The notes under the pieces: model-generated
Told to the model about the DNA's origin: nothing
The model's database searches: none
Seen by the model: the letters and a program-made list of their open reading frames with translations, nothing else
Made by a program: the position numbers and the translations under genes
Shown here: positions 1 through 27,479 of the stretch, piece after piece
Position numbering within the stretch: the stretch's first letter is position 1
Layout of the letters: each line of letters opens with the position of its first letter
Source: a virus
Virus genome (UHGV): UHGV-0150478
Strand: one strand, 5' to 3'
DNA length: 27,479 nucleotides

Positions 1-749
1 TCTTTATCTGTTGTCAGTGCGTCATAATGTGGAGGCATGATGTGCAGGTGTAACGCCATGCGGGCCAGCATCTGATACGCCTTCAGCGTTACATCCATGG
101 TCAGTTCGCCATCGGTCGCGCCAAAGCCATCGCAGAGTTTTTCGAAGGTGCTGCTGAACATCGCCGCCGTCATGGTGGCCAGCGTCTGTATCTGGTGTTT
201 GTTGAGCTGCGGCAGGTAAAGCAAATCGTCCAGGCGTTCGCGTCCGGCAAGGGAGCGATAACCAGGTGTCAGCCAGCGCCCGTCAGTGCGATCCAGACGT
301 TCGAATATTTTGCGCAGGGTTCCGCGTGTATAGCGTTCCGCCTGCCAGCTCTTTTTGCCTTTCTGACGATCGGCTTCCTGCTTCTTGCGCAGGAAAGAGA
401 GGTGGCGGCTCAGAGGTTCTCGCAGATAAACGGGAAGCGCCTTCAGTGTGGCAAAGGCACGGGCTACCGGGTCTTGTTCTGTTGCCCGGCGCTTACTGAT
501 GATGCTCTGTGCCAGCTTTTCACGCTGTCCGGCTTCCTCAAGGGATGCCATGAGTTTTTTACCCATGGCGGATTGTGCGAAAAAGGCTTCTTCCTTCGCT
601 TCCTGTTCTTCCTGTGCCCTTTTGTCCGCCTCAAGGTAGTAACGGATGGCGCGTTGCAGGTCGGTTTCAGTTTCCTGCCTGCGCTCCGTAAATCTGGCCG
701 GATCAATAGCTGGTCGTGGTTCATTCCAGCTCCATGCAAACGCACTCAT
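1..749 (-). CDS. Replication initiation protein, P2 gpA/186 A-like (N-terminal ~249 codons; gene continues beyond window start)
   Basis: Absent from the supplied ORF list because it has no stop inside the window: minus-strand frame is open from ATG at 749..747 to the window edge (translation begins MSAFAWSWNEPRPAIDPARF). ATGA start/stop overlap with ORF 746..1135. Family call rests on position as last gene of the early operon and on recalled N-terminal resemblance; not verified. Confidence 0.4.
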   Translation of the reverse strand, partial: MSAFAWSWNEPRPAIDPARFTERRQETETDLQRAIRYYLEADKRAQEEQEAKEEAFFAQSAMGKKLMASLEEAGQREKLAQSIISKRRATEQDPVARAFATLKALPVYLREPLSRHLSFLRKKQEADRQKGKKSWQAERYTRGTLRKIFERLDRTDGRWLTPGYRSLAGRERLDDLLYLPQLNKHQIQTLATMTAAMFSSTFEKLCDGFGATDGELTMDVTLKAYQMLARMALHLHIMPPHYDALTTDK

Positions 750-1135
750 GGCTGGTATCCCGTCACGCGCTGCCACTCCTGCGAGAAGAGGACGGAAAGG
801 CGGTTAAATTCAGCGGTGTATTCACTCAGCGAGGCACACCCGCCAGCAGTGCGATGCGCCAGCATTGCTGCAAATACGGAGGCCGGGGAGTCGTAATACG
901 CCAGCAGTGATTCGCCGTGCGGTGTCAGGCAGTGCAACGCCAGTCCGTGTGGTGTGAAATCCACGCGGTAGCAGTCGTCTACTGTGAAATAAAGGGTGTC
1001 TGCATTCTCCGGTTTTGTGGTGCGTGCTCTGTTGTCACGACCACGGATGTAGAGATCAAATAACCCCTGAAGAACGGGAGCCAGACGGGTGTCCTGTGTG
1101 CGCACCCATCTTGTGAAGTCATGAGCGTCAATCAT
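746..1135 (-). CDS. Hypothetical early protein (129 aa)
   Basis: ORF in the leftward early operon; its stop overlaps the start of the downstream replication-like ORF (ATGA). Confidence 0.5.
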   Translation of the reverse strand: MIDAHDFTRWVRTQDTRLAPVLQGLFDLYIRGRDNRARTTKPENADTLYFTVDDCYRVDFTPHGLALHCLTPHGESLLAYYDSPASVFAAMLAHRTAGGCASLSEYTAEFNRLSVLFSQEWQRVTGYQP

Positions 1136-1207
1136 GCTGCAATTCTCTTTACTACAGATGTGCGAAGGCCTCCCGCCGCAAGGTGCAGGAAAGGCCCGGA
1201 ACAGGAA

Positions 1208-1438
1208 TTAATGGAGTTTGTTTTGCTGCTGGATGAGCTGTTGAAGCTCGTGCAGATCATCCGCCAGATAGCTGAAAACAGAGGCGGAATAAATGTTTGA
1301 TAGTGCGTGGCTGCGCTCATGCAGCATATTGATGTGCATGATTTGCGCGACGCGTGATGCGCGGGAAAGTCTGCGGTTGATTTCAGTCTGGATGTGACGA
1401 CGCTCCGCGATAGCGCGGTGCTGTTTGCGGTCTGCCAT
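1208..1438 (-). CDS. Hypothetical small protein (76 aa)
   Basis: Protein-like composition; preferred over the overlapping 205-aa and 97-aa ORFs, which read like out-of-frame junk. Confidence 0.4.
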   Translation of the reverse strand: MADRKQHRAIAERRHIQTEINRRLSRASRVAQIMHINMLHERSHALSNIYSASVFSYLADDLHELQQLIQQQNKLH

Positions 1439-1614
1439 GGTGTGGCCTCTTTGCTCGGTGATAGAAATAACTCACCATCCAGAGTTGAGAATCTCGGGGT
1501 GGCGAGACGTACAGGGTTCTCAACACCGGAGAGCAAAGAATCCGGCCCGACCGAAGTCGGCCCCGTACGCCCCGCCATAATTCTGACGCGAAAAAGACGT
1601 GGCAATACAGTACG

Positions 1615-1638
1615 CACAAAAAAACCGCTTGCGCGGTT
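1615..1638 (-). terminator. Intrinsic terminator (minus strand)
   Basis: Perfect 6-bp stem AACCGC/GCGGTT with 4-nt loop at 1623-1638; on the minus strand it is followed by a run of 7-8 U (A-run 1615-1624 on plus). Confidence 0.5.
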
Positions 1639-1760
1639 ATGCGCTTTGCTCTGTATCGGGTTGAGAATCCCGGCACCCGTTTTATGAGGTGCAGCGGAAA
1701 TGTAACCTGACCGATTGCGGCATGGCAAGCGGTTTTTTTGTGTGTGCATGTTCTGGTTTC

Positions 1761-2060
1761 TTACTGGTTCAGAAAAAAATCAAAAACGTTATCGATGCGT
1801 TGCAGCAGCTCTTGCTGCATTGCTTCCGGCGTTTCCGGTTCGCCAGGTGCCCCCAGCGTTGCGCAGAAATCAGCGATTTCATGATGGAGCGTGAGGCGAA
1901 TGGCAGGAGCCGTGGTTCTGGCGTGCTCCAGCTGATCCAGCAGTGCCAGCACAGCAGACGGCGAGAGCATTGCGCGAAATGCCAGTAATTTTTGAGGCGT
2001 TGCCATTCGTTGCAGGGCAAATGCCAGTTCGCGTAGCTTCTGGTGGTTGATGGTGCTCAT
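1761..2060 (-). CDS. Hypothetical early protein (99 aa)
   Basis: Protein-like ORF; start overlaps stop region of 2057..2323 (operon packing). Confidence 0.5.
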   Translation of the reverse strand: MSTINHQKLRELAFALQRMATPQKLLAFRAMLSPSAVLALLDQLEHARTTAPAIRLTLHHEIADFCATLGAPGEPETPEAMQQELLQRIDNVFDFFLNQ

Positions 2061-2323
2061 GCTCTGGCTTCCTTCAGTAGCTGGTTAAACATGTTGGTAA
2101 GTGGATTGCTACACCCGAACGGCATCGGGTTTACGTGGTAAGAAGCCTGGCCTCCTGTTTTGCGAGCGCGACCACCTGTGCTGCGGTTTGTTCTGATGAC
2201 TAAGCCGCCGCGCCAAAGTCGGCGTAACTCAGCATTAATGGCTGTGGTTGGGGTATTCAGTGCTGCGGCGATCTCTCCGCCGCTACACCCCGGATGAGTA
2301 GCGATGTAGTCCAGAATGGTCAT
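2057..2323 (-). CDS. Putative winged-helix DNA-binding protein (88 aa)
   Basis: N-terminal segment (GCSGGEIAAALNTPTTAINAELRRLWRGGLV) looks like a helix-turn-helix/wHTH; overlaps neighbours by 4 nt at both ends. Confidence 0.45.
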   Translation of the reverse strand: MTILDYIATHPGCSGGEIAAALNTPTTAINAELRRLWRGGLVIRTNRSTGGRARKTGGQASYHVNPMPFGCSNPLTNMFNQLLKEARA

Positions 2324-2523
2324 CTGCGTGGCTCCTGTACCTGTCGGATAAGATTTACTCGCGCCACGTTGGTGGCGCAGAAGTAAGTGCCGTCAGTGAG
2401 GTAGATGTGGTGTGCATCCTTTTCCGAACGATGTTTGTCGATAGTGGTAATCAGGCGTTCGTCGACCTCGTATTCGCGCCCTCTGGAGGTAAAGCGAACG
2501 ACGGAAAAATGCTTAATTGCCAT
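2320..2523 (-). CDS. Hypothetical protein (67 aa)
   Basis: Small ORF tightly packed in the early operon. Confidence 0.45.
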   Translation of the reverse strand: MAIKHFSVVRFTSRGREYEVDERLITTIDKHRSEKDAHHIYLTDGTYFCATNVARVNLIRQVQEPRR

Positions 2524-2546
2524 TGCGCCCCCTTTGTCCAGTAACC

Positions 2547-2963
2547 CTATGCGTTAAATACGGCACGTTGCGCGTCATCAATGAATACAGCTTGAGAGCG
2601 TTCTATCAGGCGGAGATTTGTCAGAAGCTCTGACTCTTTTGTGTGGTAAGGCGTTATCAGGTATTTGCCGTGCAGTTCGGCAATAATGGTGTATTGCAGC
2701 ATCATTGCTGAACCAAGAATATAAATGCAGCGTCCAATGCTGGACGGATTCATGGCTGCAACTGTTGACTGTGTTTTAAGAGTGTCGATTTCTTTGCTCT
2801 GTTCCTCAATAATTTTGGCTGCGTCAGCGGTGATTTTTGCAATGGTCAGTGCGTGAAGTGCTGCCATATGTTGGCTACGCTTCACGGCATCTTTAGCCAT
2901 TTCATCTTCCGCTTCTGATATTTTTTTTAATGTGTCGATAATGCCTTCTTCTTTTGCGTTCAT
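2547..2963 (-). CDS. Hypothetical protein (138 aa), coiled-coil-like N-terminus
   Basis: ORF with charged/helical N-terminal half; no family recognised. Confidence 0.5.
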   Translation of the reverse strand: MNAKEEGIIDTLKKISEAEDEMAKDAVKRSQHMAALHALTIAKITADAAKIIEEQSKEIDTLKTQSTVAAMNPSSIGRCIYILGSAMMLQYTIIAELHGKYLITPYHTKESELLTNLRLIERSQAVFIDDAQRAVFNA

Positions 2964-3055
2964 TTTATATCTCCGTTATTTACGTGTGCGAATACCTCCG
3001 CGAATGCGGATAGTTTTCAGGTTTTCGGGTTTAATCTGGTGTTTTGTTTAAGCTG

Positions 3056-3169
3056 TTATTCGTCAGTGAAAAAGCGTTCAATCTTTTTTACTGAATGAAT
3101 AATTCGCATAATCCCAATGGCGCAGGCCACCGAAATAATCAGAACAAGCCATGAGATAAATATACTCAT
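3056..3169 (-). CDS. Small hydrophobic membrane peptide (37 aa)
   Basis: Below ORF-track cutoff. Translation MSIFISWLVLIISVACAIGIMRIIHSVKKIERFFTDE has one predicted TM helix plus a basic tail. Its ATG (3169..3167) overlaps the TGA stop of ORF 3166..3408 (ATGA coupling). Confidence 0.35.
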   Translation of the reverse strand: MSIFISWLVLIISVACAIGIMRIIHSVKKIERFFTDE

Positions 3170-3408
3170 GCGATATTCCCCAGCTTATATGGTTCAATGT
3201 GTTCCCCGCATTCTGCGGCACAGATCAGCTCGGAAAGTTCGTTAAGTGCATCCAGATCATCAGCGTAAAAAGCAACGTCATACAAACTCCGGATTGCCCT
3301 GGTCAATGAGTCACGGGCTGCATGTTCAGCATGAGCGCCTGATGCACTTAAGCGAAAATAAAATCGTTCAAGTGCTTTGTTAATGAGAGTTTTATATTCT
3401 TTGCCCAT
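3166..3408 (-). CDS. Hypothetical protein (80 aa)
   Basis: ORF in early operon. Confidence 0.5.
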   Translation of the reverse strand: MGKEYKTLINKALERFYFRLSASGAHAEHAARDSLTRAIRSLYDVAFYADDLDALNELSELICAAECGEHIEPYKLGNIA

Positions 3409-3419
3409 CGCAACGCCCT

Positions 3420-3698
3420 TTAATCTGCTTTCTGAATTTCAGCTTCTGAATCCATACAAATAATTTCGATATAGGGTTCATCGCCATTAACCTGACGTGC
3501 CTTTTCAGCTTCACTAATGATTTCTCGTACGGTCTGGTACGGAAGCTCCACAGTCAGGCGCGTACCGTTCAGATAAACGTAAGTAGCTGCGTTTTTTTCG
3601 GATGGAACAACTCCGTCAATGGCTGATGCGCGTAATAACAGTTCACCGCGAAAATCAATAAAACGGATAAATACACCTTGTGCATGCTCTTTAGTCAT
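3420..3698 (-). CDS. Hypothetical protein (92 aa from internal Met; ORF track gives 3420..3758)
   Basis: Internal ATG at 3698 (MTKEHAQG) sits 10 nt after the stop of the upstream gene and is preceded by AGGTG; the longer start would overlap the upstream gene by 50 nt. Confidence 0.5.
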   Translation of the reverse strand: MTKEHAQGVFIRFIDFRGELLLRASAIDGVVPSEKNAATYVYLNGTRLTVELPYQTVREIISEAEKARQVNGDEPYIEIICMDSEAEIQKAD

Positions 3699-3708
3699 AA
3701 AGCACCTG

Positions 3709-4059
3709 TTAAAAATCAGCCTGTTTAATAAAACTTTGCCCGCGAAGCAGACGATCAACCGTGCGAAGTGCTTCGTATAATGTGAAATCCTGCCCGAAGT
3801 GATTGTCGCCGCAGTTCAATGCAAAAATGCGGTTTCCGGTAAACGGATTGCGTGGGCATTTGTGGACCACGATTCCAGCTTTTTCAATCAGCCAGGCATG
3901 TTCGCCGATTTGTTTTACAGCGTGGCCATCCGGTGTTGCGTGCGTCTCGTTCAGGTTATAGCGACTGTTACTACGTGATGCACTGGTAGCGACGTGGTGT
4001 ACATGGCGTTCTACGCCATTACGAAATTTGGAGTATGGATTATCAGCGTTTTTTTTCAT
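3709..4059 (-). CDS. Hypothetical protein (116 aa)
   Basis: ORF in early operon. Confidence 0.5.
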   Translation of the reverse strand: MKKNADNPYSKFRNGVERHVHHVATSASRSNSRYNLNETHATPDGHAVKQIGEHAWLIEKAGIVVHKCPRNPFTGNRIFALNCGDNHFGQDFTLYEALRTVDRLLRGQSFIKQADF

Positions 4060-4080
4060 GATGGTGCTCTGTTCATTGTT

Positions 4081-4284
4081 TTAGCTGTTAGCCAAAGCGT
4101 CTTTTAACATCGCCACAAGGTTTACTTCAGGCTTTTCCATTTTGGCGCGTTTGGGGCGGATAATAATTCGACCGTCAGCCAACATCTTTTTGCATGTATT
4201 AAGAGGGATACCTGTTATCTCTGCATATTTCTGCAGGGATACATAGGGGGCATTCACATTGATATTGATGGTTATACCTGACAT
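4081..4284 (-). CDS. Small HTH DNA-binding protein (AlpA/excisionase-like or CII-like regulator)
   Basis: 67 aa; segment VSLQKYAEITGIPLNTCKKMLADGRI is a typical helix-turn-helix; second gene of the early operon. Confidence 0.45.
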   Translation of the reverse strand: MSGITININVNAPYVSLQKYAEITGIPLNTCKKMLADGRIIIRPKRAKMEKPEVNLVAMLKDALANS

Positions 4285-4300
4285 CCCACTAGCCTCCTGA

Positions 4301-4507
4301 TCAGGAAGATTTGTTTTGTTCTTTCTGGGTTAGCTCTAGGCCGCGAAGGAAGATCATGCGCGCCATGTTAGAGGATGAGCGTTGTTCTTTAGCTGCCATT
4401 TCATCAATGACGGCTCGCTCCTCGAGGGACAGCCGAAGTGCCAGTCTTGGACCTGTGGCGGTGTTACGCGGAATGCGTGATCTGGTATCGTGAAGAACTT
4501 GTTTCAT
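4301..4507 (-). CDS. Ribbon-helix-helix (Arc/MetJ/CopG-like) protein; positional analogue of P2 Cox / 186 Apl
   Basis: 68 aa; RLSLEERAVIDEMAAKEQRSSSNMARMIFLRGLE matches the RHH beta-strand plus two helices pattern; first gene of the leftward operon, divergent from the repressor gene. Confidence 0.5.
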   Translation of the reverse strand: MKQVLHDTRSRIPRNTATGPRLALRLSLEERAVIDEMAAKEQRSSSNMARMIFLRGLELTQKEQNKSS

Positions 4508-4582
4508 AGTGGTATATTGTGATCATCTAATAGCTCGTGAAATCATTTTGGTATCAAAAAAGATACCTGTCAAGGTTTTTGT
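4508..4582. promoter_or_regulatory. Divergent promoter/operator switch region
   Basis: 75-bp intergenic between divergent RHH and XRE genes. Inverted repeat GGTATC-A6-GATACC at 4550-4567, extra TGGTAT at 4510-4515, and minus-strand TTGACA at 4573..4568 with CAAAAT 17 nt downstream. Promoter assignment is by eye only. Confidence 0.4.
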
Positions 4583-4987
4583 ATGAAAAATGATATTGGT
4601 CAGCGGTTGCGTGAGGAAAGGGAAAGATTGGGACTTAGTCAAGTTGCCATGAGCGACATTGGTGGAGTCAAAAAGCTAACTCAGCTTAGATATGAGAAAG
4701 GAGATAGCTTTCCTGATGCTGCGTATTTGGCAGCGCTGTCTCGTTTTGGCCTTGATGTTCAGTATGTTGTGTTGGGAATTCACTCACCTGAAACTTATAA
4801 CGATGATGAGCAGGAATTGATTACTCGCTTTCGAGCAGCTTCGTTAGATGTGAAAAACGCGGTGATTGGGGCTTTAAAAGGTGCGATCAGTGAAAAGGAA
4901 ACTCAGCCATCAGGACGTGAGTTAAATATTTCTGGTGGTAATAACCGTATCGCTGGTCGTGACTATAACGAAACTAAGGGTAGGTGA
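4583..4987 (+). CDS. XRE-family HTH transcriptional repressor (immunity repressor candidate, C/cI position)
   Basis: N-terminus QRLREERERLGLSQVAMSDIGGVKKLTQLRYEKG is a classic Cro/C1-type HTH; first gene of the rightward operon that ends with int, as C in P2. Confidence 0.65.
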   Translation: MKNDIGQRLREERERLGLSQVAMSDIGGVKKLTQLRYEKGDSFPDAAYLAALSRFGLDVQYVVLGIHSPETYNDDEQELITRFRAASLDVKNAVIGALKGAISEKETQPSGRELNISGGNNRIAGRDYNETKGR

Positions 4988-5002
4988 TAGTAGGGAGGTG
5001 AC

Positions 5003-5653
5003 ATGGCCGTCAACTCAAACGGTTCAAACAATCGCGTTGCTGGGCGTGATTTTCACGAAAAGAATATTCAGATAGAGCGATATGATGGTTCTCATACCGT
5101 CAATATCGCAATCCCTTCGAATAATGATGATGACGATCGCCCTTTGCTTAAGGCTCAGCGTAAGGAGCTAAATAGCTTGGTTGCTGCTATTGCAGAAGCT
5201 AGCAATACTGAAGCGTTTATTATTTGGCAAAAAGTACATGCGGAGATTGGTGTAGCTGGTATTGATGATATGACAGTAAATCAATATAAAACAGCGGAGA
5301 GTTTTCTGCATGCAATGCTTGAGCGATGTAAAGATCATGATGCCTGTAAGGCTCTTGTAAGTTTATTACTACGTAACAGTGAAGACTGTGGACTTCGACA
5401 AAAACTTCTGCGGTATTGCCATATCAATTTCGGTACAGGACGTTTAAACGATCTTACTCGTTCTCAGTTACAGTCTGCATTGTCGTGGTTAGAGCAACAA
5501 TCGGCATCAAGCCACACAGAGAGTTCGACCTTACCAGAAGTCCGACTTCGTGCTTCAGAATTAATCCGACTTTATCCAAAAGAAATAATATTCTTTATCT
5601 GCGTAGGGGTTTTGGTAGGCGGTGTCATTTCTAGGGCGTTTTTTAATTTGTAA
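5003..5653 (+). CDS. Tail-anchored membrane protein, unknown function (cargo gene)
   Basis: 216 aa; single C-terminal hydrophobic helix (EIIFFICVGVLVGGVISRAFF); N-terminus repeats a motif from the C-terminus of the upstream repressor-like protein; AT-richer than flanking genes. Confidence 0.55.
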   Translation: MAVNSNGSNNRVAGRDFHEKNIQIERYDGSHTVNIAIPSNNDDDDRPLLKAQRKELNSLVAAIAEASNTEAFIIWQKVHAEIGVAGIDDMTVNQYKTAESFLHAMLERCKDHDACKALVSLLLRNSEDCGLRQKLLRYCHINFGTGRLNDLTRSQLQSALSWLEQQSASSHTESSTLPEVRLRASELIRLYPKEIIFFICVGVLVGGVISRAFFNL

Positions 5654-5682
5654 TCTTACTTGAGCTAAATTGAGGTAATGAT

Positions 5683-6030
5683 ATGAAAGTAAAAAAGGTT
5701 CAACTATTAGTTACTTTTTTATCTATGTTTTCTTTTTCCGCCGTCGCAATGCCTTTTAAAACTATTGAACGTGAGAGTTTCAATGGGGTATGGCCATTTA
5801 ATACTGATGAGGTTCAATTACAGTGTCTTGATGGTAATCCTTATGTGATGAATTTTGACGATAATAAGTTATATGCACTTACAGGTTTGGCTCGAATAAA
5901 AGGTAAAACATTTGGTGCGTTACCGTTAGATAACAATAATCCATTTTGGCTAGATAATGATGCCGCCCCAGGGTTAAAAAAGAGTCTGGGGGATGTCACT
6001 AAGGCTGCATTTGATTTATGTGATAAGTAA
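5683..6030 (+). CDS. Secreted/periplasmic small protein, unknown function (cargo gene)
   Basis: 115 aa; N-terminal signal peptide (MKVKKVQLLVTFLSMFSFSAVA, AxA-type cleavage site); two Cys in the mature part; AT-rich. Confidence 0.55.
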   Translation: MKVKKVQLLVTFLSMFSFSAVAMPFKTIERESFNGVWPFNTDEVQLQCLDGNPYVMNFDDNKLYALTGLARIKGKTFGALPLDNNNPFWLDNDAAPGLKKSLGDVTKAAFDLCDK

Positions 6031-6035
6031 CTAAA

Positions 6036-7037
6036 ATGTCGGTTCGTAAGATTCCATCAGGTAAATGGCTTTGCGAATGTTATCCCTACGGGGCATCGGG
6101 AAAACGCATTCGTAAACAGTTTGCGACAAAAAGTGAGGCGCTCTCTTATGAGCGCCGTTTAATGAATAGTAGAGTTGGAGACGAGTTTCAAGATGGTTCT
6201 GGTCCTCGTCTTTCTGAGTTGATTGCTCGCTGGTTTGAGATGTACGGTAAAACCTTGTCCTCTGGTGCAGAGCGCAAAGTCAAACTTGAGGCGATTTGTT
6301 CCAGGCTGGGAGATCCATTTGCTTCTCAGTTTGACAAAAATATGTTTGCTACTTATCGGGAAAGAAGGCTATCAGGAGAATGGAATCCCAAGGGGAAGAA
6401 AAAACTTAGTGAAGCAACCGTTAATCGCGAGCAGTCATATCTACATGCTGTTTTTGCCGAACTGAAGCGCCTTGGAGAGTGGTCTGGTGAAAACCCCCTG
6501 ACCGGTATTCGCAAGTTTCGTGAGGAAGAAAAGGAACTGGCGTTTCTGTATGTAGATGAGATTGAACGCCTTCTGATTGCGTGTGATGAGTCACGGAATA
6601 AAGATTTGGGGGTTGTTGTCCGTATTGGGCTTGCGACTGGTGCTCGGTGGAGTGAAGCAGAAGGATTAAAGCAATCTCAAGTACTGCCCGGTCGAATCAC
6701 ATTTGTTAAAACTAAAGGAAAGAAGAACCGCACTGTACCGATTTCACCTCAATTGCAAGCTATGCTTCCTAAAAAACGAGGAGCGCTATTTTCACCATGT
6801 TATGAGGCTTTTGACGCTGCAATTAAGAGAGCGAAGATCGAGCTTCCTGATGGGCAATTAACTCATGTGCTACGTCACACGTTTGCCAGTCATTTTATGA
6901 TGCGGGGCGGAAATATTCTTGTGTTGCAAAAAATACTGGGGCATAGCGATATAAAAATGACTATGCGTTATGCGCATTTTGCTCCAGGTCATTTAGAGGC
7001 TGCTGTTGAATTGAACCCTTTTGACAATAGAGGGTAA
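6036..7037 (+). CDS. int: Tyrosine recombinase, P2-family phage integrase
   Basis: 333 aa; conserved blocks GARWSEAEGLK, ITFVKTKGKKNRTVPIS, HVLRHTFASHFMMRGGNILVLQKILGHSDIKMTMRYAHFAP (R...HxxR...Y catalytic signature) align with recalled P2 Int; adjacent to att core. Confidence 0.9.
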   Translation: MSVRKIPSGKWLCECYPYGASGKRIRKQFATKSEALSYERRLMNSRVGDEFQDGSGPRLSELIARWFEMYGKTLSSGAERKVKLEAICSRLGDPFASQFDKNMFATYRERRLSGEWNPKGKKKLSEATVNREQSYLHAVFAELKRLGEWSGENPLTGIRKFREEEKELAFLYVDEIERLLIACDESRNKDLGVVVRIGLATGARWSEAEGLKQSQVLPGRITFVKTKGKKNRTVPISPQLQAMLPKKRGALFSPCYEAFDAAIKRAKIELPDGQLTHVLRHTFASHFMMRGGNILVLQKILGHSDIKMTMRYAHFAPGHLEAAVELNPFDNRG

Positions 7038-7143
7038 AAAGTGGCGATAAAAAGTGACAATAGATTCAAATGGCGTTGTATAGAGCCATTTTCAAAGTTA
7101 ATAAAATCATAAGGTTATGATTTATAAATGGTGGTTGATAGTT

Positions 7144-7198
7144 TTTAAAATCCCTCGGCGTTCGCGCTGTGCGGGTTCAAGTCCCGCTCCGGGTACCA
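7144..7198 (+). other. att core: 3' fragment of tRNA-Leu(UAA) (anticodon loop to CCA); no 5' half present
   Basis: Sequence TTTAAAATCCCTCGGCGTTCGCGCTGTGCGGGTTCAAGTCCCGCTCCGGGTACCA: anticodon TAA, long variable arm, T-arm GGGTTCAAGTCCCGC, acceptor 3' strand plus CCA. Upstream bases cannot form the 5' acceptor strand. Matches my recollection of enterobacterial leuZ 3' end. Confidence 0.8.
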
Positions 7199-7241
7199 TG
7201 GGAAAGATAAGAATAAAATCAAAGCAATAAGCAGTGTCGTG

Positions 7242-7266
7242 AAACCACCTTCGGGTGGTTTTTTTG
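7242..7266 (+). terminator. Intrinsic terminator downstream of the tRNA fragment
   Basis: 8-bp stem AAACCACC/GGTGGTTT with TTCG tetraloop (7242-7261) followed by T-run to 7265. Confidence 0.6.
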
Positions 7267-7357
7267 TATCTTCTTTTTCATTTCCGAAGATGCGTCCGAA
7301 GATGATTTTTCTCTGGACGCATCATCATTCATTTTCTCTGGCCACCAACTACGGGCA

Positions 7358-7612
7358 CTACTTTAACTTTTCGGTCATATGCTGCTGTCTGTCGTGGGTT
7401 CTTATGCCCGGAAATTGCTTGCTTCTCTTCCAGGCTGCCTTAGGCGTAATCAGTTCTGGTGGGGGGAATGCCGATTTCTCCCGCGTGACCTTAATGTTTT
7501 CTGGCAGGTGTAGCCCAAGTTCGCAGCGGCTCCGTGCTTCAATAATGCCATTGGTACCATCGGCAAGTACCAGGTGAACCGCGTCACCACGCTTTAATGT
7601 GAGTTTAAGCAT
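7358..7612 (-). CDS. Hypothetical small protein (84 aa); weak CsrA-like N-terminus
   Basis: N-terminus MLKLTLKRGDAVHLVL...KVTREK loosely resembles the CsrA pattern; start codon overlaps stop of upstream ORF by 1 nt (TAATG). Confidence 0.35.
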   Translation of the reverse strand: MLKLTLKRGDAVHLVLADGTNGIIEARSRCELGLHLPENIKVTREKSAFPPPELITPKAAWKRSKQFPGIRTHDRQQHMTEKLK

Positions 7613-7968
7613 TAGCGTACCCTCAGCGAACGTTCGCCGCGTTCCAGATGTGCGCCTGGTACCGGGTTAAGTAATTCGGCAGGTGGTGTTTCTCCACGCG
7701 CCATTATTTCTGCGGCAACCGCCTCCGCAGATTCAATCACTTCTTTAATGGCTCGCTTGTTTGGTGTAATAACCGTTTCTACTTCAACAAGTGACACGCC
7801 TTCATACTCGTCCGGGATCTTATCTTTGCTATCGATAATTACCCGGATAGCCCCCTGTGCATCAGTAAATGTGTTTTTAGCAGTTTTCAATTTACGATGA
7901 ATATTCTTTATCGCCTTTGGCTTCTGCTGCTTTTCGGTGTACATCCACTTCGCGGGCGATGAGGCCAA
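7612..7968 (-). CDS. Hypothetical protein (start uncertain)
   Basis: ORF overlaps the upstream ORF 7892..8341 by 77 nt in another frame; true start may be downstream, or the two ORFs may be one frameshifted gene. Confidence 0.3.
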   Translation of the reverse strand: MASSPAKWMYTEKQQKPKAIKNIHRKLKTAKNTFTDAQGAIRVIIDSKDKIPDEYEGVSLVEVETVITPNKRAIKEVIESAEAVAAEIMARGETPPAELLNPVPGAHLERGERSLRVR

Positions 7969-8341
7969 ATACCTTGTTTACTTCGTTGGTGGTTACCGCG
8001 GCGGCCAGCGTATTGGCAACGTTGATCAGCTTCTCATCCAGTTCCTTACGAAGACGGGTAGCATCTTCCGCATTCTCGCTGGCATTCTTGATATCAAACT
8101 CAGCTTTATTCCTCTGGCGGTATTCCGGATTGTCGTACAGGCCCATGAAAATATCGGCGCTGAATCCGAGAGGGGATAGCGCTTTCTTAACAGCATCCGT
8201 CCAGGATTTCTTCGGCGCTTCGCCGTCGCTTGTTGGTCCATGTCTAGTATCGTAGATGTACGGAGTGCAACCGTAAGCCGCAGACTCGCCGCGCACCCCA
8301 TTCAATATGTACCAGACTCTCACTTTCATGGTGTGGTGCAT
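7892..8341 (-). CDS. Putative single-strand annealing recombinase remnant (Erf/Bet-like motif), possibly 5'-truncated
   Basis: Segment KKALSPLGFSADIFMGLYDNPEY resembles the conserved motif I recall in phage SSAPs (Bet ARLAFGFAGIYDKDE; Erf ARKYCLNGLFGIDD). N-terminal 20 aa look non-protein-like and abut a likely deletion junction. Confidence 0.3.
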   Translation of the reverse strand: MHHTMKVRVWYILNGVRGESAAYGCTPYIYDTRHGPTSDGEAPKKSWTDAVKKALSPLGFSADIFMGLYDNPEYRQRNKAEFDIKNASENAEDATRLRKELDEKLINVANTLAAAVTTNEVNKVFGLIAREVDVHRKAAEAKGDKEYSS

Positions 8342-8783
8342 TTCACATAGGTACAGCGTGGCTGAGATTCAGTTAGTAATTCGTTGGGTTATTGCGACAT
8401 GGCGCCGTCGTAGCGGAAGCGTTCCGAAACCTGCGAACATTTGCCGCGTAAACCGGTTTGACGGATACCTGGCTGACGCTGAGACGTGGGCCACTGCTGA
8501 GGCTGCCGTTGACCCTGCTGAAGTTGTGAAGGGCTACAACGAGATTCTGGGCGACCTGCTACCTATAGCTGAAATTGATACTGACCGCCGTCGGGCAATC
8601 CTGCGCCTGCTGGCACATATGCGCACGCAAACTCTTGGCGCATTTATCGGCTACTTCGAAAAATTCCGCGATAACGCCCCAGACTTCTATTTCGGCGGCG
8701 AATATCGCACCGGCTGGCGGGCAGGGTTTGATTACCTGATGAAGCCAGAAACACTGCGTAAAACCAGGGAAGGGGCATTATGA
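8307..8783 (+). CDS. Replication initiator (lambda O-like) C-terminal region; probably 5'-truncated
   Basis: Stop overlaps the start of the DnaB-like helicase gene (ATGA), the position of O-type initiators; first ~50 codons (W/C/R-rich) look like non-coding sequence read in frame. Confidence 0.4.
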   Translation: MYQTLTFMVWCISHRYSVAEIQLVIRWVIATWRRRSGSVPKPANICRVNRFDGYLADAETWATAEAAVDPAEVVKGYNEILGDLLPIAEIDTDRRRAILRLLAHMRTQTLGAFIGYFEKFRDNAPDFYFGGEYRTGWRAGFDYLMKPETLRKTREGAL

Positions 8784-10171
8784 ATCCAGAAGAACTGGAA
8801 GCGATCGTTCTCGCTGGTCTGATTAACGGTGGCGCGACGCCTGACGCGTTTGATGTGATTGCCACTACTCCGGAGGAAGCCTTCAGCATCGTGTTTCACC
8901 GTCGCGCTTTCAGCGAAATCAAAAAGCAGGCACTGGCGAACGGCATGATCGACATGTTGTTTATCAGCGAAGCGCTGGGCGGTTCCAGCCTTGCGGATCT
9001 GTCTCAAATATCCCGGATCCCGGCAACGGTACCGAATCTGAAAGGCTATGCCGGGAAAATGGTGCGGGCATGGCGGAGCCGCAAAATGGCGGCATTGTTG
9101 CAATCTGGCGCGGATGGTATCCGTAACGCTGTAAACCAGAGTCAGCGTGATGAGGTTATTGAATCTCATGTTGCTCAGGTGCTGGATATGAGCGCCGCTA
9201 CCGGCACAGTCCAGCCGGTACACATCAAAGAGCTGTTACCGCTCTACATTGACACCGTTGATAAACGGATGTCTGGCGACGCGCAGGAAATGATGCTGAA
9301 AACCGGAGTCGAGGATCTGGATGTCGCCCTGGGCGGTATCAACATGACCGACCTTGTTGTGGTTGCCGGTCGTCCAGGCATGGGGAAAACGGAATTTACC
9401 CTGAAGATTATCGATGGCGTTACCGCAGATGGCGGCGGCGCACTGTTTTTCAGCATGGAAATGGGCGCTCAGCAGATTGTTGAACGTACCGTTGCCGGGG
9501 CTGGGAATATGTCCACGTCGCGTCTGCGTAATCCAAAAGAAATGGACGATGAGGATTTGACCAGATTAACCGCCGCGCTTGCAATCATGCAGGATCGCGA
9601 TATCTGGATTGTTGATGCCACTGATTTGACGATTGAGCAGATCCGCGCCATTGCAGAGACTCATAAACGCCGTTATCCGCACCTGAAGTTGATTGGTGTT
9701 GATTACATGGGCCTGATCAAAAAACCGAAGGCCGAGCGCCACGATCTCGCTGTCGGGCATATCTCCCGCAACATGAAGACTATGGCCATGCGTCTGCATA
9801 CCCCTGTTTTTGCTCTTAGCCAGCTTTCCCGCCAGGTGGATTCTCGACCTGCTGGCCAGCGTCGCCCGGTGATGTCGGACCTGCGCGATTCCGGCAGTGT
9901 TGAGCAGGACGCTGACAGCATTTTGTTTTTGTACCGCGATGAAGTTTACACACCTGATTCACCTGCAAAGGGTATCGCCGAGGTGATTATCGGTAAAAAC
10001 CGTTCTGGCGGGGCAGGTGAAATTATTTATCAGGAATTCCGGAATGGGCATTTCCTGCCAGTTGATCAACACGTAGCACGCGAAAAATTACGCATCCAGA
10101 AGGAGGCAGAGCAACCGAGAAAACGTGAAAAACGGTATTCAAACAAAAACTTTAATACGGACCCATTTTAA
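8780..10171 (+). CDS. Replicative DNA helicase, DnaB family (phage P/gene-12-like)
   Basis: 463 aa; Walker A GRPGMGKTEF, DnaB-type motifs DADSILFLYRDEVY and IIGKNRSGGAGEI; N-terminal DnaB-like domain. Confidence 0.9.
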   Translation: MNPEELEAIVLAGLINGGATPDAFDVIATTPEEAFSIVFHRRAFSEIKKQALANGMIDMLFISEALGGSSLADLSQISRIPATVPNLKGYAGKMVRAWRSRKMAALLQSGADGIRNAVNQSQRDEVIESHVAQVLDMSAATGTVQPVHIKELLPLYIDTVDKRMSGDAQEMMLKTGVEDLDVALGGINMTDLVVVAGRPGMGKTEFTLKIIDGVTADGGGALFFSMEMGAQQIVERTVAGAGNMSTSRLRNPKEMDDEDLTRLTAALAIMQDRDIWIVDATDLTIEQIRAIAETHKRRYPHLKLIGVDYMGLIKKPKAERHDLAVGHISRNMKTMAMRLHTPVFALSQLSRQVDSRPAGQRRPVMSDLRDSGSVEQDADSILFLYRDEVYTPDSPAKGIAEVIIGKNRSGGAGEIIYQEFRNGHFLPVDQHVAREKLRIQKEAEQPRKREKRYSNKNFNTDPF

Positions 10172-10209
10172 CCACGCATGACCAGCGTGAAATAACCGAG
10201 GAAAGACCA

Positions 10210-10620
10210 ATGACCACCATTTCAGGCAAATTAGAGTACCCGTCGGACAAAGGACACATAGACGACGGTAAAAACTATCTCGACGTCATTTTGTGGAATA
10301 TGAACGCCGGGCCACGTGCGCGCACTCGTGCGGTTTTTGTACCAAGACCCAAAGCAGGCAATTTTTCAACACCAGCTCAGCCTGCCCGTCAGGCATCCGT
10401 AGCCGCAGCGCCAGCAGTGAAATGTAAGGGTAAAACGCACATCGGGATCGCGATTCGCAGAAATGGTGAGCGGCAAGTGAAACTCCACGAAACAGCGACA
10501 ACCTGGTGTGCCTCACCGCATGAAACTTACGACAAGATAACCGGACAGCGCATTGGCGCGCCCGGTCGCTGTCGCCTGCTGCTGAGTTCCATCACTCCGA
10601 TAGCAAAGAAAGGGACGTGA
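10210..10620 (+). CDS. Hypothetical protein (136 aa)
   Basis: ORF tightly followed by the next gene (2-nt gap); Arg/Pro-rich middle section lowers confidence. Confidence 0.35.
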   Translation: MTTISGKLEYPSDKGHIDDGKNYLDVILWNMNAGPRARTRAVFVPRPKAGNFSTPAQPARQASVAAAPAVKCKGKTHIGIAIRRNGERQVKLHETATTWCASPHETYDKITGQRIGAPGRCRLLLSSITPIAKKGT

Positions 10621-10621
10621 T

Positions 10622-10858
10622 ATGGCAGGGCAATCAGATTACCTGCCGCCCGGCTTACCACACAACCGCGCCAAATGGCCTCAGGAATACCTGCTTAAAG
10701 AGCACTACGACATGCGAGCGGCGACGCTGATCCGCCAACTCTTTGAGAAACGTATTCCGAGGGGAAGCGTGATTGAGCAAATCGGAATGACGCCGGATAC
10801 GTACCGGGAATTTTTCAGAGAGCGTCTGAACTACTGGAGAGGGGGGATGGAGCAATGA
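10622..10858 (+). CDS. Hypothetical protein (78 aa)
   Basis: ORF with ATGA overlap to the downstream gene. Confidence 0.45.
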   Translation: MAGQSDYLPPGLPHNRAKWPQEYLLKEHYDMRAATLIRQLFEKRIPRGSVIEQIGMTPDTYREFFRERLNYWRGGMEQ

Positions 10859-11166
10859 AATACAAACGGTGGGTGCGTGCGGAAGTCGTAATCATCAAAC
10901 AATGTGCGGGCAGCATGATAGTTGAACGTATAGGGCAGCTTATTGGAAGAACCGGTGCTGCGGTACGCACAAAAGCGCGCGAGTTGAAAATCTGTATGTA
11001 TCTGCGGGGTAATTATCACCAGTCAGTGAAATACCGCCAGGAGGATATCGAGCTGGCAAGGGAATTACATCAGTCGGGTATTAATCGCCAGGATATCGCG
11101 GAAAAACTCGAAATGTCGATCGGTGCGGTGAATCAGTATGTTTATTTTGAGCGGAGGATTTCATGA
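10855..11166 (+). CDS. Putative DNA-binding protein with two HTH-like segments (candidate regulator)
   Basis: Segments MIVERIGQLIGRTGAAVRTKAREL and GINRQDIAEKLEMSIGAVNQYV both look like helix-turn-helix units (sigma-70 region 4 / LuxR-like). Confidence 0.4.
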   Translation: MKYKRWVRAEVVIIKQCAGSMIVERIGQLIGRTGAAVRTKARELKICMYLRGNYHQSVKYRQEDIELARELHQSGINRQDIAEKLEMSIGAVNQYVYFERRIS

Positions 11167-11387
11167 AAGAACTTTTTCTGGCATTTGTGCCCCGGTTTAT
11201 TAATGACCAGATCGCACTGACTGATAATGGTGAACAATATGAAATTGCCTGCAGCATGGTGGATGTGAATCCTGGCGAACGGTATGACGCGATGTGTGAC
11301 CTGAAAATATTTACCTGGCTGGGTTGGGCTATTCCGTGTGGAGAACCAACCAATATTCGCCCATTTGAGAGCAGGGAGGCTGTATGA
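11163..11387 (+). CDS. Hypothetical protein (74 aa)
   Basis: ORF with ATGA overlap to the upstream gene. Confidence 0.4.
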   Translation: MKELFLAFVPRFINDQIALTDNGEQYEIACSMVDVNPGERYDAMCDLKIFTWLGWAIPCGEPTNIRPFESREAV

Positions 11388-11742
11388 GTGAGTTGAAAAT
11401 ACGTCGCAAGGCAATAGCACACGTTAAAAATCCATTACCAGTGCCCGCCGAATGCCATTTTTGTGGTGGGAATGTACGGATTGGTACGTATGTATGGTGA
11501 TTGCGGAGTGACGTAAAACGAATCGTTGTGGGTGTAATATCGTCAATATCATTGGTTTCCCGGAGGGAAAGGACATGTTTGGCGATAAACTGGAGTTACC
11601 ACGGAACGGGCGGATAGTGCTCTATATTTCAGATTACAAAGTAACCAGGGCTGAGGTGTTGGAACCGGAAAAACATCTGGTCACGTTACCGGACATTATT
11701 GAGTTGTATAAGCGGGTCGGATAACGGCTGGGGAGGTAACTG

Positions 11743-13050
11743 ATGCCGTGGAACAATTTTCCGCACCTCGCCGCCAGGGCGTTCAATCAACCGCTTTTGC
11801 TGGAGCCCACCTACGCGCGGGTATTTTTTTCGGCGCTGAGCGACCGGTTCGGTACCGGGCGACTGATTGATACAGCGTCTGGAGAGGTAATGAACAGCGA
11901 CGAAATGAACGCGCTCGCGATGGGGTGGGACAGCAGCGAGCGAACACGCCAGAAATCGTATCGCGTGGAGCGTGGTATAGCCGTTCTGCCGGTTACCGGG
12001 ACGCTGGTTCATAAATTGGGTTATATCAACCCAGTTAGCGGGATGAGCGGTTACGACGGAATCGCAAAACGCCTGCAGCAGGCGATTTCTGATCCCGATG
12101 TAAGAGGGGTCCTGCTTGATATTGACTCCCCTGGCGGTGAAGTCGCCGGCGCGTTTGATACTGCTGATTTAATCGCCCGGGCGCGAGAGCAAAAACCTGT
12201 GTGGGCGCTGGCCAGCGATACGGCCTGCAGCGCTGCCTATTTGCTGGCGTCAGCGTGTTCGCGCCGGCTGATAACGCAGACAGGCACAGTTGGTTCAATC
12301 GGTGTCCTGATGGCTCACCGCTGCGTCGAAAAAGCGCTGGAGATTGCTGGCGTCGACGTGACGCTGATTTACGCCGGCGCGCACAAAGTTGACGGGAACC
12401 CGTATTCCCAGCTGCCAGGCGACGTTCGCGACGAATTCCAGCTGAGTATTAACAGCACGCGCGAGCAGTTCGCGCAAAAAGTCTCGGATTATACCGGGCT
12501 GAAAAAATCCAGGGTGCTGGCCACGGAAGCTGCAGTATTTATCGGCGCGGACGCGATTAAATCTGGTCTCGCTGATCAACTCGTTAATTACGCGGACGCT
12601 ATCGCAGTGATGGCCGACGCACTGAAACCAAAAATGGAGCGCTTTATGTCTGGTACAGAAACCACGGCGGAGACCACGACCACAGAACAAACCGCGACCA
12701 CGACTACTGTCGCGCAGGTTGAGTTTAACACGGAGCAGATTCGCGCGGACGCCGCATCAAGCGAACTGGCGCGTGTGATGGCCATCATCAATTGTCCCGA
12801 AGCTGTTGGGCGCGAGGCGCAGGCAAAAGCGCTCGCTGGCGTCCCCGGGATGACGGTCGGGCAGGCGCAGGTAGTCCTCGCTGCAGCACCTAAAACGGCG
12901 CAGGCGCGGACAGAAACGGCGCTCGATACACTAATGAGCACTGAATCACCAGCGACTATTCAGGATGCTGGCAGTACTACGGCAACAGGAACAACCGCAA
13001 ACGTCTCGATGCTGGTTGCTGCAGGGCGTTCAATTTTAGGGGATGAATAA
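11743..13050 (+). CDS. Prohead protease / scaffold, S49 (SppA/ClpP-like) family, lambda gpC-like
   Basis: 435 aa; peptidase core with serine motif TACSAAYLLASA and GSIGVLMAH; Thr/Ala-rich C-terminal region consistent with a fused scaffold (Nu3-like) domain. Confidence 0.8.
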   Translation: MPWNNFPHLAARAFNQPLLLEPTYARVFFSALSDRFGTGRLIDTASGEVMNSDEMNALAMGWDSSERTRQKSYRVERGIAVLPVTGTLVHKLGYINPVSGMSGYDGIAKRLQQAISDPDVRGVLLDIDSPGGEVAGAFDTADLIARAREQKPVWALASDTACSAAYLLASACSRRLITQTGTVGSIGVLMAHRCVEKALEIAGVDVTLIYAGAHKVDGNPYSQLPGDVRDEFQLSINSTREQFAQKVSDYTGLKKSRVLATEAAVFIGADAIKSGLADQLVNYADAIAVMADALKPKMERFMSGTETTAETTTTEQTATTTTVAQVEFNTEQIRADAASSELARVMAIINCPEAVGREAQAKALAGVPGMTVGQAQVVLAAAPKTAQARTETALDTLMSTESPATIQDAGSTTATGTTANVSMLVAAGRSILGDE

Positions 13051-13379
13051 TGACTACAGAAACGTATAGCCCGGACGATTTTATTCTTGGGCCTGACCTT
13101 GTTGTCACGACCGTCGGTCATTTTCAGGGCGGGATCAACGTACCCCGGCTGACACCGATTATGCTCAACGCTACTGTCGGGACGTTTAAGGTTTGGGACG
13201 GCTCAGTCGGTAAAGCTATTGGCCTCACTGCCACCGCAGTTAATACTGGCTCCAGTTCTGCAGACTGCTCGTACTATAAATCAGGCTCGTTCCGTTACAC
13301 GGCGATTAACTGGGGTACGGTTACCGACGTAGCTAAACGCAAATCAGCATTTGTGGGTACGCCGATCAGCGTCGGCTGA
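13050..13379 (+). CDS. Head decoration protein (lambda gpD-like)
   Basis: 109 aa, Gly/Thr-rich, between protease and major capsid gene as in lambda; ATGA overlap with the protease gene. Confidence 0.65.
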   Translation: MTTETYSPDDFILGPDLVVTTVGHFQGGINVPRLTPIMLNATVGTFKVWDGSVGKAIGLTATAVNTGSSSADCSYYKSGSFRYTAINWGTVTDVAKRKSAFVGTPISVG

Positions 13380-13397
13380 TAGCAAAAAACTCAAAAC

Positions 13398-13421
13398 AAG
13401 CCGCCTCCGGGCGGTTTTTTT
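13398..13421 (+). terminator. Intrinsic terminator/attenuator between decoration and major capsid genes
   Basis: Stem CCGCC/GGCGG (13401-13414) with TCCG loop, flanked by A-run and followed by T7. Confidence 0.45.
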
Positions 13422-13437
13422 ATAACAGGATATATAA

Positions 13438-14472
13438 ATGAGCGATTCGTTTACTACGTCAGAACTGATTACCGCGACACAGCAGGTATTTAAGTTCAAT
13501 CCGTTGTTTTTAAAGCTGTTTTTCCGTGAGACCTACACGTTTACGAGCGAAGAGGTTTTTCTGGATAAAATCCCGGGAAAAGTGAACATGGCCGTGTACT
13601 GCGCGCCGATGATCACCGGCAAAGTTGACCGCACTCGCGGCTATTCAACGAACCATTTCAAACCGGGTTACACGAAACCCAAGCACACGATCAATCCGAA
13701 TATGAGCATCAAGCGCGCAGCCGGTGAGCAGATTGGCCAGCCGGAAACGCCGGTCGAACGTCGTGCAAAAATCATCATGCAGAACCTGCTTGATGAGGAA
13801 CTGAGCATCAGCCAGCTCGAAGAGTTCCAGGCGGTACAGGCTGTTCTGTACGGTAAATACACTGTTTCCGGCAGCAATATCGAGACATATGAGATCGACA
13901 TGAGCCGCAGCGCGACGAATAACGTCACTCAGTCCGGTTCGACAGCCTGGTCGACTCAGGACGCGGAAACGTATGACCCGAGCGACGATATTGAATCCTA
14001 CGCGGACCTCGCCTCCGGTGCGGTTAACGTGATCATCATGGATGGTAAAGCCTGGAAGCAGTTGAAGCGTTTTAAAAAATTCTGGACGGCACTGGATACG
14101 CGCCGTGGCTCAAACAGCCAGCTCGAGGTCGCGCTGAAAAACCTGGGCGACGTTGTCAGCTTTAAAGGCTACTACGGCGACACTGCGCTGTTTGTCTACA
14201 AAGGGCAATACCTCGACCCGGTAACAGATACTGAAACGCGTTATATGCCGGATAACACGATGATCCTTGGCAACACAAAAAACCGCGGGCTCCGCACTTA
14301 TGGCGCAATTCAGGACGAAGACGCGCTGAAAGAGGGTATTTCCGAAGCGACGCGCTATCCAAAAGTCTGGACCACTACCGGTGATCCGGCAGTGACGCAA
14401 ACAATGACGCAATCCGCGCCAGCAATGGTCCTCACGGACGCCGACGCGTTCGTTGTCGTAAAAATCGCGTAA
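13438..14472 (+). CDS. Major capsid protein (lambda gpE-like)
   Basis: 344 aa; size, position after the gpD-like gene and overall sequence character match the lambda E family. Confidence 0.8.
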   Translation: MSDSFTTSELITATQQVFKFNPLFLKLFFRETYTFTSEEVFLDKIPGKVNMAVYCAPMITGKVDRTRGYSTNHFKPGYTKPKHTINPNMSIKRAAGEQIGQPETPVERRAKIIMQNLLDEELSISQLEEFQAVQAVLYGKYTVSGSNIETYEIDMSRSATNNVTQSGSTAWSTQDAETYDPSDDIESYADLASGAVNVIIMDGKAWKQLKRFKKFWTALDTRRGSNSQLEVALKNLGDVVSFKGYYGDTALFVYKGQYLDPVTDTETRYMPDNTMILGNTKNRGLRTYGAIQDEDALKEGISEATRYPKVWTTTGDPAVTQTMTQSAPAMVLTDADAFVVVKIA

Positions 14473-14474
14473 GA

Positions 14475-14496
14475 GTCGAAAGGCTCTTTTTTGTTA
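14475..14496 (+). terminator. Intrinsic terminator after major capsid gene
   Basis: Stem AGAGTC/GGCTCT (one G-U pair) with GAAA tetraloop, followed by T6. Confidence 0.45.
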
Positions 14497-14506
14497 AGGA
14501 ATCAAC

Positions 14507-14926
14507 ATGAGCACAAAAACAGAATTGCTGGCGCGTATTGACGATATGAGCGCTCAGCTCGGTCGCGAATTACCGCGCAGCGGGACTATTGCGGAACTGG
14601 AATCAATCGTTGCCGGCGCTGAGTCAGAGCTCGATATTCTGAACGAGCAATCCGGTGACGCGGGAGGCATCGAGATTACAGTGAATACTGCGTCCGGGAC
14701 CGATAATGAACTCGCTCAATCAATCGCGAGCGCTATCGTTTCACAGTCACAAGAGCAGGAGCTCGCACCGGCTACGCGCCGCGTCAAGTTGCGTAACACG
14801 CTGGACGTTTATCACTACGTGAACGGGCGTCGCGTTCGCGAGATTGTTGCCGCAGGCCGTGAAATTGTTGTTGATTCACCGGAGGTCGCAGACCTTATCG
14901 CAGCTGATCACGTTTACGCTCTATGA
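14507..14926 (+). CDS. DNA-packaging protein FI-like
   Basis: N-terminus MSTKTELLARIDDMSAQLGRELPRSGTIAELESIVAGAESEL parallels recalled lambda gpFI N-terminus (MTKDELIARLRSLGEQLNRDVSLTGTKEELALRVAELKEEL). Confidence 0.55.
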   Translation: MSTKTELLARIDDMSAQLGRELPRSGTIAELESIVAGAESELDILNEQSGDAGGIEITVNTASGTDNELAQSIASAIVSQSQEQELAPATRRVKLRNTLDVYHYVNGRRVREIVAAGREIVVDSPEVADLIAADHVYAL

Positions 14927-15303
14927 GCTACTACGATGACCTCCGGGCCGGCGACGAGGAGATGATCCGTGAGTGGGGACGGCCCGTTAAATTACGCGGT
15001 AAAACCGACCCCATTATCGCTATTTTCAACGAGCCTTACGCGCGCGTTGACGTTCCTCACGCTGGTTTTATTACCGGTACAGTAACGAGCCTGACGGCGT
15101 TCTCGGACGACGTCGCTGGCGTTGTTGCGCGTGACGTCGTCCAGGTTCCAAAGCAGCGCAGCATCGAACCTGACGGCTCTGTTACCTGGTCTGGCTGGAC
15201 CGATTACGTGGTTAAAGAGCCTCAACCTGATGGCACAGGGCTCACGAATATTTTTTTAGAGCCTCACACGTCCAGCGAAAACAGCGAGTATTCAAAATAC
15301 TAA
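14923..15303 (+). CDS. Head-tail joining protein (FII-like)
   Basis: 126 aa; positional equivalent of lambda FII directly after the FI-like gene (ATGA overlap). Confidence 0.45.
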   Translation: MSYYDDLRAGDEEMIREWGRPVKLRGKTDPIIAIFNEPYARVDVPHAGFITGTVTSLTAFSDDVAGVVARDVVQVPKQRSIEPDGSVTWSGWTDYVVKEPQPDGTGLTNIFLEPHTSSENSEYSKY

Positions 15304-15334
15304 GTGGGACCTCGGTCCCACTTAAGGGGGAACC

Positions 15335-16015
15335 GTGGCCGATTTACGTAGTAACGCGCAGATGTTCGATATCGATGTTTCGGCGCTGGAGCAGCTCAGA
15401 GTCGAAATCAGCGCGACGCAACATCAAATGTTAATGGTATACAACAGGGCGCTGAACCGAACTGCAAAACATATGCACCGAATTTCAGCAGGAATGATTT
15501 TGACTGCACTGGCAGCTAAAAATCATAAGGCCGTAGATAAACGAATCAAGCCGTTCATTAAGCGCCGTAATTTTACAAAAGAAGGGGCAGGAGACCTGAG
15601 CAGCGCCAAGCTCTGGTACGGTCTGAATGATTTCCGGGTATCTGAGCTAAAGGGGCGATTACAAAATCCACGGAGGCAAAAACAGCCTCGCGATCTTGAG
15701 ACCGGCCTGTTTTTGAAAACCAAAAAAGGCGCTAGAGGGGCAACTTTTACACCCAAAAGTGCAGGGCTGGCGATGATGAGTTGGCCCGATTCATTCGTAG
15801 CGAAACGCTACGGTGCGAAAAGTGTCTGGATTCGACTGGATCGCGGAGGAATCGAAGAGGCTCGCGTACCTGTGCACGACGCGCTGGAGGATGCTATCGA
15901 TGATTATATTTTTGAAAACATTGGCCCTGTTTTTATGGGCTTTTTTGAGAAAGATTTGCGCGGTCGCGTGAAAGGTAATGTCCACGTAGACCCAAAAACA
16001 GGTAAACGATTATGA
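15335..16015 (+). CDS. Virion morphogenesis / neck protein, unknown family (GTG start)
   Basis: 226 aa, basic; lies between head-completion and baseplate genes; GTG start preceded by AAGGGGGAA. Confidence 0.4.
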   Translation: MADLRSNAQMFDIDVSALEQLRVEISATQHQMLMVYNRALNRTAKHMHRISAGMILTALAAKNHKAVDKRIKPFIKRRNFTKEGAGDLSSAKLWYGLNDFRVSELKGRLQNPRRQKQPRDLETGLFLKTKKGARGATFTPKSAGLAMMSWPDSFVAKRYGAKSVWIRLDRGGIEEARVPVHDALEDAIDDYIFENIGPVFMGFFEKDLRGRVKGNVHVDPKTGKRL

Positions 16016-16548
16016 GCGGACTGGATGCATTTGACGAATATCTTGATCGCGTTAAAGGCGCGGTTTTACAAATACCGTTCATCAAAACATTCGGAATTTA
16101 TCCGGAAATTCCGGCTGGATTTGAAACGCCAGCTCTGTTCCTGGAAATCAGCAACTGGTCACAGAGTGACGAATCGGTTCCAGGCTCAATTCAGTCAGTC
16201 GAGCTGTCGTGTAATTTGTATTTGCTGCGTGAATTTGCAGCTGATCAGTACGGACTGAAATCGCAGAATGCAGCGCTCTATATGACGAGCTGGATCAATG
16301 GGCGAATGTTCGGTCCCGGAACTAAACCGGCAAAATTCAGCGACGCGGAACCGTGCGACTGGATTAAAAACGGGCAGTCAGTCGGTTCGCATTCAGTTCA
16401 GTGCGTGTCGTTCACGCAGGTTGTAGGCGTTGGTCCAGATATTTTCGATTATCCCTCACAGGGGACCCTGAAAAATATATACGTCGGAATAGCACCAGAT
16501 ATCGGCGCAGAACATGAGGGCGACTATTATGGCCCAATCGGACGATGA
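16012..16548 (+). CDS. Virion structural protein (possible tail completion protein)
   Basis: 178 aa; ATGA overlap with the upstream gene; immediately precedes the baseplate spike gene. Confidence 0.4.
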   Translation: MSGLDAFDEYLDRVKGAVLQIPFIKTFGIYPEIPAGFETPALFLEISNWSQSDESVPGSIQSVELSCNLYLLREFAADQYGLKSQNAALYMTSWINGRMFGPGTKPAKFSDAEPCDWIKNGQSVGSHSVQCVSFTQVVGVGPDIFDYPSQGTLKNIYVGIAPDIGAEHEGDYYGPIGR

Positions 16549-17431
16549 ATATGCTGCAGCGGAGAACGCGCGCAGGCTGCGTGACGCAGTTAAACGCGGC
16601 ACGATAGCTGCAGTTAAAATGAATCCTCCACGCTGCCGAGTCTCATTTGGTGGCGAACACCAGTCAGGCTGGCTGCAGTGGTTTACTCACGCCACCTCAG
16701 AACGCGTCGACTGGAGCGCACCATCAGTGGGCGATCCCGTTACTGTTGTTTCTGAGGGTGGGGATACGCGGAACGGTGTAGTTATGCTCGGGCTGCACAT
16801 TGACGACAAAGCTCCGTCAAGCAATGACCCCCATGATCATGTCACTGCATACTGTGACGGGGCTACGATGACGTATAACACAAAAAATCACACTCTGACA
16901 TGGCAGGGCGTACCGGACGGCGTGGTAAAAATACTCGGTGAGTCTGAAATAGAAATATTTGGACGCGCAGATGTTACTATTAATAGCGAAAATGTAGTTA
17001 ATATCCATGGTGGGAAATTAATTAACGCAGACGCTGATATTATTAATGTCACAGCGACAGATACAATTAACGCACATGCTGATTTAGTGAACGTTATAGC
17101 AACGAGTTCTGTTAGTGTTACTGCTGCGAACAGAATATCGCTGACAGCTCAAACAATCAGCGCGTGGGCTCCGGGTGGTATAACACTAGCTGGTCCAACG
17201 CATATTACCGAGACATTAGTAGTAGATAAATTAGCGACATTCCGTAACGATATTTCTGTCACTGGAGATAACGGTGGAACAGGTAATATCACAACTCGCG
17301 GTAGTGTGTTAGCAGGGCAAGAGGTGCAGGACCGACAAGGCACAATGACTGAGGTCCGCACAACGTACAACGGACACACTCATATATGTCCGGACGGGGA
17401 AACACAACAACCGAACCAACCAATGGCGTAA
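16514..17431 (+). CDS. Baseplate central spike protein (P2 gpV-like); start may be ATG at 16529
   Basis: N-terminal gpV-like domain, then repetitive beta-helix region (NVVNIHGGKLINADADIINVTATDTINAHADLVNVIATSSVSV) and His/Cys-containing tip (GHTHICPDG). Confidence 0.7.
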   Translation: MRATIMAQSDDEYAAAENARRLRDAVKRGTIAAVKMNPPRCRVSFGGEHQSGWLQWFTHATSERVDWSAPSVGDPVTVVSEGGDTRNGVVMLGLHIDDKAPSSNDPHDHVTAYCDGATMTYNTKNHTLTWQGVPDGVVKILGESEIEIFGRADVTINSENVVNIHGGKLINADADIINVTATDTINAHADLVNVIATSSVSVTAANRISLTAQTISAWAPGGITLAGPTHITETLVVDKLATFRNDISVTGDNGGTGNITTRGSVLAGQEVQDRQGTMTEVRTTYNGHTHICPDGETQQPNQPMA

Positions 17432-17433
17432 AT

Positions 17434-17775
17434 ATGCTTGGAATGGACCGTAACACCGGTAAGCCTTTATCGGGGACTGATCACATTTGTCAGTCTATCG
17501 TTGATATTTTAACGACCCCGCTGGGAACCCGTGTAATGTTGCCGGAATACGGCAGCAAATTATTTGACCTCGTTGATAATCCCACTGATCCGTCGCTTGC
17601 TATGAGAATAATAATGGAAAGTGCAGGAGCAATAGCACGCTGGGAACCACGCGTCAGAATTGACAGAATAAATGTGTTAGCAGTGGACATCGGGAAAATA
17701 ACAATATTAATTATCGCAACAGATATCGAAACACAACAGCGATTAGAGTTTAATAATATGGAACTGATATTTTGA
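17434..17775 (+). CDS. Baseplate protein (P2 gpW / gp25-like)
   Basis: From ATG at 17434 (MLGMDRNTGKPLSGTDHICQSIVDILTTPLGTRVMLPEYGS) the protein aligns with recalled P2 gpW; the ORF-track start at 17386 overlaps the spike gene and is less likely. Confidence 0.75.
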   Translation: MLGMDRNTGKPLSGTDHICQSIVDILTTPLGTRVMLPEYGSKLFDLVDNPTDPSLAMRIIMESAGAIARWEPRVRIDRINVLAVDIGKITILIIATDIETQQRLEFNNMELIF

Positions 17776-18692
17776 TAACATCAACAGTTCAGAATTCGAT
17801 AGTGAAAACTATTGATATGAGTCTGCTGCCGCCGCCAGCATTCGTTAAAACCCCATTATTTTCAGATGTTAAATCCAGTCTACTGTCAGAATTGCAGATA
17901 TTATATCCACAATTTAACGCACTCCTGGAGTCAGACCCGGCCGTTAAACTGCTGGAAATAGTTGCATACAGAGAAATCATTATTACAGCTCGGGTAAATC
18001 AGGGGATGCTCGCTGTATTGCTCGCGTTTGCAAAAGGGAGTGACCTCGACCAGATCGGCGCTAATTTTGACTGCCTGCGGCTGTTGATAACGCCAGCTAA
18101 TCCTGACGCAATTCCTCCGACTGAGGGGGTTTACGAGAGTGACGACGAGTATCGTCATCGCATACAGCTATCATGGTACGCGCGGAATACTGCCGGCAGT
18201 ACGAACGCCTATAACTATTTCGCGCTGTCGAGTGATCCCGACGTTCTGTCAGCTCAGGCGTACGGCCCGCCGGTGACCCAGCCTGGATACGTCGATATGT
18301 ATGTTTTGTCGCGAACCGGCGACGGCACTCCGCCTCAATCACTACTGAATACAGTGAATGCGGCCCTGTCTCCTGACGATACTCGACCGCTGACTGATTT
18401 CGTGACTGTAAAACCTGCGTCGAACCTGAATTACCGGGTTGAAGCCGTTATCGTAGCGGGGCTCGGTCCCGATCAGAACGTGTTGCTCAACGGTGCTCAA
18501 AGCGATTTAGCTATATACGTGGCTACACAACATAAAATCGGGGCGACAGCAGCCCTGTCAGGAATTTACGACGCGATACATCGTGACGGAACGGAGCGTG
18601 TGATTCTGATATCGCCAACAGAGGATGTGATTGCTGGCGTCGGACAGGCTCCGTACTGCACAGAAATCAAACTCAGCGTGCAAATGGGGTAG
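17772..18692 (+). CDS. Baseplate assembly protein (P2 gpJ-like); alternative ATG start at 17816
   Basis: Conserved blocks DQIGANFDCLRLLITPANPDAIPPT, YRHRIQ, ALSGIYDAIHRDGTERVIL, YCTEIKL parallel recalled P2 gpJ. Confidence 0.8.
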   Translation: MITSTVQNSIVKTIDMSLLPPPAFVKTPLFSDVKSSLLSELQILYPQFNALLESDPAVKLLEIVAYREIIITARVNQGMLAVLLAFAKGSDLDQIGANFDCLRLLITPANPDAIPPTEGVYESDDEYRHRIQLSWYARNTAGSTNAYNYFALSSDPDVLSAQAYGPPVTQPGYVDMYVLSRTGDGTPPQSLLNTVNAALSPDDTRPLTDFVTVKPASNLNYRVEAVIVAGLGPDQNVLLNGAQSDLAIYVATQHKIGATAALSGIYDAIHRDGTERVILISPTEDVIAGVGQAPYCTEIKLSVQMG

Positions 18693-18694
18693 CC

Positions 18695-19321
18695 ATGACA
18701 AGTCAAAGCGTACTGCCTCCGAACGCAATAACCCCTGAGAGGGCGCTTGAGGTTGTTTTATCTCACGTCGGCGATCTGCCTGGCGATATTCGAATTATTA
18801 AAAATCCCGATTTGTGCCCTGCAAATCTGTTGCCGTGGCTGGCGTGGGAGTACGCGGTCACCTACTGGAACCCCGACTGGAGCGAGCAGCAAAAACGCGA
18901 AATTATTAAGGCCGCAGCCTGGCAAAATAAACATCGCGGCACGCGTGGTGCCGTCGAACGAGCATTATTAACGGTGGGATTTGAGAGCAAAATGAGAGAG
19001 TGGTTTGAAGCCACGCCCAGGGACGACCCGTATACATTCGCAATTAAAATATATCTGCTAAAAAGTATAGGGTTAGATTTAGAACTATTGAATACCTTTA
19101 TTGCACAAATATTTGATGCAAAAAATTGCCGTTCCTTATTAAAAGAAATAAATTTTGAAACGGGTGTCGATGGTGAATTTTTTATAGCTGGTGCGCCTTA
19201 CGCGAAAATAGGCGTAAATATCCCAGCAGACGGCGACGGCGGTGTAAAAATTAACGGCGGGCTATATATATCAGGCTCGCCAATTGTGAGTTTGTTAGTG
19301 GAGATAGGACCTAATGGCTAA
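18695..19321 (+). CDS. Baseplate/tail protein (P2 gpI-like)
   Basis: Block NPDLCPANLLPWLAWEYAV matches recalled P2 gpI (NPDTCPANLLPWLAW). Confidence 0.75.
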   Translation: MTSQSVLPPNAITPERALEVVLSHVGDLPGDIRIIKNPDLCPANLLPWLAWEYAVTYWNPDWSEQQKREIIKAAAWQNKHRGTRGAVERALLTVGFESKMREWFEATPRDDPYTFAIKIYLLKSIGLDLELLNTFIAQIFDAKNCRSLLKEINFETGVDGEFFIAGAPYAKIGVNIPADGDGGVKINGGLYISGSPIVSLLVEIGPNG

Positions 19322-20525
19322 ATTAAAATCAAATCTGAAAGCGAGCGCGAGCCAGGTTTATGCGGTACTGACAGACCGGGGGGCGCAACTTGAAGCCGCT
19401 GCGCTGGCATCGGGTGTACCCGTGGTGCTGAATAAATTCGTTATTGGCGACGCAAACGGAAACGACGACGTAACACCGGACCCGGCACGAACTGCATTAA
19501 TTCACGAGACGTATCGTGGGGATATTAAATCCGCAGAAAATAGCGGTAACCAGGTTATCTTTACACTTTACGTACCGCCAGACACTGGGGGCTATACTAT
19601 CCGTGAGGTGGGGATATTAACAGATAAAGGCGAGCTGTACTCTGTGGCGCGCTCGCCGGACATTTTAAAACCTACGGACAGCAACGGTGCGCTGATTTCA
19701 ATCACGTATAAATACACACTCGCGGTGTCCAGCACATCTACGGTTAATGTTGTAGTATATGACAACTACGTAACTCCCGAGGAAGCTGACAAAAAATATT
19801 TGCAGATAAGTAAAAACTTATCTGAAATTCCCGCAAATGGTGAAACTGCTCAGCAGGCTGCGCGGAAAAATATTGGTATAGATGGGGACGTTGCATATAG
19901 AGATAAGGGTAATGCATTTACTCATCCAAATACTTTTAAAGATGATGTGATTTTTGAAGACGTTTTATCCTCTAAAAAACAAATAAATATAAACAAACCG
20001 GGCACTGATTTGACGTTGTTTTCACTTGCTGGTTTATCAGATGTGTCGGGCGATTATTTAGATTTTTCGACCCGTGGAGAAAACAATCAGAAGGTTTTTT
20101 ATAGATTACGCGGAGTTCACTATGATGGCCTGGTATTACTGTGTGGCGGAATGACGTATAAATACTGGAATGAGGCTAATCTTAAACCGGTTAAAACGAT
20201 TAACGGGGAGTCGCCGGATGAAAATGGCAACATAGATATAAGTCTTTCACCGGACCCATCACCGGAAATAGGTGTTGTTGGCGCGGTTAATACTTATGCG
20301 CTTGTCGCTATTAATCATGCACCACAAATACTACCGGGCTCCATATGGGCTGGAGGTGATTTATATTACGCTAGTATAAATAATACCGGTTCATATAACA
20401 CGGATATTGCCACAAAACCATTTTATGACACACCCCTTGTTGGCTCATGGCGAGCTATGGCGTATTCACCAGGCGGGGTCGGTGATATTGGGACTGCCTG
20501 TTTTTTAGCTATTAGGATTGCGTAA
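19314..20525 (+). CDS. Tail fibre protein (P2 gpH-like N-terminus, divergent C-terminal part)
   Basis: 403 aa; conserved N-terminal fibre-attachment region, then an AT-rich C-terminal portion from about 19780 onward; follows J and I as in P2. Confidence 0.7.
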   Translation: MAKLKSNLKASASQVYAVLTDRGAQLEAAALASGVPVVLNKFVIGDANGNDDVTPDPARTALIHETYRGDIKSAENSGNQVIFTLYVPPDTGGYTIREVGILTDKGELYSVARSPDILKPTDSNGALISITYKYTLAVSSTSTVNVVVYDNYVTPEEADKKYLQISKNLSEIPANGETAQQAARKNIGIDGDVAYRDKGNAFTHPNTFKDDVIFEDVLSSKKQININKPGTDLTLFSLAGLSDVSGDYLDFSTRGENNQKVFYRLRGVHYDGLVLLCGGMTYKYWNEANLKPVKTINGESPDENGNIDISLSPDPSPEIGVVGAVNTYALVAINHAPQILPGSIWAGGDLYYASINNTGSYNTDIATKPFYDTPLVGSWRAMAYSPGGVGDIGTACFLAIRIA

Positions 20526-20815
20526 TGATAAGTGTTGATTCATTTAGAAAAATAACAAACCCTGTTTTTAATGACGAGCATGGGTTATCTATAAATATTA
20601 TTTGCGATATTGACGGGATTGGAAACGACATTCCATTCACCGCAATGAAAAATGATTGCGAGGAACACGGTAGGGTTTTATATGAAAGAGCGCTGAGCGG
20701 GGATTATGGGAGCATTTCTAAATTTGTAAAAAAGAGCAGACGCAAAAACTCCAGACTACATTACGGACTGTTGGCGATCTGTCAATTGAGGCATTCTCAA
20801 TTCAGTGTGCAGTAG
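20525..20815 (+). CDS. Putative tail fibre assembly/chaperone protein, zero-frame product (96 aa); possible -1 frameshift product ends at 20910
   Basis: Positional analogue of P2 G; contains in-register heptamer A_AAA_AAG at 20728-20734; the -1 frame is open from there to a TGA overlapping the sheath start codon. Confidence 0.4.
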   Translation: MISVDSFRKITNPVFNDEHGLSINIICDIDGIGNDIPFTAMKNDCEEHGRVLYERALSGDYGSISKFVKKSRRKNSRLHYGLLAICQLRHSQFSVQ

Positions 20816-20909
20816 ATGCCGGAACCGCATCTGACGCGCAAATCGAAAACTTGGCCGAGCTTAAAGAAGCAATAGCGACGCGAATTGGTGAAAATAGAGA
20901 AGGAATAAA

Positions 20910-22412
20910 ATGAGCGTAACTAATTTTTTGCACGGTATTCGCACGCTCGAATACGACGACGGCACAAAAGAGATCAACACAGTAGATATTTCCGTGATTG
21001 GGATTGTTGGTACTGCGACGAACGTCGCGGAGGCTACGAGAGCATCATTAACGTGGGGCTCATCGCTGGCTGATAATCTCGTTGAGTTTTCAACTGTATC
21101 ACCGGGCAGCGACGGGAATAAATGGGTTGTTGAAATTGTAGATATGACAGTTGAGGGCGCAACCTGCACTCCAGGATATAGCACGCTGCCCGACGGAACA
21201 AAAAAATTAACGATGATTACGGAGCCGGGAATGACCCCCGGCAAAATGTATGATCAGAATCAGGAATATAGAGAGGGGAAAACAGACGGAGAGTGGATTA
21301 ATGTAACTTTTGGTGGCGAGCATTCCGGAACCGGTACAGTATTTGGTCTTCCACCAACAAATTTATCAGGTGGAACAGATGACGCATTCCCGATTAATTC
21401 TCCTGTATTAATTGCAGGTAGTCAGAAGAAAGCCGCCCTGCTCGGGAAATACGGGACTCTGCCCCCCGCTATTTCTGATATTTTAAATCAGACTGATGCA
21501 TTAATCGTTGTTGTTCGCGTTGTAGAGAGTAGCGACGACGCTGATATGAGCGAAAATGTTATCGCCGGAATTAATTCGCTTTTGACGTCAGCGCAAATTA
21601 ACGAAGTTACCCCGCGAATTATTATAGCGCCGGATTACAGCGCACGAGACGAAATAGCGGCTCAGCTTGAAGTGGTTGCAAATAAACTCCGGGGAGTGTG
21701 TTATATCGACTCTCCGCGCGCTGCTACCCCTGCAGACGTTGTGAATCGCAGGCAAAAACTCGGCGGACGCGCTGAGTTGTTGCGACCTCGCGTTTATTCT
21801 ACGAGTGATGTCAGTGGGTTATCTCGTCCGTATTCAGCTATCGCTGCTGGTTTACGAGCCCGAATTGATAATGAAAAAGGATTCTGGTGGAGTAAATCGA
21901 ACCAGAATATCTACGGAGTTACAGGGCTTGAACAAGTCGACGATTTTATTATTGGTGAGACAAACTGCACAGCGAACCTGCTGAATGCCAGCCAGGTCAG
22001 CACGATTATTCGCTATGACGGGTTCAGACACTGGGGTAACTATTTGTGCAGCCTCAGCCCGCAATGGTCTTTCGAGAGCGTTCGTCGAACAGCTGACGTA
22101 ATTGAGGATTCTATAGCCCGGGCAATGATGACCGATTTTATTGTTCGTCCGATAGACCTGCACCTCGGAACAGACGTTGTCGAGTCGATAAACGCATATC
22201 TGCACAAATTAGAGGAGCAGGGTGCGATTAACGGAGGGCGTGCGTGGTTAGACAGTGAGCTGAATACAAAAGAAAGCCTGGCTGCGGGTAATCTTTATAT
22301 TAATGTTGATTTTGGTCCGAAATCTCCGGCACAAACAATTACGTTAATGTACCGCATTAATAATGACTATACAGTTGAAGCACTGGCCTCCCTTTTTAAA
22401 GAAGCAGCCTGA
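20910..22412 (+). CDS. Contractile tail sheath protein (P2 FI-like)
   Basis: 500 aa; size and position before the tube gene; sheath-like sequence character. Confidence 0.85.
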   Translation: MSVTNFLHGIRTLEYDDGTKEINTVDISVIGIVGTATNVAEATRASLTWGSSLADNLVEFSTVSPGSDGNKWVVEIVDMTVEGATCTPGYSTLPDGTKKLTMITEPGMTPGKMYDQNQEYREGKTDGEWINVTFGGEHSGTGTVFGLPPTNLSGGTDDAFPINSPVLIAGSQKKAALLGKYGTLPPAISDILNQTDALIVVVRVVESSDDADMSENVIAGINSLLTSAQINEVTPRIIIAPDYSARDEIAAQLEVVANKLRGVCYIDSPRAATPADVVNRRQKLGGRAELLRPRVYSTSDVSGLSRPYSAIAAGLRARIDNEKGFWWSKSNQNIYGVTGLEQVDDFIIGETNCTANLLNASQVSTIIRYDGFRHWGNYLCSLSPQWSFESVRRTADVIEDSIARAMMTDFIVRPIDLHLGTDVVESINAYLHKLEEQGAINGGRAWLDSELNTKESLAAGNLYINVDFGPKSPAQTITLMYRINNDYTVEALASLFKEAA

Positions 22413-22429
22413 TAATTCGGAGATTAAAT

Positions 22430-22942
22430 ATGTCAGACAGCAACGCTTACCGCGCGTTTGCGCTATTCGTGCAGGGCGAACGGGTTTTAAATTGTACTGA
22501 ATATACTCCAGTCGATATGAAAATAATCGAAGACGAGTTTAAAACAGGCGCGATGGATACAGCTATCACTCTGGACGGAGGAATGGAGAAAATGTCAGCC
22601 AGTTTTAAAGTCTCTGGCTCCGATTCTGGTGTGATGGGGTATTTTGGATTAATACCAGGTGCTAAAACAAGGTTCGAAATTCGAAGTGCATATACTGACA
22701 ATTACGGTGTCAATTTTGAACGTATTGATACATATGAGGGGCTTATTACGGCGATTACTGATGACGCGCAGGGGACTGATTCAAAATCAGCAGTTGGGCA
22801 ATCAGTAACGATTGCGCCGAGCTATTATAAACGAGTTCAAAATGGAAAAGTTATTTACGAGATTCATCCTGCAAAAATGAAACGAGTAATTAATGGTGTT
22901 GACGTTCTTGCGGGCGTTGCTCGTATTCTCCATGTATATTAA
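22430..22942 (+). CDS. Tail tube protein (P2 FII-like)
   Basis: 170 aa immediately downstream of the sheath gene. Confidence 0.8.
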   Translation: MSDSNAYRAFALFVQGERVLNCTEYTPVDMKIIEDEFKTGAMDTAITLDGGMEKMSASFKVSGSDSGVMGYFGLIPGAKTRFEIRSAYTDNYGVNFERIDTYEGLITAITDDAQGTDSKSAVGQSVTIAPSYYKRVQNGKVIYEIHPAKMKRVINGVDVLAGVARILHVY

Positions 22943-22954
22943 AAGGCAAATAAA

Positions 22955-23236
22955 ATGGAATCATTATTAGACAGTATGACTATTACGCTCTCTCGCCCGT
23001 TTATTATTAAGGGTGAGAGCCGCGATACAATTACTATTCGCGAACCAAAATTACGCGACCGCATTATGTTCAGTAACGATAAAAGTGGTCTTGAAGAGCG
23101 GACAGCGACAATGCTGGCGCGCCTGGCAAATCTGGAGCGTGAGGATTTATATGCACTGCCTGCGTGCGATTACGATCAAATGGAGGCCGCGTTTAACGAA
23201 CTGGTAAAGCCCCCGAAAGACCGACATCAGATATAG
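22955..23236 (+). CDS. Tail assembly chaperone (P2 gpE-like); -1 frame extension (E') open to 23367
   Basis: 93-aa ORF before the tape measure; the -1 frame is open from 23197 to 23367 and overlaps the tape-measure start, the conserved E/E' arrangement. Confidence 0.55.
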   Translation: MESLLDSMTITLSRPFIIKGESRDTITIREPKLRDRIMFSNDKSGLEERTATMLARLANLEREDLYALPACDYDQMEAAFNELVKPPKDRHQI

Positions 23237-23344
23237 TTATTCTGATTCCGTTTATTGCGAAAAAACTTGCCATCCCGCCCGATACGCAAATGGACCTGCC
23301 GTACCGGGTTTTTAATTTCTATGTAAACGAGGTCATGAAAATCG

Positions 23345-24985
23345 ATGGCTATTTCTCAAAACTTTAAAACGCAGGTTGTATTCGGTGGGCGAATAAACCC
23401 GTCGTTTCGTCGCGGTACAACAGAACTCAATGATGCGATTCGGCAGACGTCGTCTACTGTCGGGAAATTAACGAAAAGTCAGGATAAATTAAAAGACAAA
23501 ATCGCAGCAATGAAACTGGCAGGTAAAGACGTTTCTGATTTATCTGCTCAGTATCAAAAGCTGGACCGTCGGATAAAAGCGACAACGCAGGACCAGGAGG
23601 CGCTGAATACTCAACTTGCTAAAAAACAGCAGCTGGAGAAGTGGACGGGTCGCGCAAAAGGAGCTGCAAAATGGGGCGGACGAGCCGCCGCAGGTGCGGT
23701 GAGGGCTACGGGGCGGGGTATCAAATGGGGGACACTTGGCGCGGCAGGGCTCATTGGCGGTGCTGCAGCTGGTGCGCTGGCAATGAATGCAGAGACGTCA
23801 GAAAAACTCGGTCTGGCGAAGTCCTACGGCGTTGGCGTCGAAAAATACGCTGCGTGGGAAAATATTGGTAAAGCCGCGGGCCTGAACGGCGAAAATATCG
23901 GGGATTTGTCTGAAGAACTTACAAATAAAATCGGCGAAATCGGAAACGAAAAAAGCCTGAATCCCATGTTATTTCAAATTGGCCTGACGAAAAAACGAAT
24001 GGCTGGCTGGGATCGGGAAAAACAGTTTAATGAGGTTATGCGTCGCATCTCTGAAATGAAAGATGAGAAGCAAGCGGCGAGCCTCGCTGACCAGCTCATG
24101 GGGGGCGAGGCTAATAAGATCATGACGTATATGAAGGCGACGGGTAAAAGCTGGGAACAGACAATGTCTGACGCGCAAAAGTCGAATTTGTTAACAAAAG
24201 AGGGTGCGGAAGGGGCGGCGCGTGCGCATGTATCAGTGACAAATCTGTGGGGCTCTATTACGTCGGGACTTGCAGATACACTCGGTAAAATCGGGGGGGA
24301 ACTCGCGCCGACGTTTGACTCAGTACGTGAAACATTTACATCCTGGTTTAAGGATAATCAGGGTGGTTTTGTCAGCACAATTACTGAGTGGGTAAAACCA
24401 GAAAATATGAAAAAAATGTGGGATGGCATCGTCAATTTTGGAGAAGGTTGCGTCAAATTCGGGAAGATTATATGGGCTGTCGTAAAGAAACTGGAGTGGC
24501 TTATTCCGGATGAAAAATCAGATGAAGAACAGAAAACTTATAATGACGAATATAATCGGGCATATCAAGAGTTTATGGATTCGGGAGGTAAATATTCACC
24601 GAACGCTGGATTGACTGCTGATAATATTGCGAAGGCAAAAGCCGAAGAGGCTGTCGAAAATATGCGGCATCCAGAACGGCAAGAACAGGCAAAATCTCAG
24701 GCAGAATCAATGCTCGCGTTTGTTAATCCATTATCCGGGATGGTAAATAAAAATACCGCGCCTGCAGCACTGGATTCGTCGACGTTAAATATTGATACGT
24801 TGAAGCAGGCAGTCTCGACACCTGCGCCGGAGCAAAACAATAAAATCGAAATCAATATTGTCGGTGCGACAGATCCGCAGTCAATACAACAATCTGCAGC
24901 GTCGGGGGTGCTCGATGGACTGAGACAGGCTGCGAGTTCGTACAATCGTGGCGCGATGTTTGATAAACCAGCGGCGGCGGGGTGA
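23345..24985 (+). CDS. Tail tape measure protein (P2 gpT-like)
   Basis: 546 aa, Ala/Gly/Lys-rich with coiled-coil-like N-terminus and Gly-rich hydrophobic stretch (GTLGAAGLIGGAAAGALAM); follows the chaperone gene. Confidence 0.8.
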   Translation: MAISQNFKTQVVFGGRINPSFRRGTTELNDAIRQTSSTVGKLTKSQDKLKDKIAAMKLAGKDVSDLSAQYQKLDRRIKATTQDQEALNTQLAKKQQLEKWTGRAKGAAKWGGRAAAGAVRATGRGIKWGTLGAAGLIGGAAAGALAMNAETSEKLGLAKSYGVGVEKYAAWENIGKAAGLNGENIGDLSEELTNKIGEIGNEKSLNPMLFQIGLTKKRMAGWDREKQFNEVMRRISEMKDEKQAASLADQLMGGEANKIMTYMKATGKSWEQTMSDAQKSNLLTKEGAEGAARAHVSVTNLWGSITSGLADTLGKIGGELAPTFDSVRETFTSWFKDNQGGFVSTITEWVKPENMKKMWDGIVNFGEGCVKFGKIIWAVVKKLEWLIPDEKSDEEQKTYNDEYNRAYQEFMDSGGKYSPNAGLTADNIAKAKAEEAVENMRHPERQEQAKSQAESMLAFVNPLSGMVNKNTAPAALDSSTLNIDTLKQAVSTPAPEQNNKIEINIVGATDPQSIQQSAASGVLDGLRQAASSYNRGAMFDKPAAAG

Positions 24986-25410
24986 CAATGAGTGATGCAA
25001 TAAACGGTGCTGAGGATATCATGCTCGGCCTGGGTGATTTCATTTTTGCTATATCAACAGTAGCGTACAACAAACTGCAACGTAGTGACGCCTGGCGCTG
25101 GGCTCAGCAAACACGATTCGGGAAAAACGACGCGTTGCAGATAACCGGACGACCGAACCCCACAATTACTATCGATGGAAAGATAAACGCTTTATTTCTT
25201 GACGGGTGCGGCGTCGGCCTGTTGACAGATTTGCGAGCGCTCGGGAACACGGGAGAACCCCAGCAGCTAGTGCTGGGGACCGGGGAGGTGAAAGGGTACT
25301 GGGTGCTGCGAGAACTAACTGAAACGCAAAACAGCTTTTTGATGGGCGGAACACCTAAATCGCAGGACTTTTCACTCACGCTCGAATATTATGGAGCTTC
25401 GCTAGATTAA
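24982..25410 (+). CDS. Tail protein (P2 gpU-like)
   Basis: 142 aa; ATGA overlap with tape measure gene; gpU-like position and size. Confidence 0.65.
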   Translation: MTMSDAINGAEDIMLGLGDFIFAISTVAYNKLQRSDAWRWAQQTRFGKNDALQITGRPNPTITIDGKINALFLDGCGVGLLTDLRALGNTGEPQQLVLGTGEVKGYWVLRELTETQNSFLMGGTPKSQDFSLTLEYYGASLD

Positions 25411-25571
25411 TAAAAAATCAAACGCTTGCAGAGCACTTAACAAGTATAAAAATAATAAAAAAAACTACGAACATAAATGTAAAACAACCTGATGGTATTT
25501 TTTTTGACGCCGAAATACTAATACCTCTCCGACTACTAAAATTAATTCTCATTATGAAATCCTTTTAATTA

Positions 25572-25796
25572 ATGGGGCCCCAAATGATTACATACACTAC
25601 ACGGGACGGTGACCGTCTCGATCAGATCTGCCTTGCGGTCTACGGGAGAGCGTCAAAAACGACAGAGACTGTTTTATATCAGGTTTCGAATTACGGCGTA
25701 ACGGATATGTGTGCCGTGTTTCGTGCTGGAGAAAAAATTGTTTTACCAGATATCGAACCAGAGCCGGTTAAAAAAGAAACGCAATTATGGGATTGA
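25572..25796 (+). CDS. Tail protein X-like (LysM-like small tail protein)
   Basis: Pattern GDRLDQICLAVYGR...TETVLYQVSNYG...LPDIEPEP resembles recalled P2 gpX; true start may be ATG at 25584. Confidence 0.6.
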   Translation: MGPQMITYTTRDGDRLDQICLAVYGRASKTTETVLYQVSNYGVTDMCAVFRAGEKIVLPDIEPEPVKKETQLWD

Positions 25797-25799
25797 TGA

Positions 25800-26843
25800 A
25801 TGAGTGATTACGTAAATACTGGCGTGGAGGCGTGGAAACCTAATTTTTATATATCTGCTGATAATAAAAACATCACGGATAAAATAAGAAAAGGTTTGAT
25901 CAATATCACGCTGACAGATTACGGCGGCTCCAGTAAACAGACAGACGAACTCCGCGTAGCAATAGTTTCTGAAACTCTGAAAATTCCGGCCCGCGGAGTA
26001 AAAATCAGTATTGGGCTCGGTTTCGGTAATCAGATAATTGATAAAGGGATATACATCGTTGACGGTGCTAGCAGTGGCGGTGAACCCCGGGTAGTTGATT
26101 TCACAGCAAAAGCGGCTCCGATGAACGCAGCAAAAGGATCTCCGACAGTTCAGAGCAAAAAGACTCGTTCCTGGAGCGACGTCACTGTCAGCGATATCGT
26201 TGCGACAATAGCGAGCGATAATGGGCTAAAACCACGCGTATCAAAGCGGTTTGCAGACAATGTTATCACGCAACTCGATCAGGTCGGCGAGTCAGATATG
26301 CACCTGATGTCGCGGCTCGCAACGAGATTCGATGCGGTGAGTAAACCCGCGGGCGGGTACTGGATATTCCTGCCGCGCGGCGCGGGCGAATCTGTTAGCG
26401 GTGCTCCGCTCCAGCACTACACGCTAACTCGTCGTGATAACTCCAGCTGGGGCTATTCGAGAAATGGACAAAGTGGCGATAGTGGTAGCGGTGGCGAAAA
26501 TCCGGAACCGACGTATCTGATTAAATATCACGACACAGCAACTGGGCAGATCAAAGAATTGCGGACAGGTAGTGGCGGCGATCCTGTCATTGAATGGCCG
26601 GCAGTTGAGCCGTCGCTCGACGCAGCGAAAGAAGCTGCACCAGGGCTCAAGGGCGGTGCAGCTAAAAAAGAGTTCTCTATGACGTACACGACGCCAGCGA
26701 CGCTCGATTTAGTGTCGCTGACAGCAGAATGCAAAGTCACAACTCAAGGATTCGGGACCGAGGAGGACCGGGACTGGACTATCAACACACTGAGTCTGAC
26801 GCTCGCTGAAAACGGTTTTTCGGTTCGGCTGTCTCTGGAGTAA
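25800..26843 (+). CDS. Tail protein D-like (P2 gpD / late tail gene)
   Basis: 347 aa; last gene of the tail module, as D in P2. Confidence 0.75.
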   Translation: MSDYVNTGVEAWKPNFYISADNKNITDKIRKGLINITLTDYGGSSKQTDELRVAIVSETLKIPARGVKISIGLGFGNQIIDKGIYIVDGASSGGEPRVVDFTAKAAPMNAAKGSPTVQSKKTRSWSDVTVSDIVATIASDNGLKPRVSKRFADNVITQLDQVGESDMHLMSRLATRFDAVSKPAGGYWIFLPRGAGESVSGAPLQHYTLTRRDNSSWGYSRNGQSGDSGSGGENPEPTYLIKYHDTATGQIKELRTGSGGDPVIEWPAVEPSLDAAKEAAPGLKGGAAKKEFSMTYTTPATLDLVSLTAECKVTTQGFGTEEDRDWTINTLSLTLAENGFSVRLSLE

Positions 26844-27009
26844 ATGGGCTCGGCGAGCCGGTGGCGGTATGAATTTAGTATTAACAGATGTCGACTGCAA
26901 ACGGCACCTGCGATATTTTTAGGCGTAAGCCGGAGAACGAAGAGTCTCTGGTGCTGAACGTTGTTATCGTTAGATGCTGACATATTTTTAATATTGGGAG
27001 TTTTCAAAC

Positions 27010-27429
27010 ATGGTCGTTAAAAATGGTCTTGCCTGTGGGATTATGCTTGCTCTTGTCGGTTGTGCTACAAAACCTGTCTCAAATGAACAAGCCACTCCTG
27101 TTCCTGAAAAACAAATTATCAGTACCGCGTTACTCGAAAAACGAGACGGTACGGGAGAGGTGATCATCAAGCGTGACTCGGGTTTCTTTGGAAGCGCGTG
27201 TTTTTCCCGTGTTTATGTTGATGGTAAAGAGGTGGCAGATTTAGGTACAGCTCAGAAAGTCGTTGTATACCCAACGATTGGTGATCATGTCTTCAGCGCG
27301 TGGCCAAAAGGAGTATGTGGTGGTGGCATGAGCGAACAAGCGGGCAAGGTGACAACAGATCGTACTTTGATGTATCGCATAGGGTATGGATCAAACGGTG
27401 AATATGGAATTCACCCAACCGCGTTTTAA
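27010..27429 (+). CDS. Lipoprotein, unknown function (moron after tail module)
   Basis: 139 aa; signal peptide with lipobox LVGC (Cys18); separated from the tail operon by 166 bp; followed by hairpin GGGGTAT...ATACCCC at 27440-27468. Confidence 0.6.
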   Translation: MVVKNGLACGIMLALVGCATKPVSNEQATPVPEKQIISTALLEKRDGTGEVIIKRDSGFFGSACFSRVYVDGKEVADLGTAQKVVVYPTIGDHVFSAWPKGVCGGGMSEQAGKVTTDRTLMYRIGYGSNGEYGIHPTAF

Positions 27430-27479
27430 TTTGTGTTGGGGTATGTGAGTTTTTCTCATACCCCTTTACCTCGCTTTGC

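Follow-up and report, generated by a model that had tools for sequence, protein, structure and literature searches.

The non-coding island in the early operon of the window, by which we mean the whole stretch of 27,479 nucleotides analysed here, is an IsrK plus C4 antisense-RNA immunity cassette, a known kind of phage RNA switch. As judged from sequence similarity, its carrier is a P2-like Escherichia coli prophage of the P88 group (Xuanwuvirus, Peduoviridae), and we consider it very probable that the island serves this P88-like prophage as an RNA-based secondary immunity cassette of the P4, P1 and N15 type. What was computed here comprises the family membership and the structures of both RNAs, the complementarities together with the way they co-vary, the overlap between the target b2 and a ribosome-binding site, and the homology of the first downstream gene to an anti-repressor.

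Two structured RNAs in the early operon

The first 5 kb of the window are a minus-strand gene array, in which a gap of 322 bp separates the stop of an ORF for a 99-aa Ead/Ea22-like protein (2060->1761) from the start of a 76-aa ORF (1438->1208). A sequence-only reading had found no credible ORF in this gap and suggested that a small RNA of about 145 nt could be released from it. The island is indeed non-coding, with the caveat that a 205-codon minus-strand ORF (1749->1132) crosses it, and it is structured and very probably makes small RNA, but instead of a single RNA two are predicted, of about 75 nt and of 88 nt. When the whole window was scanned with Rfam at gathering thresholds, exactly two matches were returned, both within the island and both on the minus strand. 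At 1692->1618 the full length of RF01394 (isrK) is matched with 63.1 bits (E 1.7e-11), where 50 is the gathering score, and at 1582->1495 model positions 1-87 of 87 of RF01695 (C4 antisense RNA) are matched with 78.5 bits (E 4.8e-14), where it is 45. The features of the island and of the genes behind it are the following:

1699-1728, minus strand: candidate promoter of the IsrK-like RNA, with -35 TTGCCA (1728->1723), an 18-nt spacer and -10 TACATT (1704->1699)
1618-1692, minus strand: IsrK / P4-seqA-like small RNA (Rfam RF01394) with three hairpins, the last being the terminator
1660-1673, minus strand: target site a1, with the core UUCUCAAC (1667->1660) in the loop of IsrK hairpin 2; second copy of the direct repeat reported earlier
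1644-1652, minus strand: target site b1 (AGAGCAAAG), a single-stranded stretch that directly precedes the terminator hairpin
1616-1638, minus strand: intrinsic terminator of the IsrK-like RNA, from scan and fold
1495-1582, minus strand: C4 / P4-CI-like antisense RNA, from Rfam RF01695 and fold
1530-1539, minus strand: antisense element b' (UCUUUGCUCU), the 10-nt loop of C4 hairpin 2
1517-1524, minus strand: antisense element a' (GUUGAGAA), located in the single-stranded C4 junction; the inverted partial copy reported earlier
1484-1497, minus strand: target site a2, with the core UUCUCAAC (1491->1484); first copy of the direct repeat
1446-1456, minus strand: target site b2 (GAGCAAAGA, 1456->1448), overlapping the Shine-Dalgarno sequence AAGAGG (1451->1446)
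1208-1438, minus strand: gene of the 76-aa "derepression protein", homologue of the P4 epsilon anti-repressor
3-1135, minus strand: downstream genes of the same transcription unit, namely a 129-aa ORF (1135->746) and the gpA replication endonuclease starting at 749 (Phage_GPA)

The IsrK segment folds with -24.2 kcal/mol (z -3.1), and its structure is kept over 15 loci with 97.5% of cells paired and compensatory changes in 7 pairs. The terminator had already been recognized on the minus strand from the letters alone and is found again, as a stem at 1638->1623 (AACCGC-GCAA-GCGGTT) that is followed by U7 at 1622->1616; its helix is 95.5% paired across loci. A consensus scan placed the candidate promoter, which matches the sigma-70 consensus in 9 of 12 positions and ends 7 nt before the 5' end of isrK, with an A7 tract (1739->1733) just upstream of it. 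Loci of P4, of N15 and of lambdoid and P88-like phages all have promoter-like -35 and -10 elements equally far from the 5' end of isrK, and 1728->1699 probably functions as a promoter. The IsrK-like RNA would then be a primary transcript of about 75 nt that extends from this promoter to the terminator. A second promoter-like site at 1605->1577 was rejected, as its start would fall inside the 5' stem of C4 and the site is missing in relatives outside the P88 group. Hfq binding is a trait of the isrK RNA family. The terminator of Gifsy-1 IsrK is leaky and its read-through is known (PMC4825925), and by analogy the terminator at 1638-1616 may also be read through in the window phage.

The stable UUCG-loop hairpin described before (CCGAC-UUCG-GUCGG at 1562->1549, -13.9 kcal/mol, with none of 200 shuffles as stable) exists as claimed, but it is merely the inner hairpin of an 88-nt structure at 1582->1495 (-47.6 kcal/mol, z -4.9), and this C4/CI-like unit downstream of the terminator had not been recognized. 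The unit is built from a 17-bp closing stem, the UUCG hairpin, a hairpin that carries b' in its loop, and an 8-nt single-stranded junction that carries a'. Its minimum-energy fold is the Rfam consensus, in which both a' and b' are exposed. Over diverse loci 97.3% of the cells of this fold are paired and 16 of its 28 pairs show compensatory changes, a level that none of 500 shuffles reached, and the slid controls gave about 40%. In the C4 family, a longer transcript is processed by RNase P (in P4 also by PNPase) to give the mature RNA, and the 88-nt RNA of the window phage may be processed in a similar way; the conserved 5' flank AAUUAUGG and the CCACC 3' tail are both present, which by themselves are no proof of processing.

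A 21-nt inverted repeat (95% complementary, 1612-1632 and 1725-1745) brackets isrK. In an RNA that enters from upstream, the upstream arm of this repeat can pair with the 3' arm of the IsrK terminator and its U-tract, and the predicted fold of such an RNA (-55.2 kcal/mol, z -5.9) contains a long helix that replaces the terminator hairpin. According to this folding model, the inverted repeat might let transcripts of the early operon bypass the IsrK terminator, while transcripts from the isrK promoter would terminate. Across 45 sequence variants the arms are nearly invariant and no compensatory change was found in them; the upstream arm, consisting of the A-tract and TTGCCA, may simply be an UP element and the -35 box of the promoter. 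On the plus strand, the segment 1706-1739 has the form of a canonical intrinsic terminator.

Pairing elements and their covariation among relatives

The direct repeat GTTGAGAATCYCGG, which the sequence-only reading had pointed out, is present in two copies at 1484-1497 and 1660-1673, the first of which had been placed one nucleotide off. These are its only two matches in 27 kb, with 0.28 expected by chance if 2 mismatches are allowed. The inverted partial copy GGGTTCTCAAC is likewise found, at 1514-1524, and a second triplet had been missed, in which CTTTGCTC at 1448-1456 and 1644-1652 is opposed by GAGCAAAGA at 1531-1539. Both triplets are made up of an antisense element in C4 and its two targets: UUCUCAAC is the perfect complement of a' (GUUGAGAA), and AGAGCAAAG in b1 (1652->1644) and GAGCAAAGA in b2 (1456->1448) are complements of the b' loop. 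Perfect complements thus lie in the window at a1, a2, b1 and b2, with a length of 8 nt for a and 9 nt for b. The 8-mer GAGCAAAG of the b target has an extra minus-strand copy at 2792-2799 in a 138-aa early gene, without an a target nearby, which is most likely due to chance.

The core of a2 begins 4 nt past the 3' end of C4, a position that corresponds to a2 in the annotated P1 record. The Shine-Dalgarno sequence at 1451->1446 serves the gene with the ATG at 1438, and its overlap with b2 is found in all P88-like copies. When the whole leader (1692->1425) is folded, b':b2 and a':a2 pair in cis and the ribosome-binding site is buried. The gene behind it encodes the 76-aa protein, which matches Pfam PF25738 "Derepression" (E 7.5e-8, 32.5 bits against a cut-off of 27) and shares 32% identity over 50 aa with P4 epsilon (E 6e-9); the homologue in the P88 record is annotated as "derepression protein". 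The 129-aa ORF and gpA that follow may come under polarity, and they are probably co-regulated with the derepression gene.

A sensitive DNA search recovered 144 phage records that contain the island; P88-like phages are among them, as are many Stx-converting lambdoid phages, ST64B, N15 and Yersinia phages. Fifteen loci were fetched for the Rfam scan, and sequence diversity was drawn from the phage collection and from a pattern scan of IMG/VR; a contig scan with the 76-aa derepression protein gave three close relatives only. An isrK match that is followed by a C4 match on the same strand occurs in 14 of the 15 loci. P4 and N15 are among the loci that contain the tandem. In P4 the isrK match is seqA and the C4 match is the CI RNA, and in P1 the c4-a1b1 motif (RF03163) precedes C4. 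Over 16 diverse loci, the a' core has a perfect complement of 7-8 nt at isrK position 26-27 (39 in the c4-a1b1 region of P1) and a second one that sits 1-8 nt after the 3' end of C4. The downstream complement of b', perfect over 8-10 nt in most of these loci, lies about 35-39 nt beyond a2 (30-49 nt over all 16 loci) and adjoins the start codon.

A scan of IMG/VR with the conserved C4 hairpin yielded 120 further loci, and these, the earlier loci and the window together gave 123 copies with full context. The next gene is the derepression gene in 105 copies and another gene, mostly of P4 type, in 18. Perfect complementarity of at least 7 nt is present at all four sites in 110 of the 123 copies; in the remaining 13, one of the sites is weakened by a G.U pair, a mismatch or a deletion. 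About 10 a cores and about 20 b loops make up 29 distinct (a',b') combinations. The a and b elements assort independently, and the a element of the window is found with three different b loops. The most frequent combination, seen in 27 copies, is that of the window (a = UUCUCAAC, b = GAGCAAAG).

Sixteen P88-like leaders, for which distinct a'/b' elements were the sole selection criterion, were then aligned. Variation is confined to six patches, which are a1, b1, b', a', a2 and b2, and the scaffold is otherwise about 90-100% identical. The duplexes a1:a' and b1:b' are 96.0% paired with 69 double-change cells, and their covariation score of 0.71 compares with 0.13 after shuffling (0 of 500 as high). 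Very similar values were obtained for a':a2 and b':b2, with 95.2% paired, 68 double-change cells and a score of 0.712 against 0.145. Taken over all antisense:target cells, about 96% are paired compared with 66% in shuffles, and controls in which the partners were slid by 1-3 columns reached at most 53%. In the b1:b' helix every cell pairs (100%) and two-sided changes occur in 7 of 9 pairs; for b':b2 the figures are 98.6% and 6 of 9. Across related prophages, for which a covariance analysis had been suggested, the antisense elements and all four targets co-vary (123 copies, 29 specificity combinations). This shows selection for RNA-RNA pairing with diversifying specificity. Duplex energies separate cognate from non-cognate partners clearly for b (-13 versus -7 kcal/mol) and poorly for a, where the flanking GGG/CCC are conserved and several loci share a specificities. 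The pairing of a and b was judged by exact complements and column-wise pair counts in place of duplex energies.

The a duplex occurs in both strand polarities. In P88 the C4 RNA carries GUGGAAA and the targets carry UUUCCAC, whereas ST64B and several P4-like elements have UUUCCAC in C4 and GUGGAAA in the targets; another such flipped a' pair is GUGAGAA in phi349 and UUCUCAC in P4. C4-like RNAs of the two flipped types are mutually complementary at a' and could therefore titrate each other in a cell that contains both elements. A P88-like enterobacterial cassette, with a derepression gene whose product is 88% identical to that of the window, was also found at 1247-1728 of NZ_JBQPOM010000071.1, a contig titled Vagococcus sp. 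WN89Y and hence assigned to a Gram-positive organism; this contig is probably a contamination or mis-binned. Other Rfam matches occur in related loci and none of them in the window: sRNA-Xcc1 next to antB in phage P13803 (568-651 of that locus), STnc130 adjoining the integrase end of a P88-like prophage (10792-10926 of locus L001, PV468777), and ryfA in Yersinia phage 39 (2718-3016 of that locus).

Regulatory model and competing explanations

We infer the transcription start, the read-through, the processing and the direction of regulation. In the proposed mechanism, the promoter at about 1728-1699 on the minus strand would produce the IsrK/seqA-like RNA of about 75 nt that ends at the terminator 1638-1616. 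Transcripts that read through this terminator, or that come from the early operon, would contain the 88-nt C4/CI-like RNA (1582-1495), which would pair with its nearby downstream targets, a' (GUUGAGAA) with a2 and the loop b' (UCUUUGCUCU) with b2. As b2 covers the Shine-Dalgarno sequence of the P4-epsilon-like gene, this pairing, in cis or in trans by the processed RNA, is expected to block translation of the anti-repressor. Through the loss of transcription-translation coupling, transcription would probably also stop early, before it reaches the 129-aa ORF and gene A. In a lysogen, the C4-like RNA would keep the epsilon-like anti-repressor untranslated, and the IsrK-like RNA, as a carrier of decoy copies of both targets, would set the threshold. 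Since it carries a1 and b1, the IsrK-like RNA could titrate C4, which would be activating as in Gifsy-1, or it could be an autoregulatory cis target as in P4. Its effect may be of either sign, as the two experimentally studied relatives differ in this respect, with a repressive cis target in P4 and a trans activator in Gifsy-1. Further points against the proposed mechanism are that the regulated gene differs from the icd/ant of P1 and from the kil/eta of P4, that the promoter matches its consensus in just 9 of 12 positions, and that 13 of the 123 copies pair less well at one site.

The cassette resembles that of P4 in the order of upstream target, antisense RNA and downstream target (seqA - CI/seqB - seqC), in the promoter directly upstream (P_LE in P4), and in the epsilon-family anti-repressor and the replication gene downstream. 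It differs in that its carrier, a complete P2-like phage, has an integrase, gpA and a C/Cox switch of its own, whereas P4 is a helper-dependent satellite. Furthermore, the spacer between isrK and C4 has 35 nt in the window and 107 nt in P4, the epsilon homologue of the window follows immediately whereas P4 has kil/eta and other ORFs, and the a and b sequences differ, with a flipped strand polarity of the a duplex. The premature-termination mechanism of the P4 CI RNA is said to have been described by Sabbattini (1995), Briani (2000) and Forti (2002). [quoted passage not shown]

This raises the alternative that the primary action in the window phage is also P4-like, such that pairing of C4 with nascent a1/b1 and a2/b2 triggers premature transcription termination and does not mainly block translation. 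Autoregulation would then rely on termination at the IsrK terminator, and immunity on termination downstream of a2/b2. The P4 CI RNA and seqA are indeed direct Rfam homologues of the two RNAs of the window, b1 sits 6 nt upstream of the terminator hairpin, and a replication gene lies downstream, as alpha does in P4. However, the overlap of b2 with the Shine-Dalgarno sequence recurs in each of the loci examined and suggests that translation is affected first, and a scan for minus-strand intrinsic terminators found none between b2 and the gene. We therefore think that termination as the primary action is possible but rather doubtful. Translational block and transcription termination do not exclude each other.

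With the immI region of P1/P7, the island shares two antisense elements (a' and b') and two target pairs, which the GenBank record gives in the order a1, b1, c4, a2, b2, icd. In both cases b2 covers the ribosome-binding site of the first downstream gene, with the first base of b2 18 nt before the start codon, and the controlled function is an anti-repressor. According to the annotation of the P1 record, binding of C4 to a2/b2 blocks icd/ant translation, and work of Citron and Schuster from 1990 and 1992 reportedly established this. Differences are that the upstream targets of P1 lie in the c4-a1b1 motif (RF03163) and not in an isrK-type RNA, that the P1 promoters are C1-controlled, and that icd and ant1/2 follow downstream, whereas the window has the PF25738 / P4-epsilon homologue, which is functionally analogous and belongs to another family. 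N15 has the isrK and C4 tandem as well, and its a' (GUUGAGAA) and a2 target (UUCUCAAC) are identical to those of the window, whereas its b specificity and its downstream genes differ. In the anti-immunity region of N15, a small processed RNA reportedly controls the anti-repressor antC (Ravin et al. 1999).

The Gifsy-1 locus of Salmonella (isrK - orf45 (STnc1160) - anrP) is similar in that a stable C4-like RNA comes after an IsrK RNA whose terminator is leaky, and an anti-repressor gene comes next. In that system, IsrK is a structural homologue of P4 seqA and controls the anti-repressor via an upstream ORF, and the complementarity between IsrK and the downstream RNA was shown by compensatory mutations (PMC4825925). 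By position, the Gifsy-1 pairs between IsrK G28/G31 and C159/C162 would fall in a1 and a'. The read-through isrK transcript is translationally silent owing to pairing in cis, and the short IsrK activates in trans the anti-repressor AnrP and thereby prophage induction (PMC4825925). Differences are that Gifsy-1 is a lambdoid prophage, that the regulation runs via orf45 translation, that the anti-repressor belongs to a different family, and that AntQ is the toxic output. An induction switch of this kind would mean for the window phage that the long transcript is silenced by itself in cis and that the short IsrK-like RNA opens the anti-repressor in trans, which would induce the prophage. The mutational, compensatory and 30S-binding data from Gifsy-1 (PMC4825925) speak for such a switch, as do the a1/b1 elements of the IsrK-like RNA in the window and the leader fold with its Shine-Dalgarno sequence sequestered in cis. 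On the other hand, the activation in Gifsy-1 runs via orf45, which starts at the AUG 5' of C4 and is coupled to the anti-repressor, whereas the anti-repressor of the window has its own Shine-Dalgarno sequence, overlapped by b2, and the orf45 counterpart is out of frame and has 148 codons. We keep the induction switch as a tentative explanation that is less plausible than the C4-mediated block of anti-repressor translation outlined above.

This orf45 counterpart is a minus-strand ORF of 148 codons (1578->1132) that begins at a conserved AUG (1578->1576) in the 5' flank of C4 (AAUUAUGG), corresponding to the orf45 start of the Gifsy-1 study. It crosses the derepression gene in another frame, and its stop codon TGA (1134->1132) overlaps the ATG of the 129-aa gene (1135) as ATGA. 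The ORF may serve translational coupling, or it may simply reflect how closely the copies are related. PGAP labels the frame from the C4 AUG as "similar to ash family protein". One could accordingly suppose that the island is protein-coding and that the long minus-strand ORF yields a functional Ash family protein: the ORF reaches 205 codons at 1749->1132, the PGAP note appears in a relative, and the frame from the C4 AUG is open for 147-149 codons in 91 of 103 P88-like copies. Against this, the Pfam Phage_ASH match, the sole family match of the 205-codon ORF, stays below its cut-off (18.6 versus 26 bits) and coincides exactly with the two RNA genes; the ORF lies in a different frame from the derepression gene that it overlaps, it is shortened to 16-143 codons in 9 copies, and the pattern of variation fits RNA pairing and not codons. 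With its sub-threshold Phage_ASH match and the truncated copies, the Ash reading was rejected as the main explanation, and we consider a functional Ash product very improbable.

The earlier suggestion that the repeats are DNA sites for a protein (a repressor, an RHH protein or an initiator) or origin iterons could appeal to two direct copies and one inverted copy within 190 bp adjoining a replication gene, but there are only two direct copies without regular spacing, each copy lies in a defined single-stranded element of a conserved RNA structure, and the copies are halves of RNA-RNA duplexes in which direct and inverted copies change jointly, base for base with C4, so as to keep Watson-Crick pairing while a and b assort independently, and this covariation of antisense and target therefore rules out such sites as the reason for the repeats, leaving that suggestion next to no probability.

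Carrier phage, distribution and significance

The genes around the island, taken with the closest phage records, mark the carrier as P88-like, with integrase, C, Cox, early ORFs, the island, the "derepression protein", the 129-aa ORF, gpA and ParM. Of 5426 complete E. coli genomes, 1178 contain the island, 481 of these with at least 99% identity. Among the ten best-matching RefSeq records, eight of which contain it in full length with 100% or 99.7% identity, no feature is annotated over the island, and phage records cover it with spurious "hypothetical protein", "transcriptional regulator" or "ash family" calls. A literature search found no account of the cassette in P88-like phages. The type of element is already well described and is detected by curated models, and the island reveals no new mechanism.

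It is conceivable, and in our view quite unlikely, that P88-like phages took up an RNA immunity module of the P4 satellite type together with the epsilon-like anti-repressor and diversified it into modular "RNA barcodes" with RNA cross-talk. If this were true, helper phages, satellites and other prophages that share a cell would confer mutual immunity or mutual derepression on one another through the cassette, and C4-like RNAs of co-resident elements with a flipped a duplex could pair together.

In P88-like prophages, ParM and a plasmid partitioning/stability protein adjoin the replication gene (457-1735 of locus L001 and 119-1394 of locus L136, downstream of gpA), in a region that lies past the left end of the window, which hints at a plasmid-like stage. 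A P4-type RNA immunity module that controls replication would fit such a plasmid-like lifestyle.

The main value of the finding lies in annotation, given that about one fifth of the complete E. coli genomes carry the island. Its a and b sequences provide a simple read-out of RNA immunity specificity, and once the cassette is recognized, the way in which the anti-repressor and replication genes are probably regulated becomes apparent for a common P2-like prophage group.

Follow-up and report, generated by a model that had tools for sequence, protein, structure and literature searches.

Mirrored termini of a prophage repressor and a predicted tail-anchored Flk_N protein encoded beside a cargo swap slot in a P2-like prophage

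Background

Bacteriophages P2 and 186 carry no extra genes between the repressor gene and int. In Gram-positive hosts, the repressor-integrase interval of phages Tuc2009 and TP-J34 holds the superinfection-exclusion genes sie2009 and ltp, respectively, which encode envelope proteins, are expressed in the lysogen and have been demonstrated experimentally to exclude DNA injection. Vibrio phage K139, a member of the P2 group, has a lysogenic operon with the order PL, cI, orf2 (BRCT), glo and int, in which the annotation of glo names a periplasmic protein with a part in phage exclusion. The position between repressor and int is already known as a hotspot from K139, and the cI-int interval has been described as a defence hotspot of the P2 group (Rousset et al. 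2022, PMC9122126).

Three further systems bear on the locus described here. [quoted passage not shown] YebY has a proposed role in copper delivery, and its family is marked by W37, a Cys48-Cys113 disulfide and a signal peptide; homologues of yebY with a XerD-like recombinase on one side and a phage CI repressor on the other have already been noted in Enterobacteriaceae (PMC8689200). In amyloid-signalling pairs, such as HET-S/NWD2 of fungi, the BASS motifs of bacteria and Bab/Agp, adjacent genes with matching termini are the genomic hallmark, and the bacterial motifs are reported to be about 20-25 aa long, with Q, N, G, V and I enriched and K, P and L depleted. Bab/Agp is an abortive-infection system located in an E. 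coli prophage hotspot.

The window analysed here is a stretch of 27,479 nucleotides of viral DNA (UHGV virus genome UHGV-0150478). An earlier note on its segment 4583-7037 had proposed that two genes between repressor and int are a separately acquired cargo cassette, with superinfection exclusion or abortive infection as a suggested function. In this study, we report mirrored, co-varying termini on the repressor and its membrane partner, a new observation, and show that only the second of the two genes occupies a variable slot.

Results

Operon layout and control region

Four genes lie on the plus strand at the right end of a P2-like prophage, adjoining yecA, in the order XRE-type repressor (4583..4987), ORF-A (5003..5653), ORF-B (5683..6030) and int (6036..7037), with intergenic gaps of 15, 29 and 5 nt. 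The earlier note had these genes and gaps exactly right, and ORF-A and ORF-B are, as it stated, extra genes relative to P2 and 186. The int gene encodes a P2-type tyrosine integrase of 333 aa (Pfam Int_N, 5e-32; Phage_integrase, 2.5e-22), which is 70-95% identical among relatives.

Upstream, a divergent control region (4508..4582) separates the lysogeny operon from the start of the early lytic operon on the minus strand (4081..4507), which comprises an Arc-like RHH gene (4301-4507) and a Cox-like gene (4081-4284) according to the NC_049344 annotation. Both genes are found beside the module in all relatives (tblastn identity 44-94% and 64-93%, respectively, in 16 loci). A repeat search identified a perfect palindrome, GGTATC-N6-GATACC, at 4550-4567 in the control region (I15) and TGGTAT(C) repeats at 4483, 4509 and 4549 (D2, D4), and these are candidate operators. 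A promoter-like site, TTGACA-17-CAAAAT, lies on the minus strand at 4573-4545.

The repressor and ORF-A genes share one reading frame, with three stop codons within 4583-5650. Their junction (4985..5002, plus strand) reads TGA TAG TAG GGA GGT GAC, in which three stops in the shared frame precede a Shine-Dalgarno sequence, and read-through from repressor into ORF-A is excluded. Shine-Dalgarno-like sequences precede both ORF-A (GGGAGGTGA) and ORF-B (GAGGT). No terminator-like site was found on the plus strand within 4583-7037, the earliest being at 7241-7262, beyond int; repressor, ORF-A, ORF-B and int are therefore very probably co-transcribed, in agreement with the earlier note. Downstream of int, host-type sequence flanking the att site (7144..7267) is common to two tandem prophages, occurs in E. 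coli almost without exception (5425 of 5426 genomes) and corresponds to the attP region in the annotation of phage mEp390. The terminator-like hairpin at 7241-7262 in this sequence closes the lysogeny operon.

The repressor and ORF-A form a conserved unit

The repressor, of 134 aa, was assigned by Pfam HTH_31/HTH_3 and phrog_8 (2.5e-14). It has an HTH domain (approximately residues 1-66), followed by a C-terminal helix that is conserved and by a tail; a self-cleavage domain is absent. Among 15 relatives, the HTH part shows a mean pairwise identity of 53% (minimum 30%) and falls into two to three immunity types, and the C-terminal part, with a mean of 69%, is better conserved than the DNA-binding domain.

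Gene-by-gene alignment placed ORF-A directly 3' of the repressor in 16 of 16 diverged relatives, at a distance of 8-43 nt, and the order cox/arc (minus strand), repressor, ORF-A, then int, was the same in all of these loci, which came from Klebsiella, Rosenbergiella, Mixta, Izhakiella, Enterobacter, Kosakonia, Buttiauxella, Hafnia, Serratia and E. coli variants. ORF-A also followed the repressor directly in every further related locus examined, and the repressor and Flk_N gene pair recurred in BcepMu-like transposable prophages carrying rve and Mu gp27 genes, as well as in a Pectobacterium remnant. ORF-A varies along with the C-terminal part of the repressor and not with the cargo. The XRE repressor and ORF-A thus constitute a conserved two-gene unit. 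Both ORF-A and ORF-B are real genes, intact in relatives at 46-79% and 58-79% amino acid identity, respectively, with dN of 0.24-0.38, saturated dS, and dN/dS of 0.15-0.32 where computable.

ORF-A encodes a predicted tail-anchored Flk_N protein

ORF-A (216 aa) matched phrog_5825 (4e-103) and, over residues 37-166, the NCBIfam Flk model PRK10715 (8.6e-16). Homologues with 60-98% identity to ORF-A carry a precomputed match to the Pfam family Flk_N (PF27202), and the RefSeq entry, WP_000290355, is named ‘membrane protein’. The AlphaFold model shows a disordered segment (residues 1-38), a helical bundle corresponding to the Flk_N domain (approximately residues 46-171; 5138..5515, plus strand) and a terminal helix (residues 192-214; 5576..5644, plus strand). 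A hydrophobic stretch reaches the C-terminus in all homologues, and linker and anchor together are merely 30% identical among them. The predicted topology is accordingly that of a cytoplasmic domain with a C-terminal transmembrane tail anchor. All four cysteines pointed out in the earlier note are present, but C139 alone is conserved in the family, and a metal site is for this reason unlikely. At 50% identity, the Flk_N family forms only 132 clusters among 1.84 billion representative proteins.

With Flk, ORF-A shares the Flk_N domain, the cytoplasmic orientation and the C-terminal tail anchor, and Flk, which works by binding a protein at the membrane, is a helpful analogue in function. ORF-A is, however, shorter than Flk (216 aa, compared with 333 aa), has a single domain unit where true Flk proteins (320-420 aa) have two, is phage-borne, linked to a repressor and common in Klebsiella, and carries an N-terminal motif that is absent from the two Flk-type proteins compared (P0163 and P0171).

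Mirrored termini of the repressor and ORF-A

The C-terminal tail of the repressor (residues 114-130, LNISGGNNRIAGRDYNE; 4922..4972, plus strand) is mirrored at the N-terminus of ORF-A (residues 3-19, VNSNGSNNRVAGRDFHE; 5009..5059, plus strand), with 10 of 17 residues identical (z = 9.8 against shuffles) and a shared codon at four of these ten. The shuffle test gave z = 4-12 in all seven repressor/partner pairs, and the sum for the cognate pairing, 371, was reached in 4 of 5040 permutations, the cognate one counted. Mirroring was seen in 10 lineages (seven scored and three more by eye); that of Pectobacterium was foreseen from the repressor tail before the adjacent gene was read. Three or four motif classes were distinguished (NRxAGRD[YF]xE; QQF.G.V..V..GD..N / VGQ..EG..N; FN..I.GQFAxRDIxN), each matched inside its own pair. 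In Thauera, a tail-bearing repressor is followed by a membrane protein other than Flk_N, and the termini are still mirrored; an Flk_N subtype with an N-terminal extension (L124) had no obvious mirrored tail upstream.

The mirrored motif is among the best-conserved stretches of both proteins. Across pairs, the same codon was used at 37 of 68 identical residues and nucleotide identity was 53-69%, and recent gene conversion is therefore not the cause of the mirroring; episodic gene conversion between the adjacent motif copies, just 40-90 nt or so apart, is possible.

The motif is 17-24 aa long and is composed of G (14.8%), N (13.2%), V (11.5%), Q (8.2%) and I (6.9%), with little K (1.3%), L (1.0%) or P (1.0%), a composition that matches the bias reported for bacterial amyloid-signalling motifs; charged residues are present. 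In ORF-A the region is predicted to be disordered, with a pLDDT of about 40 in the monomer model. In composition and disorder the motif has the appearance of a peptide for interaction. The arrangement resembles amyloid-signalling pairs in the length, composition and monomeric disorder of the motif and in its position, C-terminal in one protein and N-terminal in the protein that the neighbouring gene encodes. It differs in that a DNA-binding repressor and a tail-anchored Flk_N protein take the place of an NLR/TPR sensor and a pore-forming death effector, and in that the motif gave no match to known motif families, including the Pfam models of known amyloid motifs.

A swap slot between ORF-A and int

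Among the 16 loci, the position between ORF-A and int is filled by at least eight unrelated cargoes, or by none; they include DUF2511 proteins, BRCT/WYL proteins (288-392 aa), DUF8087, secreted or transmembrane proteins, and a zinc-ribbon protein with an XhlA-like protein. At one att site in K. pneumoniae, two alleles carry either YebY or a BRCT protein. The pair of ORF-A and YebY recurs in at least seven genera, and a TIR_2 protein is encoded downstream of the ORF-A homologue in L121. Against defence models, the alternative cargoes gave weak matches alone (PDC-S48, WYL). The interval is thus a true swap slot, of which ORF-B is the occupant here.

These comparisons bear out the view in the earlier note of the repressor-int interval as a cargo hotspot in relatives, and they divide its proposed cassette. 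Comparison of related prophages, which the note itself had put forward as a check, showed ORF-A conserved in all those examined, fixed behind the repressor and therefore not cargo, an outcome that the note had named as refuting its proposal and that does so for this gene; ORF-B alone lies in a variable slot. The AT-richness it described is clear for ORF-B (GC 0.353), but not for ORF-A (0.413), which is near the repressor (0.437) and int (0.449). As it predicted, one product appears to be tail-anchored (AlphaFold) and the other periplasmic (signal peptide and YebY fold); its statement that neither belongs to a known family does not hold, ORF-A being Flk_N (PF27202) and ORF-B DUF2511/YebY. Overall, the interpretation given in the note is partly supported.

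The K139 operon is similar in that, again in a P2-group phage, the lysogenic transcript carries two additional genes after the repressor and before int, of which the second is small and encodes a periplasmic product (glo). The content of the slot is variable, and an orf2 homologue fills it in Kosakonia (33% identity, 3e-51) and Enterobacter relatives. The two operons differ in that the K139 repressor is a 186-type CI (PF07022/PF16452) without an Flk_N gene, Glo is not homologous to ORF-B (BLASTP, E = 7.5), and here one of the extra genes is fixed and linked to the repressor. The sie2009 and ltp genes are likewise not homologous to ORF-A or ORF-B, whose role in exclusion is putative, in contrast to theirs.

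ORF-B is a phage member of the YebY family

ORF-B (115 aa, plus strand) matched Pfam PF10709, which its homologues also carry, at 28.4 bits (cutoff 21), and its RefSeq entry is ‘DUF2511’ (WP_000865208). A signal peptide is predicted at residues 1-22 (5683-5748, plus strand), in which a KxKK n-region is followed by a hydrophobic core and an AVA motif for cleavage. W37, C48 and C113 do not vary among 12 phage-type homologues and line up with YebY. Foldseek searches with the AlphaFold model (pLDDT 73) returned YebY (7N0J; probability 1.0, TM 0.63/0.74) and MlbQ, a lantibiotic self-resistance lipoprotein (6QFP and 2MVO; probability 1.0). ORF-B thus resembles YebY of the AZY (yobA-yebZ-yebY) operon in family, fold, signal peptide, W37 and the C48-C113 disulfide pair, and MlbQ in fold. 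It differs from them in having about 30% identity, in not being a lipoprotein as MlbQ is, and in being prophage cargo 5 nt upstream of int, placed for translational coupling; the yobA-yebZ copper-operon context is absent, and its neighbours are the Flk_N gene and int. ORF-B is a paralogous phage clade of YebY. It may be an old resident of the slot and not a recent acquisition, since it is as diverged as ORF-A and is the commonest slot occupant.

Discussion

The segment 4583-7037 is best explained as the lysogeny operon of a P2-like prophage with three functional layers. The reading that we favour as a whole, and to which we give about an even chance of being correct, is that ORF-A is physically coupled to the repressor and that ORF-B is an envelope-acting cargo. 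The Flk_N helical domain of ORF-A would lie in the cytoplasm, held at the inner membrane by the C-terminal anchor, and the two matching peptides would pair by homotypic beta-strand pairing, possibly with amyloid-like templating. By tethering or sequestering the repressor at the membrane, ORF-A would determine how much active repressor is available, or switch that amount, and would thus be a membrane-anchored modulator of immunity or induction for a repressor without a self-cleavage domain. ORF-B, with its YebY/MlbQ fold, would be a Sec-exported lysogenic-conversion cargo acting in the periplasm. Its most likely target there would be an agent entering the cell, such as a component of phage ejection (exclusion, as for K139 Glo) or else a peptide toxin (as proposed for MlbQ). 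The integrase forms the third layer.

A stronger form of this coupling, which we regard as rather unlikely, is a templating pair in which ORF-A, clustered as a sensor of envelope damage or superinfection, aggregates the repressor tail and causes an all-or-none, RecA-independent loss of immunity. If true, a prion-like induction switch would be common to P2-like and BcepMu-like transposable prophages, and this would be the first amyloid-signalling pair with a transcription factor as output instead of a cell-death effector.

Phage lambda CIII shields CII from FtsH, and by this model the peptides would not bind each other but would both be recognised by a third factor, for instance an antirepressor or one of the proteases FtsH, Lon and ClpXP, with ORF-A as a membrane competitor that protects the repressor. 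The same mirrored, co-varying termini and the co-expression of ORF-A with the repressor are consistent with this, as are a weak match of ORF-A to phrog_245, a family of antirepressors (0.004), and the presence of part of the Flk_N domain in a Rha-like protein (P0233). However, three or four very different motif classes over distant hosts fit poorly with a conserved host factor, and the co-variation better fits self-recognition or a co-evolving phage factor, so that we consider such a decoy somewhat improbable.

It is decidedly unlikely that ORF-A and ORF-B constitute one acquired superinfection-exclusion or abortive-infection cassette that, in the manner of rexAB or sieB, works at the envelope and does not depend on the repressor. 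Both products are placed at the envelope and probably come from the lysogenic transcript, the ORF-A and YebY pairing is recurrent, K139 glo is annotated for exclusion at an equivalent position, and TIR_2 and BRCT/WYL proteins are encoded 3' of ORF-A homologues. Yet ORF-A is retained where the downstream gene has been swapped for unrelated genes or lost, it follows the C-terminal part of the repressor and not the cargo, its GC content is near that of repressor and int, PADLOC found no defence family for ORF-A or for ORF-B, and the cassette leaves no role for the mirrored terminus. An exclusion or abortive-infection function is less likely for ORF-A; for ORF-B, phage exclusion is plausible by analogy with K139 Glo.

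Very unlikely, in our view, is that the mirrored termini are a functionless relic of gene fission or tandem duplication, kept alike by occasional gene conversion, with an unrelated role for ORF-A. The shared reading frame, a separation of 9-15 nt in several lineages and the short distance between motif copies would suit such an origin, but the synonymous sites have diverged, as the codon and nucleotide comparisons indicate, few parts of either protein are as well conserved as the motif, mirroring persists with a partner other than Flk_N, and none of the 132 family clusters contains a fused HTH-Flk_N protein.

Finally, it is barely credible that ORF-A is a prophage copy of Flk that manipulates the type III export switch of the host flagellum, so as to change, for instance, motility or flagellin display in lysogens: the domain homology and the function of Flk as a membrane-anchored export-switch inhibitor speak for it, but ORF-A scores 58.1 bits against an equivalog cutoff of 353, has a single Flk_N unit, has its closest homologues very commonly in the classically non-flagellate Klebsiella pneumoniae (P0095 in 1158 blocks of the collection), and has the repressor, not flagellar genes, as its invariable partner.

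Conclusions

The membrane partner of the repressor is a possible new control of prophage dormancy. For P2-like prophages with a repressor that does not cleave itself, a membrane-anchored partner with a co-evolving peptide offers a concrete route to sensing when to exit, and should the two peptides template one another, amyloid signalling would reach beyond the control of cell death to phage gene regulation. There are hints that the host Flk and phage Flk_N proteins have a common origin. The slot behind ORF-A is a compact region in which to look for new lysogenic-conversion or defence genes in Enterobacterales, including YebY-like, BRCT/WYL, DUF8087 and TIR proteins. The operon is present at an identity of at least 98% in 506 of 5426 complete E. 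coli genomes, including O157:H7, O111, O103 and ETEC H10407, and any function of it therefore bears on major pathogens.

Organisation of the repressor-int block

Four consecutive ORFs were read on the + strand of the window at exactly the positions proposed in the earlier note, and with the same gaps of 15, 29 and 5 nt. These encode an XRE repressor of 134 aa (4583-4987), ORF-A of 216 aa (5003-5653), ORF-B of 115 aa (5683-6030) and a P2-type integrase (6036-7037). The four genes are likely to be co-transcribed, because no terminator-like sites were seen on the + strand inside the block and one was found after int, at 7241-7262. The AT-richness previously ascribed to the segment holds for ORF-B (GC 0.353), the sole markedly AT-rich gene, and not for ORF-A (0.413); the repressor gene and int have values of 0.437 and 0.449.

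Annotations of the region upstream of the repressor conflict, RefSeq placing a 45-aa ORF on the + strand (4356-4493) and NC_049344 an Arc-like repressor on the - strand (4301-4507). The latter is favoured, because its product is kept in 16 relatives (44-94%). A perfect palindrome, GGTATC-N6-GATACC, at 4550-4567 adjoins a - strand promoter-like -35 element and, together with TGGTAT(C) repeats at 4483, 4509 and 4549, makes the 4483-4567 region a candidate for the operators of the switch.

Escherichia phage 520873 (Peduoviridae, Xuanwuvirus) matches the block at 98% identity, and of 5426 complete E. coli genomes 506 carry the block at ≥98% identity, among them O157:H7, O111, O103 and ETEC H10407; E. 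coli CEA601S matches the window at 99.5%. The left part of the window, as far as the att region at 7144-7267, is the right-hand end of a P2-like prophage that appears to be complete. Next to it, at the same att site, lies a second, tandem prophage of myovirus type (7268-27479, or 7144-27479 with the att region), which is degraded and carries an integrase fragment and partial Gp157 and RepO genes, then helicase, head, baseplate, sheath, tube and VgrG-like genes. It is present alone at that att site in other E. coli strains, and yecA lies just past the window's right end, after this prophage.

Among deposited phage genomes ORF-A was found in phage 520873 only, where it is frameshifted, and it was absent from P2, 186 and P88-type isolates at E ≤ 1e-5. 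In the phage 520873 record (NC_049344) ORF-A is unannotated, its match being broken into three pieces, and the int annotation consists of two fragments, reflecting either sequencing frameshifts or a decayed prophage. No experimental system for the ORF-A module was found in the literature, since the sole deposited phage genome with ORF-A has it frameshifted; the CP-933T papers contain bulk expression statements only.

Identity of ORF-A and ORF-B

Both proteins belong to known families, contrary to the earlier note. ORF-A matched phrog_5825 (4e-103), and its residues 37-166 matched the N-terminal domain of the flagellar regulator Flk (NCBIfam, 8.6e-16); Pfam PF27202 (Flk_N) is annotated on its homologues. 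In an AlphaFold model built on 15 sequences, residues 1-38 are disordered (pLDDT about 40), residues 46-171 form a five-helix domain (pLDDT 80-90) and residues 192-214 form a terminal helix, predicted to be a tail anchor as in Flk and as the earlier note had proposed. Flk itself is a membrane-anchored cytoplasmic protein which holds FlhA-C, according to a two-hybrid assay (PMC13344023). A PDB sequence search with ORF-A gave nothing significant. The four Cys residues noted before are present, though only C139 is conserved; a four-Cys metal site was therefore rejected, the Pfam zf-P11 match also being below threshold.

The Flk_N family is small, with just 132 clusters (50% identity) in a set of 1.84 billion representative proteins. 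It has two groups: phage-type proteins, ~190-225 aa long, and true Flk, which is 320-420 aa long and contains two domain units. An HTH-Flk_N fusion as the ancestral form was discarded, none occurring among the 132 clusters. One Rha-like phage regulatory protein (P0233, 270 aa) carries the first half of Flk_N at residues 98-177, the sole such protein, and ORF-A weakly matches the Ant antirepressor family phrog_245 (0.004), which hints that part of Flk_N may be a module shared with antirepressors.

ORF-B scored 28.4 bits against Pfam DUF2511/YebY (threshold 21) and keeps the YebY Trp37 and Cys48-Cys113 pair at identical numbering. It has a predicted Sec-type signal peptide, in agreement with the periplasmic location suggested before. 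Its model retrieved from the PDB only YebY (7N0J, probability 1.0, TM 0.63/0.74) and the lantibiotic-resistance protein MlbQ. In Enterobacteriaceae, yebY homologues have been noted with a XerD-like recombinase on one side and a phage CI repressor on the other (PMC8689200). An envelope-level protective function may reasonably be proposed for ORF-B, by analogy with K139 Glo. PADLOC, which contains no model for either protein, gave no match for ORF-A and ORF-B.

ORF-A is fixed and ORF-B occupies a swap slot

Sixteen diverged loci from ten genera were compared. All 16 have cox/arc on the - strand, then the repressor gene, ORF-A and finally int on the + strand. The repressor gene lies 8-43 nt from the ORF-A start, and ORF-A and int are 302-2247 nt apart. 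The interval from ORF-A to int holds a YebY homologue in the window and at loci L047, L090 and L101, and also in Klebsiella, Serratia and Citrobacter. Elsewhere it holds a BRCT/WYL protein of 288-292 aa (L095, L104), a WYL-BRCT protein with a BRCT protein (L093), a BRCT protein of 291 aa (L106-108), an acidic DUF8087 protein (L098, L103, L109), a secreted protein of 201 aa (L091), a transmembrane protein of 242-244 aa (L102, L110), or a zinc-ribbon protein with an XhlA-like protein (L112); it is empty at L111. Among K. pneumoniae prophages at one att site, some carry YebY and others the BRCT protein. With gene order constant and the contents between ORF-A and int varied, ORF-A must count as a constant component of the lysogeny module, and ORF-B alone is in the swap slot. 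Both genes are under purifying selection (dN 0.24-0.38, dS saturated; dN/dS 0.15-0.32 where computable).

In two transposable prophages (L121:3597-4862, L120:3638-4730) one gene after Flk_N encodes a 290-aa protein with a TIR_2 domain; small unknown ORFs are also present there, and lysis genes come next. A cargo/defence slot seems to follow the module there too, judging by gene content.

Mirrored termini of the repressor and ORF-A

In the window the repressor ends in LNISGGNNRIAGRDYNETKGR and ORF-A begins with MAVNSNGSNNRVAGRDFHEKNIQ. Such mirroring, in which the repressor C-terminal tail resembles the N-terminus of the protein from the adjacent downstream gene, was found in every relative. 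The two genes share a frame; a read-through fusion was rejected, as TGA TAG TAG and then a Shine-Dalgarno sequence lie between them. The repressors are of two or three immunity types, with a mean pairwise identity of 53% in the HTH (minimum 30%) and 69% in the C-terminal part. When the window (4583-4987) was compared with a 64%-identity E. coli variant (L098:4593-4985), the tail end NETKGR and the TGATAGTAGGGAGGTGA junction were identical and the HTHs were of different types (32% identity). The repressor gene thus contains a recombination breakpoint, and the tail travels with ORF-A. The ORF-A homologues of L109, L110 and L112 have a second AGRD-like unit after the first, e.g. ENRAASRDFHENNVQAGRDVIS and ENRTAGRDFHENITHAARDINI; such tandem pseudo-repeats recall the pair of rungs of HET-s.

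Distant Flk_N genes also directly follow an HTH repressor, in transposable prophages with rve, Mu gp27, holin and SLT and on short contigs. In these pairs the motif sequence differs from that of the window and the mirroring is kept: repressor tail and next protein start are QQFNGPVGTVTTGDVVN and QQFHGAVEQVAAGDIKN at L121, SQTFNAPISGGEFAARDIVNH and TQEFNNQIHDGQFAGRDIVNN at L122, QVFHGKVGQSIAGNV and QVFREDVGQAVAGDL at L123, and VGQYIEGSVNQAG and VGQVAEGDINNFG at L120. From a Pectobacterium tail, SQTFNGDISGQFAANQIIN, a Flk_N neighbour with a matching start was predicted blind; the neighbour is Flk_N and begins MRQEFNGTAQGQFSSRDIIN. Two more IMG/VR lineages gave a mirrored pair as well. On a Thauera MAG contig (L119:4293-4844) the repressor tail is NRTAGRDY, and the next gene encodes a 183-aa multi-spanning membrane protein which is not Flk_N and whose N-terminus still mirrors it. 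Evidently, the membrane partner can exchange its domain and retain the mirrored peptide, as far as these sequences indicate. No obvious mirrored tail was seen upstream of L124, a Flk_N subtype with an N-terminal extension. A profile of the repressor C-terminal part, used as a query, mainly retrieved these repressors again as short gene calls, and two single-protein locus scans for Flk_N loci gave no match.

The mirror score exceeded that of shuffles in 7/7 pairs tested (z = 4-12). Only 4 of 5040 partner permutations, cognate pairing included, reached the cognate-pair sum; as the lineages are linked genes, this measures class-level co-variation and is not a phylogeny-corrected probability. Codons are shared at 37/68 identical residues and nucleotide identity is just 53-69%, which argues against recent gene conversion as the cause of the match and for its maintenance at the protein level.

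Interpretation of the mirrored module

Amyloid-signalling motifs, among them those of HET-S/NWD2, bacterial BASS motifs and those of Bab/Agp, an abortive-infection pair carried by an E. coli prophage, were discovered by the same criterion, a C-terminus of one protein matching the N-terminus of the neighbouring gene's product. Known motifs are ~25 aa long, rich in Q, N, G, V and I and poor in K, P and L. The 16 mirrored peptides (304 residues) contain G 14.8, N 13.2, V 11.5, Q 8.2 and I 6.9%, with K at 1.3, L at 1.0 and P at 1.0%, and the peptide is disordered in the ORF-A monomer model. We hold with about even confidence that ORF-A would pair physically with the repressor tail and that this pairing would set the amount of free repressor. 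That the pairing is templated aggregation rather than a soluble 1:1 contact is doubtful.

Recognition of the matching peptides by a third factor, with ORF-A acting as the decoy, would also involve a match kept at the protein level, and we regard this as unlikely. Somewhat less likely again is joint exclusion by ORF-A and ORF-B, as the earlier note proposed. Its single two-gene cargo cassette did not hold up, ORF-A being kept in 16/16 loci and only ORF-B being in the variable slot; that slot does have an exclusion precedent. Rousset et al. 2022 (PMC9122126) described how the cI-int interval of P2-related, K139-like Vibrio phages serves as a defence hotspot, and the K139 record reads PL -> cI - orf2 (BRCT) - glo - int, with glo annotated as 'periplasmic protein; involved in phage exclusion'. 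K139 orf2 is 33% identical (3e-51) to the cargo of the Kosakonia and Enterobacter loci, whereas Glo has no homology to ORF-B. A 2026 survey placed 8% of P2 defence systems in the integrase-primase interval. With ORF-B, the slot adds one more ordinary case to a hotspot that was already known. A functionless duplication relic, which would give similar termini too, is improbable. A flagellar role for ORF-A, suggested by the Flk_N match, is very improbable, the closest homologues abounding in Klebsiella.

Among the papers searched, none tied repressors to phage Flk_N proteins or to amyloid signalling, and a module of a repressor and an Flk_N protein whose mirrored termini co-vary seems not to have been described before. 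Pairing of ORF-A with the repressor tail, if true, would matter because this repressor is without a self-cleavage domain.

What the first reader, a model, noticed from the sequence alone, without database searches (positions are those of the whole stretch)
4934..5059. Conserved 13-residue motif shared by the repressor C-terminus and the next protein's N-terminus
The last residues of the XRE-type protein (GGNNRIAGRDYNE, 4934-4972) and residues 7-19 of the downstream membrane protein (GSNNRVAGRDFHE, 5021-5059) are the same motif. At nucleotide level the copies differ at many synonymous positions (ggt ggt aat aac cgt atc gct ggt cgt gac tat aac gaa versus ggt tca aac aat cgc gtt gct ggg cgt gat ttt cac gaa), which suggests the peptide rather than the DNA is conserved. 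This could be a shared interaction, degradation or cleavage tag coupling repressor status to the cargo protein.
Basis: seen in the sequence. Interest (0 to 1): 0.6.

Follow-up and report, generated by a model that had tools for sequence, protein, structure and literature searches.

The report
Repressor tail matches membrane partner's start
A prophage repressor ends with the same short peptide that begins the membrane protein encoded next to it. This matched pair recurs and co-varies across many unrelated prophages, which suggests an undescribed physical link between the lysogeny switch and the cell membrane.

Summary
The similarity spans 17 residues: repressor residues 114-130 (LNISGGNNRIAGRDYNE) against partner residues 3-19 (VNSNGSNNRVAGRDFHE). 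It is the only similarity between the two proteins (BLASTP E=2e-5).

The locus is the lysogeny operon of a P2-like Xuanwuvirus prophage: XRE repressor, Flk_N-domain tail-anchored membrane protein, DUF2511 protein, integrase. It occurs in 525 of 5426 complete E. coli genomes.

- **Location.** Both motifs lie in termini that AlphaFold2 models with low confidence.
- **Conservation.** In the repressor the motif is as conserved as the DNA-binding domain; the linker before it is not.
- **Covariation.** In P2-like and Mu-like prophages of many Proteobacteria the tail motif differs (15 classes), and the next gene's N-terminus matches its own repressor (0/20000 permutations).
- **Not a DNA duplication.** Synonymous codons show no excess identity.
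- **Independence.** Matching holds across phage backbone, HTH family and partner body, and a natural swap confirms it.
- **Specificity.** A motif-only profile against 1.84 billion proteins hit only extreme termini, apart from three repeat proteins.

The best reading is a co-evolving homotypic pairing motif linking repressor and membrane, most like amyloid-signalling motif pairs. The binding and its functional consequence are untested.

The parts
4583..4987 (+). XRE-family HTH repressor gene (134 aa). It is the first gene of the lysogeny operon and is divergent from the Arc-like/Cox-like early operon.
   Evidence: ORF. HTH_31/HTH_3 hits and PHROG repressor families. Weak RstR/DicA hits. The AF2 model has an HTH at 5-64, helices at 74-102 and a low-confidence tail at 106-134.
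4922..4972 (+). Motif copy 1: repressor residues 114-130, LNISGGNNRIAGRDYNE, in the low-confidence C-terminal tail.
   Evidence: Column conservation is 0.81 in 51 homologues, against 0.29 for the preceding linker. pLDDT is below 50.
4973..4993 (+). Basic end of the tail (TKGR) followed by three consecutive in-frame stops, TGA TAG TAG.
   Evidence: Sequence. A K/R-rich end after the motif is seen in nearly all homologous tails.
4993..4999 (+). Shine-Dalgarno-like GGGAGGT, 3 nt before the partner's ATG. It fixes the partner's N-terminus.
   Evidence: Sequence.
5003..5653 (+). Partner gene: a 216-aa tail-anchored inner-membrane protein of the Flk_N family.
   Evidence: ORF. phrog_5825 E=4e-103. 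NCBIfam Flk model E=8.6e-16 over residues 37-166. PF27202 Flk_N. AF2 model.
5009..5059 (+). Motif copy 2: partner residues 3-19, VNSNGSNNRVAGRDFHE, in the low-confidence N-terminus, which is inferred to be cytoplasmic.
   Evidence: G7, N10, R11, D16 and E19 are invariant in 34 homologues. pLDDT is about 46-51.
5111..5500 (+). Flk_N helical domain of the partner (residues 37-166). It contains a three-helix bundle resembling the NinB C-terminal domain and the Red-beta C-terminal domain.
5576..5647 (+). C-terminal transmembrane anchor of the partner (residues 192-215).
   Evidence: Hydrophobic segment 187-205. AF2 helix 192-215.
5683..6030 (+). DUF2511 protein with an N-terminal hydrophobic leader that looks like a signal peptide (my reading of the sequence, not predicted). 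It is the third gene of the operon. In other loci this position holds a lipoprotein or periplasmic protein.
6036..7037 (+). Tyrosine integrase, the last gene of the operon.
7241..7262 (+). The first terminator-like hairpin after the operon. None was found between the repressor gene and the integrase.
4508..4582 (.). Divergent control region. It holds the perfect palindrome GGTATCAAAAAAGATACC (4550-4567), the direct repeat TCATnnTGGTAT (4504-4515 and 4543-4554), and a sigma-70-like promoter on the minus strand (4573-4545).
   Evidence: Sequence.
4081..4507 (-). Early operon start: Arc-like repressor (4301-4507) and Cox-like excisionase/repressor (4081-4284).
   Evidence: annotation of phage 520873.

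Best explanation
The two copies are the two halves of a co-evolving, homotypic pairing motif.

**Anatomy.** One half sits in the low-confidence (probably disordered) C-terminal tail of the prophage's XRE-type immunity repressor. The other sits in the low-confidence N-terminus of the membrane protein translated from the next gene of the same operon; that N-terminus is inferred to be cytoplasmic. Each half is a 17-25 residue stretch rich in G and N and poor in L and P. Its pattern of alternating hydrophobic residues and glycine turns would suit short beta-strands.

**Proposed mechanism (inferred).** The repressor tail pairs with the partner's N-terminus by beta-strand or beta-arch pairing, possibly stacking as cross-beta. 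This physically couples the repressor to the inner membrane.

**Likely consequence (inferred).** Across loci the only constant properties of the partner are 'presents the matching motif' and, in 24 of the 25 inspected, 'sits in the membrane'. The most likely consequence is therefore regulated recruitment or sequestration of the repressor at the membrane. That would be a membrane-anchored anti-repressor or sensor giving an SOS-independent input to the lysis-lysogeny switch. The variable partner bodies (Flk_N domain, coiled coil plus periplasmic Cys domain, zinc ribbon, small multi-TM proteins) would act as the regulatory or sensing parts. Distinct motif classes would keep co-resident prophages from cross-talking.

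**Shown here:** the motif pair, its terminal position, its conservation, its covariation, and its independence of phage backbone, HTH family and partner body.

**Inferred only:** direct binding, beta-type structure, membrane recruitment, and the effect on repression.
For: 1. **Specific similarity.** It is confined to the motif (BLASTP E=2e-5).
2. **Low-confidence termini.** Both motifs lie in terminal regions with pLDDT of about 50 or lower, next to well-folded domains.
3. **Purifying selection.** In the repressor, motif conservation is 0.81, the linker 0.29 and the HTH 0.79 across 51 homologues. In the partner, G7, N10, R11, D16 and E19 are invariant.
4. **Covariation.** There are 15 motif classes. 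The mean cognate score is 45.2 against 23.5 for non-cognate pairs. The cognate is top-ranked in 10/15 and 12/15 comparisons, and 0 of 20000 permutations reach the observed sum.
5. **Unbiased scan.** A six-frame scan of ±3 kb places the best match to the tail within 200 nt downstream on the same strand in 52 of 95 distinct tails. Chance is about 1.7% per locus. Most failures are tails without such a motif.
6. **No DNA homogenisation.** 98 of 205 identical residues use the same codon, against 93 expected.
7. **Natural swap.** L001 and L132 have repressor cores 96% identical and transposases 90% identical. Their tail classes differ (GQFAGNQIINN against NNRVAGRDY) and their partner bodies are unrelated (Flk_N+TM against CxxC+2TM). 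Each partner N-terminus still matches its own tail.
8. **A second HTH family.** Phage_CI_repr repressors (PF07022) carry the same tail and the same matched partners.
9. **Library-wide specificity.** A motif-only profile against 1.84e9 proteins gave 46 hits. All 43 single-stretch hits lie at residue 2-4 or within about 7 residues of the C-terminus. All 37 retrieved sequences fit the pattern: C-terminal carriers are HTH regulators or fragments of them, and N-terminal carriers are Flk_N-type or CxxC-type proteins or fragments of them.
10. **Membrane location.** 24 of 25 inspected partners have a hydrophobic TM-like segment and no N-terminal signal sequence.
11. **Composition.** N is enriched 3.9-fold and G 2.4-fold. 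L is at 0.11-fold, P at 0.25-fold and K at 0.53-fold. This resembles the reported composition of bacterial amyloid signalling motifs (10.1101/2020.01.06.895854, section 9).
12. **Precedent.** Bab/Agp in E. coli prophage hotspots is an adjacent-gene pair sharing a motif between a C-terminus and an N-terminus that signals by direct templating (10.1101/2024.11.07.622273).
Against: - No binding, co-fold or localisation data exist.
- The two motifs are less than 100 nt apart in the DNA, so they are always inherited together. Linkage explains co-inheritance but not resemblance, so part of the covariation signal is not independent evidence.
- Discrimination among some related classes is weak. Examples are the three Gilliamella classes and the FHGxVGQ classes, where cross-scores equal or exceed cognate scores.
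- Constitutive co-expression of a repressor and its sequestrator in one operon needs an extra, unknown regulatory step.
- One partner (L063) shows no transmembrane segment.
- The conserved core is shorter than typical amyloid signalling motifs (about 25 aa), and Q is barely enriched (1.14-fold).
Confidence: 0.5

Rival explanations
1. The binding is direct, but control runs the other way. The membrane partner is an effector, such as a toxin, a pore or holin-like protein, or an exclusion protein. The repressor tail keeps it inactive, as in toxin-antitoxin logic with an XRE antitoxin, or triggers it by templating, as Agp triggers Bab. Loss or titration of the repressor would then be coupled to membrane damage or abortive infection.
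For: - XRE HTH proteins with disordered C-terminal neutralising tails are the standard architecture of type II antitoxins (established knowledge; weak MqsA and HipB-family hits).
- Many partners are small 2-3 TM proteins.
- In Bab/Agp the C-terminal-motif protein is the membrane-targeting effector and the system lies in prophage hotspots (10.1101/2024.11.07.622273).
- Lambda cI-rexA-rexB shows that membrane exclusion functions are co-transcribed with repressors (PMC11077077 abstract).
Against: - No partner type matches any toxin, defence or pore family in Pfam or PADLOC.
- Here the C-terminal-motif protein is the DNA-binding repressor, not the membrane protein. This is the reverse of the Bell/Bab arrangement.
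- Large Flk_N and periplasmic-domain partners look more like regulators or sensors than toxins.
Confidence: 0.2
2. Competitive mimicry, as with SinI and SinR. The tail motif normally docks on the folded part of the repressor, in cis or between dimers, to build cooperative oligomers. The partner's N-terminus imitates it and competes for the same site. The two motifs would resemble each other because they share a receptor on the repressor, not because they pair with each other.
For: - The motif always follows a conserved two-helix module (DE.ELL..YR.A....K.A.LA.LTGG), even in different HTH families. That module could be the receptor.
- SinI/SinR is a precedent for an adjacent-gene antagonist sharing the repressor's multimerisation element (established knowledge).
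Against: - L001 and L132 repressor cores, including the helical module, are 96% identical, yet they carry different motif classes, each matched by its partner.
- The three Gilliamella repressors (88-95% identical cores) also carry different tails.
- A shared receptor should have co-varied with the motif.
Confidence: 0.12
3. Both motifs are tags read by a common third party, such as a host protease or adaptor, a chaperone, the membrane, or a phage factor. The two proteins would be co-regulated (degraded, cleaved or localised together) without touching each other.
For: - The motif is a conserved linear motif at an extreme terminus in a low-confidence region, which is typical of degrons.
- The Mu repressor is known to be controlled through its C-terminus by ClpXP (established knowledge).
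- A K/R-rich end follows the motif in repressor tails.
Against: - Very different classes occur in closely related hosts and on near-identical phage backbones, each matched within the pair. A host reader would impose one motif per host.
- The same class occurs on unrelated backbones, P2-like and Mu-like, that share only the cassette. This leaves no obvious phage-encoded reader outside it.
- No third copy or obvious reader is present in the window.
Confidence: 0.1
4. A neutral relic. A short tandem duplication across the gene boundary has no function and has not yet decayed.
For: The two copies lie only 87 nt apart, and in this window they are in the same reading frame.
Against: - Synonymous sites are randomised.
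- The motif is as conserved as the HTH, while the adjacent linker is free to vary.
- The pairing recurs in 15 classes, two HTH families and several partner families.
- The reading-frame relation is not conserved between loci (gaps).
Confidence: 0.02

Closest known systems
Amyloid signalling motif pairs (fungal HET-s/NWD2; bacterial BASS1-11, e.g. Bab/Agp of E. coli prophage hotspots)
   Same: - A short motif is shared between the C-terminus of one protein and the N-terminus of the protein encoded by the adjacent gene.
- Composition is rich in G and N and poor in L, P and K.
- Many sequence-distinct motif classes exist, each matched within its own gene pair.
- The context is phage or prophage.
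- One of the two proteins acts at the membrane.
   Different: - The carriers are an HTH immunity repressor and a membrane protein, not an NLR/STAND or TPR sensor plus a Bell/HeLo-type death effector.
- The membrane protein carries the N-terminal copy. In Bab/Agp the membrane-targeting effector carries the C-terminal copy.
- The conserved core is shorter (17-25 aa), and Q is barely enriched.
- Fibril formation and templating are untested.
- No match to a known BASS family was tested.
SinR/SinI (and SlrR/SlrA) of Bacillus subtilis
   Same: An XRE-type repressor shares its C-terminal interaction element with the product of the adjacent gene, which antagonises it by heteromer formation.
   Different: - In SinR/SinI the shared element is a folded helical-hook domain and the antagonist is a small soluble protein.
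- Here the shared element is a linear G/N-rich motif in a low-confidence region, and the partner is membrane-anchored.
ECF sigma / membrane anti-sigma operons, and membrane sequestration of regulators (e.g. Mlc by PtsG)
   Same: - The operon order is regulator first, then a membrane protein whose cytoplasmic N-terminus would bind it.
- Some partners have a single TM and a periplasmic domain suited to sensing.
   Different: There is no sequence or fold relation. The proposed binding is through a matched linear motif rather than an anti-sigma domain. This is an analogy only.
Lambda cI-rexA-rexB; Qtip-type sequestering antirepressors
   Same: - Membrane-linked accessory genes are co-transcribed with the immunity repressor and can bias the switch (PMC11077077 abstract).
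- Repressors can be inactivated by sequestration or aggregation rather than cleavage (established knowledge of Qtip from phage VP882).
   Different: There is no homology, and those systems have no shared terminal motif.
Flk (flagella biosynthesis regulator) of Salmonella/E. coli
   Same: The partner has the Flk N-terminal helical domain and a C-terminal membrane anchor.
   Different: - The score is far below the equivalog cut-off (58 against 353 bits).
- The phage proteins add the N-terminal motif and are encoded next to a repressor.
- The Flk_N domain is dispensable for the pairing rule, because other partner types lack it.

Membership tests
Amyloid signalling motifs (BASS/FASS type) | The same short motif sits at the C-terminus of one protein and the N-terminus of the product of the adjacent gene. 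| tested here: met
   A library-wide search found the motif only at extreme termini.
Amyloid signalling motifs (BASS/FASS type) | Length of about 20-25 aa. Composition enriched in G/N/Q and beta-branched residues and depleted in P, L and K. | tested here: inconclusive
   N is 3.9-fold and G 2.4-fold enriched, V 1.3-fold. L is at 0.11-fold, P at 0.25-fold and K at 0.53-fold. Q is only 1.14-fold and I 0.91-fold. Aligned cores are 8-25 aa, typically 15-20. The comparison is with section 9 of 10.1101/2020.01.06.895854.
Amyloid signalling motifs (BASS/FASS type) | The carriers are an oligomerising sensor (NLR/STAND, TPR and similar) and a cell-death effector (Bell, HeLo, Bab and similar). | tested here: not met
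   The carriers are HTH repressors (XRE or Phage_CI_repr) and uncharacterised membrane proteins. There are no NLR, Bell or defence-family hits.
Amyloid signalling motifs (BASS/FASS type) | The motif forms cross-beta fibrils and transmits its fold by templating. | not testable with these tools
   This needs peptide fibrillation, ThT/Congo red binding, EM or ssNMR, and foci assays. Monomer AF2 gives low confidence for both motifs.
Amyloid signalling motifs (BASS/FASS type) | Sequence match to one of the described families BASS1-11. | not tested
   No BASS profiles were available. Pfam gave no motif-family hit on either protein.
Flk (NF007987 equivalog) | Full-length match above the curated cut-off. 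| tested here: not met
   58.1 bits against a cut-off of 353. Only residues 37-166 match profile positions 20-149.
Flk_N domain proteins (PF27202) | Presence of the Flk N-terminal helical domain. | tested here: met
   Precomputed PF27202 on homologues and neighbours. NCBIfam Flk E=8.6e-16. Confident helical model for residues 45-172.
Type II toxin-antitoxin pair with XRE antitoxin | The adjacent gene encodes a recognisable toxin family. | tested here: not met
   No toxin or defence family matched any partner type. Unknown toxins cannot be excluded.
P2-like (Peduoviridae) immunity region | A repressor gene divergent from a cox-type early operon and co-oriented with the integrase. | tested here: met
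   97.9% identity to Escherichia phage 520873, a Xuanwuvirus. Repressor function itself is inferred from position and family.
SinI/SinR-type antagonism | The shared element is a folded helical multimerisation domain. | tested here: not met
   The shared element is a low-confidence G/N-rich linear motif outside the helical module.

The most novel reading that the evidence does not exclude
The motif is a genuine prion-like (cross-beta) signalling sequence. A membrane-anchored sensor would use its N-terminal copy to template the immunity repressor's tail into an inactive, self-propagating assembly. This would give temperate phages an SOS-independent, switch-like and possibly heritable route from an envelope signal to prophage induction or immunity state. 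Orthogonal motif classes would insulate co-resident prophages. It would extend amyloid signalling from cell-death execution to transcriptional control of a genetic switch.
Probability: 0.15. Interest if true: 0.95.

Novelty: new variant of a known kind. Interest (0 to 1): 0.78.

Why it matters
How temperate phages without LexA-like self-cleaving repressors decide to induce is a long-standing gap. This applies to many Mu-like and P2-like phages.

A conserved, co-evolving peptide link between the immunity repressor and a co-transcribed membrane protein would give a concrete and testable route from the cell envelope to the lysogeny switch. Some of these membrane proteins carry periplasmic domains.

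The rule holds across two phage lifestyles, at least two HTH families and several partner families in Gamma- and Betaproteobacteria. It therefore looks like a general module rather than a curiosity.

The formal resemblance to amyloid-signalling motif pairs raises the possibility that templated assembly controls transcription factors, not only death effectors.

The E. coli version is present in about 10% of complete genomes, so genetics is straightforward.

Tried and rejected
- **Co-folding.** I tried to co-fold the two proteins by translating across the natural in-frame junction (window:4583-5650). 
- **Pfam.** The local copy does not contain Flk_N, and its hits on the partner (zf-P11, ELYS) fall below their cut-offs. 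I disregarded them.
- **Third copy.** A regular-expression search for a third motif copy in all six frames of the window found none in a real ORF.
- **tRNA.** The scan found nothing.
- **Defence and toxin families.** PADLOC and Pfam on six partner types gave no credible family. The hits were PDC-S64 at 19.7 bits and LmuB at 15 bits in coiled-coil regions.
- **Literature.** Seven searches covered amyloid signalling with XRE or prophage, Flk with prophage or repressor, Mu-like repressors with membrane sequestration, and membrane-tethered immunity repressors. None described this pairing. The P. aeruginosa LfsT paper (PMC9769523) concerns a different question.
- **Read-through or frameshift fusion.** I considered and rejected this. 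The frame relation and spacing vary between loci, from -4 to +34 nt in most and larger in a few.
- **Flk_N as receptor for the tail.** I considered and rejected this. Partners without Flk_N obey the same rule.
Full report
**Observation.** ORF 4583-4987 (134 aa) ends ...LNISGGNNRIAGRDYNETKGR. ORF 5003-5653 (216 aa) begins MAVNSNGSNNRVAGRDFHEKNIQ.... BLASTP of the two proteins aligns only this stretch. It covers 17 residues, 114-130 against 3-19, with 10 identical and 15 positive, E=2e-5. The 51 nt are 59% identical. Codon choice at identical residues is at the random expectation, 4 of 10 the same against 4.3 expected. No third copy exists in the window.

**Context.** The locus is the lysogeny switch of a P2-like prophage.
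- On the minus strand lie an Arc-like gene (4301-4507) and a Cox-like gene (4081-4284).
- On the plus strand lie the XRE regulator, the membrane protein, a DUF2511 protein and a tyrosine integrase.
- No terminator-like site appears before 7241-7262.
- The region is 97.9% identical to Escherichia phage 520873 (Peduoviridae, Xuanwuvirus). It is present in 525 of 5426 complete E. coli genomes.
- The partner's start codon follows a strong GGGAGGT Shine-Dalgarno-like sequence, so its N-terminus is well defined.

**The two proteins.**
- AlphaFold2 models the repressor as an HTH (5-64) plus two helices (74-102), followed by a low-confidence tail (106-134) that holds the motif.
- The partner has a low-confidence N-terminus (1-44) and a confident helical domain (45-172, pLDDT about 90). 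A C-terminal transmembrane helix spans 192-215.
- The helical domain is the Flk N-terminal domain. The NCBIfam Flk model gives E=8.6e-16, far below its equivalog cut-off, and PF27202 appears in the precomputed tables.
- The protein has no N-terminal signal sequence and a single C-terminal anchor. Its N-terminus, and therefore the motif, should face the cytoplasm. This is an inference.

**Conservation.**
- All 120 listed homologues of the partner begin with MxVNSxGxxNRxxGRDFxE.... G7, N10, R11, D16 and E19 are invariant in a 34-sequence alignment.
- Most close homologues of the repressor end with ...INVSGxGNRxAGRDYNENKK.
- In 51 such repressors, mean column conservation is 0.79 in the HTH, 0.70 in the helices, 0.29 in the linker and 0.81 in the motif. 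The motif is an island of purifying selection inside a variable tail.

**Covariation, the key result.** More distant homologues of the repressor carry different G/N/Q-rich tails. I fetched their loci. In each case the N-terminus of the very next ORF resembles its own repressor's tail:

| Locus | Host | Repressor tail | Partner N-terminus |
|---|---|---|---|
| L001 | Pectobacterium | QIFNGDISGQFAGNQIIN | QEFNGTAQGQFSSRDIIN |
| L023 | Jeongeupia | TVDYGNAQIGQASAGDIVN | TVSFGGAQIDQAAAGDINN |
| L150 | – | QVFHGAVSGGVAARDIIN | QEFQGNVDGGVAGRDIVN |
| L034 | Ectopseudomonas | QQFNGPVGSVTSGDVVN | QQFNGAVEQVAAGDIKN |

Aeromonas, Bordetella, Burkholderia, Cellvibrio, Stutzerimonas, Gilliamella and others behave the same way.
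- After clustering into 15 motif classes, cognate pairs score 45.2 on average against 23.5 for non-cognate pairs.
- The cognate is the best partner in 10 of 15 comparisons (tail to N-terminus) and 12 of 15 (N-terminus to tail).
- None of 20000 permutations reaches the observed sum.
- An unbiased six-frame scan of ±3 kb puts the best match to the tail within 200 nt downstream on the same strand in 52 of 95 distinct tails. Chance is about 1.7% each.
- Most of the failures are tails with no such motif. Many of them are Pseudomonas loci in which the gene after the XRE gene is a response regulator.
- Across 23 representative pairs, 98 of 205 identical residues use the same codon against 93 expected. 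The resemblance is therefore maintained at the peptide level, not by gene conversion.

**What the matching depends on.** It is independent of everything except the two termini.
- The NRxAGRDY class occurs in P2-like phages with Flk_N partners. It also occurs in a Mu-like phage (L132) whose partner is a 118-aa CxxC plus 2-TM protein.
- L132 and L001 share a Mu-like backbone (transposase 90% identical) and repressor cores 96% identical over 100 residues. Their tail classes differ and their partner bodies are unrelated. Each partner still matches its own tail. This is in effect a natural swap experiment.
- The swap argues against both motifs docking on the repressor core, on the partner body, or on a backbone-encoded factor.
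- A second HTH family, Phage_CI_repr (PF07022), carries the same tail. It is followed by CxxC+TM, other TM, or Flk_N+TM proteins beginning ...GNGNRVAGRDY...GNNNRVAGRDY and ...GDSNRAAGRDY.
- In Cellvibrio L055, two consecutive downstream membrane genes both start with the motif.
- A 20-position motif-only profile searched against 1.84 billion representative proteins gave 46 hits at E≤1e-3. Three are multi-stretch repeat proteins.
- All 43 single-stretch hits place the motif at residue 2-4 or within about 7 residues of the C-terminus. I retrieved 37 of them.
- The C-terminal carriers are HTH regulators of several subfamilies, or C-terminal fragments of them. The N-terminal carriers are Flk_N-type or CxxC-type proteins, or fragments of them.

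**Partners.** Of 25 partners inspected, 24 have at least one hydrophobic transmembrane-like segment. They fall into three groups:
- Flk_N plus a C-terminal anchor.
- Longer proteins with a coiled coil, one TM and a periplasmic Cys-containing domain (CxFxGxxYxxGSI...C).
- Small 2-3 TM proteins, some with a zinc ribbon.

None matches a known toxin or defence family. The constant features are therefore 'presents the matching motif at a cytoplasmic N-terminus' and 'is in the membrane'.

**Mechanism.** The most economical reading is direct, homotypic pairing of the two low-confidence segments.
- Their composition is N 3.9-fold, G 2.4-fold, L 0.11-fold, P 0.25-fold and K 0.53-fold relative to the rest of the same proteins.
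- Their pattern is hydrophobic-x-hydrophobic-x-G...G-x-D-hydrophobic. This suits short strands joined by glycine turns.
- Composition and pattern resemble what is reported for bacterial amyloid signalling motifs (10.1101/2020.01.06.895854).
- The gene-pair logic is that of HET-s/NWD2 and of Bab/Agp in E. coli prophage hotspots, where direct templating between the two copies was shown experimentally (10.1101/2024.11.07.622273).
- I infer that the repressor is recruited to the membrane partner, and that this modulates repressor availability. The partner would act as a membrane-anchored anti-repressor or sensor.
- The direction of control, the trigger, and whether pairing is 1:1 or cross-beta stacking all remain open.

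**Rivals.**
- Direct binding with reversed direction of control, so that the repressor tail controls a membrane effector as in toxin-antitoxin or abortive-infection logic.
- SinI/SinR-like competition for a site on the repressor core. The L001/L132 swap weakens this.
- A shared tag read by a third party. This is weakened because different classes occur in closely related hosts and on near-identical backbones.
- A neutral duplication relic. effectively refute this.

**Comparison and novelty.**
- The system fails the membership test for amyloid signalling motif families on carrier type, because it has no NLR-like sensor and no Bell/HeLo effector. Fibril formation is untested.
- It is not Flk, not a recognisable toxin-antitoxin pair and not a SinI/SinR pair.
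- It works most like an amyloid-signalling-type matched-terminus pair, transplanted to a repressor and a membrane protein.
- Seven literature searches found no description of it.
- I rate it a new variant of a known kind, with high interest because it is general, specific and directly testable in E. coli.

**Limits.** There is no binding or structural evidence for the complex. The two motifs are tightly linked in the DNA. Some related classes cross-score as well as cognates do. The repressor role of the XRE protein is inferred from position and family.

Noticed in passing
window 4973-4984, and tails listed: Nearly every repressor tail ends in a short K/R-rich cluster right after the motif (TKGR, ENKK, SNKKNK, TTRRRKTK, GGKKK, GRKRKR). 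This could act as a charge 'gatekeeper' against self-aggregation, a contact with DNA or anionic lipid, or a degron.
   Followed up: no
window 4985-5005: The repressor gene ends with three consecutive stops (TGA TAG TAG). The partner ORF starts 15 nt after the first stop, in the same reading frame. The frame relation is not conserved in other loci, so read-through fusion seems unlikely.
   Followed up: partly
window 4504-4567: The divergent control region holds a perfect palindrome, GGTATCAAAAAAGATACC (4550-4567), and a direct repeat, TCATnnTGGTAT (4504-4515 and 4543-4554). These are candidate operators for the repressor or for the Arc/Cox-like proteins.
   Followed up: partly
window 7268-27479: Identity to the E. 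coli strain 631 prophage stops at about 7268, roughly 230 nt past the integrase. In strain 631 the host gene yecA follows. Here a different set of phage genes follows instead: an exonuclease fragment, a DnaB-like helicase, a head protease, a major head protein, a tail sheath and tail proteins. This suggests a second prophage in tandem or a mosaic.
   Followed up: partly
L023, L150, L137, L015, L049 and L151 (downstream partner genes): One partner class is 260-340 aa long. It has a coiled coil, one TM and a conserved periplasmic Cys-bracketed domain (C-x-F-x-G-x-x-Y-x-x-G-S-I-...-C) that Pfam does not recognise. This may be a sensing domain.
   Followed up: partly
L055 3411-4628: In a Cellvibrio Mu-like prophage, two consecutive membrane genes after the repressor both begin with the motif (VHQHFHQPVGVVAGRDVN and LTQEFNGNVGQVAGGNIYN). 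One repressor tail may therefore serve several partners.
   Followed up: partly
[not shown]
   Followed up: partly
L049, L150, L063 and L151 partner N-termini: In several partners the first motif is followed by one or two further G/N/V-rich strand-like units, for example ...GQAIQAGEANIADRSVNIRAGSIGSVAGRDIVNVNHG... This recalls the two pseudo-repeats of HET-s facing the single repeat of NWD2.
   Followed up: no
L167 2958-3188 (E. coli strain 631, same prophage type): The related prophage is annotated with a 'derepression protein' in its early region. The phage may therefore also have a conventional soluble anti-repressor. It carries no copy of the motif.
   Followed up: no
window 5683-6030; L003 4870-5256; L004 4999-5373; L169 4054-4560; L170 4134-4553: The gene after the partner usually encodes a protein with an N-terminal hydrophobic leader, in several loci followed by a Cys as in lipoproteins (here DUF2511). 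This is my reading of the sequences, not a prediction. It may belong to the same cassette, for example for exclusion or envelope sensing.
   Followed up: no
P0123, P0125, P0145: Some database variants of the E. coli repressor are frameshifted or truncated before the motif (13 member sequences for P0123). These natural tail-less alleles could be informative about whether the motif is needed for stable lysogeny.
   Followed up: no

What the first reader, a model, noticed from the sequence alone, without database searches (positions are those of the whole stretch)
6036..7360. Integrase, att core and terminator mark a junction between two phage-derived elements
A P2-family integrase is followed after 106 bp by a 55-nt 3' fragment of tRNA-Leu(UAA) with no 5' half, i.e. 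an att core. A strong terminator 45 bp downstream looks like the native tRNA trailer. Phage-like genes resume on the other side from about 7358. The simplest reading is a P2-like prophage whose int end abuts a second, degraded prophage (tandem or adjacent insertions). A less likely alternative is a single circular phage genome seen in attP form. An 8-bp palindrome AATCATAA-GG-TTATGATT near 7100-7117 lies in the int-proximal arm.
Basis: partly seen in the sequence, partly recalled or inferred. Interest (0 to 1): 0.5.

Follow-up and report, generated by a model that had tools for sequence, protein, structure and literature searches.

The report
Tandem prophage junction at tRNA-Leu leuZ
This is the seam between two prophages inserted one after the other into the E. 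coli leuZ tRNA gene, an ordinary and well-known kind of arrangement, with the twist that the repeated attachment sequence also contains a whole known regulatory RNA (3'ETS-leuZ) and its terminator.

Summary
The window is E. coli chromosome, 99.5% identical to strain CEA601S. There the order is pgsA-glyW-cysT-leuZ(intact), a ~36-kb P2-like prophage A, the junction, a ~20.5-kb degraded prophage B, then yecA. Window 6036-7037 is an intact P2-family integrase (38% identical to P2 Int over its full length). Window 7144-7198 is exactly the last 55 nt of leuZ, starting at the first base of the anticodon loop.

Four corrections:
- The direct repeat is 124 bp (7144-7267), not 55, and is present in three exact copies. 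Copy 3 lies only 172 bp beyond the window end.
- The 69 nt after the tRNA fragment are not just a terminator. Positions 7199-7265 are the annotated sRNA sponge 3'ETS-leuZ.
- Prophage B starts at 7268, with the last 36 codons of its own, unrelated integrase at 7329-7439 (minus strand).
- The palindrome has 9-bp arms at 7104-7123.

The circular-attP alternative is refuted. leuZ is a heavily used, published integration site, so this is ordinary. The only mildly new point is that phages targeting leuZ carry, and on integration replace or duplicate, the whole 3'ETS-leuZ.

The parts
4583..4987 (+). C-like HTH repressor of P2-like prophage A; first gene of the operon that ends with int
   Evidence: Pfam HTH_31/HTH_3 and PHROG repressor families. 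Annotated as an HTH protein in CEA601S. Same position as gpC in P2.
5003..6030 (+). Two cargo ORFs (216 aa; 115 aa, DUF2511) inserted between the repressor and int
   Evidence: phrog_5825 and phrog_2950/DUF2511. No PADLOC match. P2 has nothing at this position.
6036..7037 (+). Intact P2-family tyrosine integrase of prophage A
   Evidence: Int plus its arm is present in 525 of 5426 complete E. coli genomes.
7035..7060 (+). Candidate arm-type Int-binding direct repeats (TAAAAAGTGGCGA / TAAAAAGTGACAA) overlapping the int stop codon
   Evidence: Conserved in the diverged relative SW071619. GTGGCGAT repeats recur in the distal arm beside leuZ. P2's annotated Int arm site sits at the same place. Binding is inferred.
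7038..7143 (.). int-proximal arm of prophage A's attachment site (the left arm of this junction)
   Evidence: Contiguous with int in all A-type lysogens. It ends where identity to leuZ begins.
7104..7123 (.). Perfect palindrome AAATCATAA-GG-TTATGATTT; probable accessory-protein (Cox/IHF-type) site
   Evidence: The arms are invariant and the spacer changes GG to CG in SW071619, while the flanking arm DNA diverges. Matches the relaxed IHF pattern WATCANNNNNTTR on both strands. It lies where P2 has its Cox boxes. Function is inferred.
7144..7267 (+). 124-bp identity block, copy 2 of 3 exact direct repeats. It serves as attR of prophage A and as the former attL of prophage B.
   Evidence: 7105 places in 5425 complete E. 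coli genomes, up to 4 per genome.
7144..7198 (+). Displaced 3' 55 nt of tRNA-Leu(UAA) leuZ, from the first base of the anticodon loop to CCA
7199..7265 (+). Orphan copy of the 3'ETS-leuZ sRNA sponge (pairs with RyhB and RybB), 100% identical to K-12 b4759
   Evidence: K-12 annotation and alignment. The pairing core AAGCAGTGTCGTG gives duplex energies beyond those of shuffles. Function per PMC6191717. Expression of this copy was not tested.
7241..7262 (+). Intrinsic terminator of the glyW-cysT-leuZ operon; here the only terminator-like site downstream of the C-int operon
7268..7328 (.). int-proximal arm of prophage B's attachment site, with direct repeats TCCGAAGATG x2 (7283-7304)
   Evidence: 99% identical to attL of the intact JJ1887 prophage. 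The repeats are conserved in the 79%-identical relative 23GD11002.
7329..7439 (-). Relic of prophage B's integrase: the last 36 codons plus the stop
   Evidence: PGAP pseudogene in CEA601S and 19AR1724. Translation. Maps to the 3' end of the 338-aa int of JJ1887. The B-type Int is only 27% identical over 123 aa to the A-type Int.
7440..7441 (.). Deletion scar: 1,355 bp (most of int, the DUF4224 xis-like gene) missing relative to JJ1887
7442..8353 (-). Early-gene debris of prophage B: phrog_2482 ORF, Gp157/Gam-like fragment, exonuclease C-terminal fragment. A second deletion scar (368 bp) lies at 7893/7894.
8352..10171 (+). RepO C-terminal fragment (8352-8783) and intact DnaB-type helicase (8780-10171) of prophage B
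11743..27429 (+). Remaining late region of prophage B: S49 protease, capsid, FI, baseplate, sheath, tube, tape measure, gpD-like. No terminase or portal.
   Evidence: CEA601S annotation. ORF list.

Best explanation
Window 6036-7440 is the internal junction of a two-element prophage array at the E. coli tRNA-Leu(UAA) gene leuZ. It is attR of an intact-looking P2-like (Xuanwuvirus-type) prophage A fused to what used to be attL of an older, degraded myovirus-type prophage B.

Shared target. Each phage carries in its attP a 124-bp copy of host sequence: the last 55 nt of leuZ, the 67-nt 3'ETS-leuZ spacer RNA, and its terminator. A tyrosine integrase exchanges strands at the anticodon-loop end of this block. 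As a result the working leuZ gene keeps its own 5' half and receives a phage-supplied 3' half, spacer RNA and terminator. The host's original 3' part is pushed to the far end of the prophage.

Most likely order of events. B integrated first and then lost its integrase and excisionase by a 1.36-kb deletion. A later integrated into the still-intact leuZ, between leuZ and B. The block at 7144-7267 is therefore a promoter-less orphan copy.

Consequences.
- The orphan block's terminator is the first one downstream of A's repressor-to-int operon and probably ends that transcript.
- A can still be excised by Int plus Cox acting between the leuZ copy and this copy.
- B cannot excise on its own.
- RecA-mediated recombination between any two of the three 124-bp repeats could delete A, B or both.

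Shown: the three repeats and their flanks, the identity of the two integrases, B's deletions, and the crossover position for the B-type integrase family. Inferred: the crossover position for A, the protein-binding roles of the arm repeats and the palindrome, the order of insertion, and termination of the int transcript.
For: - Genome context in CEA601S: leuZ | hok, ogr, D, tail, head, A, cox side, C, int | block | B remnant | block | yecA. The window is 99.53% identical over all 27,479 bp.
- Three exact 124-bp copies with four different flanks. The empty K-12 site shows the native right flank GCCTGCAACTTG, which is seen only after copy 3.
- A-only and B-only genomes exist.
- Element A: P2 Int homology and P2-like gene order. 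The nearest deposited phage is the Peduoviridae prophage record 520873, also next to yecA.
- Element B: an intact relative in JJ1887 has a convergent 338-aa int next to leuZ. The window maps onto it with defined deletions.
- Crossover: in 23GD11002 a B-family prophage with a variant block leaves all variant bases, from the T-stem onwards, in attL and none in attR. Exchange therefore occurred within the first 28 nt of the block.
- The free phage mEp390 carries the same kind of block in its annotated attP next to int.
- Order of insertion: the int_B deletion endpoints are identical in B-only strains (100% over 7144-9071). The B part differs from CEA601S at 8 positions in 20 kb, against 121 in the 7 kb of A.
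- The only + strand terminator-like site between 4250 and 7300 is at 7241-7262.
- leuZ is listed as a prophage or integrative-element site in STEC genome papers (PMC8767318, PMC7067040).
Against: - The window itself contains only one of the three repeat copies. The array is therefore inferred from a 99.5%-identical complete genome, not from the source contig.
- All three copies are identical, so the crossover point of Int A cannot be read from the sequence. SW071619 was uninformative.
- If A's core is at the anticodon loop, its distal arm repeats lie about 150 bp from it. That is farther than in P2, where the distance is about 36 bp.
- B-only genomes could in principle derive from A+B ancestors by precise excision of A, so the order of insertion is not proven.
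- No expression or excision data exist.
Confidence: 0.93

Rival explanations
1. One circularly permuted phage genome seen in attP form: int, attP core, then the rest of the same phage.
For: An integrase followed by a tRNA 3' fragment and then phage genes is what a free temperate phage looks like, for example mEp390.
Against: - The DNA to the right of the block (7268-7441) is 99-100% identical to the attL arm that directly follows intact leuZ in JJ1887 and 19AR1724. It also contains the 3' end of a different integrase.
- Element A's true distal arm, with matching GTGGCGAT repeats, lies beside leuZ 36 kb away.
- The window would contain two tail modules' worth of unrelated phages, and element B has no terminase or portal.
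- The chromosomal context is known.
Confidence: 0.01
2. Same array but the opposite history. A integrated first at leuZ, B then integrated into A's attR copy of the block, and B's integrase was deleted afterwards. B-only strains would arise by later excision of A.
For: The block at attR of A contains the whole identity segment, including the anticodon-loop overlap. Precise excision of A would leave exactly the B-only structure seen in 19AR1724.
Against: - It needs more events, because the identical int_B deletion is shared by B-only strains.
- Only 1 of 5426 complete genomes has A next to this B, against 14 genomes with the B left end at 99% identity or more.
- The A part is 40-fold more diverged between the window and CEA601S than the B part, as expected if B is the old resident.
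- attR of A lacks the tRNA 5' half-site to the left of the overlap.
Confidence: 0.1
3. Assembly artefact: two separate leuZ-type junctions collapsed or joined across the 124-bp repeat.
For: Repeats at prophage ends are classic sites of misassembly in short-read data.
Against: An independent complete assembly (CEA601S) has the identical join, 100% over 6900-7700. It has a consistent three-repeat array and single-copy flanks. A 124-bp repeat is shorter than ordinary reads.
Confidence: 0.02

Closest known systems
Bacteriophage P2 int-attP module (Peduoviridae)
   Same: Full-length homologous integrase (38% identity). Same order: C repressor, int, att, with cox divergent. Tandem direct arm repeats overlap the int stop codon, followed by an accessory-site region of about 85 bp before the core, and a second pair of arm repeats sits on the far side.
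   Different: P2 uses a 27-bp core at a non-tRNA site, whereas this element uses a 124-bp block in leuZ. The arm repeat sequence differs (GTGGCGAT here, GTCCACA in P2). Two cargo ORFs lie between C and int. The distal arm repeats are about 150 bp from the presumed crossover. The genus is Xuanwuvirus-like rather than Peduovirus.
tRNA-gene attachment sites of tyrosine integrases with crossover in the anticodon loop (the classification of Williams 2002, Nucleic Acids Res; cited from memory)
   Same: The identity block starts at the first base of the anticodon loop and runs through the 3' end of the gene. An intact tRNA is regenerated at one end and a 3' fragment is left at the other. Crossover at the anticodon-side end is shown for the B family.
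   Different: The identity block continues 69 bp beyond the tRNA, through a complete spacer sRNA and terminator. Two distantly related integrases (27% over 123 aa) use a block with the same start and end.
Tandem prophage or integrative-element arrays at one attB (polylysogeny at tRNA hot spots), e.g. leuZ in STEC genomes (PMC8767318, PMC7067040)
   Same: Several elements in series, separated by direct repeats of the att block. An older, decayed element is retained next to a newer one.
   Different: This particular pairing is rare (1 of 5426 complete E. coli genomes) but not different in kind.
3'ETS-leuZ sRNA sponge of E. coli K-12 (b4759; Lalaouna et al. 2015 as cited in PMC6191717)
   Same: Window 7199-7265 is 100% identical, including the RyhB/RybB pairing core and the terminator.
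   Different: This copy is not attached to a complete leuZ or to the glyW promoter. It lies downstream of a prophage integrase gene, and its expression and processing are unknown.

Membership tests
P2-family (Peduoviridae) integrase / P2-like prophage | Full-length sequence homology to P2 Int, with an N-terminal arm-binding domain and a tyrosine-recombinase catalytic domain | tested here: met
   38% identity over 329 aa to P2 Int, E 1e-74. Pfam Int_N plus Phage_integrase. 53-57% identity to integrases of Salmonella, Klebsiella and Yersinia P2-like phages.
P2-family (Peduoviridae) integrase / P2-like prophage | Catalytic residues R, K, H-x-x-R, H, Y present in an uninterrupted ORF | tested here: met
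   ATGARW, KTKGKKNRTVPI, HVLRHTF, LGHSD and MRYAHF all align to the identical P2 motifs.
P2-family (Peduoviridae) integrase / P2-like prophage | P2-type gene order: cox/B/A leftward, C then int rightward towards att, ogr-D on the other side of att; P2-family capsid, scaffold, terminase and portal | tested here: met
   CEA601S annotation compared with P2. The closest phage record is classified as Peduoviridae, Xuanwuvirus.
P2-family (Peduoviridae) integrase / P2-like prophage | Int binding to arm-type repeats, and Cox/IHF binding in the arms | not testable with these tools
   Only positional and conservation evidence for candidate sites.
tRNA-gene attachment site (attL/attR pair) | Sequence identical to the 3' part of a host tRNA gene, with no 5' half at this copy | tested here: met
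   55/55 identity to leuZ. No tRNA found by ARAGORN in the window.
tRNA-gene attachment site (attL/attR pair) | A second copy forms an intact tRNA gene at the other end of the element | tested here: met
   Intact tRNA-Leu(UAA) lies 35,978 bp upstream in CEA601S. This is outside the window itself.
tRNA-gene attachment site (attL/attR pair) | An empty site exists in related genomes, with flanks that match the outer flanks of the array | tested here: met
   K-12 has leuZ, 3'ETS and yecA with the same right flank as copy 3.
tRNA-gene attachment site (attL/attR pair) | Strand exchange within the anticodon-loop region | tested here: inconclusive
   Shown for the B-type integrase family from polymorphisms in 23GD11002. 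For Int A, all copies are identical.
Tandem prophage array | Three or more direct repeats of the att block delimit two or more distinct elements, and single-element genomes exist | tested here: met
3'ETS-leuZ sRNA sponge | Sequence identity to the characterised RNA, including the RyhB/RybB pairing site and terminator | tested here: met
   100% identity to K-12 b4759. Duplex energies beyond those of shuffles.
3'ETS-leuZ sRNA sponge | Transcription and RNase E release from a precursor, Hfq binding, and titration of RyhB/RybB | not testable with these tools
   No promoter-like site in 6900-7700. The only possible source is read-through from the C-int operon.

The most novel reading that the evidence does not exclude
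The attachment block of phages that target leuZ is more than a recombination site plus tRNA repair patch. It carries the complete 3'ETS-leuZ sponge RNA. Two consequences would follow. First, lysogeny replaces the host's sponge allele with a phage-borne one, as in strain 23GD11002, where a foreign-genus allele now follows leuZ. Second, lysogeny leaves orphan copies. The copy at 7199-7265 forms the 3' end of the prophage repressor-to-integrase transcript, so it could release extra sponge under prophage control and dampen RyhB/RybB signalling in lysogens.
Probability: 0.12. Interest if true: 0.5.

Novelty: already known. Interest (0 to 1): 0.2.

Why it matters
As it stands this is routine genome annotation. 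It fixes the boundaries of two prophages, shows which one can still move, and explains an orphan tRNA fragment.

It matters slightly more for two reasons:
- Anyone studying 3'ETS-leuZ, RyhB or RybB in natural E. coli isolates should know how common extra copies are. The 124-bp block occurs at 7105 places in 5425 complete genomes, up to 4 per genome.
- In lysogens the copy attached to leuZ is phage-supplied.

No paper in the searched library links 3'ETS-leuZ to prophage att sites. Five papers contain both terms, but their texts were not read.

Tried and rejected
- ARAGORN on the window found no tRNA, as expected for a half gene.
- Rfam has no model that reports the half tRNA or 3'ETS-leuZ. It gave only sub-threshold sroD and STnc130 terminator look-alikes, which I rejected as chance.
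- I tried to map Int A's crossover from a diverged A-type lysogen (SW071619). Its attL and attR blocks are identical, so it was uninformative.
- An exact search for the 23GD11002 variant spacer in one-genome-per-species contigs found nothing. A degenerate pattern found native alleles in Pseudocitrobacter and Phytobacter. Conservation of the sRNA-pairing core in phage copies may therefore simply reflect captured host alleles rather than selection on the phage.
- PADLOC gave no hit for the cargo ORFs.
- A literature search for leuZ + integrase + P2-like returned no papers.
- RNA duplexfold over-extends the duplexes, because it ignores intramolecular structure. I used only the pairing core and the shuffle comparison.
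- ORF 7239-7577 (+) has no family match and overlaps the int_B relic, so I treated it as spurious.
- I first suspected an inversion that disrupts prophage A's tail genes. I dropped this because the Xuanwuvirus record 520873 has the same orientation.
Full report
**What is in the sequence**

The ORF at 6036-7037 (+) encodes a 333-aa tyrosine recombinase. It matches Pfam Int_N and Phage_integrase. It aligns end to end with P2 Int at 38% identity, with the catalytic R, K, HxxR, H and Y motifs in place.

Exactly 106 bp after its stop codon, window 7144-7198 is 55/55 identical to the 3' part of tRNA-Leu(UAA) leuZ. The match begins at the first base of the anticodon loop and ends at CCA. ARAGORN finds no tRNA in the window, and the sequence to the left is phage DNA.

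A nine-pair GC-rich hairpin with a T-run lies at 7241-7262 (-12.5 kcal/mol).

**Where it sits**

The window is 99.53% identical over all 27,479 bases to the chromosome of E. coli CEA601S. The stretch 6900-7700 is 100% identical there, and in no other of 5,426 complete E. coli genomes.

The gene order in that genome is as follows:
- pgsA, glyW, cysT and intact leuZ.
- A P2-like prophage: hok, ogr, D, tail, lysis and head genes, ParM, replication endonuclease, cox side, C-like repressor, two cargo ORFs, int.
- The junction.
- A second phage-derived region.
- yecA.

A 124-bp block, window 7144-7267, occurs three times as an exact direct repeat:
- Copy 1 forms the 3' part of intact leuZ, 35,978 bp upstream.
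- Copy 2 is at the junction.
- Copy 3 lies 20,507 bp downstream, 172 bp beyond the end of the window and next to yecA.

The empty site in K-12 has one copy, followed by GCCTGCAACTTG. That flank is seen only after copy 3 in the array.

Genomes with only the first element have int, the block and the native yecA flank in that order. Genomes with only the second element have intact leuZ running straight into window 7199-9071 at 100% identity. The single-circular-phage alternative is excluded.

**The two elements**

Element A is a P2-like prophage of the Xuanwuvirus type. The closest deposited record, Escherichia phage 520873, is itself a prophage cut out next to yecA. Its int plus int-proximal arm is present in 525 of 5,426 complete E. 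coli genomes, including O157:H7 strains.

Element B is a decayed myovirus-type prophage. Its intact relative in JJ1887 has, directly after leuZ, the following genes:
- a convergent 338-aa integrase,
- a DUF4224 xis-like gene,
- a small ORF,
- Gp157,
- a 738-aa exonuclease,
- an immunity region,
- RepO and DnaB.

The window maps onto that relative with defined losses:
- A 1,355-bp deletion at 7440/7441. It leaves only the last 36 codons of int, at 7329-7439 on the minus strand.
- A 368-bp deletion at 7893/7894.
- Loss of the immunity region and the N-terminus of RepO.
- No terminase or portal, going by the gene order in CEA601S.

The B-type integrase is only distantly related to that of A (27% over 123 aa). 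Even so, both elements use a block with the same first and last base.

**The trailer is more than a terminator**

In K-12 the 67 nt immediately after leuZ are annotated as the small regulatory RNA 3'ETS-leuZ (b4759). This RNA is released from the glyW-cysT-leuZ precursor. It pairs with RyhB and is polyadenylated downstream of its terminator (PMC6191717, citing Lalaouna et al. 2015).

Window 7199-7265 is 100% identical to it. Its AAGCAGTGTCGTG core pairs with RyhB and with the 5' end of RybB far better than shuffled sequence does.

The att block is therefore the leuZ 3' half plus the entire 3'ETS-leuZ and its terminator. The free phage mEp390 carries an 88%-identical version of the whole block in its annotated attP, next to int. 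Such blocks are thus a feature of phage genomes, not a by-product of integration.

The mEp390 version is almost the native leuZ-3'ETS allele of Pseudocitrobacter. The phage copies therefore look like captured host alleles. Conservation of the pairing core in them need not reflect selection on the phage.

**How it works**

Strain 23GD11002 carries a B-family prophage with a variant block. In attL all variant bases, from the T-stem through the spacer, are phage-type, while attR is entirely native. Strand exchange therefore occurs within the first 28 nt of the block, at the anticodon-loop end. In a lysogen the working leuZ has a phage-supplied 3' half, spacer RNA and terminator.

For Int A the same position is inferred from two observations:
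- The block starts at the same base.
- The distance from the arm repeats at the int stop codon to the block start (84 bp) matches P2's arm-to-core distance of 87 bp.

It could not be shown directly, because all copies are identical.

Candidate arm-type sites for Int A are:
- TAAAAAGTGGCGA / TAAAAAGTGACAA at 7035-7060.
- GTGGCGAT repeats in the distal arm beside leuZ. These stay conserved in a lysogen whose int is only 89.5% identical, whereas the DNA beyond them diverges.

The palindrome's arms are likewise conserved in that lysogen while its spacer changes. It lies where P2 has its Cox boxes, and it fits a relaxed IHF pattern. An accessory-protein site is the likeliest role, but this is inferred.

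The only + strand terminator-like site between the C-like repressor gene and 7300 is the leuZ terminator. It probably ends the C-orf-orf-int transcript.

**History**

The likeliest order is that B came first and A second:
- The int_B deletion endpoints are identical in B-only strains.
- The B left end is found at 99% identity or more in 14 genomes, whereas the A|B join is found in one.
- Between the window and CEA601S, 121 of 129 differences lie in the 7 kb of A and 8 lie in the 20 kb of B.
- A's integrase would find a normal attB in leuZ, whereas B's would have had to use a copy that lacks the tRNA 5' half.

The reverse order, with later loss of A, is not excluded.

**Comparison and novelty**

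This is a standard tRNA-gene att junction in a standard tandem array. leuZ is listed as a prophage or integrative-element site in STEC genome studies. The 124-bp block occurs at 7,105 places in 5,425 genomes, up to four per genome.

The one point I did not find made in the searched literature is that the att block contains the whole 3'ETS-leuZ sponge, so that lysogeny replaces and duplicates it. The search was by terms only, and five papers holding both terms were not read. Whether the orphan copy is expressed is untested, and I rate a regulatory consequence as unlikely.

**Verdict**

The finding is ordinary and already explained, so interest is low.

Noticed in passing
window 1495-1582 (-) and 1618-1692 (-): Rfam gathering-level matches to C4 antisense RNA (78.5 bits) and isrK Hfq-binding RNA (63.1 bits). 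They lie side by side in a gap that PGAP leaves unannotated, within the early (cox-side) operon of the P2-like prophage.
   Followed up: no
window 5003-5653 and 5683-6030 (+): Two cargo ORFs (216 aa, phrog_5825; 115 aa, DUF2511) sit between the C-like repressor and int. P2 has no genes at this position. No PADLOC defence-system match.
   Followed up: partly
window 7199-7265 (+); K-12 b4759: The tRNA 'trailer' is a 100% identical copy of the sRNA sponge 3'ETS-leuZ. Every element integrated at leuZ adds another copy. The block occurs at 7105 places in 5425 complete E. coli genomes, up to 4 per genome.
   Followed up: yes
L012 (E. coli 23GD11002) 144-310 versus 35480-35760: A prophage has replaced the 3' half of leuZ (with a compensatory T-stem change) and the 3'ETS with an allele of the type native to other Enterobacteriaceae genera. 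The native E. coli copy is displaced to attR.
   Followed up: partly
window 8780-13050; L002 7637-7957: Prophage B has DnaB and small ORFs followed directly by the S49 head protease, with no terminase or portal. In 19AR1724 the same remnant is cut down further, from a truncated DnaB straight to baseplate gene V, leaving essentially a tail module.
   Followed up: no
window 1-7000 versus L001 13102-20100: The prophage A part differs from CEA601S at 121 positions, 62 of them within 2001-3000. The 20-kb prophage B part differs at 8 positions. This suggests separate acquisition of, or recombination in, the P2-like element in otherwise near-identical hosts.
   Followed up: no
phage records ON470596, ON470604, ON470624, ON470627 (L009): Several GenBank 'complete phage genomes' named vB_EcoM-... 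(20-27 kb) are this same kind of degraded leuZ prophage remnant, with the yecA flank included. They are not viable phage genomes.
   Followed up: partly
window 7283-7326: Direct repeats TCCGAAGATG x2 and a 9-bp inverted repeat GATGCGTCC/GGACGCATC lie next to the relic of int_B. They are conserved in a 79%-identical relative. In mEp390 they are replaced by TTCGCCAT x3. They are probably orphaned arm-type sites of the lost integrase.
   Followed up: partly

What the first reader, a model, noticed from the sequence alone, without database searches (positions are those of the whole stretch)
10172..11742. Head genes start at the protease: terminase, portal, late regulator and lysis genes are missing
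The head module is lambda-like (gpC-like protease, gpD-like, gpE-like, FI-like, FII-like), which in lambdoid genomes is always preceded by Nu1-A-W-B (terminase and portal). Here the 1.57 kb between the helicase gene and the protease gene holds only ORFs of 136 aa or less (plus two unlisted peptides of about 38 and 49 aa at 11385-11501 and 11576-11725). No ORF on either strand is long enough for a large terminase or portal, and no holin or endolysin is recognisable anywhere in the window. Either the element is a deletion-crippled prophage, or it depends on another element for packaging.
Basis: partly seen in the sequence, partly recalled or inferred. Interest (0 to 1): 0.55.

Follow-up and report, generated by a model that had tools for sequence, protein, structure and literature searches.

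The report
Deletion-crippled prophage remnant in E. coli
The head genes start at the protease because one clean 16.5 kb deletion removed the late regulator, lysis, terminase and portal genes from a common E. coli prophage, leaving an ordinary dead remnant.

Summary
Between the DnaB-type helicase gene (8780-10171) and the S49 protease gene (11743-13050) there are only small ORFs of 136 aa or less. No terminase, portal, Q, holin or endolysin is detectable anywhere in the window.

Comparison with public E. coli genomes explains why. Window 7144-27479 is a prophage remnant between tRNA-Leu and yecA. It is 99.9% identical to a full-length prophage at the same locus in strain Z0117EC0036. That prophage carries about 16.5 kb at this point, including Q, two holins, an endolysin, TerS, a GpA-type TerL, gpW and a lambda-family portal.

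In the window this stretch is cut out at a 4-bp microhomology (GATA, 11720-11723). The cut leaves the last 7 portal codons and truncates a 73-aa ORF to 49 aa. Three further deletions removed the integrase, the immunity region and the replication initiator, and a 1-bp frameshift hits a tail-fibre-assembly-like gene.

The same lesions occur in 3 of 5,426 complete E. coli genomes, and one of those has a further IS1 hit in the baseplate genes. 443 genomes have the intact portal-protease junction. Window 1-7143 is the end of a separate P2-like prophage in tandem.

Verdict: an ordinary, recently decayed defective prophage. Dependence on a helper is not supported.

The parts
7144..7267 (.). Left attachment-site repeat of the remnant (124 bp). 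It comprises the 3' 55 nt of tRNA-Leu plus 69 nt that include the tRNA terminator hairpin at 7241-7262. It is also the right boundary of the P2-like prophage in tandem.
   Evidence: An identical second copy lies about 170 bp beyond the window end in GmF046 (L003 38152-38275), next to yecA. tRNA-Leu is annotated at L003 17613-17699. Terminator-like hairpin.
7268..8354 (-). Scraps of the left arm: integrase C-terminal remnant (about 7329-7439), Gp157-family remnant (about 7612-7893) and an exonuclease fragment (about 7898-8353). They are joined by deletion junctions at 7440-7441 (TT), 7893-7894 (TA) and 8352-8354 (TAC).
   Evidence: blastn blocks against the full-length prophage L002 and exact junction mapping show about 1.36 kb, 0.37 kb and 5.08 kb missing. 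RefSeq marks these as partial pseudogenes in three genomes. The 149-aa ORF 7892-8341 matches positions 553-701 of the 728-position exonuclease phrog_2489.
8352..8783 (+). C-terminal fragment of the replication initiator (RepO-like). Its N-terminus was lost in the 5.08 kb deletion, which also removed cI, cro and ydaT.
   Evidence: It matches only the C-terminal parts of replication-initiator PHROGs (phrog_428 positions 264-391 of 455). RefSeq calls it 'replication protein RepO, missing N-terminus'. The missing genes are listed.
8780..10171 (+). Intact DnaB-type replicative helicase gene.
   Evidence: Pfam DnaB_C 2e-69 and DnaB N-terminal domain 5.6e-7. 100% amino-acid identity to the full-length relative.
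10210..11387 (+). Four small early-right-operon ORFs that also follow the helicase in the intact phage: 136 aa (phrog_5148, unknown), 78 aa (DNA pol III theta-like), 103 aa (HTH regulator) and 74 aa (phrog_2241, unknown).
   Evidence: PHROGs and Pfam. They are collinear with, and 99-100% identical to, L004 1729-2906.
11575..11724 (+). The 49-aa ORF is the truncated N-terminus of a 73-aa phage ORF. Its TAA stop is created by the deletion junction.
   Evidence: The L004 ORF 3093-3314 (73 aa) shares its first 49 residues. The window ORF matches phrog_340 positions 17-63 of 85. Junction sequence.
11720..11723 (.). Junction of the roughly 16.5 kb deletion: a 4-bp microhomology, GATA.
   Evidence: Left homology to L004 ends at window 11723 (L004 3241). 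Right homology begins at window 11720 (L004 19773).
11720..11743 (+). Vestige of the portal gene: its last 7 codons and the TGA stop, which overlaps the protease ATG. The protease ribosome-binding region (GGAGG) is retained.
   Evidence: tblastn of the L004 portal, residues 518-524, matches window 11720-11740 at 100%. Sequence read.
11743..15303 (+). Intact lambda-like head genes without a portal: S49 protease/scaffold (11743-13050), gpD-like decoration protein (13050-13379), gpE-like major capsid protein (13438-14472), FI (14507-14926) and FII-like (14923-15303).
   Evidence: Pfam and PHROGs. Amino-acid identity to L004 is 99-100%, except for a 66-aa length polymorphism in the protease. The capsid protein is about 57% identical to lambda and N15 gpE.
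15335..27429 (+). P2/Mu-type contractile tail module: neck, baseplate V/W/J/I, fibre, sheath, tube, tape-measure-sized protein, U, X and D. A terminal lipoprotein gene (27010-27429) follows. All ORFs are intact except 20525-20914.
   Evidence: PHROGs. tblastn against L004 proteins gives 99-100% identity. RefSeq annotation of identical DNA.
20525..20914 (+). Frameshifted tail-fibre-assembly-like gene. One A is lost from an A-run at about 20727, so the 129-aa ORF becomes 96 aa.
   Evidence: Pairwise alignment with L004 28380-28769. The frameshift is shared by L003, L005 and L006. No CDS is listed at this position in the annotated-feature tables of those three genomes.

Best explanation
Window 7144-27479 is a defective (cryptic) prophage in the E. 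coli chromosome between tRNA-Leu (the pgsA side) and yecA. It descends from a common temperate phage type with a lambdoid early region, a lambda-like head and a P2-like contractile tail.

One illegitimate-recombination event at a 4-bp microhomology (GATA) deleted about 16.5 kb. That stretch carried accessory genes, the Q antiterminator and late promoter region, two holins, the endolysin, TerS, a GpA-type TerL, gpW and all but the last 7 codons of the portal gene. The end of the early-right operon is therefore fused directly to the protease gene. Three smaller deletions with 2-3 bp microhomologies removed the integrase and excision region, part of the exonuclease, cI/cro/ydaT and the N-terminus of the replication initiator. 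A 1-bp frameshift disrupts a tail-fibre-assembly-like gene.

Inferred consequences: the element cannot excise, replicate, switch on late genes, lyse the cell, nucleate a portal-containing prohead or package DNA. It is inherited vertically as inert DNA. The head and tail ORFs are still intact only because the decay is recent.
For: Shown:
1. Window 8352-11723 and 11720-27479 are collinear with full-length prophage NZ_CP098214.1 at 99.9% identity, but with L004 3242-19772 missing between them.
2. The missing stretch encodes Phage_antiter_Q (Q was tested on the ON470624 copy; the Z0117EC0036 copy is annotated as a pseudogene with an internal stop), two holins, a CHAP endolysin, TerS, GpA_ATPase+GpA_nuclease TerL, gpW and Phage_portal_2.
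3. Both deletion edges cut genes. The 73-aa ORF is reduced to 49 aa with a junction-made stop, and 7 terminal portal codons remain.
4. Three further deletion junctions lie at 7440/41, 7893/94 and 8352-54.
5. There is a frameshift at about 20727.
6. All four junctions and the frameshift are shared by GmF046, CEA601S and AHB18. AHB18 has in addition an IS1B replacing window 16891-17801, which covers baseplate V/W/J.
7. 443 of 5,426 complete E. coli genomes have the intact portal-protease junction, against 3 with the deletion junction.
8. No terminase, portal, holin or endolysin signal appears by Pfam, PHROGs or tblastn anywhere in the window.
9. No + strand sigma-70-like promoter is found in 7000-13500 (none of the single hit in the region is on the + strand; shuffles give 7.1 for both strands). 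The tRNA-Leu terminator sits at 7241-7262.
Against: - Inactivity is inferred from gene content. No expression or induction data exist here.
- The promoter scan is a crude consensus scan, so weak or non-sigma-70 promoters could still drive the head and tail genes.
- The 1-bp loss lies in a homopolymer and could in principle be a shared sequencing-technology error, although it appears in the window and in three public assemblies.
- About twenty structural ORFs remain intact. This is equally compatible with recent decay and with retention by selection.
Confidence: 0.95

Rival explanations
1. Helper-dependent element. The remnant keeps head-shell and tail genes and relies on another phage for terminase, portal, lysis and late activation. 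The helper could be the P2-like prophage in tandem at window 1-7143, or a superinfecting relative of the same family.
For: A seemingly complete P2-like prophage with its own TerL, TerS, portal, holin and M15 endolysin lies directly upstream in the same arrangement in CEA601S. The window's first 7.1 kb is its int/C/cox/A end. About twenty structural ORFs of the remnant are intact.
Against: - The remnant has no integrase, no immunity or regulatory genes and no complete replication initiator.
- The region next to or within the TerS gene, where lambda-like cos/pac sites lie (established knowledge), is inside the deletion.
- The same remnant exists without any P2-like neighbour in GmF046 and AHB18.
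- The P2-type packaging proteins show no detectable sequence similarity to anything left in the window (tblastn), and P2 packages P2 cos DNA into P2 capsids (established knowledge).
- Known satellites keep integrase, replication and packaging-redirection functions. This element has lost all three.
Confidence: 0.02
2. Domesticated structure. The intact contractile-tail block, with or without the head proteins, is retained by selection as a tailocin-like or other host-beneficial particle.
For: The tail module from neck to gpD is complete and 99-100% identical to that of intact relatives. The deletions removed the functions dangerous to the host: excision, replication, lysis and packaging.
Against: - No lysis cassette and no regulator are left to produce or release particles.
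- The tail-fibre-assembly-like gene is frameshifted in all copies.
- In AHB18 an IS1B has destroyed baseplate V/W/J.
- The form is present in only 3 of 5,426 complete genomes.
- Its near-identity to the full-length relative means too little time has passed for conservation to indicate selection.
Confidence: 0.02
3. Assembly artefact. The helicase-side and protease-side sequences were joined wrongly by collapse of a repeat or a chimeric contig.
For: Prophage regions are prone to misassembly. 495 genomes carry the two halves at separate places.
Against: The identical junction, together with three other junctions and the frameshift, is present in three complete public chromosomes from the USA, France and the UK. 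The two sides share only 4 bp, so there is no repeat to collapse.
Confidence: 0.01

Closest known systems
Full-length prophage at tRNA-Leu/yecA in E. coli Z0117EC0036 (NZ_CP098214.1, 2137035-2180284). Partial PHASTER-predicted records of the same family exist as 'Escherichia phage vB_EcoM-705R4' (ON470624) and vB_EcoM-569R10, -720R5 and -783R5.
   Same: It has the same chromosomal site and the same 124-bp att repeat. DNA identity is 99.9% over the helicase, the small ORFs and the head and tail genes, with the same gene order.
   Different: The relative has the integrase, cI/cro, a complete RepO, about 16.5 kb with Q, holins, endolysin, TerS, TerL, gpW and portal, and an unbroken 129-aa tail-fibre-assembly-like gene. 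The window lacks all of these. The ON4706xx records are software-predicted prophages, not isolated virions.
Phage lambda / N15 head module (Nu1-A-W-B-C-Nu3-D-E-FI-FII)
   Same: The S49 gpC-type protease, gpD-like decoration protein, gpE-type capsid protein (about 57% amino-acid identity to lambda and N15), FI and FII occur in the same order. The full-length relative has GpA-type TerL, gpW and a lambda-family portal immediately upstream, as in lambda.
   Different: The tail is a P2/Mu-type contractile tail, not a lambda siphovirus tail. In the window the Nu1-A-W-B part is deleted.
Classical defective prophages of E. coli K-12 (DLP12, Rac, Qin, e14, CP4-57). This comparison is from my own knowledge.
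   Same: These are chromosomally fixed lambdoid remnants that lost essential modules by deletion or IS insertion and are inherited vertically.
   Different: Those remnants are old, widespread in the species and partly exapted. This one is confined to 3 of 5,426 complete genomes and is still 99.9% identical to an intact relative, so it is a very recent decay product.
Phage satellites (P4, PICI, capsid-forming PICI). This comparison is from my own knowledge.
   Same: They lack part of the morphogenetic gene set and sit next to tRNA or att sites.
   Different: Satellites keep the integrase, regulators, replication and packaging-redirection functions and lack most structural genes. This element shows the reverse pattern: structural genes kept, all autonomy functions deleted.

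Membership tests
Defective (cryptic) prophage derived by deletion | Collinear and near-identical to a full-length prophage occupying the same chromosomal attachment site | tested here: met
   99.9% identity to NZ_CP098214.1 over all retained blocks. Same tRNA-Leu/yecA site and same 124-bp att repeat.
Defective (cryptic) prophage derived by deletion | Essential phage functions absent, with mapped deletion endpoints that truncate genes | tested here: met
   Four junctions with 2-4 bp microhomology. Remnants of the portal, a 73-aa ORF, RepO, the exonuclease, Gp157 and the integrase.
Defective (cryptic) prophage derived by deletion | Vertical inheritance of the same lesions in related genomes, with further decay | tested here: met
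   All junctions and the frameshift are shared by three complete genomes. There is an extra IS1B hit in AHB18.
Defective (cryptic) prophage derived by deletion | Failure to produce infectious particles on induction | not testable with these tools
   This needs mitomycin C induction, plaque assay or electron microscopy, and sequencing of encapsidated DNA.
   Peptidase_S49 2e-37. HDPD 2e-6 (28.2 bits against a 29.1-bit cut-off, so borderline). Phage_cap_E 1.5e-59. phrog_92 (FI). phrog_82 (head closure).
   Absent from the window. Present at this position in the full-length relative.
Phage satellite (P4-like, PICI, cf-PICI) | Own functional integrase, regulator and replication module | tested here: not met
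   The remnant's integrase is reduced to about 111 bp. cI/cro are deleted and RepO is truncated. The intact integrase at 6036-7037 belongs to the neighbouring P2-like prophage.
Phage satellite (P4-like, PICI, cf-PICI) | Packaging signal or packaging-redirection gene (TerS, Ppi, Sid/Psu-like) | tested here: not met
   No TerS or other packaging protein is found. The TerS region is inside the deletion. The cos/pac sequence itself was not identified.
R-type tailocin | Contractile tail cluster without head genes, with its own regulators and lysis cassette | tested here: not met
   Head genes are present. No holin, endolysin or regulator is found. The fibre-assembly-like gene is frameshifted.

The most novel reading that the evidence does not exclude
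The intact block of about 16 kb of head-shell and contractile-tail genes may not be mere debris. It could be kept as a structural-gene reservoir that is expressed in trans or recombined when a related phage infects, or when the adjacent P2-like prophage is induced. That could yield chimeric or tailocin-like particles released by the neighbour's lysis genes.
Probability: 0.03. Interest if true: 0.45.

Novelty: already known. Interest (0 to 1): 0.08.

Why it matters
It matters little beyond annotation. The region should be labelled a defective prophage, not a candidate satellite or a novel packaging-independent element. It should not be counted as an inducible phage.

It is a tidy, fully mapped example of early prophage decay. 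Four microhomology-mediated deletions, one frameshift and, in one strain, one IS1 insertion removed every function needed for autonomy, while the structural genes are still untouched. The same lineage then accepted a P2-like prophage at the regenerated att site.

Tried and rejected
1. Hidden terminase or portal remnants. Pfam and PHROGs on every ORF of the interval, and tblastn with the relative's and the P2-type packaging and lysis proteins, found nothing except 7 terminal portal codons.
2. Terminase or portal just outside the window. On the right there is only the att repeat and yecA. On the left there is an unrelated P2-like prophage with its own P2-type genes.
3. Misassembly. Rejected because three complete genomes share the junction and only 4 bp are common to the two sides.
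4. Satellite or helper dependence. Rejected on gene content and on the absence of the neighbour in two of the three other carriers.
5. Tailocin domestication. Rejected on the missing lysis and regulatory genes, the frameshift and the IS1 hit.
6. Defence-system content of the small ORFs and the low-GC genes. The PADLOC scan found nothing meaningful.
7. Search for an isolated phage of this family. The only close records in the phage collection are PHASTER predictions.
8. Rfam scan. It found nothing in the interval, only C4 and isrK RNAs in the P2-like neighbour.

Full report
**Observation**

The interval 10172-11742 lies between an intact DnaB-type helicase gene (8780-10171; Pfam DnaB_C 2e-69) and an S49 (lambda gpC-type) protease gene (11743-13050; Peptidase_S49 2e-37). 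On the + strand it holds ORFs of 136, 78, 103 and 74 aa, plus two short ORFs at 11384-11500 (38 aa) and 11575-11724 (49 aa). The longest - strand ORF is 113 aa.

Downstream come a gpD-like gene (HDPD, borderline at 28.2 bits against a 29.1-bit cut-off), a gpE-type capsid gene (Phage_cap_E 1.5e-59), FI (phrog_92) and an FII-like head-closure gene (phrog_82). A complete P2/Mu-type contractile tail module follows.

Pfam and PHROGs searches of the ORFs in the interval on both strands found no terminase, portal, holin or endolysin domain. PHROGs searches of most of the remaining likely genes in the window found none either.

**What is really there**

A megablast search of the phage collection matched only from window 11720 rightwards. 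In those records, TerS, TerL, a gpW-like gene and the portal lie directly upstream of the protease, preceded by Q, a holin and a peptidoglycan hydrolase. These records are PHASTER-predicted prophages from clinical E. coli, not isolated virions.

Against 5,426 complete E. coli genomes, the stretch 9500-12500 is contiguous in only 3 (AHB18, GmF046, CEA601S; 100% identity). In most of the other matching genomes the helicase side and the protease side lie at separate places (495 genomes match in all, median two places per genome). 443 genomes have the intact portal-protease junction of this phage family.

In E. coli Z0117EC0036 the full-length prophage lies between tRNA-Leu (next to pgsA) and yecA. 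Its gene order is:
- int, a DUF4224 gene, Gp157, a large exonuclease-like gene
- cI-like, cro, ydaT, RepO-like, DnaB, the same four small ORFs
- ORF6N, LprI, GIY-YIG, an IS1, ImmA/IrrE, DUF1367, DUF1364
- Q, two holins, endolysin
- TerS, TerL, gpW, portal
- S49 protease, D, E, FI, FII, tail

Pfam confirms GpA_ATPase+GpA_nuclease (TerL), gpW, Phage_portal_2 (portal), Phage_antiter_Q, two holin families and a CHAP-type lysin (Q was tested on the ON470624 copy).

**The deletion**

blastn shows window 8352-11723 equals L004 up to position 3241, and window 11720-12554 equals L004 from position 19773, both at 99.9-100% identity. Base-by-base extension places the junction at a 4-bp microhomology, GATA (window 11720-11723). 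About 16.53 kb is missing.

Both edges cut genes:
- The 49-aa ORF is the first 49 residues of a 73-aa ORF (phrog_340), and its TAA stop is formed by the junction.
- The last 7 codons of the portal gene survive at 11720-11740, directly before the protease start.

tblastn with all 14 deleted gene products, and with the P2-type TerL, portal, TerS, holin, endolysin and LysB, found nothing else in the window (best E = 0.019).

**Further lesions**

Three more deletions separate the remnant from the full-length form:
- about 1.36 kb at 7440/7441 (TT), removing most of the integrase and the DUF4224 gene
- 0.37 kb at 7893/7894 (TA), within Gp157
- about 5.08 kb at 8352-8354 (TAC), removing most of the exonuclease-like gene, cI, cro, ydaT and the N-terminus of RepO

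The 129-aa gene between the tail fibre and the sheath has lost one A from an A-run at about 20727 and is frameshifted. All other retained ORFs are 99-100% identical in protein sequence to the full-length relative. The one exception is a 66-aa length polymorphism in the protease; the window's form has the same length as the protease gene annotated in ON470624.

The four junctions and the frameshift are all present in GmF046, CEA601S and AHB18. These differ from the window by only 5-8 substitutions over about 20 kb, so the lesions arose once and are inherited vertically. AHB18 has an additional IS1B that replaces window 16891-17801 and destroys baseplate V/W/J. Decay is therefore continuing.

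**Boundaries and neighbour**

Window 7144-7267 is a 124-bp att repeat (the 3' 55 nt of tRNA-Leu plus its terminator). The second copy lies about 170 bp beyond the window end, followed by yecA.

Window 1-7143 is not part of this element. It is the early end of a P2-like prophage in tandem, with the gpA N-terminus, a Cox-like gene, an Arc-like gene, a repressor-like HTH gene, two low-GC cargo genes and an integrase. CEA601S carries a 98.3%-identical copy in the same arrangement, and there it has its own P2-type TerL, portal, TerS, holin and M15 endolysin. GmF046 and AHB18 carry the remnant without this neighbour.

**How it most likely works**

It most likely does not work at all.

Shown: loss of int, the immunity genes, the initiator N-terminus, Q, the lysis genes, the terminase, gpW and the portal.

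Inferred from established lambda biology:
- Late genes need Q acting at the late promoter, and both are gone.
- Proheads nucleate on the portal, and DNA enters through it.
- cos/pac lies beside or within the small terminase gene, which is inside the deletion.

A simple scan finds no + strand sigma-70-like promoter between the att site and the head genes, and the tRNA terminator blocks read-in from the left. This is weak evidence. The element is therefore an inert, vertically inherited remnant. The intactness of its head and tail ORFs reflects how recent the deletions are, not demonstrable selection.

**Rivals**

- Helper dependence is contradicted by the loss of every autonomy and packaging function, and by carriers that lack the P2-like neighbour.
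- Tailocin-type domestication is contradicted by the missing lysis and regulatory genes, the frameshift, the IS1 hit in AHB18 and the rarity of the form (3 of 5,426 genomes).
- Misassembly is excluded by three complete public chromosomes that share a junction with only 4 bp of common sequence.

**Comparison with what is known, and novelty**

This is a textbook defective prophage, comparable to DLP12, Rac or Qin of E. coli K-12 (my own knowledge) but much younger. The same DNA is already in RefSeq, with the left-arm scraps flagged as partial pseudogenes.

The parent phage type combines a lambdoid early region, a lambda-type head and a P2-type tail at tRNA-Leu/yecA, and occurs in about 8% of complete E. 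coli genomes. In the phage collection searched it has no representative closer than about 58% capsid identity apart from the predicted prophages. That is mildly notable but is not the finding under review.

Interest is low.

Noticed in passing
window 1-7143 (att boundary at 7144-7267): This is the early/integrase end of a separate P2-like prophage integrated in tandem at the same tRNA-Leu att repeat: gpA N-terminus (- strand, about 1-749), a Cox-like gene (4081-4284), an Arc-like gene (4301-4507), an HTH repressor-like gene (4583-4987) and an integrase (6036-7037). CEA601S has a 98.3%-identical copy in the same arrangement. GmF046 and AHB18 have none, so it arrived after the remnant formed.
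   Followed up: partly
window 1495-1582 and 1618-1692, - strand: Rfam finds a C4 antisense RNA (78.5 bits) and an isrK Hfq-binding sRNA (63.1 bits) side by side inside the P2-like early region, upstream of small ORFs (1208-1438, 746-1135). This resembles a P1 immI / Gifsy isrK-type antirepressor control module sitting in a P2-like prophage. The listed 205-aa ORF 1132-1749 overlaps these RNAs and may be spurious.
   Followed up: no
window 5003-6030: Two low-GC genes (about 39-42% GC against about 50% elsewhere) lie between the P2-like repressor and integrase genes: a 216-aa protein (phrog_5825, weak membrane-protein similarity) and a 115-aa DUF2511 protein. They look like moron or cargo genes. 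PADLOC gave no defence-system hit.
   Followed up: partly
window 12555-12742: A 198-bp (66-aa) length polymorphism in the Thr/Glu/Ala-rich C-terminal (scaffold-like) half of the S49 protease. The window and ON470624 have the 435-aa form; Z0117EC0036 has 369 aa.
   Followed up: partly
window 20525-20914: A 1-bp loss in an A-run frameshifts the 129-aa tail-fibre-assembly-like gene. It is shared by all carriers of the remnant, and no CDS is listed at this position in the annotated-feature tables of those genomes.
   Followed up: yes
L006 (AHB18) 25447-26144, corresponding to window 16891-17801: In one carrier an IS1B element replaces 911 bp of the baseplate V/W/J genes. This shows ongoing decay of the remnant's tail module.
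   Followed up: yes
L004 19448-19482 (portal gene of the full-length relative; not in the window): A 35-nt stretch of the portal gene matches, at 100%, a region annotated as CRISPR in E. coli O27:H7 B4103-1 (NZ_CP024245.1, 1849246-1849280). This suggests a spacer acquired from this phage family.
   Followed up: no
window 10622-10858: The 78-aa ORF after the helicase is a phage homologue of DNA polymerase III theta (HolE): phrog_1105 2e-27, while Pfam DNA_pol3_theta is below its cut-off. It is conserved in the intact relatives.
   Followed up: no
window 27010-27429: A 139-aa lipoprotein gene (phrog_890) sits at the extreme right end of the prophage, just inside attR. It is a typical lysogenic-conversion position and the gene is intact in all copies.
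   Followed up: no
whole remnant / phage collection: The parent phage type has a lambda-type head, a P2-type tail and a lambdoid early region. The intact portal-protease junction is present in 443 of 5,426 complete E. coli genomes. In the INPHARED collection its closest non-predicted relatives share only about 57% capsid identity, so it appears to lack a characterised isolate.
   Followed up: partly

What the first reader, a model, noticed from the sequence alone, without database searches (positions are those of the whole stretch)
26844..27479. Lipoprotein moron downstream of the last tail gene
After the gpD-like gene and a 166-bp spacer lies a stand-alone gene for a 139-aa lipoprotein (lipobox LVGC, four further Cys), followed by a hairpin at 27440-27468. 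Small lipoproteins encoded next to tail genes (Cor-type, Llp-type) are known to block the phage's own outer-membrane receptor, so this is a candidate lysogenic-conversion or exclusion gene. I do not recognise the sequence.
Basis: partly seen in the sequence, partly recalled or inferred. Interest (0 to 1): 0.5.

Follow-up and report, generated by a model that had tools for sequence, protein, structure and literature searches.

The report
Prophage outer-membrane lipoprotein of unknown function

Summary
The gene is real: 27010-27429 (+), 139 aa, canonical lipobox LVGC, Ala at +2 (outer-membrane sorting), dN/dS 0.06-0.09. Two details were wrong. There are three further Cys, not four. The 166-bp "spacer" is the scar of a deleted tail-fibre-like gene, not a promoter region.

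The gene lies inside the prophage, 220 bp before attR at leuZ/yecA, so it is not a host flanking gene. Related prophages lack it or keep only a remnant.

It belongs to PHROG 890 "lipoprotein" (E 2.5e-52), a family of about 1,400 50%-identity clusters with no characterised member. It shows no similarity to Cor, mEp021 Lpp, Bor, spanins or PADLOC models. No Llp-like match appeared in any search, though Llp itself was not compared. The predicted fold is a generic transthyretin-like beta-sandwich.

Homologues sit in at least six different slots of tail-tip gene clusters, directly after a cI repressor, on phage-plasmids, and beside SIR2-HerA, AbiGi and Shedu genes. 69 of 86 are followed by a terminator.

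Near-identical lipoproteins accompany unrelated J receptor-binding ends. This argues against blocking the phage's own receptor.

Best reading: a moron-like accessory envelope lipoprotein giving receptor-independent phage exclusion. This function is inferred and untested.

The parts
7144..7267 (.). Left att copy: the 3' half of tRNA-Leu leuZ (from the anticodon loop) plus 70 nt of native downstream sequence with the leuZ terminator. It is 100% identical to the attR copy that starts 171 nt beyond the window end. It marks the left boundary of the ~20.4-kb prophage that carries the lipoprotein gene. An integrase gene of a second, tandem element lies just left of it (6036-7037).
   Evidence: ARAGORN finds no complete tRNA in the window
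24982..25410 (+). gpU-like tail gene (context)
   Evidence: PF06995 Phage_P2_GpU, E 3.1e-31
25572..25796 (+). gpX-like tail gene (context)
   Evidence: PF05489 Phage_tail_X, E 2.3e-15
25800..26843 (+). gpD-like tail/baseplate hub gene. It is the last tail gene in this window, intact here but carrying a 1-bp frameshift in many ST131 copies.
   Evidence: phrog_52 tail protein, E 2.7e-94; PF05954, E 3e-05; RefSeq 'VgrG/Pvc8 family'; frameshifted copies
26844..27009 (+). 166-bp gap, the deletion scar of a tail-fibre-like gene. 26842-26887 resembles the gene's 5' part and 26955-27009 its 3' end plus the short gap before the lipoprotein start. No consensus promoter is present.
26996..27000 (+). Shine-Dalgarno GGGAG, 9 nt before the ATG
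   Evidence: read from the sequence
27010..27429 (+). Lipoprotein gene (139 aa with stop; RefSeq WP_001296152.1 'hypothetical protein'), a member of PHROG 890
27010..27063 (+). Signal peptide and lipobox (residues 1-18, L-V-G-C18). Ala19 at +2 predicts outer-membrane sorting.
   Evidence: rule match; G17 C18 A19 T20 conserved in >=90% of 35 homologues
27438..27464 (+). Hairpin 9 nt after the stop codon. It is terminator-like but has a weak U-tract. It is preserved with a compensatory G-C to A-U change and a U.U to C-G change in a diverged lineage where the coding sequence has decayed.

Best explanation
Shown: 27010-27429 is an intact gene under purifying selection. It encodes a small lipoprotein precursor and is the last gene of a defective lambda-head/P2-tail hybrid prophage integrated at tRNA-Leu leuZ next to yecA in E. 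coli. It is dispensable cargo. It belongs to a large, uncharacterised family carried by mobile elements (PHROG 890, distantly DUF2846-like) that has been inserted independently into many slots of phage tail-tip gene clusters and elsewhere. Inferred: after Sec export, lipidation at Cys18 and Lol sorting (Ala at +2), the ~121-aa mature protein is anchored in the outer membrane. The model shows a single transthyretin-like beta-sandwich, probably with a C64-C103 disulfide. My committed mechanism: made in the lysogen, and also late in lytic growth where it sits in a late operon, it protects the cell at the envelope against incoming phages. This would be superinfection exclusion acting on a conserved envelope step after or independent of specific receptor recognition, such as tail-tip penetration or DNA ejection across the periplasm. 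It would not work by plugging the particular receptor of its own phage. In this window the prophage has lost Q, the lysis genes, terminase and portal, so any expression must come from a local, non-consensus promoter or from read-through. That expression is not shown.
For: Gene reality and lipoprotein nature. Inside the prophage: host DNA resumes 220 bp downstream. Accessory status: related prophages have a fibre-like gene and only a remnant of this gene; L024 has both. Mobility: in about 106 loci the gene sits between K and I (~60), TMP and M (~16), I and J (5), T and TMP (~5), M and L (1), or after gpD (5), always on the tail-gene strand. Moron-type terminator: 69 of 86 distinct loci have a hairpin plus T-run within 100 nt downstream, against 0.076 expected per 100 nt. 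Lysogeny linkage: in Vibrio phage Her the gene follows the cI-like repressor by 15 bp on the same strand and is followed by a terminator. In L101 it follows an HTH protein by 15 bp. Defence linkage: distant chromosomal homologues are immediately upstream of SIR2-HerA (E 1e-159 and 2.4e-259), AbiGi (E 7.7e-52; the island also holds toxin-antitoxin genes) and HNH plus Shedu SduA_C (E 1.8e-18). Receptor independence. Precedent: unrelated small lipoproteins encoded in the structural cluster of mEpimmI coliphages were shown experimentally to exclude phages (PMC11893012).
Confidence: 0.45

Rival explanations
1. Cor/Llp-type blocker of the phage's own outer-membrane receptor. The lipoprotein binds the receptor used by its own phage and inactivates it, which excludes homologous phages and protects progeny from debris.
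For: It is a small outer-membrane-type lipoprotein encoded beside tail genes. In L024 it lies 28 nt after a tail-fibre-like gene, the classic position of llp and cor. Lipoproteins in structural clusters do exclude phages that use the same receptor (PMC11893012).
Against: There is no similarity to Cor or mEp021 Lpp. mEp390 carries both this family (gp17) and a separate Cor. Lipoproteins >=95% identical accompany J C-termini <35% identical on otherwise >=90% identical backbones. The family also occurs in a myovirus, after repressors, on phage-plasmids and in non-phage islands across Gamma-, Beta- and Deltaproteobacteria.
Confidence: 0.12
2. Host-fitness or lysogenic-conversion factor unrelated to phages (Bor-like). 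The envelope lipoprotein would raise serum, stress or antimicrobial tolerance, or alter the surface properties of the lysogen.
For: The gene is retained intact in a prophage that has lost Q, lysis, terminase and portal genes. It is also intact in about 430 clinical E. coli genomes, including ST131 strains, many of which have a frameshifted gpD. It is carried on SSU5-like phage-plasmids and on Yersinia pestis plasmids. The beta-sandwich resembles carbohydrate-binding or transthyretin-like modules.
Against: There is no match to Lambda_Bor or any virulence family. The ST131 copies are clonal, so their conservation says little about selection. The recurrent placement in tail-tip clusters, after repressors and next to defence genes fits phage-related selection better.
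Confidence: 0.2
3. Lytic-cycle helper expressed with the late tail operon. For example, it might stop progeny virions from being wasted on debris or vesicles, or it might modulate the envelope before lysis, with no role in the lysogen.
For: Most copies are packed tightly into late tail operons on the same strand, with gaps of 33-146 nt and no recognisable promoter. In L024 the gap is 28 nt.
Against: A conserved terminator directly after the gene inside a late operon has no obvious function unless non-antiterminated transcription starts nearby. The copies after cI-like repressors and in non-phage islands cannot be late genes. It is not a spanin: the lysis cassette lies elsewhere in the full-length prophage, and the spanin PHROG hits (E 0.16-0.21) cover only the signal peptide.
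Confidence: 0.12
4. Inhibitor of a peptidoglycan hydrolase (Spackle, MliC or PliC-like). The lipoprotein would neutralise tail-associated or external lysozymes in the periplasm.
For: The most common position is directly after gpK, which carries NlpC/P60 and JAB domains. Two of 35 homologues give very weak T4_Spackle hits (E 0.085).
Confidence: 0.06

Closest known systems
PHROG 890 'lipoprotein' (e.g. Escherichia phage HK639 gp16, 69% identical; mEp390 gp17 and phage Fostie lipoprotein, ~28-30% identical)
   Same: Full-length homology (E 2.5e-52). Same size, lipobox, two conserved mature Cys and C-terminal GYGSNG..PTAF motif. All are encoded inside tail gene clusters.
   Different: Here the gene follows gpD of a P2-type contractile tail at the prophage end, rather than sitting in the K|I or TMP|M slot of a siphovirus tail. 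None of these proteins has a known function.
Pfam DUF2846 (PF11008)
   Same: Small proteobacterial lipoproteins with a beta-sandwich. 7 of 35 family members hit the model (best E 1.2e-06), and one homologue carries it as a precomputed domain.
   Different: The window protein itself gives no hit at E <= 1. DUF2846 has no assigned function. The one 'DUF2846' protein with a solved structure (Bd1399) was reassigned to DUF4360 by its authors (PMC10792529).
Cor (phi80, N15, HK022, mEp167) and T5 Llp superinfection-exclusion lipoproteins
   Same: Phage-encoded outer-membrane-type lipoproteins located next to tail or receptor-binding genes. They are accessory genes.
   Different: Those are ~55-60-aa mature proteins that block FhuA (my own knowledge of the literature). 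This protein has a 121-aa mature form. It shows no sequence similarity to Cor, no fold match and no co-variation with the receptor-binding end of J. It co-exists with Cor in mEp390.
mEpimmI Lpp021 / Lpp010 exclusion lipoproteins (PMC11893012)
   Same: Lipoproteins encoded within the structural gene cluster of temperate coliphages. They were shown to exclude phages when expressed alone.
   Different: mEp021 gp81 is a 72-aa precursor and is unrelated (BLASTP E 0.37 over 11 residues). There is no homologue of our protein in the mEp021 genome.
HK97 gp15 moron and TP-J34 Ltp
   Same: From my own knowledge: gp15 is a terminator-bounded moron between the tail chaperone and tape-measure genes that blocks DNA entry. 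Ltp is a lipoprotein made by the lysogen that blocks DNA injection. Salmonella and Yersinia copies of this family occupy the same T|TMP slot, and Vibrio copies sit in the lysogeny module after cI.
   Different: gp15 is an inner-membrane protein and Ltp is a Gram-positive helical protein. Neither is homologous to this family. A block to DNA entry is only a hypothesis here.
Lambda Bor (serum-resistance lipoprotein)
   Same: A prophage-encoded outer-membrane lipoprotein expressed in lysogens.
   Different: No PF06291 match. Bor is not associated with tail genes or defence islands.

Membership tests
Bacterial lipoprotein (Lgt/Lsp/Lnt substrate) | Signal peptide with a basic n-region, a hydrophobic core and a lipobox [LVI][ASTVI][GAS]C, with the Cys at positions 15-35 | tested here: met
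   K4, hydrophobic residues 7-16, L15-V16-G17-C18. The PS51257-type pattern matches residues 8-18. G17, C18, A19 and T20 are conserved in >=90% of 35 homologues.
Bacterial lipoprotein (Lgt/Lsp/Lnt substrate) | Actual lipidation, globomycin-sensitive processing and outer-membrane location (no Asp at +2) | not testable with these tools
   Only the sorting rule could be read: +2 is Ala. This is Ala in 46 and Ser in 2 of the 48 proteins in which a lipobox was scored automatically.
PHROG 890 'lipoprotein' | Full-length match to the family profile | tested here: met
   E 2.5e-52, 177 bits, residues 4-139 against profile positions 2-136 of 136.
Pfam DUF2846 (PF11008) | Match to the Pfam model above its threshold | tested here: inconclusive
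   The query gives no hit at E <= 1. 7 of 35 homologues hit the model, best E 1.2e-06. P0079 has it as a precomputed domain.
Moron (promoter + gene + terminator inserted between conserved phage genes) | Present or absent between otherwise closely related phages, and inserted between adjacent conserved genes | tested here: met
   for this prophage lineage. At least six different junctions occur in tail clusters elsewhere.
Moron (promoter + gene + terminator inserted between conserved phage genes) | Own transcription terminator directly downstream | tested here: met
   Family: 69 of 86 loci against 0.076 expected per 100 nt. In the window copy there is only a strong hairpin with a weak T-tract, which fails the rule. 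That hairpin is conserved with compensatory changes.
Moron (promoter + gene + terminator inserted between conserved phage genes) | Own promoter active in the lysogen | tested here: inconclusive
   No sigma-70-like site in the window. 8 of 82 upstream regions have one (background 0.06 sites per 200 nt). Expression data are not available.
Cor superinfection-exclusion lipoproteins | Sequence homology to Cor | tested here: not met
   BLASTP against mEp390 Cor: best E 0.39 over 11 residues. The only other PHROG hits are spanin families at E 0.16-0.21, over the signal peptide only.
Cor superinfection-exclusion lipoproteins | Specificity tied to the receptor used by the carrying phage | tested here: not met
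   Near-identical lipoproteins occur with unrelated J C-termini. This is indirect; no phenotype was measured.
T5 Llp | Homology in sequence or fold to Llp | tested here: not met
Lambda Bor / Iss | Match to PF06291 | tested here: not met
   No Pfam family at E <= 1.
o-spanin (Rz1-like) | Short proline-rich lipoprotein embedded in or next to an i-spanin gene in the lysis cassette | tested here: not met
   The protein is a 139-aa folded beta-sandwich. Spanin PHROG hits (E 0.16-0.21) cover residues 2-34 only. The lysis genes lie about 20 kb away in the full-length prophage.
Known anti-phage defence systems (PADLOC 2.0) | Match to any defence-protein model | tested here: not met
   0 families at E <= 1.

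The most novel reading that the evidence does not exclude
The family is a widespread, receptor-independent superinfection-exclusion lipoprotein. It would be an outer-membrane-anchored beta-sandwich that blocks a conserved envelope step of tail penetration or DNA ejection for both siphoviruses and myoviruses. It would be exchanged as a terminator-bounded cassette among temperate phages, phage-plasmids, small integrative elements and defence islands of Gamma-, Beta- and Deltaproteobacteria.
Probability: 0.3. Interest if true: 0.7.

Novelty: new member of a known kind. Interest (0 to 1): 0.45.

Why it matters
Prophage lipoproteins such as Cor, Llp and the mEpimmI Lpp proteins are the classic way a lysogen closes the door on related phages, but each known one is tied to a single receptor. 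This family is much larger: about 1,400 clusters at 50% identity, present in 435 of 5,426 complete E. coli genomes including ST131, and on 631 plasmid records, mostly non-mobilizable Klebsiella, Enterobacter, Escherichia, Yersinia and Salmonella plasmids (SSU5-like phage-plasmids and Y. pestis plasmids among the records inspected). It is decoupled from the receptor-binding domain and is completely unstudied. If it excludes phages, it would be a broad envelope-level barrier relevant to phage therapy against ST131 and Klebsiella. It would also give a handle on the poorly understood periplasmic stage of DNA ejection. If it does not, it is still a common and conserved lysogenic-conversion candidate in clinical Enterobacterales.

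Tried and rejected
- The host flanking gene idea is rejected. Only the last 594 bases of the probe (leuZ 3' half to yecA) are shared by 5,425 of 5,426 genomes; the lipoprotein gene is in 435.
- Pfam, NCBIfam, PADLOC and the PDB sequence search gave nothing for the protein.
- The spanin reading is rejected.
- Homology to Cor and to mEp021 Lpp is rejected.
- Literature searches found no characterisation. The terms were DUF2846, HK639, H20-like Vibrio phages, phage morons with lipoprotein, and superinfection exclusion with lipoprotein and tape measure. The phiv142-3 orf6/orf10 paper and the Salmonella lysogeny transcriptomics paper were irrelevant.
- The window scan for a promoter or terminator was negative. 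A family-wide promoter scan showed no clear enrichment.
- My first terminator script under-counted, because A-T pairs extended stems into the T-run. It was corrected.
- A regex-based lipobox count mis-scored some proteins, so the alignment conservation is used instead.
- Reading the 166-bp gap as a dedicated regulatory spacer is rejected in favour of a deletion scar.

Full report
**1. What is in the sequence**

- The gpD-like gene ends at 26843 (TAA). A 166-bp gap follows, and an ORF at 27010-27429 (+) encodes 139 aa behind a GGGAG Shine-Dalgarno at 26996-27000.
- The upstream genes are P2-type tail genes: gpU (PF06995, E 3e-31), gpX (PF05489, E 2e-15) and gpD (phrog_52, E 2.7e-94).
- The N-terminus MVVKNGLACGIMLALVGC fits the lipoprotein signal rule, with Cys18 as the lipidated residue and Ala at +2.
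- The Cys residues are at 9, 18, 64 and 103. There are therefore three further Cys, not four, and only two lie in the mature protein.
- A hairpin at 27438-27464 has dG -16.4 kcal/mol and z -4.8. Its T-tract is weak, so the consensus scan calls neither a terminator nor a promoter in 26500-27479.

**2. It is a real gene under selection**

- Homologues reach E 1.8e-87, and PHROG 890 'lipoprotein' matches end to end (E 2.5e-52).
- In an alignment of 35 homologues, the lipobox, C64, C103, a KRDSG.xGSxC motif, CGGGM.E and a C-terminal R.GYG.NG....PTAF are invariant or nearly so.
- dN/dS is 0.08 against a 94%-identical copy, 0.09 against a Salmonella copy, and 0.06 between HK639 and an Enterobacter copy.

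**3. Where the window comes from, and the boundary of the element**

- The window matches the E. coli CEA601S chromosome.
- Downstream of the lipoprotein gene lie 220 bp of phage DNA and then the 3' half of tRNA-Leu leuZ, followed by yecA.
- A probe across the junction shows that only the part from leuZ onward is shared by 5,425 of 5,426 complete E. coli genomes. The lipoprotein region is present in 435. The gene is therefore inside the prophage and is its last gene.
- An identical 124-nt copy of the leuZ 3' half plus 70 nt of native sequence lies in the window at 7144-7267, just right of an integrase gene at 6036-7037. Two elements thus sit in tandem at leuZ, and the one carrying the lipoprotein spans about 7268 to 27650.
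- The full-length version in strain SK1144 has lambda-type head genes, Q, holins, an endolysin, terminase and portal, plus the P2-type tail. Relative to it, the window copy has a 15.5-kb deletion (junction near 11722) that removes Q, the lysis genes, terminase and portal.
- That deletion junction occurs in only 3 of 5,426 genomes.
- Many ST131 copies instead carry a 1-bp frameshift in gpD.

**4. The 'spacer' and the hairpin**

- A related prophage from IMG/VR (L024) has gpD, then a 598-aa protein with a Prophage-tail-fibre-N domain (PF08400, E 4e-24), then the lipoprotein gene only 28 nt later.
- Window 26842-26887 matches the 5' part of that fibre-like gene, and 26955 onward matches its 3' end and the short gap. 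The 166-bp gap is therefore a deletion scar rather than a dedicated regulatory region.
- Prophages with 91-93% identical gpD, integrated next to yodB, keep a 336-aa fibre-like gene. They retain only the last ~94 nt of the lipoprotein coding sequence plus the hairpin.
- In that lineage the hairpin is preserved through one G-C to A-U double change and a U.U to C-G change. This suggests the hairpin itself is functional.
- Three states therefore exist among close relatives: both genes, fibre only, and lipoprotein only. This shows that the lipoprotein is dispensable cargo.

**5. The family elsewhere**

- Close homologues (61-76% identity) in Klebsiella, Salmonella and Enterobacter prophages sit in lambda-type tail clusters at different junctions: K|I, T|TMP and TMP|M.
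- Isolated phages carry the gene too:
  - HK639 gp16 (TMP|M, next to a YafO toxin gene).
  - mEp390 gp17 and phage Fostie (K|I).
  - Pseudomonas phages (K|I).
  - Vibrio anguillarum H20-like phages, where the gene follows the cI-like repressor by 15 bp.
  - SSU5-like phage-plasmids.
- A survey of 96 further loci from IMG/VR and GTDB genomes gave roughly these counts:

| Position | Loci |
|---|---|
| K\|I | ~60 |
| TMP\|M | ~16 |
| I\|J | 5 |
| T\|TMP | ~5 |
| M\|L | 1 |
| after gpD | 5 |
| other contexts | ~10 |

- In all tail-cluster loci the gene is on the same strand as the tail genes.
- 69 of 86 distinct loci have a canonical hairpin plus T-run within 100 nt of the stop codon (median 19 nt). 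The background is 0.076 such sites per 100 nt.
- Consensus promoters upstream are not clearly enriched (8 of 82).
- The family has 1,441 clusters at 50% identity with E <= 0.001, and 736 with E <= 1e-10. No source gives it a functional name. It is found on 631 plasmid records, mostly non-mobilizable plasmids of Klebsiella, Enterobacter, Escherichia, Yersinia and Salmonella; the records inspected include ~110-kb SSU5-like phage-plasmids and Yersinia pestis plasmids.

**6. Contexts outside tail clusters**

- Distant homologues (40-55% identity) are immediately followed by defence genes in three cases:
  - A SIR2-HerA pair in Nitrosospira (PADLOC E 1e-159 and 2.4e-259).
  - AbiGi in groundwater Deltaproteobacteria (E 7.7e-52), in an island between housekeeping genes that also holds toxin-antitoxin pairs.
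  - An HNH nuclease plus a Shedu SduA_C protein in a Methylococcales symbiont.
- In Vibrio alginolyticus the gene is cargo of a small integrase-bearing element.
- In IMG/VR locus L101 it follows an HTH protein by 15 bp.

**7. Structure**

- AlphaFold2 with the 35-sequence alignment gives a confident model (pLDDT 88.5, pTM 0.81). It is an eight-stranded beta-sandwich preceded by an ordered extended segment.
- Foldseek against the PDB has no hit at E <= 0.001. BFVD gives weak matches to uncharacterised proteins.
- No fold of a known exclusion lipoprotein, lysozyme inhibitor or Bor appears.

**8. Test of the 'own receptor' idea**

- If the protein plugged the receptor used by its own phage, it should change when the receptor-binding end of J changes.
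- Among loci with a complete J-sized ORF of 1,000-1,400 aa downstream, 42 pairs have lipoproteins >=95% identical.
- In 20 of these pairs the last 250 aa of J are <35% identical, and in 19 of those 20 the first 600 aa of J are >=90% identical (a similar result).
- Receptor-binding modules have therefore been swapped on one backbone without any change in the lipoprotein.
- mEp390 also carries a separate Cor gene.
- Caveats: side fibres were not considered, and a few of the long ORFs in T|TMP loci are tape-measure genes.

**9. Comparison with known systems**

- Membership of PHROG 890 is met. Relation to Pfam DUF2846 is borderline.
- Functionally, the nearest precedents are lipoproteins encoded in structural clusters that exclude phages (PMC11893012).
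- From my own knowledge, two further precedents apply: the HK97 gp15 moron in the T|TMP slot, and the Ltp lipoprotein of TP-J34. Both block DNA entry rather than adsorption.

**10. Verdict**

- The moron or accessory reading is supported. The specific Cor/Llp reading is not.
- The most likely function is envelope-level, receptor-independent protection against phage infection (confidence 0.45).
- This rests on gene-neighbourhood evidence (tail-tip slots, terminators, linkage to repressors, adjacency to defence genes) and on precedent. There are no functional data.
- In this particular window the prophage has lost its late-gene activator, and no promoter is recognisable. Whether the gene is expressed here is therefore open.

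Noticed in passing
window 25893-25926 (inside gpD): A 34-nt stretch is 100% identical to a sequence annotated as CRISPR in E. coli strain LR-46 (NZ_AP027537.1, 2014626-2014659). It is probably a spacer acquired against this phage type (hit H174).
   Followed up: no
window 25411-25571, minus-strand ORF 25418-25552: The gap between gpU and gpX holds a 44-aa hydrophobic ORF on the opposite strand. At the same position the related prophage in strain RM9387 carries a 66-aa Imm_superinfect protein (PF14373, E 2.4e-11). The two ORFs show no DNA similarity, and the window ORF has no Pfam hit. This looks like a second cargo slot inside the tail cluster.
   Followed up: partly
window 6036-7267: An integrase gene (PF24624/PF00589) is followed by a copy of the leuZ 3' half plus 70 nt. 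Window 1-7143 is therefore the right end of a different integrated element lying in tandem with the lipoprotein-bearing prophage. This exact arrangement is found in only one of 5,426 complete E. coli genomes (CEA601S), which has three att copies.
   Followed up: partly
window ~11720-11723: This is the junction of a 15.5-kb deletion relative to the full-length prophage of strain SK1144. The deletion removes an ORF6N gene, an LprI-family 'lysozyme inhibitor' gene, ImmA, Q, holins, the endolysin, terminase, gpW and portal. The window prophage is therefore cryptic. The junction is present in 3 of 5,426 genomes.
   Followed up: partly
gpD, window 25800-26843, compared with other genomes: In many ST131-type genomes (for example JJ1886) the same region is 1 bp longer and gpD is annotated as two hypothetical proteins. 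GenBank 'phage' records ON470596, ON470624 and ON470627 show the same split. gpD is intact in the window.
   Followed up: no
L007 6001-6957 (Salmonella prophage): In the T|TMP slot the lipoprotein gene has no terminator. Instead it is followed 18 nt later by a 173-aa hydrophobic ORF with no Pfam family above threshold, possibly a two-gene cassette. A perfect extended -10 (TGATATAAT) lies about 17 nt upstream of the lipoprotein start.
   Followed up: no
L013 6864-7882 (phage HK639): The TMP|M slot of HK639 holds, after the lipoprotein gene and its terminator, two further cargo genes. One is a YafO-family toxin.
   Followed up: no
protein residues 136-139 (window 27415-27426): The C-terminus PTAF, ending in Phe, is conserved in >=90% of homologues. 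It superficially resembles the C-terminal aromatic signal of outer-membrane beta-barrel proteins, but the model is a soluble-type sandwich. The significance is unknown.
   Followed up: no
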